Both the position numbers and the translations under genes were made by a program. From a bacterium (lineage in GTDB: Bacteria; Actinomycetota; Thermoleophilia; RBG-16-64-13): a stretch of DNA of 32,000 nucleotides. Below the pieces are notes generated by a model. That model was given only the letters and a program-made list of their open reading frames with translations, had not been told where the DNA came from and did not search any database. This document shows positions 1-32,000 of the stretch, in pieces. The DNA lies in assembly GCA_043801935.1 (NCBI GenBank), contig JAZDLO010000130.1, positions 12,051 through 44,050 on the forward strand. Reading direction: 5' to 3'. Position 1 is the stretch's first letter; each line of letters starts with the position of its first letter.

Positions 1-224
1 AGGGCCAGTTCGGTCTCCTCGACCTGATAGCCCAGGGAGGTGGCTACGCCGGCAAGTTCCGCGGCTGTGACGGCCGGGGAATGGGACACCACCACGCGGC
101 CTGTCTGCACCGTCACCACCACATTGCTCACCCCGTCCAAAGCGGACAGCGCCTGCCGCACCTTGGCTTCGCAGGAGGCGCAGGACATGCCGTGAACGAC
201 GAGTGTCGTCTTAATTTGCTCCAT
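1..224 (-). CDS. Heavy-metal-associated (HMA) domain protein, 5' part only (CopZ-like chaperone or N-terminus of a P1B-type ATPase); continues beyond window start
   Basis: Reverse translation from the ATG at complement 222-224 reads MEQIKTTLVVHGMSCASCEAKVRQALSALDGVSNVVVTVQTGRVVVSHSPAVTAAELAGVATSLGYQVEETELA. This contains the GMxCxxC metal-binding loop typical of HMA domains. There are 74 codons with no stop before position 1. The ORF is absent from the ORF track because it is truncated. Confidence 0.75.
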   Translation of the reverse strand, partial: MEQIKTTLVVHGMSCASCEAKVRQALSALDGVSNVVVTVQTGRVVVSHSPAVTAAELAGVATSLGYQVEETELA

Positions 225-315
225 ATTGGTCCTTCGGGGCGGTGGTGATTGTCCGAGTCTATCCTTGTAGGGCGAAAGTATAGCGAATGAAGGGTCATGT
301 CCCTCTGTTCAGGTT

Positions 316-334
316 ACTACTACAAGTGGTAGTC
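316..334. promoter_or_regulatory. Candidate BlaI-family operator in the divergent HMA / blaI-like intergenic region
   Basis: TACTAC (318-323), then N5, then GTAGTC (329-334). The inner dyad is ACTAC-AAGTG-GTAGT. It lies between a possible -35 TTCAGG (308-313) and -10 TAGTCT (330-335). The 8-mer TACTACAA recurs at 1919-1926. Confidence 0.45.
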
Positions 335-374
335 TTAAAGGCGACTGGCAACGGATGTCAGGGAGGCACTATCG

Positions 375-782
375 GTGGGAATGCGGCGAGAACGCTTAGG
401 ACTCAGACAGCTCATGGGCGAGCTGGAAGAAGAGATCATGGAGTGCGTCTGGGAGCGCGCCCCCGTCTCGGTGAGAGAGGTGCATCGATGTCTTCTGGCC
501 AAGCGGGACATCGCCTACACCACTGTCATGACGGTGATGAGCCGCCTGGCCGAGAAGGGGCTTCTCGTGCGCCATCCGGAAGGGCGCGCGTTCATCTATT
601 CAGCCTGTGCGCCGCGCGACGAGTACTGCGCCGGCGTGGTCAAAGACTTCATGGATGGGATGCTGGTCGGGGCGAGCAAGCCGGTGCTGGCTCACTTCGT
701 AGAGAGCCTTGCGGCGGACGACGCCGCTCAACTTGACATGCTGGCGGAGATCATCGAGGAGAAACGACGGGCGCGGAAGTAG
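375..782 (+). CDS. blaI: BlaI/MecI/CopY-family winged-helix transcriptional repressor
   Basis: The translation has LGELEEEIMECVWERAPVSVREVHRCLLAKRDIAYTTVMTVMSRLAEKGLLV and a C-terminal LAHFVESLAADDAAQLDMLAEII. This resembles the actinobacterial BlaI pattern (DLAYTTVMTVLxRLxxKxLV) as I recall it. The start is GTG 375, 8 nt after GGGAGG (361-366). There is no C-terminal CxC..CxC motif, so it is not a metal-binding CopY. Confidence 0.85.
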   Translation: MGMRRERLGLRQLMGELEEEIMECVWERAPVSVREVHRCLLAKRDIAYTTVMTVMSRLAEKGLLVRHPEGRAFIYSACAPRDEYCAGVVKDFMDGMLVGASKPVLAHFVESLAADDAAQLDMLAEIIEEKRRARK

Positions 783-880
783 TCATAGCCATTCTGCTGG
801 GCGGCGTTTTCGCTCTTCTGCTGGCGGCACCAAGGCTGGTCCGCCGGTTTCTGGAGCCGGTCGCAGGAGCGAGGTCCCTT

Positions 881-1825
881 GTGTGGCTCCATCTCGGCTG
901 GCTACTGGCCACCGGGGTTGTGGTGGTTGCCTCGCTGGCCGTGCTGTCGATCCGACTGTTGCCTCACCCCGTCATGCAGGCCTTTGGGGTTCCGTGCACC
1001 GCCGGCGGCGGTTGTGCGACGCTGCTTCCATGGTGGGCCCAGTGGGGGCTTTGGTCGGTCTCGGTCGTCATTCTAGCGGGCTTGCTTGTTCGGGGGACCC
1101 ACTCCGCGGTGTCCGGGGCAAGAGCGATCATCAAGACGCGACGCGTAGCGCTGTCCGCCGGGCATGCGATCACCGAAGAGCCCTGGCGGACGGGCTTCCC
1201 GTCCGAGCGGCTTGTGGTGCTGGATGGACCCAGCACTTTCGCCTTCACCGCCGGCTTGTTCCGACCGGTGATAGTCCTGTCGTCAGGTCTGGTCCACAGT
1301 CTGGACCCACGGGAGCTCGAGGCGGTCGTGGCGCACGAGAGTGCGCACGTGGAAGGCCGCGACAACCTTATTCTGTTGACGGCCGCAACGATCGCCCGAT
1401 CTCTGTGGTTCCTGCCCGGTGTGGAGCTGGCCCATGGTCGCCTGCGCCGGGTGGTCGAGCTGGCAGCCGATAGCCACGCGCGCGGGAAGGTCGGGGACGG
1501 GCTTGTGGTGGCATCCAGCCTCCACCGGTTCGCCTCGCTCATGGTGAACCGATCCCCCGGCAATCCGAGAGGGGCGAATCCGGTCCTGGCGTGGTTCTCG
1601 GAAGACGGACTGATCGTCGAGCGGATCGGCCGGCTTCTCGACGAGTCTGACCGTGCAGTCTCGCGTTTCCGCATCCGCCTGGCGTTCGCAGTCCTGGCAG
1701 TCGTGCTCCTGGTCTTCGCCGTGGGCACTTACCGCGTATCAAGCGTGAACATCGACCCGGGGTCACACGCAACCGTGTGCGCGGGCTCGACGCACGCTCC
1801 CGGCGCTCTGCCTTCGCAGTCGTAG
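881..1825 (+). CDS. BlaR1-like M56-family membrane zinc metalloprotease without a penicillin-binding sensor domain; the true start is probably upstream (about 785-794)
   Basis: HEXXH motif (VAHESAHVEGRDN), several hydrophobic helices, and a position directly after the blaI-like gene. The same frame upstream of 881 reads VIAILLGGVFALLLAAPRLVRRFLEPVAGARSL, a plausible first TM helix with no ATG/GTG/TTG codon. Confidence 0.8.
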   Translation: MWLHLGWLLATGVVVVASLAVLSIRLLPHPVMQAFGVPCTAGGGCATLLPWWAQWGLWSVSVVILAGLLVRGTHSAVSGARAIIKTRRVALSAGHAITEEPWRTGFPSERLVVLDGPSTFAFTAGLFRPVIVLSSGLVHSLDPRELEAVVAHESAHVEGRDNLILLTAATIARSLWFLPGVELAHGRLRRVVELAADSHARGKVGDGLVVASSLHRFASLMVNRSPGNPRGANPVLAWFSEDGLIVERIGRLLDESDRAVSRFRIRLAFAVLAVVLLVFAVGTYRVSSVNIDPGSHATVCAGSTHAPGALPSQS

Positions 1826-1914
1826 TCGCGTACGAGGCACCGCCGGTTCGACTAGGCTCGCAGGCCCGCCTGGTCGCCATCGTTTCGCATCCCTTTTCAC
1901 ATCTACGGACTGGT

Positions 1915-1938
1915 GTAGTACTACAATCTTTAGTAGAA
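1915..1938. promoter_or_regulatory. Second candidate BlaI-family operator, upstream of the DUF2318-like/ABC operon
   Basis: Perfect 10-nt palindrome GTAGTACTAC (1915-1924), followed by AATCTTTA and GTAGAA (1933-1938). It shares TACTACAA with the site at 318-325 and overlaps a good -10 hexamer, TACAAT (1922-1927). Confidence 0.45.
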
Positions 1939-2013
1939 TGTGGGTGCCGTCGTCGGTGACCGAGTCCCGGCGCAGCGAAGGTTTCCAACAAATGGTATCC
2001 ATCGGGGGTCGAT

Positions 2014-2652
2014 ATGTCGCAGCGGAAGCGGCCGGCGAGACCGGCAGAACAGCGAAGCAAGCGTGAACGATTCGAAGAAGCCGGCAGGTTCCCGGTGATG
2101 AAGGTCGCAGCTGCCGGTGTCGTGGTGGTCGTGATCGCCGTAGCAGCGGTCGTGGGGATCATGCTCTACAACAATTCGACGGAAGCGGGCGGACCGGTGG
2201 TGTCGGCGGGAGGCGCCGACTACGCCAAGACTTCTTTGGAGATGTCTCCGCTCACGTCGGCTCAGACGACCGGAGCCGGAACGGTCACGCTGTCCCTCGC
2301 CGAGGTGACCAGTGCGAAGATAGGCGGTTTCGTCTACTCCCGGTCCGCGCCCATGCCTGCGGGCTTTGACTCCGTCGAAGGGAACGGCCTGCCGATTCTT
2401 GCGTATGTCGCGCCCAGCGGGCGGCTTGTCGTAGCAACCTCCATGTGTGAGCCCTGCCGCTCATACGATTTTCACATCGAGGGCGGCCAGCTCGTCTGCA
2501 ACTCTTGTTTCACGCGCTGGGATCTCAACACCCTTAAGGGAGTCAGTGGTGGCTGCCTCGACTTCCCGCCCGAGGAAGTGATCACGACCGTGCAGGGTGA
2601 TGTCATCGAGATCCAGCAATCGGAACTAGAGGCTTGGGCCCCGCGGATCTAG
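2014..2652 (+). CDS. Membrane-anchored Cys4 protein, DUF2318-like (predicted Fe-S/metal-binding accessory protein of FtsX-type ABC systems)
   Basis: N-terminal basic segment plus one TM helix (VAAAGVVVVVIAVAAVVGIML). The extracytoplasmic domain carries CEPC..(15 aa)..CNSC followed by GVSGGC. From memory this matches the CxxC...CxxC...GGC pattern of DUF2318. RBS GGGGG lies 5-6 nt before ATG 2014. Confidence 0.55.
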   Translation: MSQRKRPARPAEQRSKRERFEEAGRFPVMKVAAAGVVVVVIAVAAVVGIMLYNNSTEAGGPVVSAGGADYAKTSLEMSPLTSAQTTGAGTVTLSLAEVTSAKIGGFVYSRSAPMPAGFDSVEGNGLPILAYVAPSGRLVVATSMCEPCRSYDFHIEGGQLVCNSCFTRWDLNTLKGVSGGCLDFPPEEVITTVQGDVIEIQQSELEAWAPRI

Positions 2653-2709
2653 CGGCTTGACGAGCCGGAGACCATCGCCCTCGCCGGGGCGATCGTCGGC
2701 AAACAGCCA

Positions 2710-3867
2710 ATGCGCGTCTCGCGAATAGCGTTCAGAAACGTGCGTTGCCACCCGGCGCGCACGGCGCTATTGGTGGTCATGATCATGTGTGTGGTGGCCG
2801 TCGTCGCCACCCTCTTCCTGGTCACCCGGAGCGCAGACAGCGATTTGGCCAACAAGGTAGACGAGTACGGGGCGAATATCGCCATCGTGCCCCGATCCGA
2901 ACAGCTCCCCTTGGTCTACGGGGGGATACGCGTGGGTGGCCTCACGTACGATGTGAAGCCTCTGAGCATGGGTGAGGTGGCGCTGATCCGGACGATCACG
3001 AACAAGGAGAACATAAACCGGGTGGCCCCCAAACTGCTTCAGCTGACCGAGATCGACGGGACCCGTCTGATGGCGGTCGGCGTGGTGTGGGAGGAAGAGC
3101 TGGCTATCAAGAAGTGGTGGAGGATCGAGGGGTCGGCGCCCACCTCGCCGGAGGAGGTCCTGCTCGGGGCCAGGGCAGCGGAACGTCTGGACCTGAGAGC
3201 GGGGGCGAGCCTCGAACTGAAAGGCGAACGATTTCGCGTCTCAGGCGTTCTCGACCCCACCGGAGGCCAAGAGGATGACGTCGTTTTCATGGATCTCGCC
3301 GCGGCTCAGGGGCTCTGGGACCGAGCAGGCCAGGTGAGCTTCGTGGAGGTCTCCGCTTGGTGCAGTTCGTGTCCCATCGAGACCATAAGCGCGCAGATAG
3401 CGACCCTTCTACCGAATGCCCGGGTGTCCGCGCTGCGGAAGGCCATGGAGCCTCGGGAGCTGCTCGTCGGCCAGTTCAAGTTATTCAGCATCTTGCTTTC
3501 GGCCTTCATGGTGTTGGCGGGGAGCATGATCGTGCTCACGTCGACCCTAGGCCGCGTGCGCGAGCGCAAGAGCGAGATAGGTGTGTTCCGCGCGCTCGGC
3601 TATCGGCGGAAACACATCCTCGAGATCGTTCTCCTCGAGAATCTCATAGTGGCCGTCTTCGCGGCGGCCGTGGGGGTCGCGGTCGCATGGGCAGCTGCCG
3701 GGCCGGTCGCCCGGTCGGTCGCGGGGGTGGTCACCGCCACGGCCCCCGGCCCGCTGCTCCTCCTAGCCGCCGTCGCGGCGGCGGTGCTGATGGTCGTACT
3801 CGCCAGCCTCTATCCGGCCTGGCGGGCGTCCCGCCTGAGCCCTCTGCTGGCCCTTAGGCGTGTGTAG
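2710..3867 (+). CDS. ABC transporter permease, FtsX/MacB family (4 TM, large extracytoplasmic loop)
   Basis: N-terminal RIAFRNVRCHPARTALLVVMI, a long loop, three C-terminal TM helices, and the terminal LYPAWRASRLSPLLALRRV signature typical of FtsX-domain permeases. Confidence 0.85.
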   Translation: MRVSRIAFRNVRCHPARTALLVVMIMCVVAVVATLFLVTRSADSDLANKVDEYGANIAIVPRSEQLPLVYGGIRVGGLTYDVKPLSMGEVALIRTITNKENINRVAPKLLQLTEIDGTRLMAVGVVWEEELAIKKWWRIEGSAPTSPEEVLLGARAAERLDLRAGASLELKGERFRVSGVLDPTGGQEDDVVFMDLAAAQGLWDRAGQVSFVEVSAWCSSCPIETISAQIATLLPNARVSALRKAMEPRELLVGQFKLFSILLSAFMVLAGSMIVLTSTLGRVRERKSEIGVFRALGYRRKHILEIVLLENLIVAVFAAAVGVAVAWAAAGPVARSVAGVVTATAPGPLLLLAAVAAAVLMVVLASLYPAWRASRLSPLLALRRV

Positions 3868-3870
3868 CAA

Positions 3871-5040
3871 ATGAGCGGCGGGATGGGCTTGGGGACGATC
3901 GCGCGAGCCAACATCAGGCGGCACCCTGGCAGGGCCGCCCTCATGTTGGTGGGGATGGCGGTAGCAGTGGCGGCCTTCGTTACCGTGGTGTCGCTCGTGC
4001 TCTCGTTGCGGGCCACGCTGGACGATCGACTCGCACGGTATGGGGCCAGTCTGCTGGTCGTGCCCGCCAGCCCCGAACTCTCCTTGGATTACGGTGGCGT
4101 GAGCGTAGCCGACGCGGGCTCCGGGGAGGTCTCGTTTCTGGATGACAGCGGGGTAGCCACCATTCTGGGCCTTCCTTCGGCCGGACGGGCGGCGGAGGCC
4201 GTGCCCGTCCTCCTGCAGCCCGTGAACGTCGCTGGGGCGACGTACCTTGCGTTGGGGACCGACGTAGAGGCGAGTCTCCGGGTCAAACCCTGGTGGCGCA
4301 TCGAAGGAGCGCCGCCGCGGGGCCCGGACCAGGTACTCCTGGGTCTGGAGATACGGAACCGACTGGCTTCGGACCCAGGCGCGACGGTGATCATCGAAGG
4401 GCGCGGGTACACCGTGAGCGGCGTTCTCTGGGAGACCGGGGGGGAGGAGGACGGTGTCATCGTGATGGATCGGAAGGAGCTGGCTCGGTTGACGGGTCGA
4501 GGAGCCGATGTGAACCTGATCGAAGTGACCGCCGGCGACTCCGGCGCCGTGGAGCCGCTCAGCCGCGAGATCGCCCAAGCGCTTCCCGGTACGTCGGTGA
4601 TCTCGGTGAAGAAGAGCCTGGAATTCAACGCCCAGGCCAACGGGGCCTTGAGCAAGTTCGGGCTTGCCGCGACGGCTCTTATCATAGTCGTCTCCGCGCT
4701 CATCGTGAGTCTGACGACGTTGGCGGCGGTCAGAGAGCGCCAAAGGGAGATAGGGGTCTTCAGGGCGGTAGGTTACCGCCAGCGGGACATCTGGGCGCTC
4801 TTACTCATCGAGGCCCTTCTTCTGAGCATCGGGGCGGCACTCGCGGGAACCGGACTCGGCCTGGCCGGAGCGGCTCTTGGGCCCCGGCTGGTACAGGGCC
4901 TCACCCTTGACTTTACCCCGAACCTGCTCGTCATTGCCGGCGGCATCGGGTTGGCAGTGGTGCTTGCGGTCATGGCCACTCTGTACCCGGCCTCACGAGC
5001 CGCACGGCTCGATCCGGCTGCGGCGCTCAAGCGAGTCTAG
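3871..5040 (+). CDS. ABC transporter permease, FtsX/MacB family (second paralogue)
   Basis: Same architecture as the preceding gene: ARANIRRHPGRAALMLVGMAV at the N-terminus and LYPASRAARLDPAAALKRV at the end. It starts 3 nt after the upstream stop. Confidence 0.85.
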   Translation: MSGGMGLGTIARANIRRHPGRAALMLVGMAVAVAAFVTVVSLVLSLRATLDDRLARYGASLLVVPASPELSLDYGGVSVADAGSGEVSFLDDSGVATILGLPSAGRAAEAVPVLLQPVNVAGATYLALGTDVEASLRVKPWWRIEGAPPRGPDQVLLGLEIRNRLASDPGATVIIEGRGYTVSGVLWETGGEEDGVIVMDRKELARLTGRGADVNLIEVTAGDSGAVEPLSREIAQALPGTSVISVKKSLEFNAQANGALSKFGLAATALIIVVSALIVSLTTLAAVRERQREIGVFRAVGYRQRDIWALLLIEALLLSIGAALAGTGLGLAGAALGPRLVQGLTLDFTPNLLVIAGGIGLAVVLAVMATLYPASRAARLDPAAALKRV

Positions 5041-5057
5041 ATGGAGGGTCATAGCGA

Positions 5058-5729
5058 ATGCCGCTTCTAATAGCCGAGCAGATCAGCAGAGAGTATGGAG
5101 CCGACGGTGATGGCCGGGTGGTGGCGTTGAGTCCGGTGAGCTTAACCGTTTCGGAGGGCGAGTTCACGGCGATAATGGGTCCCTCCGGATCGGGCAAGTC
5201 GACACTCCTATCGATCCTGGGGGTGATGAATCCTCCGACTACGGGGCGCCTGGCCATAGATGGCATCGACGCGTACGAGCTCTCTCAGGAACGGCAAGCC
5301 GATCTGCGTCGCGAGTACATCGGTTTCGTTTTTCAACAACTGGAGCTGGTTCCCTACCTGACGGCGCTGGAGAACGTGATGCTCCCATTGGCCATCCTCA
5401 AGATGCCTGACAAACGGCAGCAGGCTCTCGCCGCGCTGGAACGCGTCGGTCTGGACAAGCAGAAGGGCGCCCGGTTGCCTGCGGAGCTATCCGGGGGAGA
5501 GCAGGGCCGGGTGGCCATTGCTCGGGCCGTGGTGAACAATCCCCCTTTGATCCTTGCTGACGAGCCGACCGGCAGTCTGGACACCGCCAGCGGGATGCAG
5601 GTCCTGGGGCTGCTACGCGAGCTGGCCGATGGGGGCCGGGCTGTGGTCATGGTCACCCATAACCCCGAGTCCGCTGCGATCGTCGACCGGATCATCGAGA
5701 TACGAGACGGGTGCTGCCTGCTCACTTAA
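5058..5729 (+). CDS. ABC transporter ATP-binding protein (MacB/LolD-type)
   Basis: Walker A GPSGSGKST, Q-loop FVFQQ, signature LSGGEQGRVAIARA, Walker B LILADEPTGSLD, H-loop VTHN. RBS GGAGGG (5043-5048). Confidence 0.92.
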   Translation: MPLLIAEQISREYGADGDGRVVALSPVSLTVSEGEFTAIMGPSGSGKSTLLSILGVMNPPTTGRLAIDGIDAYELSQERQADLRREYIGFVFQQLELVPYLTALENVMLPLAILKMPDKRQQALAALERVGLDKQKGARLPAELSGGEQGRVAIARAVVNNPPLILADEPTGSLDTASGMQVLGLLRELADGGRAVVMVTHNPESAAIVDRIIEIRDGCCLLT

Positions 5730-5746
5730 AGACAGACCCGTCCGAC

Positions 5747-5776
5747 TTGCCTGGGCTGCCTGCAAACCGTTATACT
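5747..5776 (+). promoter_or_regulatory. Putative sigma70-type promoter of modABC
   Basis: TTGCCT (5747-5752), 18-nt spacer, TATACT (5771-5776). It overlaps the inverted repeat CCGTT (5767-5771) / AACGG (5788-5792). Confidence 0.35.
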
Positions 5777-5799
5777 GCACGTCAGACAACGGACGAAGG

Positions 5800-6732
5800 A
5801 TGACATGCGTGCGCCCACGCCACCTCGGATCCCCCCTCGTACTGACAATGCTGCCGTTTGTAGACGGTATCTCCCCGGCCGCGACCCCGGGCGTTGAGTC
5901 TCACAAAGGGTCGGCTCGGACCCTGGTCGCGCCTCGGTCGCTTCTCGTACTCGCTGCGCTCGTCATCTTCGCTGCTATCTTCGTGCTCTCGTGCGGTGAC
6001 GCACAGACGACGGATCCGCAAACCTCCGTGGGGGCCAGGACCGGTGAGATCGTAGTGTCGGCCGCTGCCGATCTTTCCCCGGTCCTGGCGGAGCTCGCAC
6101 CGCTCTTCGAGAAGGAGAGCGGGCTCACCTTGAAGACGAATCTGGGTTCGACGGGCCAGCTGATGGAGCAGATCGCCGCCGGTGCCCGCGTAGACGTCTT
6201 CTTAGCCGCCAGCACGGCGGCGATCGACCAGCTTGGTGAGAAAGGTCTCCTGGTCCCCGGGTCCGATCAGACCTACGGGCGCGGTAGGCTGGTCATGTGG
6301 ATCCGGGAGGGAAGCTCGGTCAGCGTGCAGACCTTGCAGGATCTGACCGCCGCCGACGTTGCCCGCGTCTCGTTGGCGAATCCCGACCACGCGCCCTACG
6401 GCAGGGCGGCCCGAGAGGCACTTCAGTCCGCCGGGCTATGGGACGAGCTCCAGCCGAAGCTGGTCCCTGCGGAAAACGTACGTCAGGCCTTCCAATTCGC
6501 TGAGTCCGGCAACGCTGACGTGGGCCTCGTCGCCCTGTCCCTGGTCGTCTTCGCCGGCGGGAGCTACACGCTGGTCCCCGAAGAGCTCCATGCGCCCATC
6601 GACCAGGCGCTGGCCATCGTAGCCAGCAGCACTCATCAGAGCGAGGCGAAGCAGTTCATCGCTTTTCTCCACGGTGAGCGGGGACGCGAGATCCTGCTGA
6701 AATACGGGTTCGTGCTTCCGGACGAGGGCTAG
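5800..6732 (+). CDS. modA: Molybdate ABC transporter substrate-binding lipoprotein ModA (start uncertain; alternative ATG at 5848)
   Basis: Lipobox-like FVLSC after a hydrophobic stretch, then a ModA-like body (VSAAADLSPVL..LGSTGQLMEQIAAGARVDVFLAAS..ANPDHAPYGRAAREAL..). It is followed by modB and modC. The ORF-track start at 5554 overlaps the upstream ATPase gene and is rejected. Confidence 0.85.
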   Translation: MTCVRPRHLGSPLVLTMLPFVDGISPAATPGVESHKGSARTLVAPRSLLVLAALVIFAAIFVLSCGDAQTTDPQTSVGARTGEIVVSAAADLSPVLAELAPLFEKESGLTLKTNLGSTGQLMEQIAAGARVDVFLAASTAAIDQLGEKGLLVPGSDQTYGRGRLVMWIREGSSVSVQTLQDLTAADVARVSLANPDHAPYGRAAREALQSAGLWDELQPKLVPAENVRQAFQFAESGNADVGLVALSLVVFAGGSYTLVPEELHAPIDQALAIVASSTHQSEAKQFIAFLHGERGREILLKYGFVLPDEG

Positions 6733-6733
6733 C

Positions 6734-7378
6734 GTGGGCTGGCAGGCGTTCCTCATTTCGATGGAGGTGACGAGCGTCGCTACCGTGCTGGTCGTGCTTG
6801 TGGGAACCGCGGCCGGTCTGTGGATGGCGCGGGTTCGCTTTCCCGGGATGCAATTGGTCGAAGCCATATTCATGCTTCCTCTCGTCCTCCCACCGAGCGT
6901 CGTCGGCTACTATCTGCTCCGTTTTTTTGGCACCGGTGGGCCGGTCGAGGGACTGTTCGGGGTGAATCTGGTGTTTACCTGGATAGCAGCGGTGTTCGCG
7001 TCGGCTGTTGTGGCCCTTCCCCTGATGGTCCAGGCTGCTCGCACCGCGATCCGGGGGGTCGATCCGGTGCTCGAGAACGCCGCGCGCACCTTGGGCTCCT
7101 CAGAAGCGGCCGTGTTCTTTCGGGTGACTCTTCCGCTGGCTCGGCGCGGCCTCATTGCCGGCGCAGTTCTCTCCGCAGCCCGAGCTTTGGGGGAATTCGG
7201 AGCGACCCTCATGGTGGCGGGCAACATCCCAGGGCGGACCCAGACCCTGCCGTTGTTCGTGTACGATGCCGTCCAGAACCAGCAGTATGGCCTTGCCAAT
7301 CTCATCGTGGCTCTTCTCACCGGATTCGGCCTGGTCAGCTTCATCGTCATAGGGCGTCTCGACCCCGCGCATAGATGA
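6734..7378 (+). CDS. modB: Molybdate ABC transporter permease ModB
   Basis: Five or six TM helices and an EAA-like loop (ENAARTLGSSEAAVFFRVTLPLARRGL). GTG start 2 nt after the modA stop. Confidence 0.88.
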   Translation: MGWQAFLISMEVTSVATVLVVLVGTAAGLWMARVRFPGMQLVEAIFMLPLVLPPSVVGYYLLRFFGTGGPVEGLFGVNLVFTWIAAVFASAVVALPLMVQAARTAIRGVDPVLENAARTLGSSEAAVFFRVTLPLARRGLIAGAVLSAARALGEFGATLMVAGNIPGRTQTLPLFVYDAVQNQQYGLANLIVALLTGFGLVSFIVIGRLDPAHR

Positions 7379-8481
7379 CCGAACGCCGGCTTCTCGTCGA
7401 TATTCACAGGCGGCTTCCCTCCTTCACCCTCGACCTGCGGCTCGAGGTCGGCGAAGAGGTGCTGGTGCTGTTCGGCCCATCGGGTTCGGGCAAATCCATG
7501 ACTCTCGAGTCGATAGCCGGCCTGGTGACACCCGACCGGGGCGAGATGGTCCTCGATGGACGGGTCCTTTTCCGGCGCGGTCCGGGAGGTATGCAGACGA
7601 ACATGCCGGCTCGCAGACGAGGCGTCGGGTATGTCTTTCAAAGTTACGCCCTCTTTCCTCATCTGACGGTCCTGGGAAATGTCCGCTACCCCCTCGGCAG
7701 GGACCCAAAGGCACGGGAACGGGCGTTCGCGCTTATCGACCAAATGGGCATGACCCAGCTGGCGGACCGTCTCCCTCATCAGCTTTCCGGGGGTCAGCAG
7801 CAGAGGGTGGCCATCGCGCGGGCGCTGGCCAGGGACCCCGAAGTCCTGTTGCTCGACGAGCCCTTCTCCGCGCTCGACGCCGGACTCCGGGAAAGGCTAA
7901 GGACGGATCTGCGGTCGCTCCAGGTTGAACGACGTCTCGTGGTCATTTGCGTCACCCACAACGCAGAGGACGCCTTCGCCCTCGGGGATCGGCTCGCGGT
8001 CCTGCGGGATGGAGAACTCGAACAGGTAGGGACGGTGGGGGACGTATTCCACCGGCCCTCCACCATGCGCGCGGCAGAGGTGCTCGGGATCCGGAATATT
8101 TTTCACGCGCGTGTCTCGAGCGCGACCGCCGATCGCGTCGTTCTGGATTGGGAGGGCCTGCAGTTGTATGCACCCCCTCAGTCCTGCTCCCCGGGACAAC
8201 CGGTCCCCGTCTACGTCGCTCCGGAGGACGTCAAACTGCTTTATCCGGACCGGCCGGTGCTGGGCAGTTTAGCGGCGAACCAGCTAAGCGCGAGGGTCAT
8301 GAGCATCCACAACCGGCACGATATCCAGATCATCCGGCTTCTGCTGGACAACGGTCGTGAGTTGGAGGCGAGAGGCGCCAGCTATTTCTATCGGGAACTC
8401 GACCTTCATGCGGGTGGGCAGGTTCTGATCACCCTGCGGCAAGAGGGCCTGCGGATCCTCCATGAGGAGGACTCCGGCTGA
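7375..8481 (+). CDS. modC: Molybdate ABC transporter ATP-binding protein ModC with C-terminal TOBE-like domain
   Basis: Walker A GPSGSGKS, signature LSGGQQQRVAIARA, Walker B LLLDEPFSALD, and a C-terminal beta-rich region of about 130 aa. ATGA overlap with modB. Confidence 0.9.
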   Translation: MTERRLLVDIHRRLPSFTLDLRLEVGEEVLVLFGPSGSGKSMTLESIAGLVTPDRGEMVLDGRVLFRRGPGGMQTNMPARRRGVGYVFQSYALFPHLTVLGNVRYPLGRDPKARERAFALIDQMGMTQLADRLPHQLSGGQQQRVAIARALARDPEVLLLDEPFSALDAGLRERLRTDLRSLQVERRLVVICVTHNAEDAFALGDRLAVLRDGELEQVGTVGDVFHRPSTMRAAEVLGIRNIFHARVSSATADRVVLDWEGLQLYAPPQSCSPGQPVPVYVAPEDVKLLYPDRPVLGSLAANQLSARVMSIHNRHDIQIIRLLLDNGRELEARGASYFYRELDLHAGGQVLITLRQEGLRILHEEDSG

Positions 8482-8611
8482 AACCGAGACTTCGACGGAC
8501 TCTCGGCCAGTCGCGCGCGCGCCCACGCCCGGCGTGGCCTGAGTTGCCGCAGCGGGGAGTCCGGCCTTGGCGGTCCGCGGGCCCTCCTGCTATCATCTCC
8601 ACCCCTGACGT

Positions 8612-8683
8612 GGGCGATTAGCTCAGGGGGAGAGCGCTGTCTTCACACGGCAGAAGTCACTGGTTCAAATCCAGTATCGCCCA
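8612..8683 (+). tRNA. tRNA-Val (anticodon CAC)
   Basis: Manual cloverleaf: acceptor GGGCGAT/ATCGCCC, D-arm GCTC-AGGGGGA-GAGC, anticodon arm CTGTC-TTCACAC-GGCAG (anticodon CAC), variable loop AAGTC, T-arm ACTGG-TTCAAAT-CCAGT, discriminator A. CCA is not encoded. Confidence 0.9.
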
Positions 8684-8870
8684 CTTCTCTCGCATCTCAG
8701 CACCTCCCGGCCCTTGCGCGGCCGAGGTCCGTGCCAACGCGTTCTTGCTGTGTCTTGGCTCCTGTGCTACGGGCACGGACCGGTTGTCCACATGAGCTTG
8801 TCCCATTTCCTTGTAGGACATTGTCGGCCATTCCTGTAAGACATCATCCACTCGATATGTCGGCCGGTTG

Positions 8871-8912
8871 TTGACATAGCCCGCTTGCTTGTGTATTTAT
8901 GTACATGTCATG
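8871..8912 (+). promoter_or_regulatory. Conserved promoter/operator element, copy A (upstream of the HdrA/Qmo-like/Mvh operon)
   Basis: TTGACA (8871-8876), 17-nt spacer, TATTTA (8894-8899), then TATGTACATGTCATG. Identical at 38/42 positions to 23897-23938. Confidence 0.7.
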
Positions 8913-9222
8913 AGCGGCAAAGGTCTGGGCCGGCGGCCCCGTCCGCGCCGCGCGACCCGTGCCAGGGGGTACGATGCGGGCACAAACGTCAGCGTTGCCT
9001 CGAACCGGACCATACGGATCGTGACGTCCGTGCCGGCCCCCGATCCTCGCGACAAACCTTTTCTGCGCAGTCTCCAGCTTGCCTGTGCTCGTGCCGACCG
9101 CGATCGGTTGCGGCCAGACTTCGGACTCTTCCTGCAACCGGCGAGAGCATCGCGCTCGCCTGCACCAACGTCGAGGCCTACGGTACTACTACTCTAGGCC
9201 AACCGCTCGAACGGGGGGACAT

Positions 9223-11031
9223 ATGAGGACCGGCGTGTTCATTTGCCAGGTGGGTGGGGGCGACCCGGAGGCTGTAGACCTCCATGGCGTCGAGGCGTAC
9301 GCCGCCAATCTCCCCGACGTCGAATCGGTCAGGAATCTCGGTGTGCTTCCGGCTATCGACCCACAGACCCTCGCCGCCGAGTTCGCTCGCGACCGGCTGG
9401 AGCGGGTCGTGATAGCAGGCGATTCCCCCGGCTTCTTCAAGCCGGCCTTTGCCAGTGCCATGCGGCTCGCCGGCGGCGACCCCGACGAGGTCCGCTTGGC
9501 CTCCTTCCGTCAACACGGGGCGCTGTCGGGGATGGGTGCCCCTAGAGCGAAGTCCATCCTGGCTTGCGCGGTGCTGGGCGTACCGTTCCCTCTGGCCGCG
9601 GTCCCCGATACGACGGCGACCCATCCCGGCACGCTCATCATCGGGGCCGGGGTGGCCGGTATCCAGGCGGCGCTTGAGATCGCCGACGCGGGCAAACAGG
9701 TCTATCTGGTGGAGCGGACGGCCACCATCGGCGGGCACATGGCCATGTTCGACAAGACCTTTCCTACCCTGGACTGCGCCGCCTGCATCCTCACCCCCAA
9801 GATGGTGGCGGTGGGTCAGCACGAGATGATCGATCTCTTGACCTATGCCGAGGTCGAGGACATCAGCGGCTCGCCGGGGGCCTACCGGGCCAAGATCCGC
9901 AAGAAGGCCCGTCACGTGGACCTCGCCGCGTGTGTGGCCTGCAACGCGTGCACCGAGAGCTGTCCGGGCCGGGCATCCAGTGAGTTCGACTCGGGGATCG
10001 CCGAGCGCCGGTCTATCTTCATCCCCTTCCCTCAGGCGGTGCCTAACGCCTACGTGCTGGACGAGGCCTCCTGCCTCTACTTCCAGAGCGGGGGCGAGCG
10101 CTGCGGTGTGTGCGCCAAGAAATGCCCCAAGGAGTGCATCGATCTGGCCCAGAAGGATGAACTCATCGAGATACAAGTCGGCAACATCATCCTGGCCACC
10201 GGGTACGACATCTACGACGCCGCCAAGATCGAGCGCTACGGATATGGGACATTCCCCAACGTGCTTACCGCTCTCGAGTTCGAGCGCATGACCAACGCCT
10301 CGGGTCCCACCGGCGGCAAGATCGTCGTCAAGACGAAGAAGCACAACAAGCGCAAGAAAGTGGACGAATGGGTGCTCGACCCCGCGGGGAGTCCGCCGCG
10401 CAGCGTCGCCATCATCCATTGCGTCGGCTCCCGCGACGCCCAGCACAACGCGTACTGTTCGCGCGTCTGCTGCATGTACTCGCTGAAGTTCGCCCACCTG
10501 GTCAAGGAGAAGCTACCGGAGGCCATCTGCTACGAGTACTACATCGACATGCGCGCCTTCGGCAAGGGATATGAGGAGTTCGCCGACCGGATCGTGGCGG
10601 AGGGCACCTTTGTGGTGCGAGGACGCACCGCGCGCATCGTCGAGGTCGACGGGCAGATCGTCATCAAGGGCGAGGACATCCTCAGCGACAAGATGGTCGA
10701 CGCCCCGGTAGACATGGTCATCCTGGCCGTCGGCCTGGTTCCCGCGCGAGGCACCGAGCGGCTGGCCGAGATGCTCGGTATAGCCCGGGATCACGATGGC
10801 TGGTTCGGAGAGTTGGACTACAACTCCGATCCCACCGACACCGAACGGGGAGGGGTGTTCGTGGCAGGGGCCTGCCAGGCCCCCAAGGACATCCCCGACA
10901 CCGTCGCCCAGGCCTCGGCGGTCGCGGCCGGGGTCCTCAAGAGCATCACCACCGGTCGGGGATCGGACAGCCGAGCGGAGCTCTCTCTCAGTGACATCGA
11001 AGCGCGTGCGCGCAACCTCGTCCGGGTCTAA
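9223..11031 (+). CDS. hdrA: HdrA-like FAD/FeS flavoprotein, paralogue 1 (Cys-less N-terminal domain, inserted 2x[4Fe-4S] ferredoxin domain, no C-terminal ferredoxin domain)
   Basis: Dinucleotide fold LIIGAGVAGIQAALEIADAGKQVYLVERTATIGGHM. HdrA hallmark motifs FPTLDCAACILTPKM and HCVGSRD..YCSRVCCMYSLKFA. Inserted CVACNACTESCP and CGVCAKKCPKEC. ATG 9223 lies 5 nt after GGGGGG; the ORF-track start at 9079 has no support. Confidence 0.85.
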   Translation: MRTGVFICQVGGGDPEAVDLHGVEAYAANLPDVESVRNLGVLPAIDPQTLAAEFARDRLERVVIAGDSPGFFKPAFASAMRLAGGDPDEVRLASFRQHGALSGMGAPRAKSILACAVLGVPFPLAAVPDTTATHPGTLIIGAGVAGIQAALEIADAGKQVYLVERTATIGGHMAMFDKTFPTLDCAACILTPKMVAVGQHEMIDLLTYAEVEDISGSPGAYRAKIRKKARHVDLAACVACNACTESCPGRASSEFDSGIAERRSIFIPFPQAVPNAYVLDEASCLYFQSGGERCGVCAKKCPKECIDLAQKDELIEIQVGNIILATGYDIYDAAKIERYGYGTFPNVLTALEFERMTNASGPTGGKIVVKTKKHNKRKKVDEWVLDPAGSPPRSVAIIHCVGSRDAQHNAYCSRVCCMYSLKFAHLVKEKLPEAICYEYYIDMRAFGKGYEEFADRIVAEGTFVVRGRTARIVEVDGQIVIKGEDILSDKMVDAPVDMVILAVGLVPARGTERLAEMLGIARDHDGWFGELDYNSDPTDTERGGVFVAGACQAPKDIPDTVAQASAVAAGVLKSITTGRGSDSRAELSLSDIEARARNLVRV

Positions 11032-11042
11032 GGAGGATCAGC

Positions 11043-12188
11043 ATGGCGATCCGCGTCAATCCCAAACTGATCGACGATCTGGAGGTCTTCGGAGCGGAGG
11101 ACGTCTCCAACTGCTACCACTGCGGTAATTGCTCCGCCGTGTGTCCCTTCTCCAAGGAGCCGTATATCTTCCCCCGCCGATCCATGCGCTACCTACAGAT
11201 GGGACTGGAGAAGAAGCTGGAAGGCAGCCTGGAGCCGTGGCTCTGCTACTACTGCGGTGAATGCTCCGACGACTGTCCCCGTGACGCCGAGCCGGGCGAG
11301 ACCATGATGAGCCTGCGCCGCTGGTTGACCAGCCGGTACGACTTCACCGGCATCTCCCGGCTGTTCTACCGCTCGGGCAAGCTCGAGCTGATCATCATCA
11401 TCGCGGCCGCTCTGCTCACCGGTCTGGGGTTCGTGCTGTGGGGGATGTCGAAGGGAAGCATCCAGAGCTATGACGGTCCCAACGCCTTCCTGCCCCACGC
11501 GAGCATCCACTGGTTCGACTGGGGCCTCGCCGGCGTCCTCTTGGCGCTCCTGCTCACGAACTGCGCCCGCATGTGGTGGTTCACGATAGGGCGCGATAGG
11601 GATATCCATGTGCCCTTTACGCTGTACATACGAAAGGCGTTCCTCCTTCCATTGCACTTCTTCACCCAGAAACGCTACGCGAAGTGCGAGCGAAAGCGTC
11701 CTTGGCTGATCCACCTGGCTCTCATGCTGAGCTACGTGATCATGCTGGTGTTGATCATGTTCTTCCTCGGATTCATGCAGGGAGGGCCGGCGATCGATTG
11801 GCGGGTGCATGTGTTCGGCTACATCGCCACGGTGGGTCTGTTGGGGACCACGATCTTCGCCTTGCACGGACGCCTGCGCAAGACCGAGACCCAGTACAAG
11901 CATTCGCACGAGACGGATTGGATCTTTCTCGTCCTGCTCATCTTCGTGGCCTTCACCGGCATCCTGCAGCACATCATGCACCGGACCGGGTTGGACGTGG
12001 CGGCGAACGTGGTCTATGTGGTGCACCTGATGGGGGTAGTGCCCATGTTGGGGTTGGAGGTACCCTTCAGCAAGTGGTCGCACCTCGCCTACCGTCCTTT
12101 GGCCATGTACTTCGCCGACGTGCGGGCCGAGGCCCTGTCGGCGACCGTTGAAGCGCAGCGTCCCGTCCCAGCCCCTCAGACCACGTAG
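11043..12188 (+). CDS. QmoC-like subunit: HdrC-type 2x[4Fe-4S] ferredoxin domain fused to a 6-TM NarI/HdrE-like (putative cytochrome b) membrane domain
   Basis: N-terminal CYHCGNCSAVCP and CYYCGECSDDCP. This is followed by six hydrophobic helices carrying conserved-looking His residues (PWLIHLAL, IFALHG, ILQHIMH, VVYVVHLMG) and a terminal FSKWSHLAYRP motif typical of NarI-like proteins. Confidence 0.7.
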   Translation: MAIRVNPKLIDDLEVFGAEDVSNCYHCGNCSAVCPFSKEPYIFPRRSMRYLQMGLEKKLEGSLEPWLCYYCGECSDDCPRDAEPGETMMSLRRWLTSRYDFTGISRLFYRSGKLELIIIIAAALLTGLGFVLWGMSKGSIQSYDGPNAFLPHASIHWFDWGLAGVLLALLLTNCARMWWFTIGRDRDIHVPFTLYIRKAFLLPLHFFTQKRYAKCERKRPWLIHLALMLSYVIMLVLIMFFLGFMQGGPAIDWRVHVFGYIATVGLLGTTIFALHGRLRKTETQYKHSHETDWIFLVLLIFVAFTGILQHIMHRTGLDVAANVVYVVHLMGVVPMLGLEVPFSKWSHLAYRPLAMYFADVRAEALSATVEAQRPVPAPQTT

Positions 12189-12198
12189 CCGGAGCGTC

Positions 12199-13923
12199 AT
12201 GATGGATGAAAGAAAGATCGGCGTCTACGTATGCAACTGCGGTACCAACATCGCAAAGGTGGTCGACTGCGACGCGGTGGCTGAGTTCGCGTTGGGGCAG
12301 CCCGGGGTGGCAGTGGCCAAGTCGTACAAGTACATGTGTTCCAATCCGGGGCAGGAGATGATCGTCGAGGACATCAAGGCTCAGGGGCTGGACCGGGTAG
12401 TGGTGGCCGCCTGTAGCCCCCGGATGCACGAGCCCACGTTCCGTAAGGCCTTGGAGACCGCCGGGATCAACCCTTATTTCGTGGAGATGGCCAATATCCG
12501 CGAGCAGTGCAGCTGGGTGCACGACGACCCGGGGGTGGCGACGGACAAGGCGCGGGCGCTGACGCTCGCCGCCGTCCGGCGAGTGGCCTATCACGAACCC
12601 CTGGAGCGGCGCTCGGTAGAGATGAACTCTAACGTTCTGGTCATCGGGGGAGGCATGGTCGGCATGACCGCTGCCCTCGAACTGGCCGGTGGAGGGAGCC
12701 GGGTGTATCTCGTGGAGCGTCTAGACCACCTGGGCGGCAACGTGGCCCGGGTGGATCTCACCGCTCCCTATCTAGATTCTGCCCGGGACATGGTTACGGC
12801 CCTGGTGACGCGAACGACCGAGCATCCGCGCATCGAGGTGCTGCTCAACTCCGAGGTGACCGAAGTCAAGGGTTACGTCGGGAACTTCACATCCGTGGTC
12901 CAGACCATTTGGGGCGACCAGATAACCATGAGCGAGTTCCAGATGGGCAACGTGGTGGTCGCCACGGGGTACAAGGAGTTCGACGCCTCCCGGGTGACCC
13001 ACTACGGTTACGGCAAGCTGCCCAACGTCATCACTTCGTTCGAGCTCGAGAAGATGTTGCGGGCAGGGCGCGTCGAGACCAAAGAGGGTAAACCACCGCA
13101 GTATGTGGCCATCATCCACTGCGTGGGCAGCCGAAGTAAGGAGTTCCACGCCTACTGCTCGCGGGTCTGCTGCATGACTGCGCTCAAGTATACCCGGGAG
13201 GTTAAGTCCGCGCTTCCCAAGTGTTACGTGAGCGACGTCTACATCGACATGCATGCCTTCGGCAAAGGCCATGAGGACTTCTACCGGGGGACGTCCGAGG
13301 CCAAGACGCTGTTTCTCATGTACGGCAAGAACGATCACCCGGTGATCCGCAAGGCTGATCCCAAGGACGATTGCGAGATGCTCATCGAGGTGAACGAGAA
13401 GCTCTCGGGTGAGGTCATCGAGATCCCGGCCGACCTGGTGATCCTCATGGTGGGCATGGAAGCGCGGGAGGATTCGGAAGCGGTCGCCCGGCTGGTGAAC
13501 ATCAGCCGCGACAAAGACGGATGGTTCATCGAGAGCCATCCCAAGCTCGACCCGGTGGCCACGACCACCGAGGGCATCTACATCGCCGGTGCGTGCGCCG
13601 CGCCGAAGGACATCCCCGACTCGGTGGCGCAGGCCCGCGCCGCCGCCGGGCGCATCCTGGCCCGGACCCTCCGGGGCACCATCGATATCGACGCGGTGTT
13701 CGCCGAGGTCGACGAGGAGAAATGCTCGGGCTGCCGGATATGCAACGACCTCTGCCCCTACTCGGCAATAGACTACGACGACGAGAAGAAGCGCAGTAAC
13801 GTTATCAGCGCCCTCTGCAAGGCCTGCGGCGCCTGCGTGGCCGCCTGCCCCTCCAGCGCCATCACCGCCCGGCACTTCACCGACCAGCAGATATTCGCCG
13901 AGATCGAGGGGGTGCTGGCATGA
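12199..13923 (+). CDS. hdrA: HdrA-like FAD/FeS flavoprotein, paralogue 2 (Cys-rich N-terminal domain, no inserted ferredoxin domain, C-terminal 2x[4Fe-4S] ferredoxin domain)
   Basis: N-terminal IGVYVCNCGTNI..YMCSNPGQ..VVAACSPRMHE..IREQCSWVH. FAD fold VLVIGGGMVGMTAALELAGGGSRVYLVE. HCVGSRS..YCSRVCCMTALKY. C-terminal CSGCRICNDLCP and CKACGACVAACP. ATG 12199 follows GGAG; the ORF-track TTG at 12148 overlaps the upstream gene. Confidence 0.85.
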   Translation: MMDERKIGVYVCNCGTNIAKVVDCDAVAEFALGQPGVAVAKSYKYMCSNPGQEMIVEDIKAQGLDRVVVAACSPRMHEPTFRKALETAGINPYFVEMANIREQCSWVHDDPGVATDKARALTLAAVRRVAYHEPLERRSVEMNSNVLVIGGGMVGMTAALELAGGGSRVYLVERLDHLGGNVARVDLTAPYLDSARDMVTALVTRTTEHPRIEVLLNSEVTEVKGYVGNFTSVVQTIWGDQITMSEFQMGNVVVATGYKEFDASRVTHYGYGKLPNVITSFELEKMLRAGRVETKEGKPPQYVAIIHCVGSRSKEFHAYCSRVCCMTALKYTREVKSALPKCYVSDVYIDMHAFGKGHEDFYRGTSEAKTLFLMYGKNDHPVIRKADPKDDCEMLIEVNEKLSGEVIEIPADLVILMVGMEAREDSEAVARLVNISRDKDGWFIESHPKLDPVATTTEGIYIAGACAAPKDIPDSVAQARAAAGRILARTLRGTIDIDAVFAEVDEEKCSGCRICNDLCPYSAIDYDDEKKRSNVISALCKACGACVAACPSSAITARHFTDQQIFAEIEGVLA

Positions 13924-14354
13924 GCTTCGAGCCCAATATCGTCGGATTCCTGTGCAACTGGTGCTCGTACACGGGAGCCGATCTGGCAGGCACCAGCCGG
14001 ATCCACTACGCTCCGAACGTGAAGGTCATCCGGGTCATGTGTACCGCCCGCATCGATCCCACGTTCGTGCTCAAAGCCTTACGGGACGGGGCCGACGGGG
14101 TTCTCATCTGCGGATGCCACCCGGGGGACTGCCACTACTCGGAAGGCAACTACAAGATGATGCGCCGATACCCCCTGCTCAAGAAGATGCTCGCAGACTT
14201 CGGCATCGCAGAGGCCAGAGTGCGCCTCGAGTGGGTGAGCGCGAGCGAAGGCCAGCATTTTGCCGACATCGTGAACGATATGACCCAGCGCATCCGGGAA
14301 TTGGGACCGAGCCCCATACGGGCGGCCCTAGCCACTGACATGGCGGAGAGGTGA
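13920..14354 (+). CDS. mvhD: Methyl-viologen-reducing hydrogenase delta subunit (MvhD/FlpD family)
   Basis: IVGFLCNWCSYTGADLAG...VIRVMCTARIDP..LICGCHPGDCHY matches the MvhD Cys pattern. ATGA overlap with the preceding HdrA-like gene. Confidence 0.9.
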   Translation: MSFEPNIVGFLCNWCSYTGADLAGTSRIHYAPNVKVIRVMCTARIDPTFVLKALRDGADGVLICGCHPGDCHYSEGNYKMMRRYPLLKKMLADFGIAEARVRLEWVSASEGQHFADIVNDMTQRIRELGPSPIRAALATDMAER

Positions 14355-14357
14355 GTC

Positions 14358-15320
14358 GTGGCTGAGAAACTGCAGATCGCACTATATTGGGGCGCGGCCT
14401 GCGGCGGCTGCGACGTGGCGGTCTTGGACACCAACGAGTTCATCCTCGACGTGGCGGCCGTAGCCGACATCCGCCTGTGGCCCATCGCCGTGGACGGCAA
14501 ATACAAAGACGTCGAGGCCATGGAGGACGGGGAGCTCGATCTCGCCATCTTCAATGGAGCTGTGCGCAACTCGGAGAACGAGCACATCGCCCGGTTGCTG
14601 CGCCAGAAGAGCAAGCTCCTCATCGCCTTTGGAGCCTGCGCCTACATGGGCGGGATCCCCGGCCTGGCGAATCTCACCTCACGGGAGAAGATCTTCGACA
14701 CGGCTTACGTCCACAACCCCTCCATCGAGCCCGGCAGCAGCGTGGTGCCCCAACCCGAGAGCCGGGTGGATGGCAAGGTGCTCGACATCCCCCGGTTCTA
14801 CCGGCGAGTGTACCGCTTGGACCACGTGGTCGACGTCGACTACTACATCCCCGGCTGCCCACCCCAACCCGACCAAGTCAAGGGCGCCCTGCTCGCCGTC
14901 GTGAAGGGGGAGCTGCCCGCCAAGGGCTCCGTGGTGGGGGCGTACGAGCATGCTCTCTGCGAGGATTGCCCGCGCACCAGGAACGAGAAGAAGATCACCC
15001 GCTTCTACCGGCCCTGGGAGATCATGGCCGATCCCGAGACGTGCTTTTTGGAACAGGGCATACTCTGCGCAGGAGTGGCCACCCGCTCCGGATGCGGGGT
15101 GCGCTGTCCCAAGAGCGACATCCCCTGTCGCGGTTGCTATGGCCCGCCGCCGGGGGTCTTGGACCAGGGCGCCAAACTGGCGAGCGCGGTCTCCTCGATC
15201 GTCGACAGCAAGGACCCGGAGGAAATCCAGACGATCCTGGAAGGGCTGCCCGACTTCACCGGCTTCGCCTACCGGTACGGCGTAGCCTCATCGCTGCTGC
15301 AAAGGAGCTACCGGCCATGA
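14358..15320 (+). CDS. mvhG: [NiFe] hydrogenase small subunit, MvhG-like (group 3c context)
   Basis: N-terminal YWGAACGGCDVAVLD, then GACAYMGGIPG, IPGCPPQPDQV, and a distal Cys cluster region CEDCPR..CFLEQGILCAGVATRSGCGVRCPKSDIPCRGCYGP. GTG start 6 nt after GGAGAGG. Confidence 0.88.
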   Translation: MAEKLQIALYWGAACGGCDVAVLDTNEFILDVAAVADIRLWPIAVDGKYKDVEAMEDGELDLAIFNGAVRNSENEHIARLLRQKSKLLIAFGACAYMGGIPGLANLTSREKIFDTAYVHNPSIEPGSSVVPQPESRVDGKVLDIPRFYRRVYRLDHVVDVDYYIPGCPPQPDQVKGALLAVVKGELPAKGSVVGAYEHALCEDCPRTRNEKKITRFYRPWEIMADPETCFLEQGILCAGVATRSGCGVRCPKSDIPCRGCYGPPPGVLDQGAKLASAVSSIVDSKDPEEIQTILEGLPDFTGFAYRYGVASSLLQRSYRP

Positions 15321-16780
15321 CGAGAACGATCACCATCGACCCGATCACCCGCCTCGAAGGCCACGGGAAGATCTCCATCTTCCTCGACGATGCCGGGGCG
15401 GTGGAGGACTGCTACTTCCAGATCCCCGAGCTCCGCGGGTTCGAGCAGTTCGTCGTGGGCCGTCCTATCGAGGAGTTGCCCCGCATCGTCACGCGTATCT
15501 GCGGCGTGTGCCCGGCGAGCCATCACATGGCGAGCGCCAAGGCGGTGGACGGCTGCTTCAACAACGAGGTGGCGCCCCTCGCGCACAAGCTGCGCGACAT
15601 GTACTACAACGCTCATTACATACACAGCCATACGGCCCATTTCTACGCCTTGGCCGCTCCCGACTTCGTCCTCGGCCCTGATGCCGACCCGGCGGTCCGC
15701 AACATCCTGGGAGTGGTGGCCAAGGTAGGTCTTGAGATCGGGGGGCAGGTGATCCGCATCCGGGGGCTGGCCCAGGAGGTCCAGCGGATCATCGGCGGTC
15801 GGAACACCCAGGACATCTGGTGCCTCCCCGGAGGGGTGGCCAAGAGGCTCAAGGAGGAGGAGCTCGAGCAGATCAAGCCTTGGGTTGGCGAGATGTACGA
15901 GTTCACCCAGTTCAGCCTGCAGCTGTTCCGCGACGTGGTGCTGGGAAATCCGGGCTATGTCGATCTGATCTTGAACGGACCCTTTACTCTCGACGTCCAC
16001 AATATGGGCCTGGTGGACGAGAACAACGCCCCCAATTTCTACCACGGCAAGGTCCGGGTCGTGGACTACGAGGGCAAGGAGATATGCAAGTACGAAGCCA
16101 AGGACTACGCGGAGTACGTCGCCGAGCACGTAGAGCCGTGGTCGTATCTGAAATTCCCCTATCTCAAGAAGCGCGGCTGGAAAGGCTTCGTGGAGGGGAT
16201 CGACTCGAGCCTCTATTGCGCCACGCCCCTCTCCCGGCTCAACGTCGCCGACAGGATGGCCACTCCCAAAGCCCAGGAGGCCTTTGAGGAGATGTACGGG
16301 GTGCTGGGCGCCCATCCGTGCCGCGCGCTGTTGGCCCAGCACTGGGCTCGGCTGGTGGAGATGGTCCAGAACGCGGAGACGCTCCAGGGCTATTGCGACG
16401 ACCCGGAGATAACCGGCGAGCAGGTACGCGTCATCCCGCAGACCATAAGCGGCGAGGGCTTTGGGATAGTGGAGGCCATGCGCGGGACCCTGACCCATCA
16501 CTACACCTGCGATGAGCGCGGTATCTGCACCAGCGCGAACCTGATCGTGGGCACGACGAACAACAACGCACCTATCCAGATGGTGACCAAGAAGGTGGCA
16601 CAGGCTCTGATCAAACCGGGGATAGAGCCCGACCAAGGTCTGCTGAACATGGTGGAGATGGGTTTCCGCGCCTTCGATCCATGCTACAGTTGCGCCACCC
16701 ACAGCCTTGGGCAGATGCCCCTTGAAGCCGTAATCTACAAAGGTGGCGAGCTGCACAGGGCCATCAAACGGAACTGCTGA
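15317..16780 (+). CDS. mvhA: [NiFe] hydrogenase large subunit, MvhA-like
   Basis: ITIDPITRLEGHGKI, N-terminal Ni-binding RICGVCPASHH, and C-terminal DPCYSCATH followed by a 25-aa extension (a substrate for a maturation endopeptidase). ATGA overlap with the small subunit gene. Confidence 0.93.
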   Translation: MTRTITIDPITRLEGHGKISIFLDDAGAVEDCYFQIPELRGFEQFVVGRPIEELPRIVTRICGVCPASHHMASAKAVDGCFNNEVAPLAHKLRDMYYNAHYIHSHTAHFYALAAPDFVLGPDADPAVRNILGVVAKVGLEIGGQVIRIRGLAQEVQRIIGGRNTQDIWCLPGGVAKRLKEEELEQIKPWVGEMYEFTQFSLQLFRDVVLGNPGYVDLILNGPFTLDVHNMGLVDENNAPNFYHGKVRVVDYEGKEICKYEAKDYAEYVAEHVEPWSYLKFPYLKKRGWKGFVEGIDSSLYCATPLSRLNVADRMATPKAQEAFEEMYGVLGAHPCRALLAQHWARLVEMVQNAETLQGYCDDPEITGEQVRVIPQTISGEGFGIVEAMRGTLTHHYTCDERGICTSANLIVGTTNNNAPIQMVTKKVAQALIKPGIEPDQGLLNMVEMGFRAFDPCYSCATHSLGQMPLEAVIYKGGELHRAIKRNC

Positions 16781-16796
16781 GGAAAGGCGAATCCAG

Positions 16797-17483
16797 ATGG
16801 TTGACGTTGCCCTTCTTAGCCACTCGAAGCACTTCGCGGGCCTGAGTAAACGAGAGCTGGAGCAAGTGGCCGATATTGCCGTGCTGGAAAAGCAGCCGGC
16901 CGGCCATCAAGTGATCGAGGAGAACGAGACGGCTTCAGACCTGTACCTGGTCTCCGAGGGAAGGGTCGCCGTCAAGATGAGGAGCCGCACCGGCCAGGAA
17001 GTGGTAATAGACGAGCTCGGTCCCGGCTCCCTGTTCGGGTGGTCGGCCGTATTGGACGACCAGACGTTCACAGCGGCTGTTTCCACCGTCGAGCCGTCGA
17101 TGCTCGTCGCGATCGACGGCCCCCGTCTCAGACAGCTTTTCCAGGAGTATCCGGCCATCGCCTCCCACTTGGTCACCAGCATCGCCATCGTGATCTCGAG
17201 CCGGCTCGCCCATCTGAGGTCCAAGCTGGCGGACGAGCCTTTCGCCCCGGAGTGGCTCATGTCACCTACCCAGGCCGGGCCCCTCGGCGGACCGTGCCTA
17301 TCACCGACGAGCGATATGCGGAAAATGGCCTGTCCTGCATGCGCCACCGTCAACGGGCCCTTCGGCGTTGTGAACGAGACGGCACAATATCGGTGCCGCA
17401 GCTGCGGGATGGTCTTCTACGCCCCGGCCTGCTGTGAGACTCCGGAAACTGAGTCCGACAAAGCGAAGGGCGGCGTCGCCTAA
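16797..17483 (+). CDS. Cyclic-nucleotide-binding-domain (CAP effector-domain) protein with C-terminal Cys-rich zinc-ribbon; no HTH
   Basis: Beta-barrel cNMP-domain pattern (FAGLSKRELEQVA..GHQVIEENETASDLYLVSEGRVAVKM..LGPGSLFGWSAVL..). The C-terminus reads CPAC-(17 aa)-CRSC..ACC. RBS GAGGAAAGG lies upstream of ATG 16797, which is 17 nt after the mvhA stop. Confidence 0.7.
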   Translation: MVDVALLSHSKHFAGLSKRELEQVADIAVLEKQPAGHQVIEENETASDLYLVSEGRVAVKMRSRTGQEVVIDELGPGSLFGWSAVLDDQTFTAAVSTVEPSMLVAIDGPRLRQLFQEYPAIASHLVTSIAIVISSRLAHLRSKLADEPFAPEWLMSPTQAGPLGGPCLSPTSDMRKMACPACATVNGPFGVVNETAQYRCRSCGMVFYAPACCETPETESDKAKGGVA

Positions 17484-17604
17484 GCGGCGGAGCCTCGTCT
17501 CGCTTTGGCGACAACAGGAGTTACACGTACGCCCGGGAACGGTTAGAGGCCCGTGGCTGAAGGCTTGGCCGCCCGAAGGCCGTGTACTTCGCGCCGCGGC
17601 CCTC

Positions 17605-18090
17605 TTACTGTCGCAGCAGTCGGAGCGCCTCGTGTATGATCTGGCGCGAATAGGTGGGGTAGGCGGACTCCAGTTCGGCCGTCATGCTCTCCGAGAATAT
17701 GGCGTTGTCGACGATCTCCACAGCGAAGATGTGCACGTTCTCCGGAGACGGTATGTGGGCCCCCATCCGCCGGCCCAGCTCGAGCGCCGTCGTGAAGTTG
17801 GCGTCATGCACGTTGGTGAGATTCATGGTCTCTCTGAAGGACTCCCCGGTCATGGCGTGCCACGCCCCGGGCTGTGCCCCCGTGGTCTTTATGGAGTCGA
17901 AGACGATGAGGCGGTCGTAGCCGGTCACCAGGTCAAGGAGGTTGAGCCCGCCTACGGAGCAGTCTTCAAAGATGTGGACGTCGGTCCGGTCCTTCAGTTC
18001 GGTGCTGAAGTCCTTCGCCAGTCTTATCCCTACTGCGTCATCGCAAAGGATGGGATTTCCCATGCCGAGAATGATGGTCCGTGTCGTCAT
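17605..18090 (-). CDS. [NiFe] hydrogenase maturation endopeptidase (HyaD/HybD/FrhD family)
   Basis: MTTRTIILGMGNPILCDDAVGIRLA...LIVFDSIKT...NVHDANF matches the GxGNxxxxDDGxG and D...H metal-ligand pattern of the family. The ORF-track start at 18192 is trimmed to ATG 18090. Confidence 0.85.
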   Translation of the reverse strand: MTTRTIILGMGNPILCDDAVGIRLAKDFSTELKDRTDVHIFEDCSVGGLNLLDLVTGYDRLIVFDSIKTTGAQPGAWHAMTGESFRETMNLTNVHDANFTTALELGRRMGAHIPSPENVHIFAVEIVDNAIFSESMTAELESAYPTYSRQIIHEALRLLRQ

Positions 18091-18175
18091 CTCTGCCTGT
18101 ATCGCACATCGCGCGGCCGCGCGCAAGGGGGAAGGCCGACTTCTGAGAGGCGGCGGATGGTAAGGGGTCGCAAGC

Positions 18176-18520
18176 TTGCATGAGTTGAGCATCGCCCAGG
18201 CTCTTGTGGATCAAGTCGAGGAAGTAAGGACGTCCAACGGCGGCGGCCGTGTTCTCGCCGCCCAGGTCCGGATAGGGACGTGGCATCTGATCGTGCCCGA
18301 GATCCTTGCCGGTTACTACGAACTGCTCGTGCGCGGAACACCCCTGGAGGGCTCGCGCGTGGCTATCGAGACCGTGGACGCGAGGGCCCGCTGTAATAAG
18401 TGCAACAGGATCTTTCCCGTGCAAGAAGCGTGGGTCGTCTGTCCGGATTGCGCGTCGCTCGACGCTTGTCTTTTGAGCGGGAAGGAATTGAATCTCGTCA
18501 GCGTGGAAATGGAGGATTGA
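18176..18520 (+). CDS. hypA: Hydrogenase nickel-insertion protein HypA
   Basis: N-terminal MHELSIA plus zinc site CNKC...CPDC. 114 aa. Confidence 0.92.
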   Translation: MHELSIAQALVDQVEEVRTSNGGGRVLAAQVRIGTWHLIVPEILAGYYELLVRGTPLEGSRVAIETVDARARCNKCNRIFPVQEAWVVCPDCASLDACLLSGKELNLVSVEMED

Positions 18521-18526
18521 GCTAGC

Positions 18527-19213
18527 TTGGAGATCAAGGTCCTACAGAACATACTCGAGGTCAACGACCAGGCGGCGGCCGAGATCCGGAGAGGACTGGC
18601 GGCCGAGGGCGTGACGGCGGTCAACGTGATCAGCGCTCCGGGAGCCGGTAAGACGTCTCTCCTCGAGCGAGTGATCCCTCTCCTGGGGACTCGTTTGCGG
18701 GTGGCCGTCCTCGAAGGCGATATCGCCACCACCCGGGATGCCGAGCGCATCGACAGACTCGGGGTCCCGGTGGTCCAGCTTCTCACGGGCGGGGGTTGTC
18801 ATTTGGAGGCGACGCTGGTCGGCAAGGGGTTGGCCGAGCTGCCTCTGGCGGATCTGGATCTGGTGTTCATCGAGAACGTGGGCAACATCGCCTGTCCCGC
18901 TGAGTTCGACTTGGGTGAAGCAGCCAAGATAGGCCTGCTGAGCGTCACCGAAGGTCACGACAAGCCTGCCAAGTACCCACTGCTGTTCCACGAGGTGGGG
19001 GCTCTGGTGCTGAACAAGGTGGACCTGTTGCCGTACACGGACTTCGACCTCGATCTCTTCGAGCGTGATTTCCGAGGTCTCAACGCGCACGCTCCCGTTT
19101 TCCTGGTCTCCTGCCGGACGGGGGAGGGGATCGCCGCATTCGTCAGCTGGCTGCAGGGAAAAGTGGACGAAGCCCGAGAGGGCGAGGGTCAGCCGGGATC
19201 CACCGGATACTGA
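18527..19213 (+). CDS. hypB: Hydrogenase nickel-incorporation GTPase HypB (no His-rich or CxxCGC N-terminus)
   Basis: P-loop SAPGAGKTSLLE, GGGCHLEA (the CH motif), ENVGN, NKVDL. TTG start 10 nt after GGAGGA. Confidence 0.9.
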   Translation: MEIKVLQNILEVNDQAAAEIRRGLAAEGVTAVNVISAPGAGKTSLLERVIPLLGTRLRVAVLEGDIATTRDAERIDRLGVPVVQLLTGGGCHLEATLVGKGLAELPLADLDLVFIENVGNIACPAEFDLGEAAKIGLLSVTEGHDKPAKYPLLFHEVGALVLNKVDLLPYTDFDLDLFERDFRGLNAHAPVFLVSCRTGEGIAAFVSWLQGKVDEAREGEGQPGSTGY

Positions 19214-21498
19214 TGGTAGCCCGCGTCAGAGCCCGCGTCCAGGGCACGGTGCAGGGAGTGGGCTTCAGGCCCGCCGTCTTTCGGCACGCCGTGGCCTGCG
19301 GCTTGACGGGCTTCGTCCGCAACGATCCCCAGGGCGTCACTCTGGACGTCGAGGGAGACGAAGACAGGGTGGCCGCGTTCTTCGACGGATTGGCGGCGCA
19401 CGCGCCTCAGCAGGCCGAAATCCAGCGGGTGACGACGCGGAGGCTTGCGCCCCGCGGCTACGAGAGTTTCGACGTGATGCCGTCGGAGCCGGGTGGGAGG
19501 GTCAGGGTCCATCTTCCCCCGGATCTGGCTACGTGCCCGGTGTGCCTGAGAGAGTTGTGGGACCCCACCGATCGTCGCCATCGATACCCGTTCATCAACT
19601 GTGTCGACTGCGGACCTCGCTTCACCATCGTGAATGCCCTGCCCTACGATCGCGCCGCTACGTCCATGGACAGCTTCACCCTCTGCAGCGCTTGTGCCCG
19701 GGAATACCACGACCCGGGAGACCGGCGGTTCCACGCCCAACCGAACGCCTGTCCCGAGTGCGGGCCGCATCTTTTCTTGCTCCGGCCGGACGGGGTGGAG
19801 CTGGAGGTCGGTGAATGCGCGCTCCGACAGGCTCAAGGACTGCTCGCGGCCGGGGATATAGTGGCGGTGAAAGGTCTGGGGGGTTACCACCTCGCCTGCA
19901 GCGCCTTTGACGGTGAGGCGATCGCTCGGCTTCGCGATCGAAAAGATCGCCCGCACAAGGCCTTGGCCGTCATGTTCAGGGACTTAACGGCGCTTCGGAA
20001 GTACCTATCGGTCACCCGAGCCGAGATGGCGGAACTGCAGTCGTCGTCCCGGCCCATCGTGGTCGTGCAGGGGCGATTCAGCGCTGCGGTCTCCCCGGAT
20101 ACCGATAGCACTGGGGCCTTCCTGCCCTACACTCCCCTCCATCACCTACTCCTAGAGCCGTTCGAGGCGCTGGTTCTCACCAGCGGCAACCGCAGGGATG
20201 AGCCTATCGCCCGGGACGAATCGGAAGTGCAGCACCTTCTGGGCCCGGTGGCCGACGCCGCCCTTGCTCATGATCGCCCCGTCGCGGGCCGCTGCGACGA
20301 CTCGGTCGTCCGGCTGATCGATGGCGGCCGCCAGTTCTTGCGGCGCGCCCGCGGCTTCGTGCCCATCCCGGTGCGGATCGCCCCCGCTTCTCTCCCGGTG
20401 CTTGCCACCGGAGCAGAGTTGAAGAACACCTTCTGCCTGGTGGGAGGGGGGGAGGCGTTCGTGTCCCAGCACATAGGTGAGCTTCGAGACTATCCCACCT
20501 ACGTCTTCTACCAAGAGGAGATGATCCGTTGGCAGGAGCTGCTGAGGATCGAGCCCCGAATAGTGGCGCACGATCTACATCCGGCCTACCTTTCCTCGAC
20601 CTATGCCCGGAGTCTTGAGAACGTCAGTCTGGTAGGAGTCCAACATCACCACGCCCACGTGGCCAGCGTCATGGCGGAGAAGGGCCTTCTTGGCCCCGTA
20701 ATCGGGATTGCTTTCGACGGGACCGGCTATGGCACCGATGGGACGGTGTGGGGCGGCGAGTTCCTCCTCGCGGACCGGCTCGACTTCCAGCGTCTCTCTC
20801 ATTTCCAGACCTACGCCCTTCCCGGAGGGGAGAAGGCCATCGACGAACCGTGGCGCATGGCTCTCAGCATGTGCTTGGCCGAGGGGATCCCTTGGTCGCG
20901 CGGCGAGCAGAAAGACGAAGGGAAGGAAGTACCGGTCGAGCTGGTGGAGCGACTCATCTCCTCCGGTATCAACTGCCCCCTCACCTCCAGCGCCGGCCGG
21001 CTTTTCGACGCCGTGGCGTCTTTGCTCGGGCTCTGCGATGCGGCCGGCTACGAAGCCCAAGGGGCCATCCGGCTCGAGGCGGCCGCCGATCCGGCCGCCC
21101 GGGGCCACTACCCGTTCGAAATCCACCGAACCGCGGAACCCTGGCTGCTCGATTTCGGGCCCACCCTGCACGCACTGGTGGAAGACCGGGGGCGCTGTAC
21201 GGACGTCGGCCTGGTGGCGGCGAGATTCCACAACACGGTAGCCGCCGCGACTGCGGCGGTCGCCCACAGACTGTGCGCCGATCGGAACGTGACGGACGTC
21301 GTACTCTCGGGCGGCGTGTTCCAAAATGGTCTGCTCCTGGACCGCACCCGCCGGGCGCTGCGAGCTGCCGGTCTGAGCGTGCACGTGAATTCGGTGGTGC
21401 CGCCGAACGACGGGGGTATCTCGCTCGGGCAGGCCGCGGTCGCCGTCGCCCGAGCAGGGGTCTCCGCCGTCGCCAGAGAAGTAGCCCCATGTGCCTAG
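19213..21498 (+). CDS. hypF: Carbamoyltransferase HypF
   Basis: Acylphosphatase domain (VQGTVQGVGFRP), two zinc-finger pairs (CPVC..CVDCGPRF; CSAC..CPECGP), a YrdC-like domain and a Kae1-like domain. 761 aa. Confidence 0.93.
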   Translation: MVARVRARVQGTVQGVGFRPAVFRHAVACGLTGFVRNDPQGVTLDVEGDEDRVAAFFDGLAAHAPQQAEIQRVTTRRLAPRGYESFDVMPSEPGGRVRVHLPPDLATCPVCLRELWDPTDRRHRYPFINCVDCGPRFTIVNALPYDRAATSMDSFTLCSACAREYHDPGDRRFHAQPNACPECGPHLFLLRPDGVELEVGECALRQAQGLLAAGDIVAVKGLGGYHLACSAFDGEAIARLRDRKDRPHKALAVMFRDLTALRKYLSVTRAEMAELQSSSRPIVVVQGRFSAAVSPDTDSTGAFLPYTPLHHLLLEPFEALVLTSGNRRDEPIARDESEVQHLLGPVADAALAHDRPVAGRCDDSVVRLIDGGRQFLRRARGFVPIPVRIAPASLPVLATGAELKNTFCLVGGGEAFVSQHIGELRDYPTYVFYQEEMIRWQELLRIEPRIVAHDLHPAYLSSTYARSLENVSLVGVQHHHAHVASVMAEKGLLGPVIGIAFDGTGYGTDGTVWGGEFLLADRLDFQRLSHFQTYALPGGEKAIDEPWRMALSMCLAEGIPWSRGEQKDEGKEVPVELVERLISSGINCPLTSSAGRLFDAVASLLGLCDAAGYEAQGAIRLEAAADPAARGHYPFEIHRTAEPWLLDFGPTLHALVEDRGRCTDVGLVAARFHNTVAAATAAVAHRLCADRNVTDVVLSGGVFQNGLLLDRTRRALRAAGLSVHVNSVVPPNDGGISLGQAAVAVARAGVSAVAREVAPCA

Positions 21499-21716
21499 CC
21501 GTACCTGCTGAAGTGACCGCCCTTACCGGGGTCACAGCCACGGTCTCCGTGGAAGGTGCCTTTCGAGAGGTGGATGTCTCCCTGGTCGACGGGGTGGCGG
21601 TCGGAGACTACGTGCTGGTTCATGCGGGATTCGCTCTCCATCGCTGGGACCTCGACCAGGTGCTCGAGTGGAGGGCGATCATGGGGGAGATGACGGCGGG
21701 AGAGGAGCCGCGGTGA
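21489..21716 (+). CDS. hypC: Hydrogenase assembly chaperone HypC
   Basis: N-terminal MCLAVPAEV with the essential Cys2. 75 aa. Overlaps the hypF 3' end and is embedded in the longer ORF-track entry 20748..21716. Confidence 0.88.
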   Translation: MCLAVPAEVTALTGVTATVSVEGAFREVDVSLVDGVAVGDYVLVHAGFALHRWDLDQVLEWRAIMGEMTAGEEPR

Positions 21717-22804
21717 CGCCGCCCCTTCCCACCGGCGTCAGGGCGCTCGTCACGGCGATGGAGGACCATGCCCGCCGCATCGGCCGGCCGGTCAGGCTGA
21801 TGGAAGTGTGCGGGACCCACACGACCGTCGCTTTCCGAAGCGGCCTTCGCGGCCTTCTGCCCGAAGGAGTGTCCCTTGTGTCCGGACCCGGCTGTCCGGT
21901 GTGTGTCACCCCGGCGGGGTTCGTCGATGCCGCCATCGAGATGAGCCATCGCCCGGGGGTGGCAGTCACCACCTTCGGCGATCTGGTGCGCGTGCCGGGT
22001 AGTGAGTCGTCACTGGAGAAAGAGCGGGCCGCCGGGGCTCAGGTCAGGGTAGTGTACGCGCCGGCGGACGCTCTCGCCTACGCCCGCTCGGACGCGTCGC
22101 GGATCGTCGTTTTTCTCGCGGTCGGTTTTGAGACGACCGCGCCCGGTGTCGCCCTGACCGTGAAAGCGGCCGAGGAGGAGGGTGTATCGAACTACCTGGT
22201 CTTGTCCGCGCACAAGACGATGCCTCGGGCCATGGAGGCGCTGGTCGGCGACCACGACGTGCAGATCGACGGCTTCCTCTGTCCCGGCCATGTCAGCGTC
22301 ATGACGGGAGCTTCGGCCTTCGCGTTTTTGGCCGAAGAACACAGCATTCCCTGTGTCGTCGCCGGCTTCGAAGAGCTGGACATGCTGCGGGGCGTCGTGA
22401 TGCTTCTCTCCCAATTGGCCGACGGGAGGAGCGAGGTCGAGATCGAATACGATCGGGCGGTGAGCCGTGGGGGCAACAAGGCCGCCCAGCGGATCATGAG
22501 CGAGGTATTCGAGGAGTGCGACTCGGAGTGGCGGGGTCTGGGAGTCATTCCCGGAAGCGGTCTGGCGATCCGTGCCTCCTATGCGGCCCACGAAGCGGCG
22601 GAGACCCTGGGGGTGACCGTGCAGGCCGGCCGGCCTTCGCCCGGATGCCGGTGCGGAGACGTGCTACGCGGGTCGATAGCGCCGCCCGAGTGCCGGCTCT
22701 TCGAGCGAGGGTGCACGCCGTCCCGGCCATTGGGCCCCTGCATGGTCTCCAGCGAGGGAGCGTGCGCCGCGTATGCGCGCTACTGGAGAGGGGACCGGTC
22801 ATGA
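21713..22804 (+). CDS. hypD: Hydrogenase maturation factor HypD
   Basis: CGTHT, GPGCPVCVT, GFETTAP and CPGHVS motifs. GTG 21713 overlaps the hypC stop (GTGA). The alternative start is 21668. Confidence 0.9.
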   Translation: MTPPLPTGVRALVTAMEDHARRIGRPVRLMEVCGTHTTVAFRSGLRGLLPEGVSLVSGPGCPVCVTPAGFVDAAIEMSHRPGVAVTTFGDLVRVPGSESSLEKERAAGAQVRVVYAPADALAYARSDASRIVVFLAVGFETTAPGVALTVKAAEEEGVSNYLVLSAHKTMPRAMEALVGDHDVQIDGFLCPGHVSVMTGASAFAFLAEEHSIPCVVAGFEELDMLRGVVMLLSQLADGRSEVEIEYDRAVSRGGNKAAQRIMSEVFEECDSEWRGLGVIPGSGLAIRASYAAHEAAETLGVTVQAGRPSPGCRCGDVLRGSIAPPECRLFERGCTPSRPLGPCMVSSEGACAAYARYWRGDRS

Positions 22805-23811
22805 CCGTCGAGCGCGTGCTGCTGGCGCACGGCGGCGGCGGCCGGCTGACCAAAGAGCTGATCGAGCAGGTCTTTCTGCCCTGCCTCGGTAACCCCGCTC
22901 TCAACCCCCTCGATGACGCCGCCCTTCTCGACCTGGAAGCGGGTGACTGGGCTTTCACCACCGATAGCTACGTGGTCTCGCCGCTGTTCTTCCCCGGCGG
23001 GGACATCGGCAAGCTCGCCGTGTGCGGCACGGTCAACGACCTGGCTGTCAAAGGCGCCCGCCCCCTCTGGATGAGTCTCGGGCTGGTGTTGGAGGAGGGC
23101 CTCCCCCTGGCCGACCTGCGCCGCGTGGCGGAGTCGATAGGATCTTGGACGGGGTCGGTGGGGGTGGCTGTGGTCGCCGGCGACACCAAAGTCGTGGAGA
23201 GAGGGCGATGCGACGGGCTCTACGTCAACACTGCCGGGATCGGGAAGGTCGTCACTTCCTTGCCCCTGGGACCCGACAGCATCAGGCCGGGCGACTCGGT
23301 GATCGTCAGCGGATATCTGGGCGATCACGGGATAGCGGTCTTGAGCCGGCGCTCCGGGATCTCCTTCTCCCCGGAGGTCTCGAGTGACTGCGCGCCTCTT
23401 TGGGGTCTGGTGAGCACGGTCCTCGCCACCGGCCGCACCGTGCATGCGATGCGCGATCTGACCAGGGGCGGCCTGGCGGGGGCGCTGTGCGACCTGGCCG
23501 AGAGCTCGGGACTGGGGCTGCGTATCTGGGAAGAGAAGCTGCCGGTCCGCAGCGTTGTCAGGGGAGCCTGCAGCCTGCTCGGTTTCGACCCCCTCGCCAT
23601 CGCGAACGAGGGCAACATGGTCGTTTTCTGCCCGGCCGCCGACGCCCCGGACGTTCTGAGCGCGATGAAGCGCCACCCCGTGGGCCGATGGGCGGAGATC
23701 GTCGGCGACGTACGCGAAGAGCCCAAGAGAACGGTGCTTATGGTGAGCAGCATCGGGGGCGAGCGGGTGGTGGACATGCCCACGGGAGAGGATCTTCCCA
23801 GGATCTGCTGA
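22801..23811 (+). CDS. hypE: Hydrogenase maturation carbamoyl dehydratase HypE
   Basis: An AIR-synthase-like fold protein ending in the HypE signature PRIC. ATGA overlap with hypD. The ORF-track start at 22516 is rejected. Confidence 0.92.
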   Translation: MTVERVLLAHGGGGRLTKELIEQVFLPCLGNPALNPLDDAALLDLEAGDWAFTTDSYVVSPLFFPGGDIGKLAVCGTVNDLAVKGARPLWMSLGLVLEEGLPLADLRRVAESIGSWTGSVGVAVVAGDTKVVERGRCDGLYVNTAGIGKVVTSLPLGPDSIRPGDSVIVSGYLGDHGIAVLSRRSGISFSPEVSSDCAPLWGLVSTVLATGRTVHAMRDLTRGGLAGALCDLAESSGLGLRIWEEKLPVRSVVRGACSLLGFDPLAIANEGNMVVFCPAADAPDVLSAMKRHPVGRWAEIVGDVREEPKRTVLMVSSIGGERVVDMPTGEDLPRIC

Positions 23812-23896
23812 GCCGCGACGGCTCTGTTGTTCGGTCTTACACTCGGGGCAAGAACCTAGCTTTGTAGGATAAGACCTACACAGACGTAAGTATATG

Positions 23897-23938
23897 TTGA
23901 CATACCCATCTTGCTTGTGTATTCATGTACATGTCATG
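23897..23938 (+). promoter_or_regulatory. Conserved promoter/operator element, copy B (upstream of the receiver-hydCBA operon)
   Basis: TTGACA (23897-23902), 17-nt spacer, TATTCA (23920-23925), and the perfect 10-nt palindrome CATGTACATG (23924-23933). Identical at 38/42 positions to 8871-8912. Confidence 0.7.
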
Positions 23939-24080
23939 GGGAAAGGATCTGCCGAATCGGGACGGCTCTGTCGCGCACAGGCAGTATGCGCCATGACTCG
24001 CGAAAGGCCATTCGACAGTCGGGCGCGAGAGCTACCGAGCGTTCGTCTGGGCGGGGTTGATTCTAAAGAAGGAGAGTGTA

Positions 24081-24464
24081 GTGTCCAGAGTACTTATCGT
24101 GGACGACGATCTCGACGTGGTCGTCGCGACTTCGCTGGTCCTGGAGAAGGCGGGCTATACCGTCAGTAGTGCCTCCAACAGCGGAGACGGCCTCCGCGCT
24201 GTGGAGGAACTCAGGCCAGACCTTCTGGTCCTGGACGTCATGATGGAAGAACCGGACGACGGCCTGCGGCTGGCGCGGGACTTGCGCCGCAAGGGCCACG
24301 CTCTTCCCATCCTCATGCTTACCAGCGTGAACCAGGCGATGGGCCTGCGCATCGACAAGGACGAGGAGATCGTCCCGGTGGACGAGTTCTTGGAGAAGCC
24401 GGCGGATCCGGCCACCCTGGTGGATATGGTCAAGAGGTTGCTCGAGGGTCGGAAGGGAGCATAG
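24081..24464 (+). CDS. Stand-alone response-regulator receiver domain (CheY-like, no output domain)
   Basis: VLIVDDD acidic pocket, phospho-acceptor LLVLDVMM, LMLTS, FLEKP. GTG 24081 follows AAGGAGAG (24069-24076). The stop abuts the next ATG. Confidence 0.85.
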   Translation: MSRVLIVDDDLDVVVATSLVLEKAGYTVSSASNSGDGLRAVEELRPDLLVLDVMMEEPDDGLRLARDLRRKGHALPILMLTSVNQAMGLRIDKDEEIVPVDEFLEKPADPATLVDMVKRLLEGRKGA

Positions 24465-24986
24465 ATGCTGGTAACCGAACGCGACAGGATGCGGGAGGAC
24501 GTGACCGCGATCGCGGAGTTGACGGGGTTCAATCGCAGTTCCCTGATCCCCATCCTGCAAGACGTCAAGCACAAACACCGGTGCATCGACAGCTACGCCA
24601 TGCAGCTGATCGCGGATGTCTTGGATATCCACCCGGTGGAGGTCTACGCAGTCGCCACCTTCTTTGCCTTTCTGAATCCGGAATTAGAGGGCCGTTACGT
24701 CTTCCGGCTGTGCCGCACTCTCTCGTGTGAGTTCGAGGGCAAGGAGCAGGTGGCCAAGCAATTGGAGGAGGATCTCGGCATCGCTTTTGGGGAGACATCG
24801 GCCGACGGCAACTTCAGCCTCGAGTGGGCCAACTGCATGGGCATGTGCGACCAGGGCCCGGCGATGCTCGTCAACGGCAAGGTCTACACGCAGCTCACTC
24901 CGATCAAAGCCAGAGCCGTCGTCGAGGAGTACCTCAGCCTGGCCGAGGATCACGGGACGCACAGCGTCGGGGGGCGTGTGAGATGA
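24465..24986 (+). CDS. hydC: NuoE-like [2Fe-2S] thioredoxin-fold subunit of a multimeric [FeFe] hydrogenase (HydC/HndA-like)
   Basis: CRTLSC ... CMGMC cluster ligands and the LIPILQ..VATFFAF pattern of NuoE/HoxE. Confidence 0.88.
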   Translation: MLVTERDRMREDVTAIAELTGFNRSSLIPILQDVKHKHRCIDSYAMQLIADVLDIHPVEVYAVATFFAFLNPELEGRYVFRLCRTLSCEFEGKEQVAKQLEEDLGIAFGETSADGNFSLEWANCMGMCDQGPAMLVNGKVYTQLTPIKARAVVEEYLSLAEDHGTHSVGGRVR

Positions 24987-26188
24987 CCGTGGATACGACC
25001 ATAGAGACCAAGGTCCATCGTCTGACCTTCGCGACCGTCCTCGCGGGCGAAGGCCTACGCAAGGCACTGGCTATGCCGCGCGCGGACATCATCGACGCCG
25101 TGCGCGATTCCCGACTCAAAGGGCGCGGGGGCGCAGGGTTCCCGACCGGGATGAAGTGGGACTTCGCTGCCGCGGAGAAGCGCGAGCCCAAGTACATCAT
25201 CTGCAATGCCGACGAGGGTGAGCCGGGGACGTTCAAGGACCGGGTCATCCTGACCGACTACCCCGACCTGGTCCTCGAAGGGCTGACCATCGGCGCCCGA
25301 GCCGCGGGCGCCGCGCCCGGGCTCATCTACCTGCGAGCGGAATATGGCTACCTTCATTCCCACCTCGAGGAGGTCATCGCACAGCGCCGGCAGGCCGGTC
25401 TGCTGGGAGAGAACATCGGCGACATCGAAGGCTTCGACTTCGATGTCGTGGTTGCGATGGGCGCGGGCGCCTACGTCTGCGGCGAAGAGACGGCCCTCAT
25501 CGAGTCGCTCGAGGGCTTTCGCGGCGAGCCTAGGAACCGGCCCCCCTTCCCCGTGGTCTCGGGGTTCCTCCACCGCCCCTCGGTGGTCAATAACGTGGAG
25601 ACCCTTGCTTGGGTGGCCTGCATCTTCGCCAAAGGCGTCGACTGGTTCAAGAGCAGCGGCACCGTCAGTTCCACCGGAGGCAAGTTGTTCAGCATCTCCG
25701 GTGATTGTGCACGGCCCGGGGTCTACGAGTTCCCGTTCGGCATCACGGTCGGAGAGCTGCTCGAGGAAGTCGGCGGTGAGAACGCCAAAGCAGTGCAGAT
25801 CGGCGGGGCCTCGGGCCGCTGTGTCCCCCGCTCGGCGTTCCCTCGGAGGATCGCGTTCGAAGACATCCCCACGGGCGGGTCCGTCATCGTGATCGGTCCC
25901 AGCAGGGACATGCTCGCCGTGGCCCACAATCTTCTCGAGTTCTTCGTCGACGAGTCGTGCGGCCAGTGCACCCCGTGCCGGCTCGGCAATCGGAAACTCC
26001 TCGAGGGAGTGGAGATGCTGATGGAGGGGACGTGCTCAGCCGAGTATCTGAACGATCTCAAGGCTCTCTGCAACACGATGCAGGTGGCGTCCAAATGCGG
26101 CCTCGGCCAGAGCAGCTCCGTGGCCTTCATCTCTATCCTGGAGCACTTTGGGGACGAGATCATCGGCCACGCCGGAAAAACACGTTAG
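24983..26188 (+). CDS. hydB: NuoF-like FMN/NAD(H)-binding [4Fe-4S] subunit (HydB-like), core-only form of about 401 aa
   Basis: GRGGAGFPTGMKW, ICNADEGEPGTFKDR, GAGAYVCGEETALIESLEG, and ESCGQCTPCR...C (N3-type cluster). ATGA overlap with the NuoE-like gene. No extra N- or C-terminal Cys-cluster domains. Confidence 0.9.
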   Translation: MTVDTTIETKVHRLTFATVLAGEGLRKALAMPRADIIDAVRDSRLKGRGGAGFPTGMKWDFAAAEKREPKYIICNADEGEPGTFKDRVILTDYPDLVLEGLTIGARAAGAAPGLIYLRAEYGYLHSHLEEVIAQRRQAGLLGENIGDIEGFDFDVVVAMGAGAYVCGEETALIESLEGFRGEPRNRPPFPVVSGFLHRPSVVNNVETLAWVACIFAKGVDWFKSSGTVSSTGGKLFSISGDCARPGVYEFPFGITVGELLEEVGGENAKAVQIGGASGRCVPRSAFPRRIAFEDIPTGGSVIVIGPSRDMLAVAHNLLEFFVDESCGQCTPCRLGNRKLLEGVEMLMEGTCSAEYLNDLKALCNTMQVASKCGLGQSSSVAFISILEHFGDEIIGHAGKTR

Positions 26189-26224
26189 CAGGCGGTCATC
26201 CACCTGTAGCAAGGAAACGAGAAT

Positions 26225-28180
26225 ATGAGCGACACGATCGACACTGATTTCACGCCGAAAGGCGACAAGACATACGCCGAAAGGCGCCGCGCTCCCCTCA
26301 GCCAGCTCTTCGAGCCCGTGGCCGAGCCGGAGAACAGGGACGCCATCGGCGCCACGGTCTCGATCACCATCGACGGGATCGAGACGAAGGTGCCCTTCGG
26401 AAGCACGATCCTCGATGCGGCCAAGGGCATCGGGGTCCGTATCCCGACTCTTTGCTACCACCCCGATCTGGAGATCGCCGGCATCTGCCGCATCTGCGTG
26501 GTGGAGATCGAGGGGCAGCGGACCTTGCAGGCGGCGTGCGCCTATCCGATCACCTCCGCTATCACCATCAACACCTATTCCCAGGCGGTGCGGATCGCCC
26601 GCCGGCACGTGCTCGACCTCATGCTCTCCGAGCACTGCGGTGACTGCTACTGCTGCAAGCGCAACGGCAACTGCGAGCTGCAGTCGCTTGCCGAGGAGTA
26701 CGGGGTGGACAAGTTCCGCTTCGGGCACTGTGAGAATCCTGTGCCCGTGGACGACTCGAGCTACTCCGTCGTGCGTGACATGAACAAATGCATCCGTTGC
26801 CGCCGGTGCGTGCGCACCTGTATCGACGTGCAGGAAGTGGGAGTCTTAGAGGCCATCAACCGGTCCGACCAGGTCGAGATCGCGACCTTCCTCAACAAAC
26901 CGTTGCTGAACGTCGTGTGCATCAACTGCGGCCAGTGCATCAACCGGTGTCCCACAGCGGCGCTCTATGCCAAGAACGCAAGCGACTCGGTCTGGAAGGC
27001 CCTCGATGACCCCACGAAGTACGTGGTCATCCAGACGGCACCGTCCCCGAGGGCGGCGATGGGCGAGATGTTCGGTCTAGAGCCGGGGACGTCGGTGACC
27101 ATGGAGATGAACTCGGGGCTGCGCCGTATGGGCTTCGAGAGGGTCTTCGACACCAACTTCACGGCCGACCTGACCATCATCGAAGAGGGCACCGAGTTGA
27201 TCCTGCGCCTGTACAAGGCGCTGGTGCACGGGGACAAAGAGGTAGCGCTGCCCCAGTTCACCAGCTGCTCGCCGGGCTGGGTCAAGTATTTAGAGCACTT
27301 CTACCCCGAGTACCTTGCGAATGCGTCGAGTGCCAAGAGTCCTCAGCAGATGTTCGGGGCCCCGATCAAGACCTACTACGCCGAGAAGTTGGGCCTCGAT
27401 CCCAAGGACATCGTGAGCGTGGCGCTCATGCCTTGCTCGGCGAAGAAGTTCGAGTGTAACCGCCCGGAGATGTACTCCAGCGGTTACAAAGACGTCGACT
27501 TTGGTCTCACCACCCGTGAGCTGGGCAAGATGTTCAGGCAAGCCGGCCTCCATGTGCCCACTCTGCCCAAGTCCGACTTCGACAACCCCTTCGGCACCGC
27601 TACCGGTTCGGGCCTCATCTTCGGGGCCACCGGAGGTGTCATGGAGTCCGCGCTGCGCACGGTGATCGAACTGGTGACCGGTGGGAAAGTGGAGACCATC
27701 TACGAGTACGGCGATATCATCCCGGTCCGGGGGTTCGAGGGCGTCCGCTATGCGGAGATCAACATCGACTCGGTAGGCCCGGTGCCCGCCCTTCTGCAGC
27801 ACCTGGTCCCCGACTGGGAGTGGCTCAAAGGCGCGACTCTCAAGGTGGCTGTGGCGCACGGTACGGCCAACGCTAAACGCGTGATGGAAGATATCAAGGC
27901 CGGTGGCCGATTCAGCAAATGCCACTTCATCGAGTTCATGGCTTGCCCGGGCGGCTGCCTGGGAGGCGGCGGCCAGCCGATCCCCACCAGCAAAGAGATC
28001 CGGGCGGCTCGGGCGAAGGCGATCTATGCGGAAGAAAAGACGCTGGAAGTGCGGAAATCATACGAGAACCCGGCCGTAGCCCGGATCTACGAGGAGTTCC
28101 TCACGGACGGCCCCTGCGGCCACAAGAGCCACGAGCTGCTGCACACCAAGTACAAGGCCCGCGGGAAGTTCATCGAATAG
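26225..28180 (+). CDS. hydA: [FeFe] hydrogenase catalytic subunit HydA (2Fe-2S + His-ligated 4Fe-4S + 2x4Fe-4S + H-domain + C-terminal SSU-like tail)
   Basis: N-terminal CYHPDLEIAGICRICVV..AC, HCGDCYCCKRNGNC, CIRCRRCVRTC, CINCGQCINRCP. H-cluster motifs: FTSCSPGW (a variant of TSCCPxW), MPCSAKKFE, EFMACPGGCLGGGGQP. Confidence 0.93.
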   Translation: MSDTIDTDFTPKGDKTYAERRRAPLSQLFEPVAEPENRDAIGATVSITIDGIETKVPFGSTILDAAKGIGVRIPTLCYHPDLEIAGICRICVVEIEGQRTLQAACAYPITSAITINTYSQAVRIARRHVLDLMLSEHCGDCYCCKRNGNCELQSLAEEYGVDKFRFGHCENPVPVDDSSYSVVRDMNKCIRCRRCVRTCIDVQEVGVLEAINRSDQVEIATFLNKPLLNVVCINCGQCINRCPTAALYAKNASDSVWKALDDPTKYVVIQTAPSPRAAMGEMFGLEPGTSVTMEMNSGLRRMGFERVFDTNFTADLTIIEEGTELILRLYKALVHGDKEVALPQFTSCSPGWVKYLEHFYPEYLANASSAKSPQQMFGAPIKTYYAEKLGLDPKDIVSVALMPCSAKKFECNRPEMYSSGYKDVDFGLTTRELGKMFRQAGLHVPTLPKSDFDNPFGTATGSGLIFGATGGVMESALRTVIELVTGGKVETIYEYGDIIPVRGFEGVRYAEINIDSVGPVPALLQHLVPDWEWLKGATLKVAVAHGTANAKRVMEDIKAGGRFSKCHFIEFMACPGGCLGGGGQPIPTSKEIRAARAKAIYAEEKTLEVRKSYENPAVARIYEEFLTDGPCGHKSHELLHTKYKARGKFIE

Positions 28181-28214
28181 CGGGCGCTGACGCGACCGAC
28201 GAGCAGGACCAGAC

Positions 28215-28246
28215 ACCGGCGGCCCCGGCAGCACGAGGCCGCCGGT
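28215..28246. terminator. GC-rich hairpin between the convergent hydA and kinase genes (possible bidirectional terminator)
   Basis: Perfect 10-bp stem ACCGGCGGCC (28215-28224) / GGCCGCCGGT (28237-28246) with a 12-nt loop. Only a weak T tract follows. Confidence 0.4.
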
Positions 28247-28268
28247 TGCGTCACCGGACAAGCCCCTT

Positions 28269-29447
28269 CTAGCGGTCCCGCCGGGCCGTGCCTGCCGGGA
28301 CCGGGTCTCGGCTCGCAGCGCCGGCGTCGCGCAGGGTCACCGTGAAGGTGCTACCGGAGCCCTTCTCGCTCTTGACCGTCGCATCGCCACCATAGAGCTG
28401 CGCGAGCTTGCGCACGGTGGATAGCCCAAGTCCGCTGCCGATGACTTTGACGGTGTCCTCGTTCTTGATGCGCACGAATTCTGCGAACAGTTTCGCGCTC
28501 TCATCGGGCGTCAGCCCGATGCCTGTGTCGGTCACCGAGATCTTGACACCTTCCCCTTCTCGGGCAAGGGTCACCGTCACCGAGCCGCCGTCCCGATTGT
28601 ATTTGACCGCGTTTGAGATGAGATTGTTGAGGACTATCTCGATCTCGCCGGGATCGGCCGTCATCTTCACGGGCTCGCCGGGACGGAGCCCCATCGTGAT
28701 GCCCCGCGCGACCGCCTCCGTCGAGAAGAGGTCGACAGACGCCTTCGCCAAGCCCCGCACGTCCACGGTGGCGAAGTTCCTCTGCTTCTGCCCGGATTCG
28801 ATGCGGGTCAGGTCGAGAAGATCGAAGATGAGCTTGCGCATCCCTTCCAACCGGATGAGGCTGCGGTCGATCATCTGCAGGTGTTCAGGAGGCTCCTCAG
28901 TCCGCAGGATCTTCAAATACCCCTCGACGGCGTTGATGGGAGCTTTCAACTCGTGGGCGAGCACGGAGATGAAGTTGAACCGCACCTGCCTTTTCTCCTC
29001 TGTCAGCCTGCGGGCCTCCCTGCTGAGTATCAGCTGGTCGGTCGCCTTGCGCACCGCGTAGCGCAGCTCTTCCGGGGAGAATGGTTTAGGCAGGAAATCG
29101 TAGGCGCCCAGCTTGGTCGCTTGGACCGCGGTCTCGAAGGTGGCGTAGGCCGTGATCATGATGACCATCATCCCTCGGCCCCGATGGGCCAGCTCGGTGA
29201 GGACATCGAGCCCATCCATGCCGGGCAGTTTCAGGTCGAGTAGCAGCAGGTCGAACTCCGTCCCGGCGGCCATGCTGTCGAGGAACTGCTCACCGCTGGC
29301 GAAGTAGGCCGAATCGTAGGCGACCTCGATGTCCACGTCGGCCACGTGGACCCTATACTTGTCGAGGATGCGGCGCACTGCGAGGTGCAGGGGTTCCTCG
29401 TCGTCCACCATGGCGACTCTGATCATCTGCTGCCGTGATCCCACCAT
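28269..29447 (-). CDS. Hybrid receiver-histidine kinase (N-terminal REC, then HisKA, then HATPase_c)
   Basis: REC: MVDDEEP, LLLLDLKLPGMDG, MITAYAT, FLPKPF. H-box FISVLAHELKAPINAV, N-box NLISNAVKYN, G1 DTGIGL, G2 GSGLGLS. The start is ATG 29447, 7 nt after the upstream stop; ATG 29426 is an alternative. Confidence 0.88.
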   Translation of the reverse strand: MVGSRQQMIRVAMVDDEEPLHLAVRRILDKYRVHVADVDIEVAYDSAYFASGEQFLDSMAAGTEFDLLLLDLKLPGMDGLDVLTELAHRGRGMMVIMITAYATFETAVQATKLGAYDFLPKPFSPEELRYAVRKATDQLILSREARRLTEEKRQVRFNFISVLAHELKAPINAVEGYLKILRTEEPPEHLQMIDRSLIRLEGMRKLIFDLLDLTRIESGQKQRNFATVDVRGLAKASVDLFSTEAVARGITMGLRPGEPVKMTADPGEIEIVLNNLISNAVKYNRDGGSVTVTLAREGEGVKISVTDTGIGLTPDESAKLFAEFVRIKNEDTVKVIGSGLGLSTVRKLAQLYGGDATVKSEKGSGSTFTVTLRDAGAASRDPVPAGTARRDR

Positions 29448-29454
29448 GTACCCC

Positions 29455-31497
29455 TTACACTCCGCTCTGGACCGATCCCTGGACCACACGCTCCTCGTGG
29501 CGCGGGAGCGTCACCGTGAACGTAGCGCCGGTGGCGCCGGCTGCAGGATCGGCGTTCGACTCCACCTCGATTCGCCCCCGGTGCATCTTCACGATCCCAT
29601 GAGTGACGGCCAGTCCCAAACCGGTGCCCATACCCACCTGCTTGGTCGTGAAGAAGGGATCGAACAGCTTGGCCATGTTCTCCTCAGGGATCCCCTCACC
29701 GGTGTCCGAAACCCGGATCGTCACTTCATCCGGCTGGTCGCTGAGAGCGATGACGATCGCCCCACCTTTGGAGATCGCATGTTGGGCGTTGCTCAGCAGG
29801 TTGGTGAGCACCTGTACGATCTGGTCCGAATCGATCTCGGCCACCGGATCGGCTAGGGTGTTTTCCACGTGCACCTCGATACTCTGCTCGGTGGGGAGGG
29901 TGCGCAGGACCTTTTCCAGGAGCTCGGCGACGTCCGTCGGTTGCCGGACCACCCGACTCTGGCGGGCGAAGTTGAGGAGGCCGCCTATGATGCGCTTGCA
30001 GCGGTTGCCCTGGTCGACGATGGTCTCGAGGTCTTGCCGCACCTGGGACCCTTCTTCGCACTCCTCGAGGAGTAGGTGGGCGTGGAGCAGCAGGGTGCCC
30101 AGTGGGTTATTTACTTCATGGGCGATGCCTGCCGCGAGCTGTCCCATGCTGGCCAGCTTGCCCGATCGTTCCAGCGCCTCCTTTGCGCTCTCGAGAGATC
30201 GGTGCGAGTCTTCGAGCTCTTCGTAAGCGCTGCGCAGCTGCTCGATCGTGTGAGGCAGACACATCTCGGAACCGGCGAGACCCGCGTAGATAGCCCGAGC
30301 GTGGTCGAGACAGGTGTCATAGCCGCAGGCGCCGCAATTGAGCAGGTCGGCCTCCGATGACTTGCCCATCCGGTGCAGTATGGCCTCCAGTTCTTCCGGG
30401 GTGGCCGAGTCACCGAGGGTCTGGTGGTCGGCGTAGTACGACCGGGACAAGTCGAGCGAGCGGTAGCGCTCGAGAGCCTCTGCCGTCTCGCCGGGGTGGT
30501 CCCGATCCAGGGTCGTTAGCCGGCTCTTGGCGTAGTTGCTGATGCGGGTGCGGCGCTGGAGCATGGTCTCGTCACTGGTCATCCCTGCCCCGGCGAAACA
30601 CCCCTGACAGGAGAGAACGTCCACGAGCCGGGTCTCGGCGTGCGCCACGTCGAACTCGCTGATGGTCTCGAGGAACTCGCCTCGCCCTTCGACCACGACC
30701 ACCTCTCCGCTCAGCAGGTCCTCCTTGATCTCCGCGGTCTGCAGAAGCCCCCCGGAGATGGGGAACACCGCCCCCACCCCTCCATAAGGGGGATCGAAGC
30801 CGTCGTCGCCCTTCACGGCTTCCGGCTCGATCCCCCGCTTCTGGAACATGTCGCGCAACTCGGCGAAAGTCAGGGCGGCATCTATCTCGCTGTGGGTGGC
30901 GTCGATGGAGGACCGCTTCTTGGCGATACAGGGACCGATGAACACCACTTCCAGGTCATCGCCCAGGTCCTGGCGCAAGACCCGGGCCATGGCCACCATG
31001 GGAGAGACCACGGGGGCGAGATATGGCATCAGGCGCGGGTGGTACTTACGCACATAGGAGACCACAGCGGGGCAAGGCGTGGTGATATAGCGGCTCTCTG
31101 GGTTCTCCTCGAGCAGCCTGCGGTAATCCTGAGCCACCAGATCGGCTCCGAGGGATACTTCGTGCACCGAATCGAACCCGAGCGCACGGATCATAGCCAC
31201 CAGGGTACCCGGATCGACGTCGGTGAACTCAGCCGGGAAACTCGGAGCGACGGTGGCCGCGACCCGAGCGTCGGACTCGAGCAAGGCGAAGGCCCGCTCC
31301 GTGTCGTCGCGGACGTGCTTGGCGTTCTGACTGCACACCCGCAGGCAGTTTCCGCATCCGATACAGCGCGGCTGGACGACGCTCGCCTGGCCGTCCACCA
31401 CCCGGATGGCCTTGGCCGGGCATTCGCGCACGCAGGCGTAGCACATGCGGCACTTCTCGCCGATTATGGTGACAAGAGGGTTGTCCCAGGTGGGCAT
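29455..31497 (-). CDS. Sensory [FeFe]-hydrogenase-like protein (HydS-type, group C) fused to a histidine kinase
   Basis: aa 16-55: CRMCYACVRECP + CIGCGNCLRVCS. aa 70-310: Fe-hydrogenase large-subunit-like domain with modified H-cluster motifs ITTPCPAV, FIGPCIAKKRS, VLSCQGCFAGAG. aa 388-413: CGACGYDTC..C putative Fe-S domain. aa 455-665: H-box GIAHEVNNPL, N-box NLLSNAQHA, G1 DTGEGI, F-box FDPFFTTK, G2 GTGLGLA. RBS AAGGA lies 7 nt upstream of ATG 31497. Confidence 0.85.
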   Translation of the reverse strand: MPTWDNPLVTIIGEKCRMCYACVRECPAKAIRVVDGQASVVQPRCIGCGNCLRVCSQNAKHVRDDTERAFALLESDARVAATVAPSFPAEFTDVDPGTLVAMIRALGFDSVHEVSLGADLVAQDYRRLLEENPESRYITTPCPAVVSYVRKYHPRLMPYLAPVVSPMVAMARVLRQDLGDDLEVVFIGPCIAKKRSSIDATHSEIDAALTFAELRDMFQKRGIEPEAVKGDDGFDPPYGGVGAVFPISGGLLQTAEIKEDLLSGEVVVVEGRGEFLETISEFDVAHAETRLVDVLSCQGCFAGAGMTSDETMLQRRTRISNYAKSRLTTLDRDHPGETAEALERYRSLDLSRSYYADHQTLGDSATPEELEAILHRMGKSSEADLLNCGACGYDTCLDHARAIYAGLAGSEMCLPHTIEQLRSAYEELEDSHRSLESAKEALERSGKLASMGQLAAGIAHEVNNPLGTLLLHAHLLLEECEEGSQVRQDLETIVDQGNRCKRIIGGLLNFARQSRVVRQPTDVAELLEKVLRTLPTEQSIEVHVENTLADPVAEIDSDQIVQVLTNLLSNAQHAISKGGAIVIALSDQPDEVTIRVSDTGEGIPEENMAKLFDPFFTTKQVGMGTGLGLAVTHGIVKMHRGRIEVESNADPAAGATGATFTVTLPRHEERVVQGSVQSGV

Positions 31498-31622
31498 CAG
31501 CGATCCTTGTCCGCGGCGCCATCCCGCGCTACCGACTCGGCGTCCTGAGTCAAGTTCGCGGGCATAAGAATGCTATGCTTTTGACAAGGTACTCTTGCTC
31601 TGAGGCAACGTCAACCAGCGAT

Positions 31623-32000
31623 GTGCCGTCGGCGACCGGCTCACGTACCAGAAAGGCGAGCTCGACGATCTCATCACCTGCGGGCAAACTCGCGACAAGG
31701 TCGCGCCGCTGGACTGTGTGGGCTGTGGCACTCGCGCTGACCGTTGGGCCGGTATGGGCCGGGGGGTGCGGGTCGTCCGCGGCGACGATCACGACCTCGG
31801 GCGCCATAACGACCTCGGGCGCCGCCGTCACCACCAGCGCTACGGCCAAGCTGGACAAGCTCACCCTGGTTGCTCCGCCCGGACCTATGGCCATACCGCT
31901 GGCGTACATGGCGGTCAACAACAAGCTGGCCGACGTGGCCGAGAAGACGGAAGTGGTGGTCTGGCAGAACGCCGAGCAGCTCAAAGCCATGGTGGCCGGC
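31623..32000 (+). CDS. Putative Tat/lipoprotein-signal substrate-binding protein, 5' part only (start uncertain; ATG 31575 is an alternative); continues beyond window end
   Basis: Frame 3 reads ..KLATRSRRWTVWAVALALTVGPVWAGGCGSSAATITTSGAITTSGAAVTTSATAKLDKLTLVAPPGPMAIPLAYMAVNNKLADVAEKTEVVVWQNAEQLKAMVAG. That gives a twin-Arg-like n-region, an h-region, the lipobox AGGC, an S/T/A linker, and then an SBP-like body. GC3 is high. It is not in the ORF track because no stop lies within the window. Confidence 0.55.
   Translation, partial: MPSATGSRTRKASSTISSPAGKLATRSRRWTVWAVALALTVGPVWAGGCGSSAATITTSGAITTSGAAVTTSATAKLDKLTLVAPPGPMAIPLAYMAVNNKLADVAEKTEVVVWQNAEQLKAMVAG
31788..31823 (+). repeat. Tandem 18-nt duplication inside the lipoprotein linker
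   Basis: ATCACGACCTCGGGCGCC / ATAACGACCTCGGGCGCC (17/18 identical), encoding ITTSGA twice. Confidence 0.8.

Follow-up and report, generated by a model that had tools for sequence, protein, structure and literature searches.

Why should two hydrogenase operons, one of the [NiFe] and one of the [FeFe] type, be preceded by nearly the same short piece of DNA? In the 32,000-nt window (the whole stretch of DNA that was analysed), the first of these is a Qmo/Hdr-Mvh operon with hdrA/qmoA-like, qmoC-like, hdrA2, mvhD, mvhG and mvhA genes and a gene for a protein with a cNMP-binding domain and a zinc ribbon, and the second comprises a receiver-only response regulator, hydC/nuoE-like, hydB/nuoF-like and hydA ([FeFe] hydrogenase) genes. 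The element lies upstream of the first gene of both operons and is co-oriented with it, just as the preliminary description had placed it. A repeat finder aligned 8869-8912 with 23895-23938 at 40 of 44 positions (91%), and the 38 of 42 identities reported earlier for 8871-8912 and 23897-23938 hold, both sequences being as quoted. When the window was searched with the 29-nt core pattern allowing up to three mismatches, only these two sites matched, against 0.00 expected from 100 dinucleotide-preserving shuffles. We put the probability at roughly two in three (0.65) that the element belongs to a duplicated promoter-plus-operator module, plausibly a device for co-regulation by a regulator whose nature we infer below.

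A larger regulatory module, roughly 100-145 nt long, has this element as its core; copy A of the module precedes the [NiFe] operon and copy B the [FeFe] operon (Table 1). True homology between the two extends upstream of the core, through three boxes of the TGTAGGA / TAGGA..CC type that are helically phased before the -35 hexamer and for about 36 nt further, so that it covers about 105-145 nt, although only with gaps and at low identity outside the core. The additional similarity claimed for the downstream side ((G)CAAAGG-TCTG(G)GCC against GGAAAGGATCTGCC) turned out to be at chance level, with a local-alignment z of about 0 against shuffles, and of the profiles built from the A and B leaders neither finds the other.

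Table 1. Coordinates of the two module copies and their surroundings in the window.
Feature	Position	Strand	Remarks
Module A box 1, TGTAGGAC	8812-8819	+	59 nt upstream of -35; degenerate in L082
TGTAAGAC in module A box 2	starts at 8835	+	
Module A box 2, 16-mer TAAGACATCATCCACT	8837-8852	+	18 nt upstream of -35
Module A box 3, TGTCGGCC	8858-8865	+	13 nt upstream of -35
Module A -35 hexamer TTGACA	8871-8876	+	
Module A spacer, 17 nt	8877-8893	+	partly conserved; 3′ end TTGC..GTG invariant
Module A atypical -10-like heptamer TATTTAT	8894-8900	+	hexamer TATTTA, final base A, not T
Palindrome ATGTACAT and conserved stretch to GTCATG	8899-8912	+	around the putative transcription start
[NiFe] operon leader, ~315 nt	8913-9222	+	between core and ATG at 9223
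[NiFe] Qmo/Hdr-Mvh operon	9223-17483	+	Pfam and NCBIfam matches; start codon from sequence
Left direct repeat, 28 nt	23800-23827	+	last 12 nt of hypE and terminator-like hairpin (site at 23810-23824)
Module B insert, ~116 nt	23828-23943	+	36 nt A-flank, boxes, core
Module B box 1 dyad, GTAGGATAAGACCTAC	23864-23879	+	perfect GTAGG-N6-CCTAC
Module B fused box 2/3, CGTAAGTA	23885-23892	+	12 nt upstream of -35
Module B core	23897-23938	+	TTGACA 23897-23902, 17-nt spacer, TATTCAT 23920-23926, CATGTACATG 23924-23933, GTCATG
Right direct repeat, 28 nt	23944-23971	+	non-coding remnant of hypE 3′ end
Ancestral hypE-receiver spacer, now [FeFe] leader	23972-24080	+	conserved in lineages with and without the insert
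Receiver-HydCBA [FeFe] operon	24081-28180	+	Pfam matches; GTG start

A comparison with the upstream regions of relatives, as the preliminary description had suggested, yielded eight module copies from six related Thermoleophilia/Gaiellales-like lineages, which share the invariant pattern TTGA.A....C...TTGC..GTG..T..ATGT. The boxes of these copies are found at -57/-59, -34/-36 and -12/-13 from the -35 hexamer (reference offsets -59, -36 and -13). Box 1 type sequences occur at -57 to -59 in the full-length copies, and in L086, L001 and window copy B they form the dyad GTAGG-N6-CCTAC, which has only four sites in 1.5 Mb of related loci, all of them upstream of hdrA1 or of the receiver-hyd operon. 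Box 3, TGT(C/A)(G/A)G, is present at -12/-13 in 8/8 copies, and in L100, as assembled, the module directly precedes receiver-hydCB genes.

From its hexamers, the module would be a promoter of the housekeeping-sigma type, with a perfect -35, a 17-nt spacer and a weak, atypical -10, TAT(T/C)NAT. The TTGACA, the 17-nt spacing, the TATTTA/TATTCA and the palindrome (ATGTACAT in copy A and CATGTACATG in copy B) are all present as previously described, and the first three recur, as TTGACA, 17 nt and TAT..A, in nearly every copy: the -35 is TTGACA in seven of the eight and TTGATA in one, and the distance from it to TAT..A is 17 nt throughout. What is missing from this promoter is the final T of the -10 hexamer. 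The variants are TATTTA, TATTCA, TATTGA, TATCTA and, in one copy, ATTTTA, with A always as the sixth base, and no A-N3-T exists in the -10 region of five of the eight copies, both window copies included. The absence of this near-universal T explains why a sigma-70 scan calls neither window site; the tRNA-Val promoter in the window, TTGGCG-18-TATCAT, is canonical in the same scan. The spacer had been called conserved, which is correct for the invariant TTGC..GTG at its 3′ end but not for its 5′ part, which varies among the copies.

Two further observations bear on the promoter reading. In L082 the core ends only 36 nt before the ATG, leaving no room for another promoter, and the assignment of the -35 hexamer is supported by distant relatives with canonical -10 boxes, in which the same operator-to-(-35) geometry is found. 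Judging from hexamer spacing, transcription would start near 8905-8907 in module A and at about 23931 in module B. A sigma-54 promoter was rejected because the GG/GC spacing is wrong when checked by hand; Actinobacteria are generally without RpoN. An outer inverted repeat, TGACAT...ATGTCA, was likewise discarded, since the changes seen in L001 and L087 are not compensatory.

The palindrome over the -10/+1 region could instead point to repression, with CATGTACATG/TGTCATG serving as the operator of a Rex-like or other repressor that blocks RNA polymerase at both operons. Such a site would fit the perfect 10-bp palindrome of copy B, 8 bp of which are found in copy A, as well as the conservation of the ATGTACAT stretch in six of the eight copies, and hydrogenase genes of Firmicutes are known to be under Rex control (PMC6391272). 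The sequence itself, however, does not agree with any of these factors. The Rex-type dyad to which it had been likened, the 18-bp palindrome TTGTGAANNNNTTCACAA, has no match within three mismatches anywhere in the window, and the best manual alignment leaves 4/14 mismatches, with a second half-site that is not conserved; nor do the CRP/FNR dyads TGTGA-N6-TCACA and TTGAT-N4-ATCAA match at the sites within two mismatches, and no Rex gene was seen in the window. A palindrome of 8-10 bp is also short for a dimeric regulator. Moreover, the suggestion of a conserved operator fails in two of the eight copies, the palindrome being broken in L086 (TGTATGTG) and largely gone in L100 (TGTGTCG), although the -35, the spacer and TATTCA are intact in both. 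We therefore consider a repressor site at this position unlikely, and return to the reading of the core as a promoter with its operator boxes upstream.

The way in which a second copy of this promoter-plus-operator module came to lie before the [FeFe] operon can be followed in the relatives. The direct repeats on its two sides, 23800-23827 and 23944-23971, are identical at 24 of 28 positions (alignment z = 10.4), and those of L001, read from the sequence, at 27 of 30. L088/L089 and L095 are without the insert and have a single repeat unit at this place (empty sites). The left part of the insert resembles the region just upstream of module A box 1 in L095 (23 of 30 positions identical, z = 6.5), and module B lacks one 23-nt box unit that L001 and L087 have. 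In the alignment of the hypE-receiver spacer, the empty-site lineages have TAAGCT or TAAAAT, which are canonical -10-like sequences, where the insert-bearing lineages have CATGAC or TGTGAC; the window itself has CATGAC. The genes downstream of the two copies, [FeFe] and [NiFe], are unrelated, and the empty sites, the flanking repeats and the donor flank kept in the insert are evidence that the segment moved without its gene.

Taken together, these alignments establish the duplication and insertion structure of copy B and identify it as an insertion derived from the [NiFe] promoter region. The native site of the module would be downstream of tRNA-Val and before the Qmo/Hdr-Mvh [NiFe] operon, and a copy that began about 36 nt before box 1 and ended with GTCATG would have been inserted between hypE and the receiver gene, with duplication of 28-30 nt of the target. 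This insert appears to have replaced an older canonical promoter, which the sister lineages still keep. In L087, the closest relative, copy B shows 8/42 differences, against a divergence of only 2.7% at the four-fold sites of the adjacent genes; by this comparison, the L087 copy is either mosaic or decaying.

If the two copies resembled each other merely because the duplication was recent, the similarity would be a trace of that event without any function. That copy B was demonstrably inserted and derives from the A region, and that copy B of L087 has diverged at the neutral rate, would both be expected in this case. The rates of change elsewhere, however, speak for selection. Orthologues of the copy A core differ at 2, 5 and 8 of 42 positions, compared with 0.19, 0.62 and 0.59 of the four-fold degenerate sites of the adjacent hdrA in the same orthologue pairs (P = 0.01, 3e-11 and 1e-7, respectively), and conservation is much lower in the stretches that separate the boxes. 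These divergences demonstrate purifying selection on the core at the sequence level. With both copies present in lineages whose four-fold sites are about 60% apart, a functionless trace would hardly leave the cores of orthologues only 3-8/42 apart, nor the paralogous cores 4/42 apart in two genomes; divergence is far greater in the flanks that were copied along with them. A similarity without function is thus very unlikely, and a selected promoter module remains the reading that we prefer.

The direct repeats flanking copy B are also what a transposed element would have left behind, and families of putative mobile promoters have been described (PMC3575422), so that the element might belong to a family of dispersed repeats or miniature mobile elements in which the promoter-like hexamers are incidental. 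Its distribution and its ends argue against this. No further copies were found in about 1.5 Mb of related loci, no more than two being seen per genome, always before these two operons, and the exact 21-mer was absent from 185,579 species genomes and had a single match, in one metagenome contig, among 241 million metagenome records. There was no match in plasmid and phage collections, and no terminal inverted repeats are present at the insert ends 23828 and 23943. The 28-30-bp duplication greatly exceeds the short target duplications that known insertion sequences leave. As far as could be seen, the element is not a dispersed repeat, and we regard a mobile element family as highly improbable.

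The last and least credible explanation is that the element acts as RNA, as a structured leader, a small RNA or a leaderless small ORF common to both transcripts; while both operons have long leaders (~315 and ~150 nt) and the conserved stretch runs a few bases past the putative start and contains ATG triplets, no Rfam family other than tRNA-Val reaches the gathering score, folding z-scores are -1.3 to +0.6 on either strand, the consensus fold of seven copies is without any compensatory pair and its covariation term is positive, the possible reading frames are not the same from copy to copy (ATG TCA TGA in A), and about 270 nt of leader A are dispensable in its closest relative, L082, where they are missing. 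The first ~115 nt of leader A are conserved with L086 and L098; alifold gave no covariation support for structure in leader A or leader B. The small ORFs over the element (8885-9226, 8844-9137 on the minus strand, and 23894-24169) have no Pfam match, and their frames are not conserved.

Within the promoter-plus-operator reading, which factor would bind the boxes? The best candidate, suggested by the analysis of distant relatives, is a response regulator of the NarL/LuxR family. At least nine distant loci have a 16-bp palindrome and, exactly 17 nt downstream of it, TTGAC(G/C), which is followed after 16 nt by TAGTAT/TACTAT. This palindrome, TAGG(G/A)T-N4-ACCCTA (TAGGGTnnnnACCCTA), stands before the same [NiFe] operon, and the box 2 16-mer of the module is in the same position, 17-18 nt upstream of TTGACA. 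The dyad TAGG-N6-8-CCTA is enriched 70-fold upstream of hdrA1, and a matrix of the palindrome applied to 1.56 Mb at a threshold of ≥13 bits gave 27 matches, 24 of them directly upstream of hdrA1 and three elsewhere (L013:1688, L024:1736 and L052:4898). The strict dyad was found in 12/16 loci with a divergent HisKA_3 kinase and REC-GerE regulator, and in 3/21 loci without this system (1/19 when two contigs too short for the upstream genes are left out). These counts demonstrate an association, in the relatives' sequences, of the operator with the two-component system, and in related lineages the genes of a putative NarL/LuxR regulator and HisKA_3 kinase divergently adjoin the [NiFe] operon together with the predicted operator, L005 carrying the pair at 1913-3711.

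For the lineage of the window, the correspondence is less direct. On the matrix of the 16-bp palindrome, the boxes of the window itself have poor scores (A -3.5, B -1.0), and the box 1 dyad of copy B has 2 nt less spacing than the palindrome. The box 2 orthologue of L098, TAGGACATTTACCATA, scores 15.7 bits, with the 99th percentile at 8.7. Thus, the link to a NarL-type operator rests on position, half-site similarity and one good orthologue (L098). A search of the 32-kb window and of about 130 kb of this lineage's DNA gave no GerE-type regulator, and the divergent REC-GerE regulators of the relatives reach no curated equivalog in NCBIfam. The boxes are presumably still bound in the window's lineage.

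Other proteins encoded nearby were considered as the box-binding factor. The cNMP-binding zinc-ribbon protein has no helix-turn-helix domain; it occurs in lineages without the module and is absent beside strong palindromes (L005, L071), so nothing specific ties it to the module. The CopY/BlaI-type repressor (375-782) was also rejected, having an operator of its own with another arrangement, TACTAC-N5-GTAGT, beside a divergent HMA gene; TTGTAGGG, near this repressor, is not conserved in L098. The H2-sensor relay genes beside the operons have no DNA-binding output domain within the window.

Under the preferred reading, the two hydrogenase operons most likely have promoters of one kind, under the control of a single box-binding factor. 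What was copied is the entire module, upstream boxes included, and not the core alone; this makes co-regulation plausible, and the two enzymes are probably switched on and off together. A bolder version can be imagined, to which we assign little credence as a whole. It supposes that the module is a self-contained cassette, copied in a transposase-independent manner with a target duplication of about 30 bp, that its "stretched" -10, TAT(T/C)NAT, with the key bases five, not four, apart, is silent without a dedicated factor, and that this factor, maybe of the NarL type and fed by the [FeFe]-type H2-sensor relay, is a master switch for bifurcating hydrogenases in these actinobacteria.

If the preferred reading is true, the insertion placed an electron-bifurcating [FeFe] hydrogenase under the control circuit that serves a Qmo/Hdr-Mvh [NiFe] hydrogenase, in uncultured Thermoleophilia of soil and sediment. 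The regulon that it predicts, consisting of a NarL/LuxR-type two-component system and a TAGG(G/A)T-N4-ACCCTA operator, would serve group-3c-like hydrogenase operons across the class. In a literature search that was not systematic, we found no regulator described for the Qmo/Hdr-Mvh operon in Thermoleophilia. The mechanism of a shared promoter and operator is itself of a familiar kind, and the case will mainly interest those who work on hydrogen metabolism or on how bacterial regulation evolves.

Several known systems invite comparison. In Ralstonia eutropha, hydrogenase operons are controlled by HoxBC-HoxJ-HoxA, an H2-sensing regulatory hydrogenase acting with a two-component system. A hydrogenase-like sensor fused to a histidine kinase is likewise encoded beside the operons of the window (29455-31497, minus strand). 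In contrast to the regulatory hydrogenase that senses H2 in R. eutropha (PMC5665086), the window's sensor belongs to the [FeFe] type, its relay is without DNA-binding output in the window, the promoter is not of the sigma-54 type, and nothing ties the relay to the module. Rex operators, with the consensus TTGTGAANNNNTTCACAA, precede hydrogenase genes in Firmicutes (PMC6391272). Like them, the module has a site over hydrogenase promoters, with a half-site, TTGTGTA, that resembles TTGTGAA, but it is without the second half-site and has 4/14 mismatches in total.

At NarL- or DosR-controlled promoters, the palindromic operator lies upstream of the -35. The TAGGGT-N4-ACCCTA of the relatives agrees with this arrangement, lying upstream at a constant distance of 17 nt from the -35 and beside a HisKA_3/REC-GerE pair, and box 2 of the module is in the same position with the TAGG half-site kept. 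Half-site and spacing differ from both the NarL heptamer arrangement and the DosR box, with GGG-N6-CCC here and GGG-N8-CCC in the DosR box, and the lineage of the window has a degenerate palindrome and no regulator gene close by.

The closest framework for the duplication is promoter reuse by putative mobile promoters, as surveyed by Matus-Garcia, Nijveen and van Passel in 2012 (PMC3575422). As in such cases, upstream DNA that is ~91% identical precedes two non-homologous operons of one genome, and there is direct evidence for the insertion of one copy, to which neither a transposase nor an insertion sequence is attached. The ungapped match of 44 nt is shorter than the ≥50 nt (at ≥80% identity) used in that survey (PMC3575422), and copy A is farther from the start codon than its window of -150 to -50. 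The present case goes beyond the survey in that the donor, the empty site, the target duplication and the decay and loss of the older, replaced promoter can all be read from relatives, which, if the reading is true, would make it an unusually well-documented natural promoter capture.

The two near-identical elements quoted in the preliminary description are present in the window, with 38 of 42 positions identical, and a repeat finder extends their match (family D7) to 44 nt at 91% identity (8869-8912 and 23895-23938). A 29-nt core pattern, with up to three mismatches allowed, is matched only by these two copies, none being expected from 100 dinucleotide-preserving shuffles. From the gene map built with Pfam and NCBIfam scans, it is clear that copies A and B are therefore each upstream of, and directed at, the first gene of an operon, namely the Qmo/Hdr-Mvh [NiFe] and the receiver-HydCBA [FeFe] operon, with leaders of about 315 and 150 nt, respectively. 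The similarity had also been said to continue downstream of the core; this part does not hold, as local alignments of the leaders score at the shuffle mean and the leader profiles miss each other.

Features of the window and the basis of their assignment
Feature	Position	Strand	Basis
Molybdate-type ABC transporter	up to 8481	+	Pfam/NCBIfam
tRNA-Val	8612-8684	+	
Copy A of the element	8871-8912	+	
hdrA/qmoA-like (hdrA1)	9223-11031	+	Pfam/NCBIfam
qmoC-like	11043-12188	+	Pfam/NCBIfam
Second hdrA	12148-13923	+	Pfam/NCBIfam
mvhD, mvhG, mvhA	13920-16780	+	Pfam/NCBIfam
cNMP-binding protein, C-terminal zinc ribbon	16743-17483	+	Pfam/NCBIfam
HycI-like protease	17605-18192	-	Pfam/NCBIfam
hypA, B, F, C, D, E	to 23811	+	Pfam/NCBIfam
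Copy B of the element	23897-23938	+	
Receiver-only response regulator	24081-24464	+	Pfam/NCBIfam
hydC, hydB, hydA ([FeFe])	to 28180	+	Pfam/NCBIfam
Hybrid receiver-kinase	28269-29489	-	Pfam/NCBIfam
[FeFe]-hydrogenase-like sensor fused to histidine kinase	29455-31497	-	Pfam/NCBIfam

The nearest MvhA relatives come from MAGs labelled Gaiellales, Thermoleophilia or Actinomycetota. In the last gene of the Mvh operon, the cNMP-binding domain is followed by a four-cysteine zinc ribbon that replaces the usual helix-turn-helix, and many related loci conserve the gene in the same place (L001-L004, L030, L080, L082, L086, L096 and L097). The gene of the HycI-like maturation protease runs on the minus strand amid a cluster of plus-strand genes, and its 5′ end would overlap the hypA start at 18176. 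The long frame opposite it on the plus strand (17434-18183) is a shadow frame. Direct repeats D2, D3, D4 and D8 (2700-2721-nt spacing; 10305-10925 versus 12939-13646) arise because the two hdrA-like genes are paralogues; they are no separate repeat element. There is also a copper-type unit (3-224, minus; 375-782 and 881-1825, plus), in which an HMA-domain protein and a CopY/BlaI-family repressor are divergently encoded, with an M56/M48 peptidase after the repressor; the intergenic region common to the divergent genes holds the dyad TACTACAAGTGGTAGT, an operator near 315-332, and two such dyads are found in the related contig L098.

Orthologous loci were obtained by protein searches and contig look-ups. 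An exact 21-mer of the element had no match in 185,579 species genomes and matched one contig in the metagenome collection; the plasmid and phage collections gave no match to the element, and profile searches of about 1.5 Mb of fetched loci gave no additional copy. Eight distinct copies from six lineages (~80-91% DNA identity among lineages) were read: copy A in the window, L082, L098/L099 and L086, copy B in the window, L087 and L001, and an A-type copy directly before the receiver-hydCB genes of L100. Since L098 and L001 share one metagenome of origin and meet inside the qmoC-like gene, the A and B copies read from them probably belong to a single organism.

Footprinting across the orthologous upstream regions, a check proposed at the outset, bears out the conservation of the core: the columns TTGA.A....C...TTGC..GTG..T..ATGT are invariant over the eight copies, and the core changes more slowly than four-fold degenerate sites. 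Core A of the window differs from those of L082, L098 and L086 at 2, 5 and 8 of 42 positions, against differences of 0.19, 0.62 and 0.59 at the four-fold sites of hdrA1 (binomial P = 0.01, 3e-11 and 1e-7). The paralogous A and B cores within one genome differ at 4 (window), 4 (L098/L001) and 9 (L082/L087) positions. We regard the repeat as real and, judged from these comparisons, selectively maintained, its similarity reflecting selection and not recency. The exception is copy B of L087, which differs from that of the window at 8 of 42 positions while the four-fold sites of the adjoining receiver and hydC differ by only 2.7%. Between L087 1-190 and window 23850-24030 there are 25 mismatches in the first ~180 nt and then about one per 50 nt through receiver and hydC, with the density falling sharply near window 24030, suggesting either that the L087 contig is mosaic, with a recombination breakpoint, or that its copy B is decaying or changing faster.

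The element is evidently part of a larger module. When the full-length copies are aligned on TTGACA, boxes of the form (T/C/G)GT(A/C)(G/A)G (boxes 1-3) recur at -57/-59, -34/-36 and -12/-13 from the -35 hexamer, with poorly conserved sequence between them; copy B of the window lacks exactly one 23-nt unit, and the phasing is kept. Box 1 is a perfect GTAGG-N6-CCTAC dyad in window B, L001, L086 and L077 (a more distant MAG without the core), four sites in all, with no further one in 1.5 Mb.

Comparison of the flanks indicates that copy B was derived from A and inserted at its present site. A segment made up of the hypE 3′ end (12 nt) and its hairpin (23800-27) is repeated directly 3′ of the core (23944-71), with 24 of 28 positions identical in the window and 27 of 30 in L001 (alignment z = 10.4). 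In L088/L089 and L095, hypE is followed by one such unit only and by the same leader; boxes and core are both missing. In the 36-nt stretch that separates the left repeat from box 1 of B, 23 of 30 positions match the sequence just 5′ of module A box 1 in L095 (z = 6.5, 0/500 shuffles). In module A this sequence continues into the conserved tRNA-Val flank, and the direction of copying is therefore from A to B. An insertion sequence is an unfit source, the target duplication being 28-30 bp and terminal inverted repeats being absent. At one aligned leader position (alignment A3), a canonical-looking TAAGCT or TAAAAT is found in insert-free lineages and CATGAC or TGTGAC in those with the insert, a difference that may mark a promoter replacement.

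The hypE-receiver spacer (window 23972-24080) is conserved in all lineages, including L088 and L095 without the inserted module; it has a predicted hairpin just 5′ of the ribosome-binding site with two compensatory pairs (alignment columns 98-125 and 100-123), overall covariation support being absent. In two short metagenome contigs, L095 (1-470) and L100 (1-610), the tRNA-Val/module-A region is joined straight to the receiver-hydC genes, and the 15-kb [NiFe]-hyp cluster is missing. Their junctions differ: in L095, box 3 abuts the terminal ~110 nt of hypE, and in L100 the break lies within the A leader, which continues as a B-type leader of diverged sequence. Either the [NiFe] cluster was deleted independently in each, or the contigs are chimeric assemblies.

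Several features favour a promoter: the perfect -35 hexamer (TTGATA in one of the eight copies) with its fixed 17-nt spacing, the placement of the L100 module directly before the [FeFe] operon, the operator-to-(-35) architecture of distant relatives, and a core-to-ATG gap of only ~36 nt in L082 (3375-3409). About 270 nt of the window leader (8913-9222) is missing from this closest relative, and most of the long [NiFe] leader is therefore dispensable. On the other hand, the -10 hexamer varies (TATTTA, TATTCA, TATTGA, TATCTA or ATTTTA, the final base always A), and A-N3-T is absent from this region in five of eight copies, both window copies included; copy B of L087 (GATTTTAT) has it. A promoter scanner called neither core, although it called a canonical TTGGCG-18-TATCAT before tRNA-Val. 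This site (8567-8596) has a TG extension, lies 15 nt before tRNA-Val and is also kept in L082, L098 and L100; it can usefully serve as an internal standard of what an ordinary promoter looks like here. The heptamer TAT(T/C)NAT resembles a -10 with one extra base, and a weak, activator-dependent promoter would be expected.

As to the factor, the preliminary description had proposed a Rex-type or CRP/FNR-type dyad; neither the Rex consensus (PMC6391272) nor the CRP and FNR patterns match at the sites. Its ATGTACAT palindrome is present in the window copies but altered in L086 (TGTATGTG) and mostly missing in L100. The idea of co-regulation by one factor survives, although these factor types fail. 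The sensor with its fused HisKA/HATPase, the receiver-HisKA-HATPase hybrid and the receiver-only protein adjoining the operons form a phosphorelay, with no DNA-binding output domain in the window; the module is absent from its own upstream region (31498-31690). In L088 these genes are followed by those of a further receiver of 167 aa, another [FeFe] hydrogenase and a NuoE/F-GltD-like fusion of 1030 aa.

A better candidate, suggested by box position, by half-site similarity and by a single well-matching orthologue, is a NarL/LuxR-type regulator. In the 500-nt regions upstream of hdrA1 (17.7 kb in total), the dyad TAGG-N6-8-CCTA shows a 70-fold enrichment, with 19 of its 24 occurrences in 1.56 Mb, and 24 of 27 matches of at least 13 bits to the TAGG(G/A)T-N4-ACCCTA palindrome matrix lie directly upstream of hdrA1. 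At least nine loci share a fixed geometry of TAGGGTnnnnACCC(T/C)A, 17 nt, TTGAC(G/C) or similar, a 16-nt spacer containing a TAGGG half-site, and TAGTAT or TACTAT; they divergently encode a HisKA_3 kinase and a REC-GerE (NarL/LuxR-family) regulator. The strict dyad occurs in 12 of 16 loci with this pair and in 3 of 21 without it (1 of 19 excluding two contigs too short to show upstream genes). The box 2 16-mer of the module sits 17-18 nt upstream of TTGACA, and that of L098 (TAGGACATTTACCATA) scores 15.7 bits on the palindrome matrix, above the 99th percentile (8.7). Scores of the window boxes are low (-3.5 and -1.0), and ~130 kb of this lineage's DNA showed no GerE regulator, so we only infer this assignment.

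The two-component system divergent from the Qmo/Hdr-Mvh operon (for example, L005 1913-3711 and L035 513-3534, both minus), with an additional GAF-HisKA kinase at some loci, is accompanied by one or two palindromes per locus, the proximal 17 nt upstream of the -35 and the distal ~156 nt further upstream; hdrA1-upstream regions of this group are those of L008, L013, L016, L017, L021-L023, L026, L029, L035, L038 and L039. Together they look like an undescribed hydrogenase regulon in Thermoleophilia. L096, a relative lacking the module, has another palindrome upstream of hdrA1 (9625-9650; TGTGATCC-TGCG-GGATCACA), a candidate operator of a different type for this operon.

Taken together, a duplicated module of putative promoter and operator, giving the two hydrogenase operons a common control, is the best explanation of the repeat. 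No named operator matched the module, which in function would be similar to response-regulator-controlled promoters whose operators lie 5′ of the -35. Among known concepts, promoter reuse by putative mobile promoters (PMC3575422) comes nearest; the present case falls just under the length criterion of that survey and adds to it a donor, an empty site and a target duplication.

Follow-up and report, generated by a model that had tools for sequence, protein, structure and literature searches.

The locus comprises six co-directional open reading frames at positions 9223–16780 of the 32-kb window, the whole stretch of DNA analyzed here. They encode, in the order given by the initial annotation, a first HdrA-like protein (A1), QmoC, a second HdrA-like protein (A2) and the hydrogenase proteins MvhD, MvhG and MvhA (Table 1). 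Successive genes are spaced by 11, 10, −4, 3 and −4 nt (all ≤11 nt). Only two ATGA overlaps exist in the sequence, A2/mvhD at 13920 and mvhG/mvhA at 15317, and not the three originally counted. The qmoC stop codon and the ATGATGG at 12199 are 10 nt apart and do not overlap, and the ATG at this position fits the conserved N-terminus MMDE..IGVYVCNCG of the A2 orthologs. The tight, translationally coupled operon argues that the six products would form one complex.

Table 1. Features of the hydrogenase locus and its 3' neighbors (positions in the window)
Feature	Position	Strand	Basis and remarks
hdrA-like 1 (A1, QmoA-type half)	9223..11031	+	602 aa; HdrA alignment, invariant Cys, domain pattern
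qmoC	11043..12188	+	381 aa; Fer4_8, HdrC, NCBIfam qmoC, TM prediction, invariant His
hdrA-like 2 (A2, QmoB-type half)	12199..13923	+	574 aa; HdrA alignment, conservation, domain pattern
mvhD, [2Fe-2S] adaptor subunit	13920..14354	+	PF02662; conserved Cys; start overlaps A2 stop (ATGA)
mvhG, [NiFe] hydrogenase small subunit	14358..15320	+	5odc_E match, VhuG model, Cys positions, N-terminus
mvhA, [NiFe] hydrogenase large subunit	15317..16780	+	Structure and NCBIfam scores, motifs
cNMP-binding and Zn-ribbon protein	16797..17483	+	PF00027 at 4e-17; 16 nt 3' of mvhA
HycI-type maturation endopeptidase for large subunit	17605..18192	-	PF01750
hypA, hypB, hypF, hypC, hypD, hypE ([NiFe] maturation)	18176..23811	+	Pfam matches

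Among the orthologous loci, the gene for the cNMP-binding/Zn-ribbon protein follows mvhA only in L001 and L003, and its product is possibly a clade-specific regulator or accessory protein outside the conserved core. A homolog of the HycI-type protease lies directly 3' of mvhA in most of these loci. Also present in the window are genes for a HydABC-type [FeFe] hydrogenase and for an H2-sensing-like kinase.

A1 aligns to residues 5–562 of HdrA (5odc_A) with an E-value of 1.6e-131. It has a degenerate N-terminal domain devoid of Cys, an FAD/TrxR domain with a Cys197-type motif DCAAC (C185/C188), an HA4-type cluster at C400/412/416/417 and an inserted 2×[4Fe-4S] ferredoxin domain of eight Cys, and it lacks a C-terminal ferredoxin domain. 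A2 aligns to residues 9–240 and 326–653 of HdrA (8rvu_a), with an E-value of 2.9e-150. In this protein, an N-terminal [4Fe-4S] domain (C12/C14/C47/C72/C104) is joined by an FAD/TrxR domain with LDSARD instead of Cys197, an HA4-type cluster and a C-terminal 2×[4Fe-4S] ferredoxin domain; the inserted ferredoxin domain is absent. The FAD and HA4 motifs are kept in both proteins, so that either flavin might be the bifurcating one, and every relevant Cys is invariant across 54 orthologs from several phyla. By this domain composition, A1 and A2 are complementary halves of methanogen HdrA.

The same complementarity of the N-terminal cluster domain and Cys197 occurs between two paralogs in the tandem or fused HdrA of ANME archaea and in Moorella MetFV-HdrABC-MvhD, where HdrA was interpreted from it to be heterodimeric (Chadwick et al. 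2022, PMC9012536). It implies an asymmetric heterodimer, and A1 and A2 would form one such heterodimer with a QmoA/QmoB-like architecture. Compared to the ANME and Moorella proteins, the present pair also divides the inserted and C-terminal ferredoxin domains between two proteins, and its partner is a putative membrane cytochrome. The same domain split is found in QmoABC of sulfate reducers (Desulfovibrio; Pires 2003, Ramos 2012), A1 corresponding to QmoA plus a degenerate N-terminal domain, and A2 to QmoB minus its fused MvhD, which is a separate gene here. Both systems possess a QmoC that joins an HdrC domain to a membrane cytochrome b, but the gene order is A-C-B here and A-B-C in QmoABC, and the linkage is to a hydrogenase in the former and to aprBA in the latter.

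QmoC consists of an HdrC-like 2×[4Fe-4S] N-terminal domain with eight invariant Cys (C24/27/30/34 and C68/71/74/78), which matches Pfam Fer4_8 and HdrC (7bkb_C, 5e-12), and a His-rich part of six predicted TM helices with AF2 pLDDT of 80–94. H156, H224, H256, H289, H328 and H347 are 100% conserved in the 54 orthologs, and H156, H224, H328 and H347 are kept even in a 28%-identical paralog. The membrane domain thus retains conserved residues, which agrees with the initial annotation, and may represent a di-heme cytochrome b in contact with quinone, the heme or quinone role of the His residues being putative. The NCBIfam qmoC model aligns end to end at 176.8 bits, below its equivalog cutoff of 300. 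QmoC shares 64% identity and its subfamily with the QmoC of an aprA-qmoA-qmoB-sat cluster. A Foldseek search returned no significant match in the PDB, with NarI as a weak hit at most (prob 0.87, TM 0.44), and an hhalign comparison to E. coli NarI was likewise negative. The score below the cutoff and the missing likeness to NarI weaken the interpretation given below.

The hydrogenase module is closest to group 3c Mvh/Vhu enzymes. MvhA carries the motifs RLEGH (12–16), RICGVCPASH (60–69) and DPCYSCATH (454–462), followed by a cleavable C-terminal tail. Its bit scores of 391 for 9sw2_F and 372 for 5odc_F are above those for 7t2r_D (350), 5xf9_D (Hox, 308), NiFeSe (142), Frh (111) and SH1 (89), and its best NCBIfam model is VhuA. 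MvhG matches 5odc_E over its full length at 3e-60, whereas group 3d/3b small subunits score 1e-22 or weaker; it also matches the VhuG model, and its 12 Cys would suffice for three [4Fe-4S] clusters. The top scores of both subunits therefore agree with the class suggested initially, as assigned by structure and NCBIfam model scores. MvhD matches PF02662 at 1.5e-54 with its Cys conserved, the best NCBIfam models being the MvhD domain of HdrA2 and then VhuD. As MvhG carries no Tat motif, the hydrogenase is predicted to be cytoplasmic.

Among the 80 best related loci, 40 keep the order A1-qmoC-A2-mvhD-mvhG-mvhA and seven more have mvhD-mvhG-mvhA-A1-qmoC-A2, a conservation that puts the six-gene arrangement far beyond chance. 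The cluster occurs in at least eight bacterial phyla, with its closest relatives in Gaiellales/Thermoleophilia. Acidobacteria have, in place of MvhDGA, an FlxDCBA-like set ahead of A1-qmoC-A2 that comprises an MvhD-like protein, two FeS proteins and a protein binding NAD/FAD. The core thus also teams with Flx-like NAD(P)H modules, mirroring the modularity of HdrABC. The input module is likewise interchangeable in other modular HdrA systems such as FlxABCD-HdrABC (Ramos et al. 2015), but the output module there is HdrBC/DsrC, compared to QmoC and presumably quinone here.

No CCG-domain ORF was found in the whole window by Pfam and a CCG regex, and none lies inside the 54 orthologous clusters, in line with the initial statement that no HdrB partners the cluster. 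Moreover, 44 of the 54 orthologous A1-qmoC-A2 loci lack any CCG ORF within about 10 kb. Partners such as HdrB or AprAB could still be encoded outside the window, and several related genomes do have HdrB-like CCG proteins nearby, as would be expected of an ordinary Mvh-HdrABC with QmoC as an extra membrane tether. However, CCG genes are seen only where a separate, divergent HdrBC-HdrA-MvhDGA cluster (HdrA 43% identical) adjoins; this paralogous cluster, with its own hydrogenase and protease, coexists in several related genomes. In addition, the HdrC-like domain that would contact HdrB is here fused to the cytochrome. We therefore regard an HdrB encoded elsewhere as very improbable.

A second alternative is a Qmo-like complex with a third partner other than free ferredoxin. 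A reductase of the cytoplasm (AprAB-like, DsrC-linked or of another kind) would dock at the inserted ferredoxin domain of A1, and electrons of H2 and menaquinol would be confurcated onto it, after the proposal of Ramos et al. for QmoABC. AprAB is an interaction partner of QmoA, and a hydrogenase was suggested to be the partner missing for the MvhD domain of QmoB (PMC3333476); the QmoA/QmoB architecture of A1, A2 and MvhD and the QmoC subfamily shared with the aprA-qmoAB-sat cluster are also consistent with this proposal. However, apr, sat, dsr or other reductase genes are absent from the window and none is conserved beside the 54 orthologous clusters. A1 and A2 are also far nearer to methanogen HdrA (E-values of 1e-131 to 1e-150) than to QmoA/B-like proteins (27–42% identity), and coupling of the core to Flx modules fits a generic ferredoxin-coupled module. 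We thus consider docking of a reductase unlikely.

Altogether, we slightly favor a membrane-anchored complex in which a Mvh-type [NiFe] hydrogenase would dock on a Qmo-type core and bifurcate electrons of H2 to menaquinone and ferredoxin. This reading is supported by the complementarity of A1 and A2, their invariant Cys and the like split of canonical QmoA/QmoB, and by QmoABC, where two hemes b and two FAD are bound and a reaction with analogues of menaquinol is seen (PMC3333476). Further support comes from the HdrC domain and conserved His of the six-TM QmoC, its subfamily, the lack of a CCG gene and the predicted cytoplasmic, group 3c-like hydrogenase. The exchange of Mvh for an Flx-like module also supports this reading. 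The initial proposal of a membrane quinone as high-potential partner in place of HdrB is thereby strengthened.

Following the electron paths of Chadwick et al. 2022 (PMC9012536), MvhA would oxidize H2 in the cytoplasm, and electrons would be relayed by the three MvhG clusters, the [2Fe-2S] cluster of MvhD and A2's C-terminal ferredoxin domain to a bifurcating FAD within an obligate heterodimer of A1 and A2. The high-potential electron would travel via the TrxR-domain cluster, the HdrC-like domain of QmoC and two b hemes to menaquinone. The low-potential electron would enter the single N-terminal cluster, to which A2 supplies ligands and the DCAAC motif of A1 one Cys, and reach ferredoxin by way of the single inserted ferredoxin domain of A1. 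Overall, the reaction would read 2 H2 + MQ + 2 Fd(ox) -> MQH2 + 2 Fd(red) + 2 H+. The drop from H2 (−414 mV) to MQ (−74 mV) offers ample energy for H2 to reduce Fd at about −450 to −500 mV.

As H2 to MQ is strongly exergonic alone and no ferredoxin gene linked to the cluster was found, the HdrA pair might be a mere electron wire in a linear cytoplasmic H2:menaquinone oxidoreductase. However, the low-potential branch (N-terminal cluster, trans-Cys motif and eight-Cys inserted ferredoxin domain) is invariant over at least eight phyla; a branch so conserved would hardly be a dead end, which makes a linear enzyme distinctly unlikely. The same complex might also run in reverse, as the initial annotation had allowed, making H2 from menaquinol and reduced ferredoxin by confurcation for quinol-level electron disposal in fermentation or syntrophy. 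Group 3c enzymes are regarded in the literature as bidirectional, and the HydABC-type hydrogenase and H2-sensing-like kinase suggest fermentative H2 metabolism. However, the midpoint potentials of MQH2 (−74 mV) and Fd (about −450 to −500 mV) average out near −260 to −290 mV, which would allow H2 to be formed only at roughly 1–10 Pa H2, and quinol oxidation at the periplasmic face, if so, would mean building pmf as well. Reverse operation is thus unlikely.

Compared to MvhAGD-HdrABC of hydrogenotrophic methanogens (PDB 5ODC, 8RVU and 9SW2), the present system shares MvhA/G/D, the HdrA fold and cofactor motifs, the HdrC-like di-cluster domain and probably flavin-based bifurcation from H2. It differs in lacking HdrB with its CCG domains and noncubane clusters, in the fusion of HdrC to a six-TM cytochrome, in two complementary half-proteins instead of an HdrA homodimer, and in its high-potential acceptor, presumably menaquinone instead of CoM-S-S-CoB.

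Neither the gene set nor the hypothesis is new. The methanogenic Archaeoglobi Ca. Methanoglobus nevadensis (Buessecker et al. 2023 ISME J) and Ca. M. hypatiae (Lynes et al. 2024) possess a Mvh-HdrA(x2)-HdrC/QmoC cluster comprising MvhAGD, two HdrA and an HdrC-QmoC fusion, HdrB being absent in M. hypatiae; bifurcation from H2 to menaquinone and ferredoxin was already proposed for this cluster. High expression of this homologous cluster (995–2431 RPKM) and the same hypothesis given there support our interpretation. By the published descriptions, the two clusters share gene content and proposed function; theirs is archaeal, thermophilic and methanogenic, whereas ours belongs to a family spread over at least eight bacterial phyla. 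Should the quinone site lie on the periplasmic side, pmf would be lost in the forward direction, a point against the bifurcation favored here. The present cluster is thus a bacterial member of a design noted earlier in archaea and common in soil and sediment bacteria.

The cluster comprises six co-directional genes on the plus strand, spanning positions 9223-16780 of the window: hdrA-like 1 (A1), a qmoC-like gene, hdrA-like 2 (A2), mvhD, mvhG and mvhA. Intergenic gaps of 11, 10 and 3 nt separate A1 from qmoC, qmoC from A2 and mvhD from mvhG, respectively, and the remaining two pairs overlap at ATGA; Shine-Dalgarno-like sequences precede the non-overlapping starts. The genes are as tightly coupled as the initial annotation had it, except that two ATGA overlaps (A2/mvhD and mvhG/mvhA) are counted instead of three: ATGATGG at 12199 is the start codon of A2, 10 nt past the qmoC stop, and produces no overlap. 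TTG at 12148 was ruled out as an alternative A2 start, as the orthologs begin at a conserved MMDE. Chance or mis-assembly as the origin of the cluster was rejected because dozens of independent MAGs share the conserved synteny.

Features of the gene cluster and its surroundings (window coordinates), with the FlxDCBA-linked variant loci in the last row (coordinates of the loci named)
Feature	Position	Strand	Length	Remarks
tRNA-Val	8612-8684			Rfam; upstream of the cluster, with ABC-transporter genes
hdrA-like 1 (A1)	9223-11031	+	602 aa	
qmoC-like	11043-12188	+	381 aa	
hdrA-like 2 (A2)	12199-13923	+	574 aa	
mvhD	13920-14354	+	144 aa	
mvhG	14358-15320	+	320 aa	
mvhA	15317-16780	+	487 aa	
cNMP-binding protein	16797-17483	+		C-terminal zinc-ribbon; starts 16 nt past the mvhA stop
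HycI-type maturation endopeptidase	17605-18192	-		Downstream of mvhA
hypABFCDE				Downstream of the endopeptidase
HydABC-type [FeFe] hydrogenase	24465-28180	+		NuoE-like, NuoF-like, and HydA with NuoG-like N-terminal domains
Hybrid receiver-histidine kinase	28269-29489	-		Next to the [FeFe]-like kinase
[FeFe]-hydrogenase-like domain fused to HisKA/HATPase	29455-31497	-		
Flx-variant loci L050, L055, L056, L057, L059, L070, L071	~3.4-8.1 kb; L070, 0.2-3.4 kb			

A 540-nt leader (8685-9222) extends from tRNA-Val to A1. No riboswitch was found in it, the Rfam search of the whole window yielding tRNA-Val only, and a promoter/terminator scan of 8600-18300, uninformative at 64% GC, gave no sites, including no sigma-70-like promoter. 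Only in L001 and L003, the Gaiellales-type loci closest to the window, does the gene for the cNMP-binding protein likewise come after mvhA; its product may regulate the hydrogenase operon in a lineage-specific way. In the window and the same two loci the endopeptidase gene is inverted; in most orthologous loci it lies on the same strand directly after mvhA. The HydABC-type [FeFe] hydrogenase, probably an NADH/ferredoxin-dependent bifurcating enzyme, adjoins the [NiFe] system and the hyp genes. The two kinases encoded beyond it may form a two-component system for H2 sensing, with a group C-like sensory hydrogenase.

MvhA contains the Ni-Fe ligand motifs RICGVCPASH (residues 60-69) and DPCYSCATH (residues 454-462), in addition to a cleavable C-terminal tail. 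Its best solved relatives belong to group 3c (9sw2_F, 391 bits; 5odc_F, 372 bits), compared to 350 bits for the bifurcating NiFe enzyme 7t2r, 308 bits for NAD-reducing Hox, 142 bits for NiFeSe, 111 bits for Frh and 89 bits for the sulfhydrogenase (SH1). Aligned along its entire length, MvhG scores 207 bits against MvhG/VhuG and no more than 84 bits against the other groups; its 12 cysteines are sufficient for three clusters. A twin-arginine motif is absent from MvhG, and the enzyme is thus cytoplasmic. MvhD matches PF02662 at 1.5e-54, and its start codon, overlapping the A2 stop, links the hydrogenase genes to HdrA. The top NCBIfam models for MvhA, MvhG and MvhD are VhuA, VhuG and VhuD, respectively, all scoring under the equivalog cutoffs. 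The proposed membership of the large subunit in group 3c is supported by its proximity to Mvh/Vhu in structure-sequence scores and NCBIfam ranking, the assignment being drawn from these scores and models.

A1 and A2 complement each other as two halves of HdrA. Aligned to residues 5-562 of M. wolfeii HdrA (E 1.6e-131), A1 has a TrxR/FAD domain, an inserted ferredoxin domain and the 'DKTFPTLDCAACIL' motif; the CxCG ligands are lost from its N-terminal domain ('VFICQVGGG'), and a C-terminal ferredoxin domain is absent. A2, which aligns to HdrA residues 9-240 and 326-653 (E 2.9e-150), has the cluster domain at its N-terminus ('VYVCNCGTNI') and a 2x[4Fe-4S] domain at its C-terminus but no inserted ferredoxin domain, and 'DLTAPYLDSARD' occupies the place of Cys197. 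Across 54 orthologous clusters, drawn from many phyla, none of these cysteines varies, and the absences are just as conserved. The arrangement differs from the standard HdrA, a homodimeric polypeptide with FAD and six [4Fe-4S] clusters, in that the domains are split between A1 and A2. In the M. wolfeii structure, electrons pass from MvhD via the ferredoxin domain at the C-terminus to FAD, and from the TrxR-domain cluster to HdrC/B (Chadwick et al. 2022, PMC9012536). Tandem HdrAs with a complementary N-terminal domain and Cys197 were read in the same study as obligate heterodimers; A1 and A2 match this pattern exactly and go further, with one copy per accessory domain. With each accessory domain represented just once in the pair, we infer that A1 and A2 form a single asymmetric bifurcating unit.

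The same partition is found in the canonical Qmo proteins. In the uncultured deltaproteobacterial locus L032 (1507-11089), the genes are ordered aprA-qmoA-qmoB(MvhD fusion)-sat-ORF-qmoC. QmoA of the aprA-qmoA-qmoB-sat locus is like A1 without the vestigial N-terminal domain, whereas QmoB is like A2 with MvhD fused, MvhD being a separate gene in the window. Despite this common domain split, identity to the QmoA/B-like proteins is only 27-42%, and the sequences of A1 and A2 are much closer to methanogen HdrA. Given the shared split, A1, QmoC, A2 and MvhD together would correspond architecturally to a Qmo complex.

QmoC has an HdrC-like N-terminal segment of 95 residues with eight invariant cysteines, followed by six transmembrane helices predicted at about residues 112-132, 156-180, 224-244, 254-274, 293-313 and 319-338. 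The helices are backed by the AlphaFold2 model, with pLDDT values of 80-94 in the membrane part (mean 69, the FeS domain being poor). As the 184-224 loop is rich in Lys and Arg, this loop and the FeS domain are placed in the cytoplasm. Six histidines (H156, H224, H256, H289, H328 and H347) show no variation among the 54 orthologs, and four of these residues (H156, H224, H328 and H347) are also kept in a 28%-identical paralog. In the predicted topology, each membrane face would have one candidate His pair close to it, which is what a di-heme cytochrome b would require. Within the cytoplasmic TM2-TM3 loop (184-224), C215 is invariant, even in the 28%-identical paralog, and H205 is nearly so; they might serve as an additional ligand or touch the HdrA pair. 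Altogether, the Cys/His conservation, the transmembrane prediction and a full-length alignment to NCBIfam qmoC (5-360 of 360) bear out the description of this subunit as an HdrC ferredoxin domain joined to a six-helix, His-rich domain.

The alignment to NCBIfam qmoC scored 176.8 bits, under the 300-bit equivalog cutoff. However, the QmoC of L032, which is 64% identical to the window protein, also remains below 300, at 181.6 bits; as it belongs to a genuine aprA-qmoAB-sat cluster, the cutoff misses the whole subfamily. Moreover, Mvh-linked and classic QmoAB-linked QmoCs are interleaved in a neighbour-joining tree. The interleaving and the 64% identity to an apr-linked QmoC identify the window protein as a bona fide QmoC. 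A PDB sequence search with the membrane domain returned nothing at E <= 1, and a QmoC-type structure is absent from the deposited structures. Foldseek of the model against the PDB found no significant match, with weak resemblance to NarI (prob 0.87, TM 0.44) and mycobacterial EtfD, and the QmoC profile showed no similarity to E. coli NarI in hhalign, so the label "NarI/HdrE-like" rests on the literature. Purified Desulfovibrio QmoABC, in which two FAD and a pair of hemes b are bound, shows reactivity towards menaquinol analogues (PMC3333476).

The reported absence of a CCG-domain (HdrB) gene, which encodes the disulfide-reducing subunit of HdrABC, whose two CCG domains with noncubane [4Fe-4S] clusters make up the catalytic site, was confirmed throughout the 32 kb by Pfam searches of the sizeable ORFs and by a six-frame CCG regular expression, and no CCG ORF lies inside the orthologous clusters of the 54 loci. 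An HdrB encoded remotely was considered as an alternative. CCG genes within 10 kb occur only beside a second, divergent cluster of the order HdrBC-HdrA(43%)-MvhDGA-protease. This HdrB/C(CCG)-HdrA-MvhD-MvhG-MvhA-protease cluster occupies the first ~8 kb of L002, L004, L016, L022, L026 and L027, where it directly adjoins the QmoC-type cluster, often in divergent orientation. As the two are adjacent in six loci, these genomes keep the soluble HdrB-type and the QmoC-type systems as distinct paralogs. In addition, neither the window nor the immediate surroundings of the orthologous clusters contain an apr or sat gene.

A search with QmoC retrieved more than 2,600 homologs and at least 589 species-level genomes. 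Among the 80 best loci, the closest relatives belong to Thermoleophilia/Gaiellales, with identities of 79-90%. The order A1-C-A2-D-G-L (C, QmoC; D-G-L, MvhD-MvhG-MvhA) is found in half of these (40/80), usually with the endopeptidase next, in records labelled Actinomycetota, Acidobacteriota, Latescibacterota, Krumholzibacteriota, Sumerlaeota, "Deltaproteobacteria"/Myxococcota and Chrysiogenota, and in one Pseudomonadota-labelled MAG. Another seven, from Bacteroidota, have the order D-G-L-A1-C-A2, and 15 show the classic QmoA-QmoB-QmoC order. In seven mostly Acidobacteriota-labelled loci, MvhDGA is replaced by an FlxDCBA-like NAD(P)H module directly upstream of A1-QmoC-A2, whose members are an MvhD-like protein, a pair of FeS proteins and an NAD/FAD-binding subunit. 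The existence of this Flx-linked form suggests that the quinone/ferredoxin bifurcating core may be a general one. Separately, L028, L029, L047 and other Actinomycetota loci have an MvhD-like - QmoA-like - QmoB-like - small ORF - QmoC arrangement (for example L029, 3707-8922), with no aprBA in the visible stretch; it is another putative Qmo-type complex in Thermoleophilia/Gaiellales.

The best-supported reading of these sequences is that the cluster encodes an H2:menaquinone/ferredoxin electron-bifurcating complex. We propose that the six products would assemble so that electrons from H2 pass through MvhA, MvhG and MvhD to the FAD of A1/A2, and from there to menaquinone, via the putative hemes of QmoC, and to ferredoxin. 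The suggestion that a membrane quinone would be the high-potential partner is supported by every in-silico test run. What the sequences themselves establish is the gene content, the conserved domain partition, the lack of HdrB and the identity of QmoC; assembly, hemes, quinone reduction, bifurcation and direction are deductions from them. The potentials are -414 mV for H2, -74 mV for menaquinone and about -450 to -500 mV for ferredoxin, which would make the forward reaction comfortably exergonic; the reverse, confurcating operation was also considered, but would be permitted by the standard potentials only at very low H2. Two other readings were weighed: a linear H2:menaquinone enzyme, and a Qmo-like role with a protein partner instead of ferredoxin, following the model of Ramos et al. 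2012, who had put forward a hydrogenase as a possible Qmo partner. Compared to these, H2:menaquinone/ferredoxin bifurcation remains our preferred reading. We advance only tentatively, our doubts slightly outweighing our confidence, the broader view that these clusters represent a widespread, overlooked respiratory class of membrane-bound, flavin-based bifurcating H2:menaquinone/ferredoxin oxidoreductases, whose A1-QmoC-A2 core is a general module fed by Mvh or by an Flx-type NAD(P)H dehydrogenase.

The initial annotation knew of no characterised example of the combination, and neither a biochemical characterisation, a solved structure nor a paper on the bacterial clusters was found in the literature, but the idea has a precedent, the same hypothesis being already published for archaea. 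The paper "A third way of energy conservation in acetogenic bacteria" reportedly deals with a different system, a periplasmic hydrogenase with MetVF-HdrCBA-MvhD. As judged from its published description, the Methanoglobus-type cluster has the same gene content as the window, namely MvhAGD, two HdrA and a fused HdrC-QmoC, HdrB being absent. For Ca. Methanoglobus nevadensis, Buessecker et al. (bioRxiv 10.1101/2022.12.01.518715; ISME J 2023) speculated on electron flow among H2, ferredoxin and menaquinone. Lynes et al. reported strong expression of the same cluster type in a culture of Ca. M. hypatiae, with bifurcation from H2 to menaquinone and ferredoxin as its proposed function. With archaeal clusters in print and no bacterial paper found, the window cluster is a bacterial member of a noted but uncharacterised type. 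Added here are the complementarity of A1 and A2 with their QmoA/QmoB equivalence, the QmoC subfamily shared with apr-linked Qmo, the Flx variant and the breadth of phyla.

In MAG studies of Sumerlaeota, Gemmatimonadota, FCB phyla and Ignavibacteriae, the group 3c systems go by the name "MvhADG-HdrABC", a routine label for bacterial MAGs although CoM/CoB are lacking in these organisms. The system is widespread, mis-annotated and testable, yet a recombination of known modules. Our comparison suggests that a large, very conserved subset of group 3c may deliver the high-potential electron to the menaquinone pool via QmoC. If true, many "group 3c Mvh-HdrABC" labels in soil, peat and sediment MAGs, in Thermoleophilia, Acidobacteriota, Bacteroidales and other lineages, would denote quinone-linked and not heterodisulfide-linked enzymes. 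It would also reveal the docking partner of the enigmatic MvhD domain of QmoB and offer a tractable experimental model for the long-debated con- or bifurcating role of Qmo-type complexes (Ramos 2012). Such a complex would be a direct coupling point of cytoplasmic H2, ferredoxin and respiration, and would alter the inference of H2 metabolism for abundant soil and sediment lineages.

Follow-up and report, generated by a model that had tools for sequence, protein, structure and literature searches.

For group C and group D [FeFe] hydrogenases, a part in sensing continues to be called 'putative'. Among those lacking a PAS domain, TamHydS has been studied most thoroughly; its signalling partner and route of signal transmission are not known (PMC13104023), and our literature search found no group C or D protein that had been linked to phosphorylation by experiment. 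The window analysed here (the whole stretch of DNA, 32,000 nucleotides) carries a gene that fuses a hydrogenase-type H-domain to a canonical histidine kinase (HK) in a single polypeptide, and the question raised by this locus is whether the protein senses H2 and, if so, how the signal would reach the kinase and what it would control. Because the two halves form one chain, the sensory question becomes testable in vitro, with H2-dependent autophosphorylation as a direct enzymatic read-out. The analysis also yielded concrete hypotheses: a heptad-locked linker, a CxGC signature of the output-fused clade, and a cassette of sensor-HK, response regulator (REC) and REC-HK hybrid that recurs across phyla.

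Architecture and relatives of the sensor kinase

The product is a soluble signalling kinase with an iron-sulfur input half of the [FeFe]-hydrogenase type, most likely a hydrogen sensor; its features and those of the neighbouring genes are collected in Table 1. The first-pass annotation had read the 680-aa protein as ferredoxin, H-domain, four-Cys module, HisKA and HATPase_c, and this order was borne out by Pfam (Fer4 dicluster, Fe_hyd_lg_C, PF04060 FeS, HisKA, HATPase_c), with domain matches far beyond chance. The N-terminus agreed with the consensus start of 60 homologues (MPTWDNPL), and all eight Cys of the ferredoxin-type motifs were invariant in an alignment of 61 homologues. The reading that no PAS domain separates sensor from transmitter also stood: Pfam gave no PAS match in the protein at E<=0.01, and the 47 residues from C413 to H460 were helical in the AF2 model. 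A hidden PAS domain was rejected, there being no Pfam match, no room, and no beta-sheet at residues 305-480 of that model.

Table 1. Coordinates of the sensor kinase, its domains and the adjacent genes in the window.
Feature	Position	Strand	Domain content or evidence
Sensor histidine kinase gene, 680 aa, ATG start	29455..31497	-	2x[4Fe-4S] (predicted) + H-domain + FeS module + predicted coiled coil + HisKA + HATPase_c
Residues 10-59, two ferredoxin-type CxxCxxCxxxC (C16/19/22/26, C45/48/51/55)	31321..31470	-	Pfam Fer4_10/Fer4_9
Residues 78-304, [FeFe]-hydrogenase H-domain	30586..31266	-	PF02906
Residues 386-415, C-terminal FeS module Cx2Cx4Cx16C (C388, C391, C396, C413)	30253..30342	-	PF04060
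Residues 414-459, helical linker, Leu heptad L421/L428/L435/L442, into DHp helix	30121..30258	-	
Residues 451-513, HisKA/DHp, H-box AH460EVNNPL	29959..30147	-	PF00512
Residues 556-666, HATPase_c; N, G1 (DTGEG), F and G2 (GTGLGL) boxes intact	29500..29832	-	PF02518
REC-HisKA-HATPase hybrid kinase	28269..29447	-	Pfam; mechanical ORF reaches GTG at 29489
Response regulator consisting of a single REC domain, immediately 5' of hydC	24057..24464	+	Pfam
hydCBA, convergent to kinase pair	24465..28180	+	Pfam
hydC, NuoE-like	24465-24986	+	Pfam
hydB, NuoF-like	about 24980-26188	+	Pfam
hydA, group A [FeFe] hydrogenase	26225-28180	+	Pfam, NF040763, PDB matches

NCBI already contains an identical protein from a MAG. 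The architecture recurred in over 120 clusters that were 63-88% identical, and related clusters number in the hundreds. Judged by the published definition of M2e/M2f (group C/D) sensory [FeFe] hydrogenases (PMC8163306), the protein had two [4Fe-4S]-type motifs, a lost relay Cys, the Cx2Cx4Cx16C module and a group A hydrogenase gene nearby; the PAS domain that follows the FeS module in the M2f/TmHydS type was absent, and the protein fell outside the PAS-only clade of the tree. This type of fusion is already known from comparative genomics and the 680-aa protein is not unique, since HK fusions were mentioned earlier in Elusimicrobia (2020) and as HK-type 'BfuT'/group C3 (2024) (bioRxiv 10.1101/765248; PMC11406978). 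The fusion had initially been referred to a histidine-kinase-linked class; the literature instead assigns HK-domain fusions to HydDB C3, whereas in the 'histidine kinase-linked' class C1 the kinase is usually encoded by a neighbouring gene (PMC11406978; PMC6163223; PMC8542988). The Elusimicrobia fusion and 'BfuT', to which the present protein is likened by description, likewise combine an H-domain sensor and a kinase in one protein, lack PAS and lie beside a trimeric group A hydrogenase; they are co-directional with it, whereas the kinase pair here is convergent to REC-hydCBA, and the host here is an Actinomycetota/Thermoleophilia-like MAG.

The H-domain and its putative H-cluster site

The identity of the central domain as an Fe-hydrogenase, for which a profile search had been proposed as a check, was upheld by PF02906 (149.1 bits with a cutoff of 22.1, E 2e-43, spanning positions 2-245 of the 245-position model). 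The H-domain was modelled by AF2 with a pLDDT of ~90 and matched CbA5H, HydA and CpI in Foldseek at E~1e-20, while a sequence search of the PDB found no HydS-type structure. The sensor motifs read ITTP141C142P (P1), G188-P-C190-IAK193K (P2) and LSC297QGC300FAG (P3), and the pocket residues are A84-P85-S86, S165-P166, F245-P246 and G249-G250. C142, C190, C297, C300 and K193 were invariant among the 61 homologues; across 139 representatives of 27-53% identity the four H-cluster Cys were at least 90% conserved, and the K193 position held Lys in 122. Only three of the four H-cluster Cys had been counted at first; by alignment all four appear to be present (C142, C190, C297, C300), with C300 as the candidate bridging Cys, and the spacing of P3 alone differs. 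Because hhalign of the sensor proteins with group A HydA aligned residues 14-256 and did not reach P3, the positional equivalence of C297/C300 was judged from where the Pfam model ends and from the alignment of the family, C300 lying four residues before the end of the PF02906 model exactly as C578 does in the neighbouring HydA.

The last motif was indeed CxxC (C297/C300), as first noted: SCQGC, of the form CxGC, is one residue shorter than the CxxxC of CpI, TmHydS and TamHydS, so that every [FeFe] hydrogenase with an observed H-cluster (these same three) has a longer P3 than the sensor. CxxC is how ferredoxins usually space the ligands of a plain [4Fe-4S] cluster, which favours a kinase that responds to redox state or electron pressure, either through an H-domain holding only a [4Fe-4S] cluster and no [2Fe], as in Nar1/Narf-type proteins, or through ferredoxin clusters reporting the ferredoxin/NADH poise. 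The same reading draws on the confinement of the CxGC P3 to the output-fused clade (see below), on the P2 motif MPCxxKxxE, whose Glu is Ser in the sensor family (Glu was kept in 136 of the 139 representatives), and on the finding that P1-P3 are barely traceable in some group C proteins (PMC11406978). Those motif-poor proteins, however, are of the C1 type, unlike the sensor. The residues that in CpI contact [2Fe] only (APS, SP, P2 Lys, Phe, GG) also argue against it, since the 2Fe-pocket residues (APS, SP, K, F/Y-P, GG) were equally conserved in the CxGC clade and the TmHydS-like CxxxC clade, as does a linkage to hydCBA that is strict across phyla, with HydG nearby. We therefore judge a purely redox-responsive kinase unlikely, and favour an H-domain that would hold a complete H-cluster.

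Proline (P141) occupies the position that the proton-relay Cys has in TSCCP, in agreement with the sensing-type site proposed at the outset; Pro stood at this position in 25 of the 139 representatives and does so in ~10% of HydDB sensory sequences (PMC10055695). The remaining group A proton pathway was also absent, and the protein did not reach the cutoffs set for catalytic groups A and B1 (TIGR02512, 105.7 vs 405.95; TIGR04105, 181.6 vs 450). These sequence features support an H-domain site of the sensory type.

Of the characterised proteins, TmHydS (Thermotoga maritima; M2f, group C, HydDB C3) resembles the sensor in its two N-terminal [4Fe-4S] motifs, the missing relay Cys and Cx2Cx4Cx16C (PMC8163306), and its binding of an H-cluster has been proven spectroscopically. 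It likewise has Gly at the CpI M353 position, and its P1 (ITTACPVVV) and P2 (VGPCIAKKS), which we rebuilt from mutagenesis primers, are closely similar to those of the sensor (the S267 forward and reverse primers differ by two letters, and the reverse primer was used). Unlike the sensor, TmHydS ends in a PAS domain without a kinase and has the P3 ACYGSC. TamHydS (Thermoanaerobacter mathranii; M2e, 'group D') lacks PAS and has the same accessory clusters, and its gene lies beside those for a bifurcating hydrogenase and for a kinase-like ATPase (PMC8163306); it differs from the sensor in having Ser rather than Gly before the P2 Cys, CIGGC as P3, and the kinase-like protein in a separate gene. 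The earlier statement that characterised HydS proteins contain PAS thus holds for TmHydS and fails for TamHydS. Against a TmHydS-like representative the sensor showed 36.5% identity over 411 aa, and against TamHydS 27% over 226 aligned residues, the latter by tblastn with an OCR-damaged TamHydS coding sequence; on such comparisons the sensor appears closer to the TmHydS lineage than to TamHydS.

In a tree of 137 relatives, the CxGC P3 marked sensors that carry a kinase, sigma54 or GGDEF output in the same chain and was limited to this output-fused clade, with the PAS-only, TmHydS-like proteins in a separate clade of their own (58 of 60). Fusion partners of the input module were HK, sigma54-AAA+/HTH_8, GGDEF, GGDEF-HD-GYP and GAF-HK, as typed from 10 exemplars and jackhmmer over the 139 representatives, of which ~30 tails were unlabelled.

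The linker and the kinase half

The FeS module matched PF04060 at 31.7 bits (cutoff 23); its Cx2Cx4Cx16C motif was kept in nearly all representatives and is identical in M2e/M2f HydS proteins (PMC8163306). The distance from its last Cys to the phospho-His, 47 residues in the sensor (C413 to H460), took one of the values 33, 40, 47, 54 and 68 in 56 of the 59 unrelated fusions compared. Divided by 7 it left a remainder of 5 in 27 of the 30 representatives (33/40/47/54/68) and in all 29 genome loci (40/47/54). The Leu heptad in the linker was conserved as well. That these spacings differ by whole heptads implies a continuous, heptad-locked coiled coil as the transmitter, a prediction drawn from sequence. 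The monomer AF2 model of the sensor placed helices at residues 414-431 and 438-479, with pLDDT <50 at residues 431-459.

The kinase half had both the motifs and the profile matches of the HisKA family, with 52.9 bits for HisKA (PF00512, cutoff 26.9) and 91.9 bits for HATPase_c (PF02518, cutoff 26.4). H460 was invariant in the 61 homologues, as were N566/N570, D598-G600-G602, F612/F615/F616 and G624-G626-G628, and a pseudokinase was rejected on the ground that all catalytic boxes were invariant. The best solved-structure match of the transmitter was ZraS (9jfj, E 2e-35), and the transmitter also matched the AtoS and ZraS profile models. The likeness to ZraS/AtoS/NtrB-type HisKA kinases is in the transmitter half; kinases of that type receive their input through periplasmic or PAS domains and are paired with NtrC-type regulators, none of which was found near the sensor gene.

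These intact kinase motifs argue against a further reading, in which the protein joins HydABC as a catalytic subunit ('BfuT'), the kinase half being accessory. The name designates the T 'subunit' of Bfu clusters (PMC11406978), the sensor adjoins hydA in most loci, and both TmHydS and TamHydS turn over H2 slowly. A catalytic role would nevertheless have to accommodate the missing relay Cys and proton pathway, the sub-cutoff TIGR02512 and TIGR04105 scores, and the occurrence of the same input module on sigma54, GGDEF and other signalling outputs, and we find it barely credible beside a signalling kinase.

Gene neighbourhood and a possible H2-responsive phosphorelay

The sensor gene had been described as convergent to hydCBA; the linkage stood, but the REC-HisKA-HATPase gene lies between the sensor and hydA. 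The probable ATG of this REC-HK hybrid is 7 nt past the sensor stop codon, so the two are probably co-transcribed, and by linkage the hybrid is a likely candidate for the phosphoryl acceptor. Full-length orthologues of the hybrid lay 3' of the sensor in four close relatives and in nearly all cross-phylum loci, and in relatives, too, a REC-hydCBA unit followed the kinase pair. The neighbouring HydA scored 777.7 bits (cutoff 765) with NF040763, 'NADH-dependent [FeFe] hydrogenase, group A6', and matched HydA1 of PDB 7q4v and 8a6t at E 1e-170 and 1e-150, respectively.

The order hydCBA - sensor-HK - REC - REC-HK (- REC - hydCBA) was found in at least 20 loci from many phyla, including Planctomycetota (with Ca. 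Kuenenia), Bacteroidota, Ignavibacteriota, Desulfobacterota and Myxococcota, and also in the four close relatives. In at least eight phyla the sensor gene adjoins hydCBA and has a REC-kinase hybrid after it, as in the window. At one locus (L004), HydG (TIGR03955, 546 bits) lay 7 kb from the sensor orthologue. Within the window there was no REC or hydCBA upstream of the sensor, as there is in relatives, and no single REC between the two kinases; a scan of positions 28100-32000 found no promoter or terminator, and the cassette held no output transcription factor or DNA-binding regulator.

The mechanism we lean towards, if not strongly, is a cytoplasmic, probably dimeric sensor kinase with a group C [FeFe]-hydrogenase input, in which an H2 signal would pass through the coiled coil to H460 and then to REC partners that tune HydCBA. 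Each chain would carry two [4Fe-4S] clusters at its N-terminus, an H-cluster site with C142, C190, C297 and the bridging C300 as ligands, and a further [4Fe-4S] cluster on the Cx2Cx4Cx16C module; turnover would be slow because P141 replaces the relay Cys. Reaction of H2 at the H-cluster, matured by HydEFG, would alter the state of the H-domain, and this change would travel mechanically through the FeS module and the coiled-coil helix 414-459 to the DHp helix, where it would set the rate of autophosphorylation at H460. A point against this route comes from TamHydS, where H2 does not reduce the cluster at the C-terminus (PMC13104023). The phosphoryl group would then pass from H460 to the REC of the hybrid kinase, to the single-domain REC proteins of the cassette, or to both, and so tune the adjacent NADH-linked or bifurcating HydCBA. 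The analysis itself shows the order of the domains, the conserved ligands and pocket, the heptad spacing of the linker, the complete set of kinase motifs and a gene linkage kept across phyla. In this scheme we infer the cofactor content, the responsiveness to H2, the phosphotransfer partners, and the sign and final output of the regulation.

A different signal, namely O2, CO or NO, could act on the same parts if oxidants struck the labile H-cluster or FeS clusters and the kinase reported the loss of anoxia so as to switch off the hydrogenases. H-clusters and [4Fe-4S] clusters are O2-sensitive, as are the enzymes that the cassette would control, and TamHydS shows a 'Hair' state with O2 and altered reactivity with CO (PMC8163306). 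The sequence, however, has no feature specific to such a role, H2 sensing explains the same conservation, and no oxidative-stress genes were found linked to the sensor locus; we thus regard an oxidant sensor as quite improbable and retain H2 as the favoured signal.

For the wider family we offer a proposal that we would place just short of an even call: that the CxGC H-domain with its Cx2Cx4Cx16C module is a portable, bona fide H2-input domain whose lineage is separate from that of the HydS proteins with PAS only, that a rigid, heptad-quantised coiled coil would connect it directly to kinases, sigma54 activators and diguanylate cyclases, and that the conserved sensor-HK / REC / REC-HK set would form a hitherto uncharacterised H2-responsive phosphorelay for trimeric [FeFe] hydrogenases across many anaerobic phyla. 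A slow hydrogenase likewise serves as the H2 receptor of a histidine kinase in HoxBC-HoxJ (Cupriavidus necator) and HupUV-HupT, systems of HydDB [NiFe] group 2b in which the kinase controls hydrogenase genes. Their metal site and fold are unrelated to those of the sensor and the input module is non-homologous; HoxBC and HoxJ, moreover, are separate polypeptides joined via a PAS-like domain of HoxJ, whereas the sensor is a single chain.

Domain architecture and the H-cluster site

The sensor kinase gene comprises 680 codons, with an AAGGA motif 8-12 nt 5' of its ATG and an encoded N-terminus that agrees with the consensus of 60 homologues. A Pfam scan returned the order proposed in the first-pass annotation (ferredoxin dicluster, H-domain, four-cysteine module, HisKA/HATPase_c) and found no PAS family at E <= 0.01, in keeping with its claim that none separates sensor from transmitter; the Fe-hydrogenase model, whose score had been set beforehand as the test, matched above threshold. 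AlphaFold2 modelled the H-domain with a pLDDT of ~90, and Foldseek matched the model to CbA5H, HydA of HydABC complexes and the catalytic enzyme CpI (E ~1e-20 over ~430 columns) and its C-terminal half to ZraS. The earlier observation was correct, and its structural interpretation holds.

Features of the sensor kinase and its locus (window nucleotides unless stated otherwise)
Feature	Position	Strand	Remark
Second hydrogen system	9079-23811		
HdrA-like flavoprotein and FeS genes	9079-13923		
[NiFe] hydrogenase large-subunit match	within 14387-16780		
cNMP-binding (Crp-like) regulator	16743-17483		
hypB, hypF, hypD, hypE	18527-23811		
REC-only gene	24057-24464	+	Pfam; precedes hydC, hydB, hydA
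HydA P1 (residues 346-352)	27260-27280		
hydA/REC-HK gap	28181-28268		88 bp, convergent
REC-HisKA-HATPase hybrid (REC-HK)	28269-29447	-	starts 7 nt past sensor stop codon
Sensor kinase gene	29455-31497	-	
Ferredoxin-type dicluster domain	sensor residues 10-59		Pfam
Fe_hyd_lg_C	sensor residues 78-304		Pfam E 2e-43, 149 bits vs cutoff 22, whole model matched
Sensor residues 193-196	30910-30921		within P2
PF04060 FeS module	sensor residues 386-415		Pfam
HisKA	sensor residues 451-513		Pfam
HATPase_c	sensor residues 556-666		Pfam
146-aa ORF	31550-31990	-	no Pfam match
Relatives' second sensor-like gene, with neighbours	L001 212-3592; L002 2-4145; L003 1-2594; L004 1-2625		
Bacteroidales second sensor-module genes	L008 1369-3363; L032 1141-3033; L034 3-1718	-	

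The sensor cysteines lie at 16/19/22/26, 45/48/51/55, 142, 190, 297, 300 and 388/391/396/413, the last four forming an exact Cx2Cx4Cx16C, which defines the C-terminal cluster of M2e/M2f sensory hydrogenases (HydS; PMC8163306). Three H-cluster cysteines (C142, C190, C297) had been read correctly, but the fourth, thought missing, is present as C300. These four, K193 and all twelve accessory-cluster cysteines were invariant among 61 homologues at 64-88% identity; in 139 cluster representatives (27-53% identity) the cysteines were at least 90% conserved and 122 had Lys at the K193 position. Motifs of the Thermotoga maritima sensor TmHydS were reconstructed from published mutagenesis primers (PMC10055695 SI): its P1, ITT-A131-C-PVVV, aligned with ITT-P141-C142-PAVV, and its P2, VFV-G177-P-C-IAKKS, with VFI-G188-P-C190-IAKKRS. 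Because A131 and G177 map to CpI C299 and M353 (PMC10055695) and this mapping transfers directly, P141 stands in the proton-relay Cys position, as first proposed. Proline occupies it in ~10% of HydDB sensory sequences (PMC10055695) and in 25 of the 139 representatives. Alignment by hhalign to the neighbouring HydA family and a residue census identified conserved A84-P85-S86, S165-P166, K193, F245-P246 and G249-G250, whose counterparts in group A enzymes touch only the [2Fe] subsite. The Glu of MPCxxKxxE (CpI E361), kept in 136 representatives, is Ser in the window protein (GPCIAKKRSS), a member of a Thermoleophilia-like family, and Ala or Ser in close homologues.

P3 spacing, output domains and linker

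The last motif is CxxC, as had been noted: P3 of the window protein is LSCQGC (CxGC), whereas TmHydS (AC269YGSC273), Thermoanaerobacter mathranii TamHydS (ACIGGC), the HydA encoded in the window (CPGGC) and CpI have CxxxC. CxGC occurred in 78 representatives and CxxxC in 60; a neighbour-joining tree built on the sensor region grouped 58 of the latter in one clade, and spacing was identical to the nearest neighbour's in 136 of 137 cases, so that the division follows phylogeny. Tails of the CxxxC clade are PAS-only (TmHydS-like M2f), and those of CxGC proteins are real output domains. The 2Fe-pocket residues are equally conserved in both groups, which argues that the CxGC group still holds a putative [2Fe] subsite. 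H2 sensing by the window protein is plausible; the leading alternative, a sensor of redox state or of the plain [4Fe-4S] kind, we consider improbable, though by no means negligible. Many fusions outside the window protein's family carry an added Cys directly N-terminal to the first P3 Cys (LCCxGC; L005-L015, L023, L025, L027, L029, L032, L034), which would permit a ligand pair of either CxxxC or CxxC spacing; in the window protein this residue is Ser.

The two Fer4 motifs, H-domain and FeS module make up an input module that is fused to several outputs: directly attached HisKA/HATPase, HisKA_3 kinases, PAS-HK, GAF-GAF-HK, sigma54 AAA+ with HTH_8, PAS-sigma54, GGDEF and GGDEF-HD-GYP, a pattern typical for signalling input domains (HisKA_3, GAF-GAF-HK, sigma54 and GGDEF examples: P0144, P0167, P0138, P0135, P0265, P0163, P0153). 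The sigma54 and GGDEF fusions would act as one-component transcription activators and c-di-GMP enzymes that respond to H2 or redox state; a literature search on sensory [FeFe] hydrogenases with GGDEF found nothing relevant.

In direct kinase fusions, distances from the last FeS-module Cys to the phospho-accepting His were 33, 40, 47, 54 or 68 residues in cluster representatives (27/30 in register), 40, 47 or 54 in independent genome loci (29/29) and 47 in close homologues (61/61), all in-register values being congruent to 5 modulo 7. The sensor linker has conserved Leu at 421, 428, 435 and 442 with helical periodicity, and AlphaFold places helices there at low confidence in a monomer model. 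That length varies by whole heptads only implies an unbroken coiled coil running from the FeS module to DHp helix 1, along which the signal would pass mechanically, by rotation, piston or scissoring. The full mechanism, in which H2 at the H-domain would act through the coiled coil on H460 autophosphorylation and REC partners, is in our judgement slightly favoured.

The premise that characterised HydS proteins contain PAS domains is true of TmHydS only, TamHydS having none (PMC8163306). In HydDB, C1 bears the label 'histidine kinase-linked (putative)', role undetermined, in practice with the kinase gene next door (PMC6163223, PMC8542988). Two earlier reports describe the fused form, one of them in Elusimicrobia (bioRxiv 10.1101/765248); in the other, 'BfuT' of Hydrogenedentota, Calditrichota and Bacteroidota is group C3 with a histidine-kinase domain, 3' of bfuA, with a predicted structure (PMC11406978). 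Identity of the window protein was 36.5% over 411 aa to a TmHydS-like representative and 27% over 226 aligned residues to an OCR-damaged copy of TamHydS, consistent with placement on the C3 side. Architecture and gene context are already in literature and databases, and the window protein is therefore an Actinomycetota-like MAG member of a known, biochemically untouched kind, whose value is testability rather than surprise. A literature search found no report joining [FeFe] hydrogenase with autophosphorylation, and a sequence search of the PDB no HydS-type structure. To our knowledge and by the searches run, three findings are new here: that CxGC marks the output-fused clade, that linker length is heptad-quantised, and that a sensor-HK/REC/REC-HK cassette recurs across phyla.

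Gene neighbourhood and cassette conservation

HydA scored 777.7 bits with the model NF040763 ('NADH-dependent [FeFe] hydrogenase, group A6'), whose cutoff is 765. The sensor is convergent to hydCBA as first described but not directly adjacent, the REC-HK gene lying between it and hydA; no recognisable terminator was found in the hydA/REC-HK gap. Relative to REC-hydCBA the kinase pair has the opposite orientation, and window 31498-32000, upstream of the sensor, contains neither a REC gene nor hydCBA, unlike all relatives. With the second hydrogen system, which includes the [NiFe] large-subunit match, lying upstream, the locus combines [NiFe] and [FeFe] hydrogenases.

Window HydA has P1 TSCSPGW, not TSCCPGW; gapless alignment places Ser at the position of CpI C300, a cluster ligand, leaving a single Cys, which hhalign pairs with sensor ligand C142. 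Each of the four HydA paralogues in L001 and L002 shares this P1, as does Acetobacterium woodii HydA1, whose structure is solved (PDB 7q4v); it is therefore a naturally occurring variant with a structural precedent. In T. kivui HydA1 (8a6t) the motif reads TSCCP.

Four relatives (67-78% identity) share one co-directional order, REC - sensor-HK - REC-HK - REC - hydCBA, with a second hydrogenase operon upstream and, in one, HydG 7 kb downstream (TIGR03955, 546 bits). Scanning species-representative genomes yielded 29 full-length fusions (36-54% identity) in Planctomycetota (including Ca. Kuenenia stuttgartiensis), Bacteroidota, Ignavibacteriota, Desulfobacterota, Myxococcota, Bdellovibrionota, Marinimicrobia, Elusimicrobiota and Syntrophorhabdaceae. 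At least 20 of these loci have the order hydC-hydB-hydA - sensor-HK - REC - REC-HK; in about two thirds of them REC-HK is full-length orthologous to the window gene (285-390 bits), and the others have a longer REC-HK that aligns with it in two segments. The cassette includes no DNA-binding regulator.

The relatives also carry a second sensor-like gene (HATPase_c_2/HATPase_c - Fer4 - weak H-domain - PF04060 FeS, 530-615 aa), followed 3' by DRTGG-like, PHP and HATPase_c genes and a hydC - NuoF-GltD fusion (~1030 aa) - hydA operon. This HATPase-first gene, absent from the window, resembles the group C1 proteins of Hydrogenedentota that carry HATPase_C and are described as having motifs that are difficult to locate. 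Bacteroidales loci have, besides the sensor-HK 3' of hydA, a further gene 5' of hydC that encodes the sensor module but gave no kinase match, in agreement with the 'two bfuT genes' of Bacteroidota (PMC11406978).
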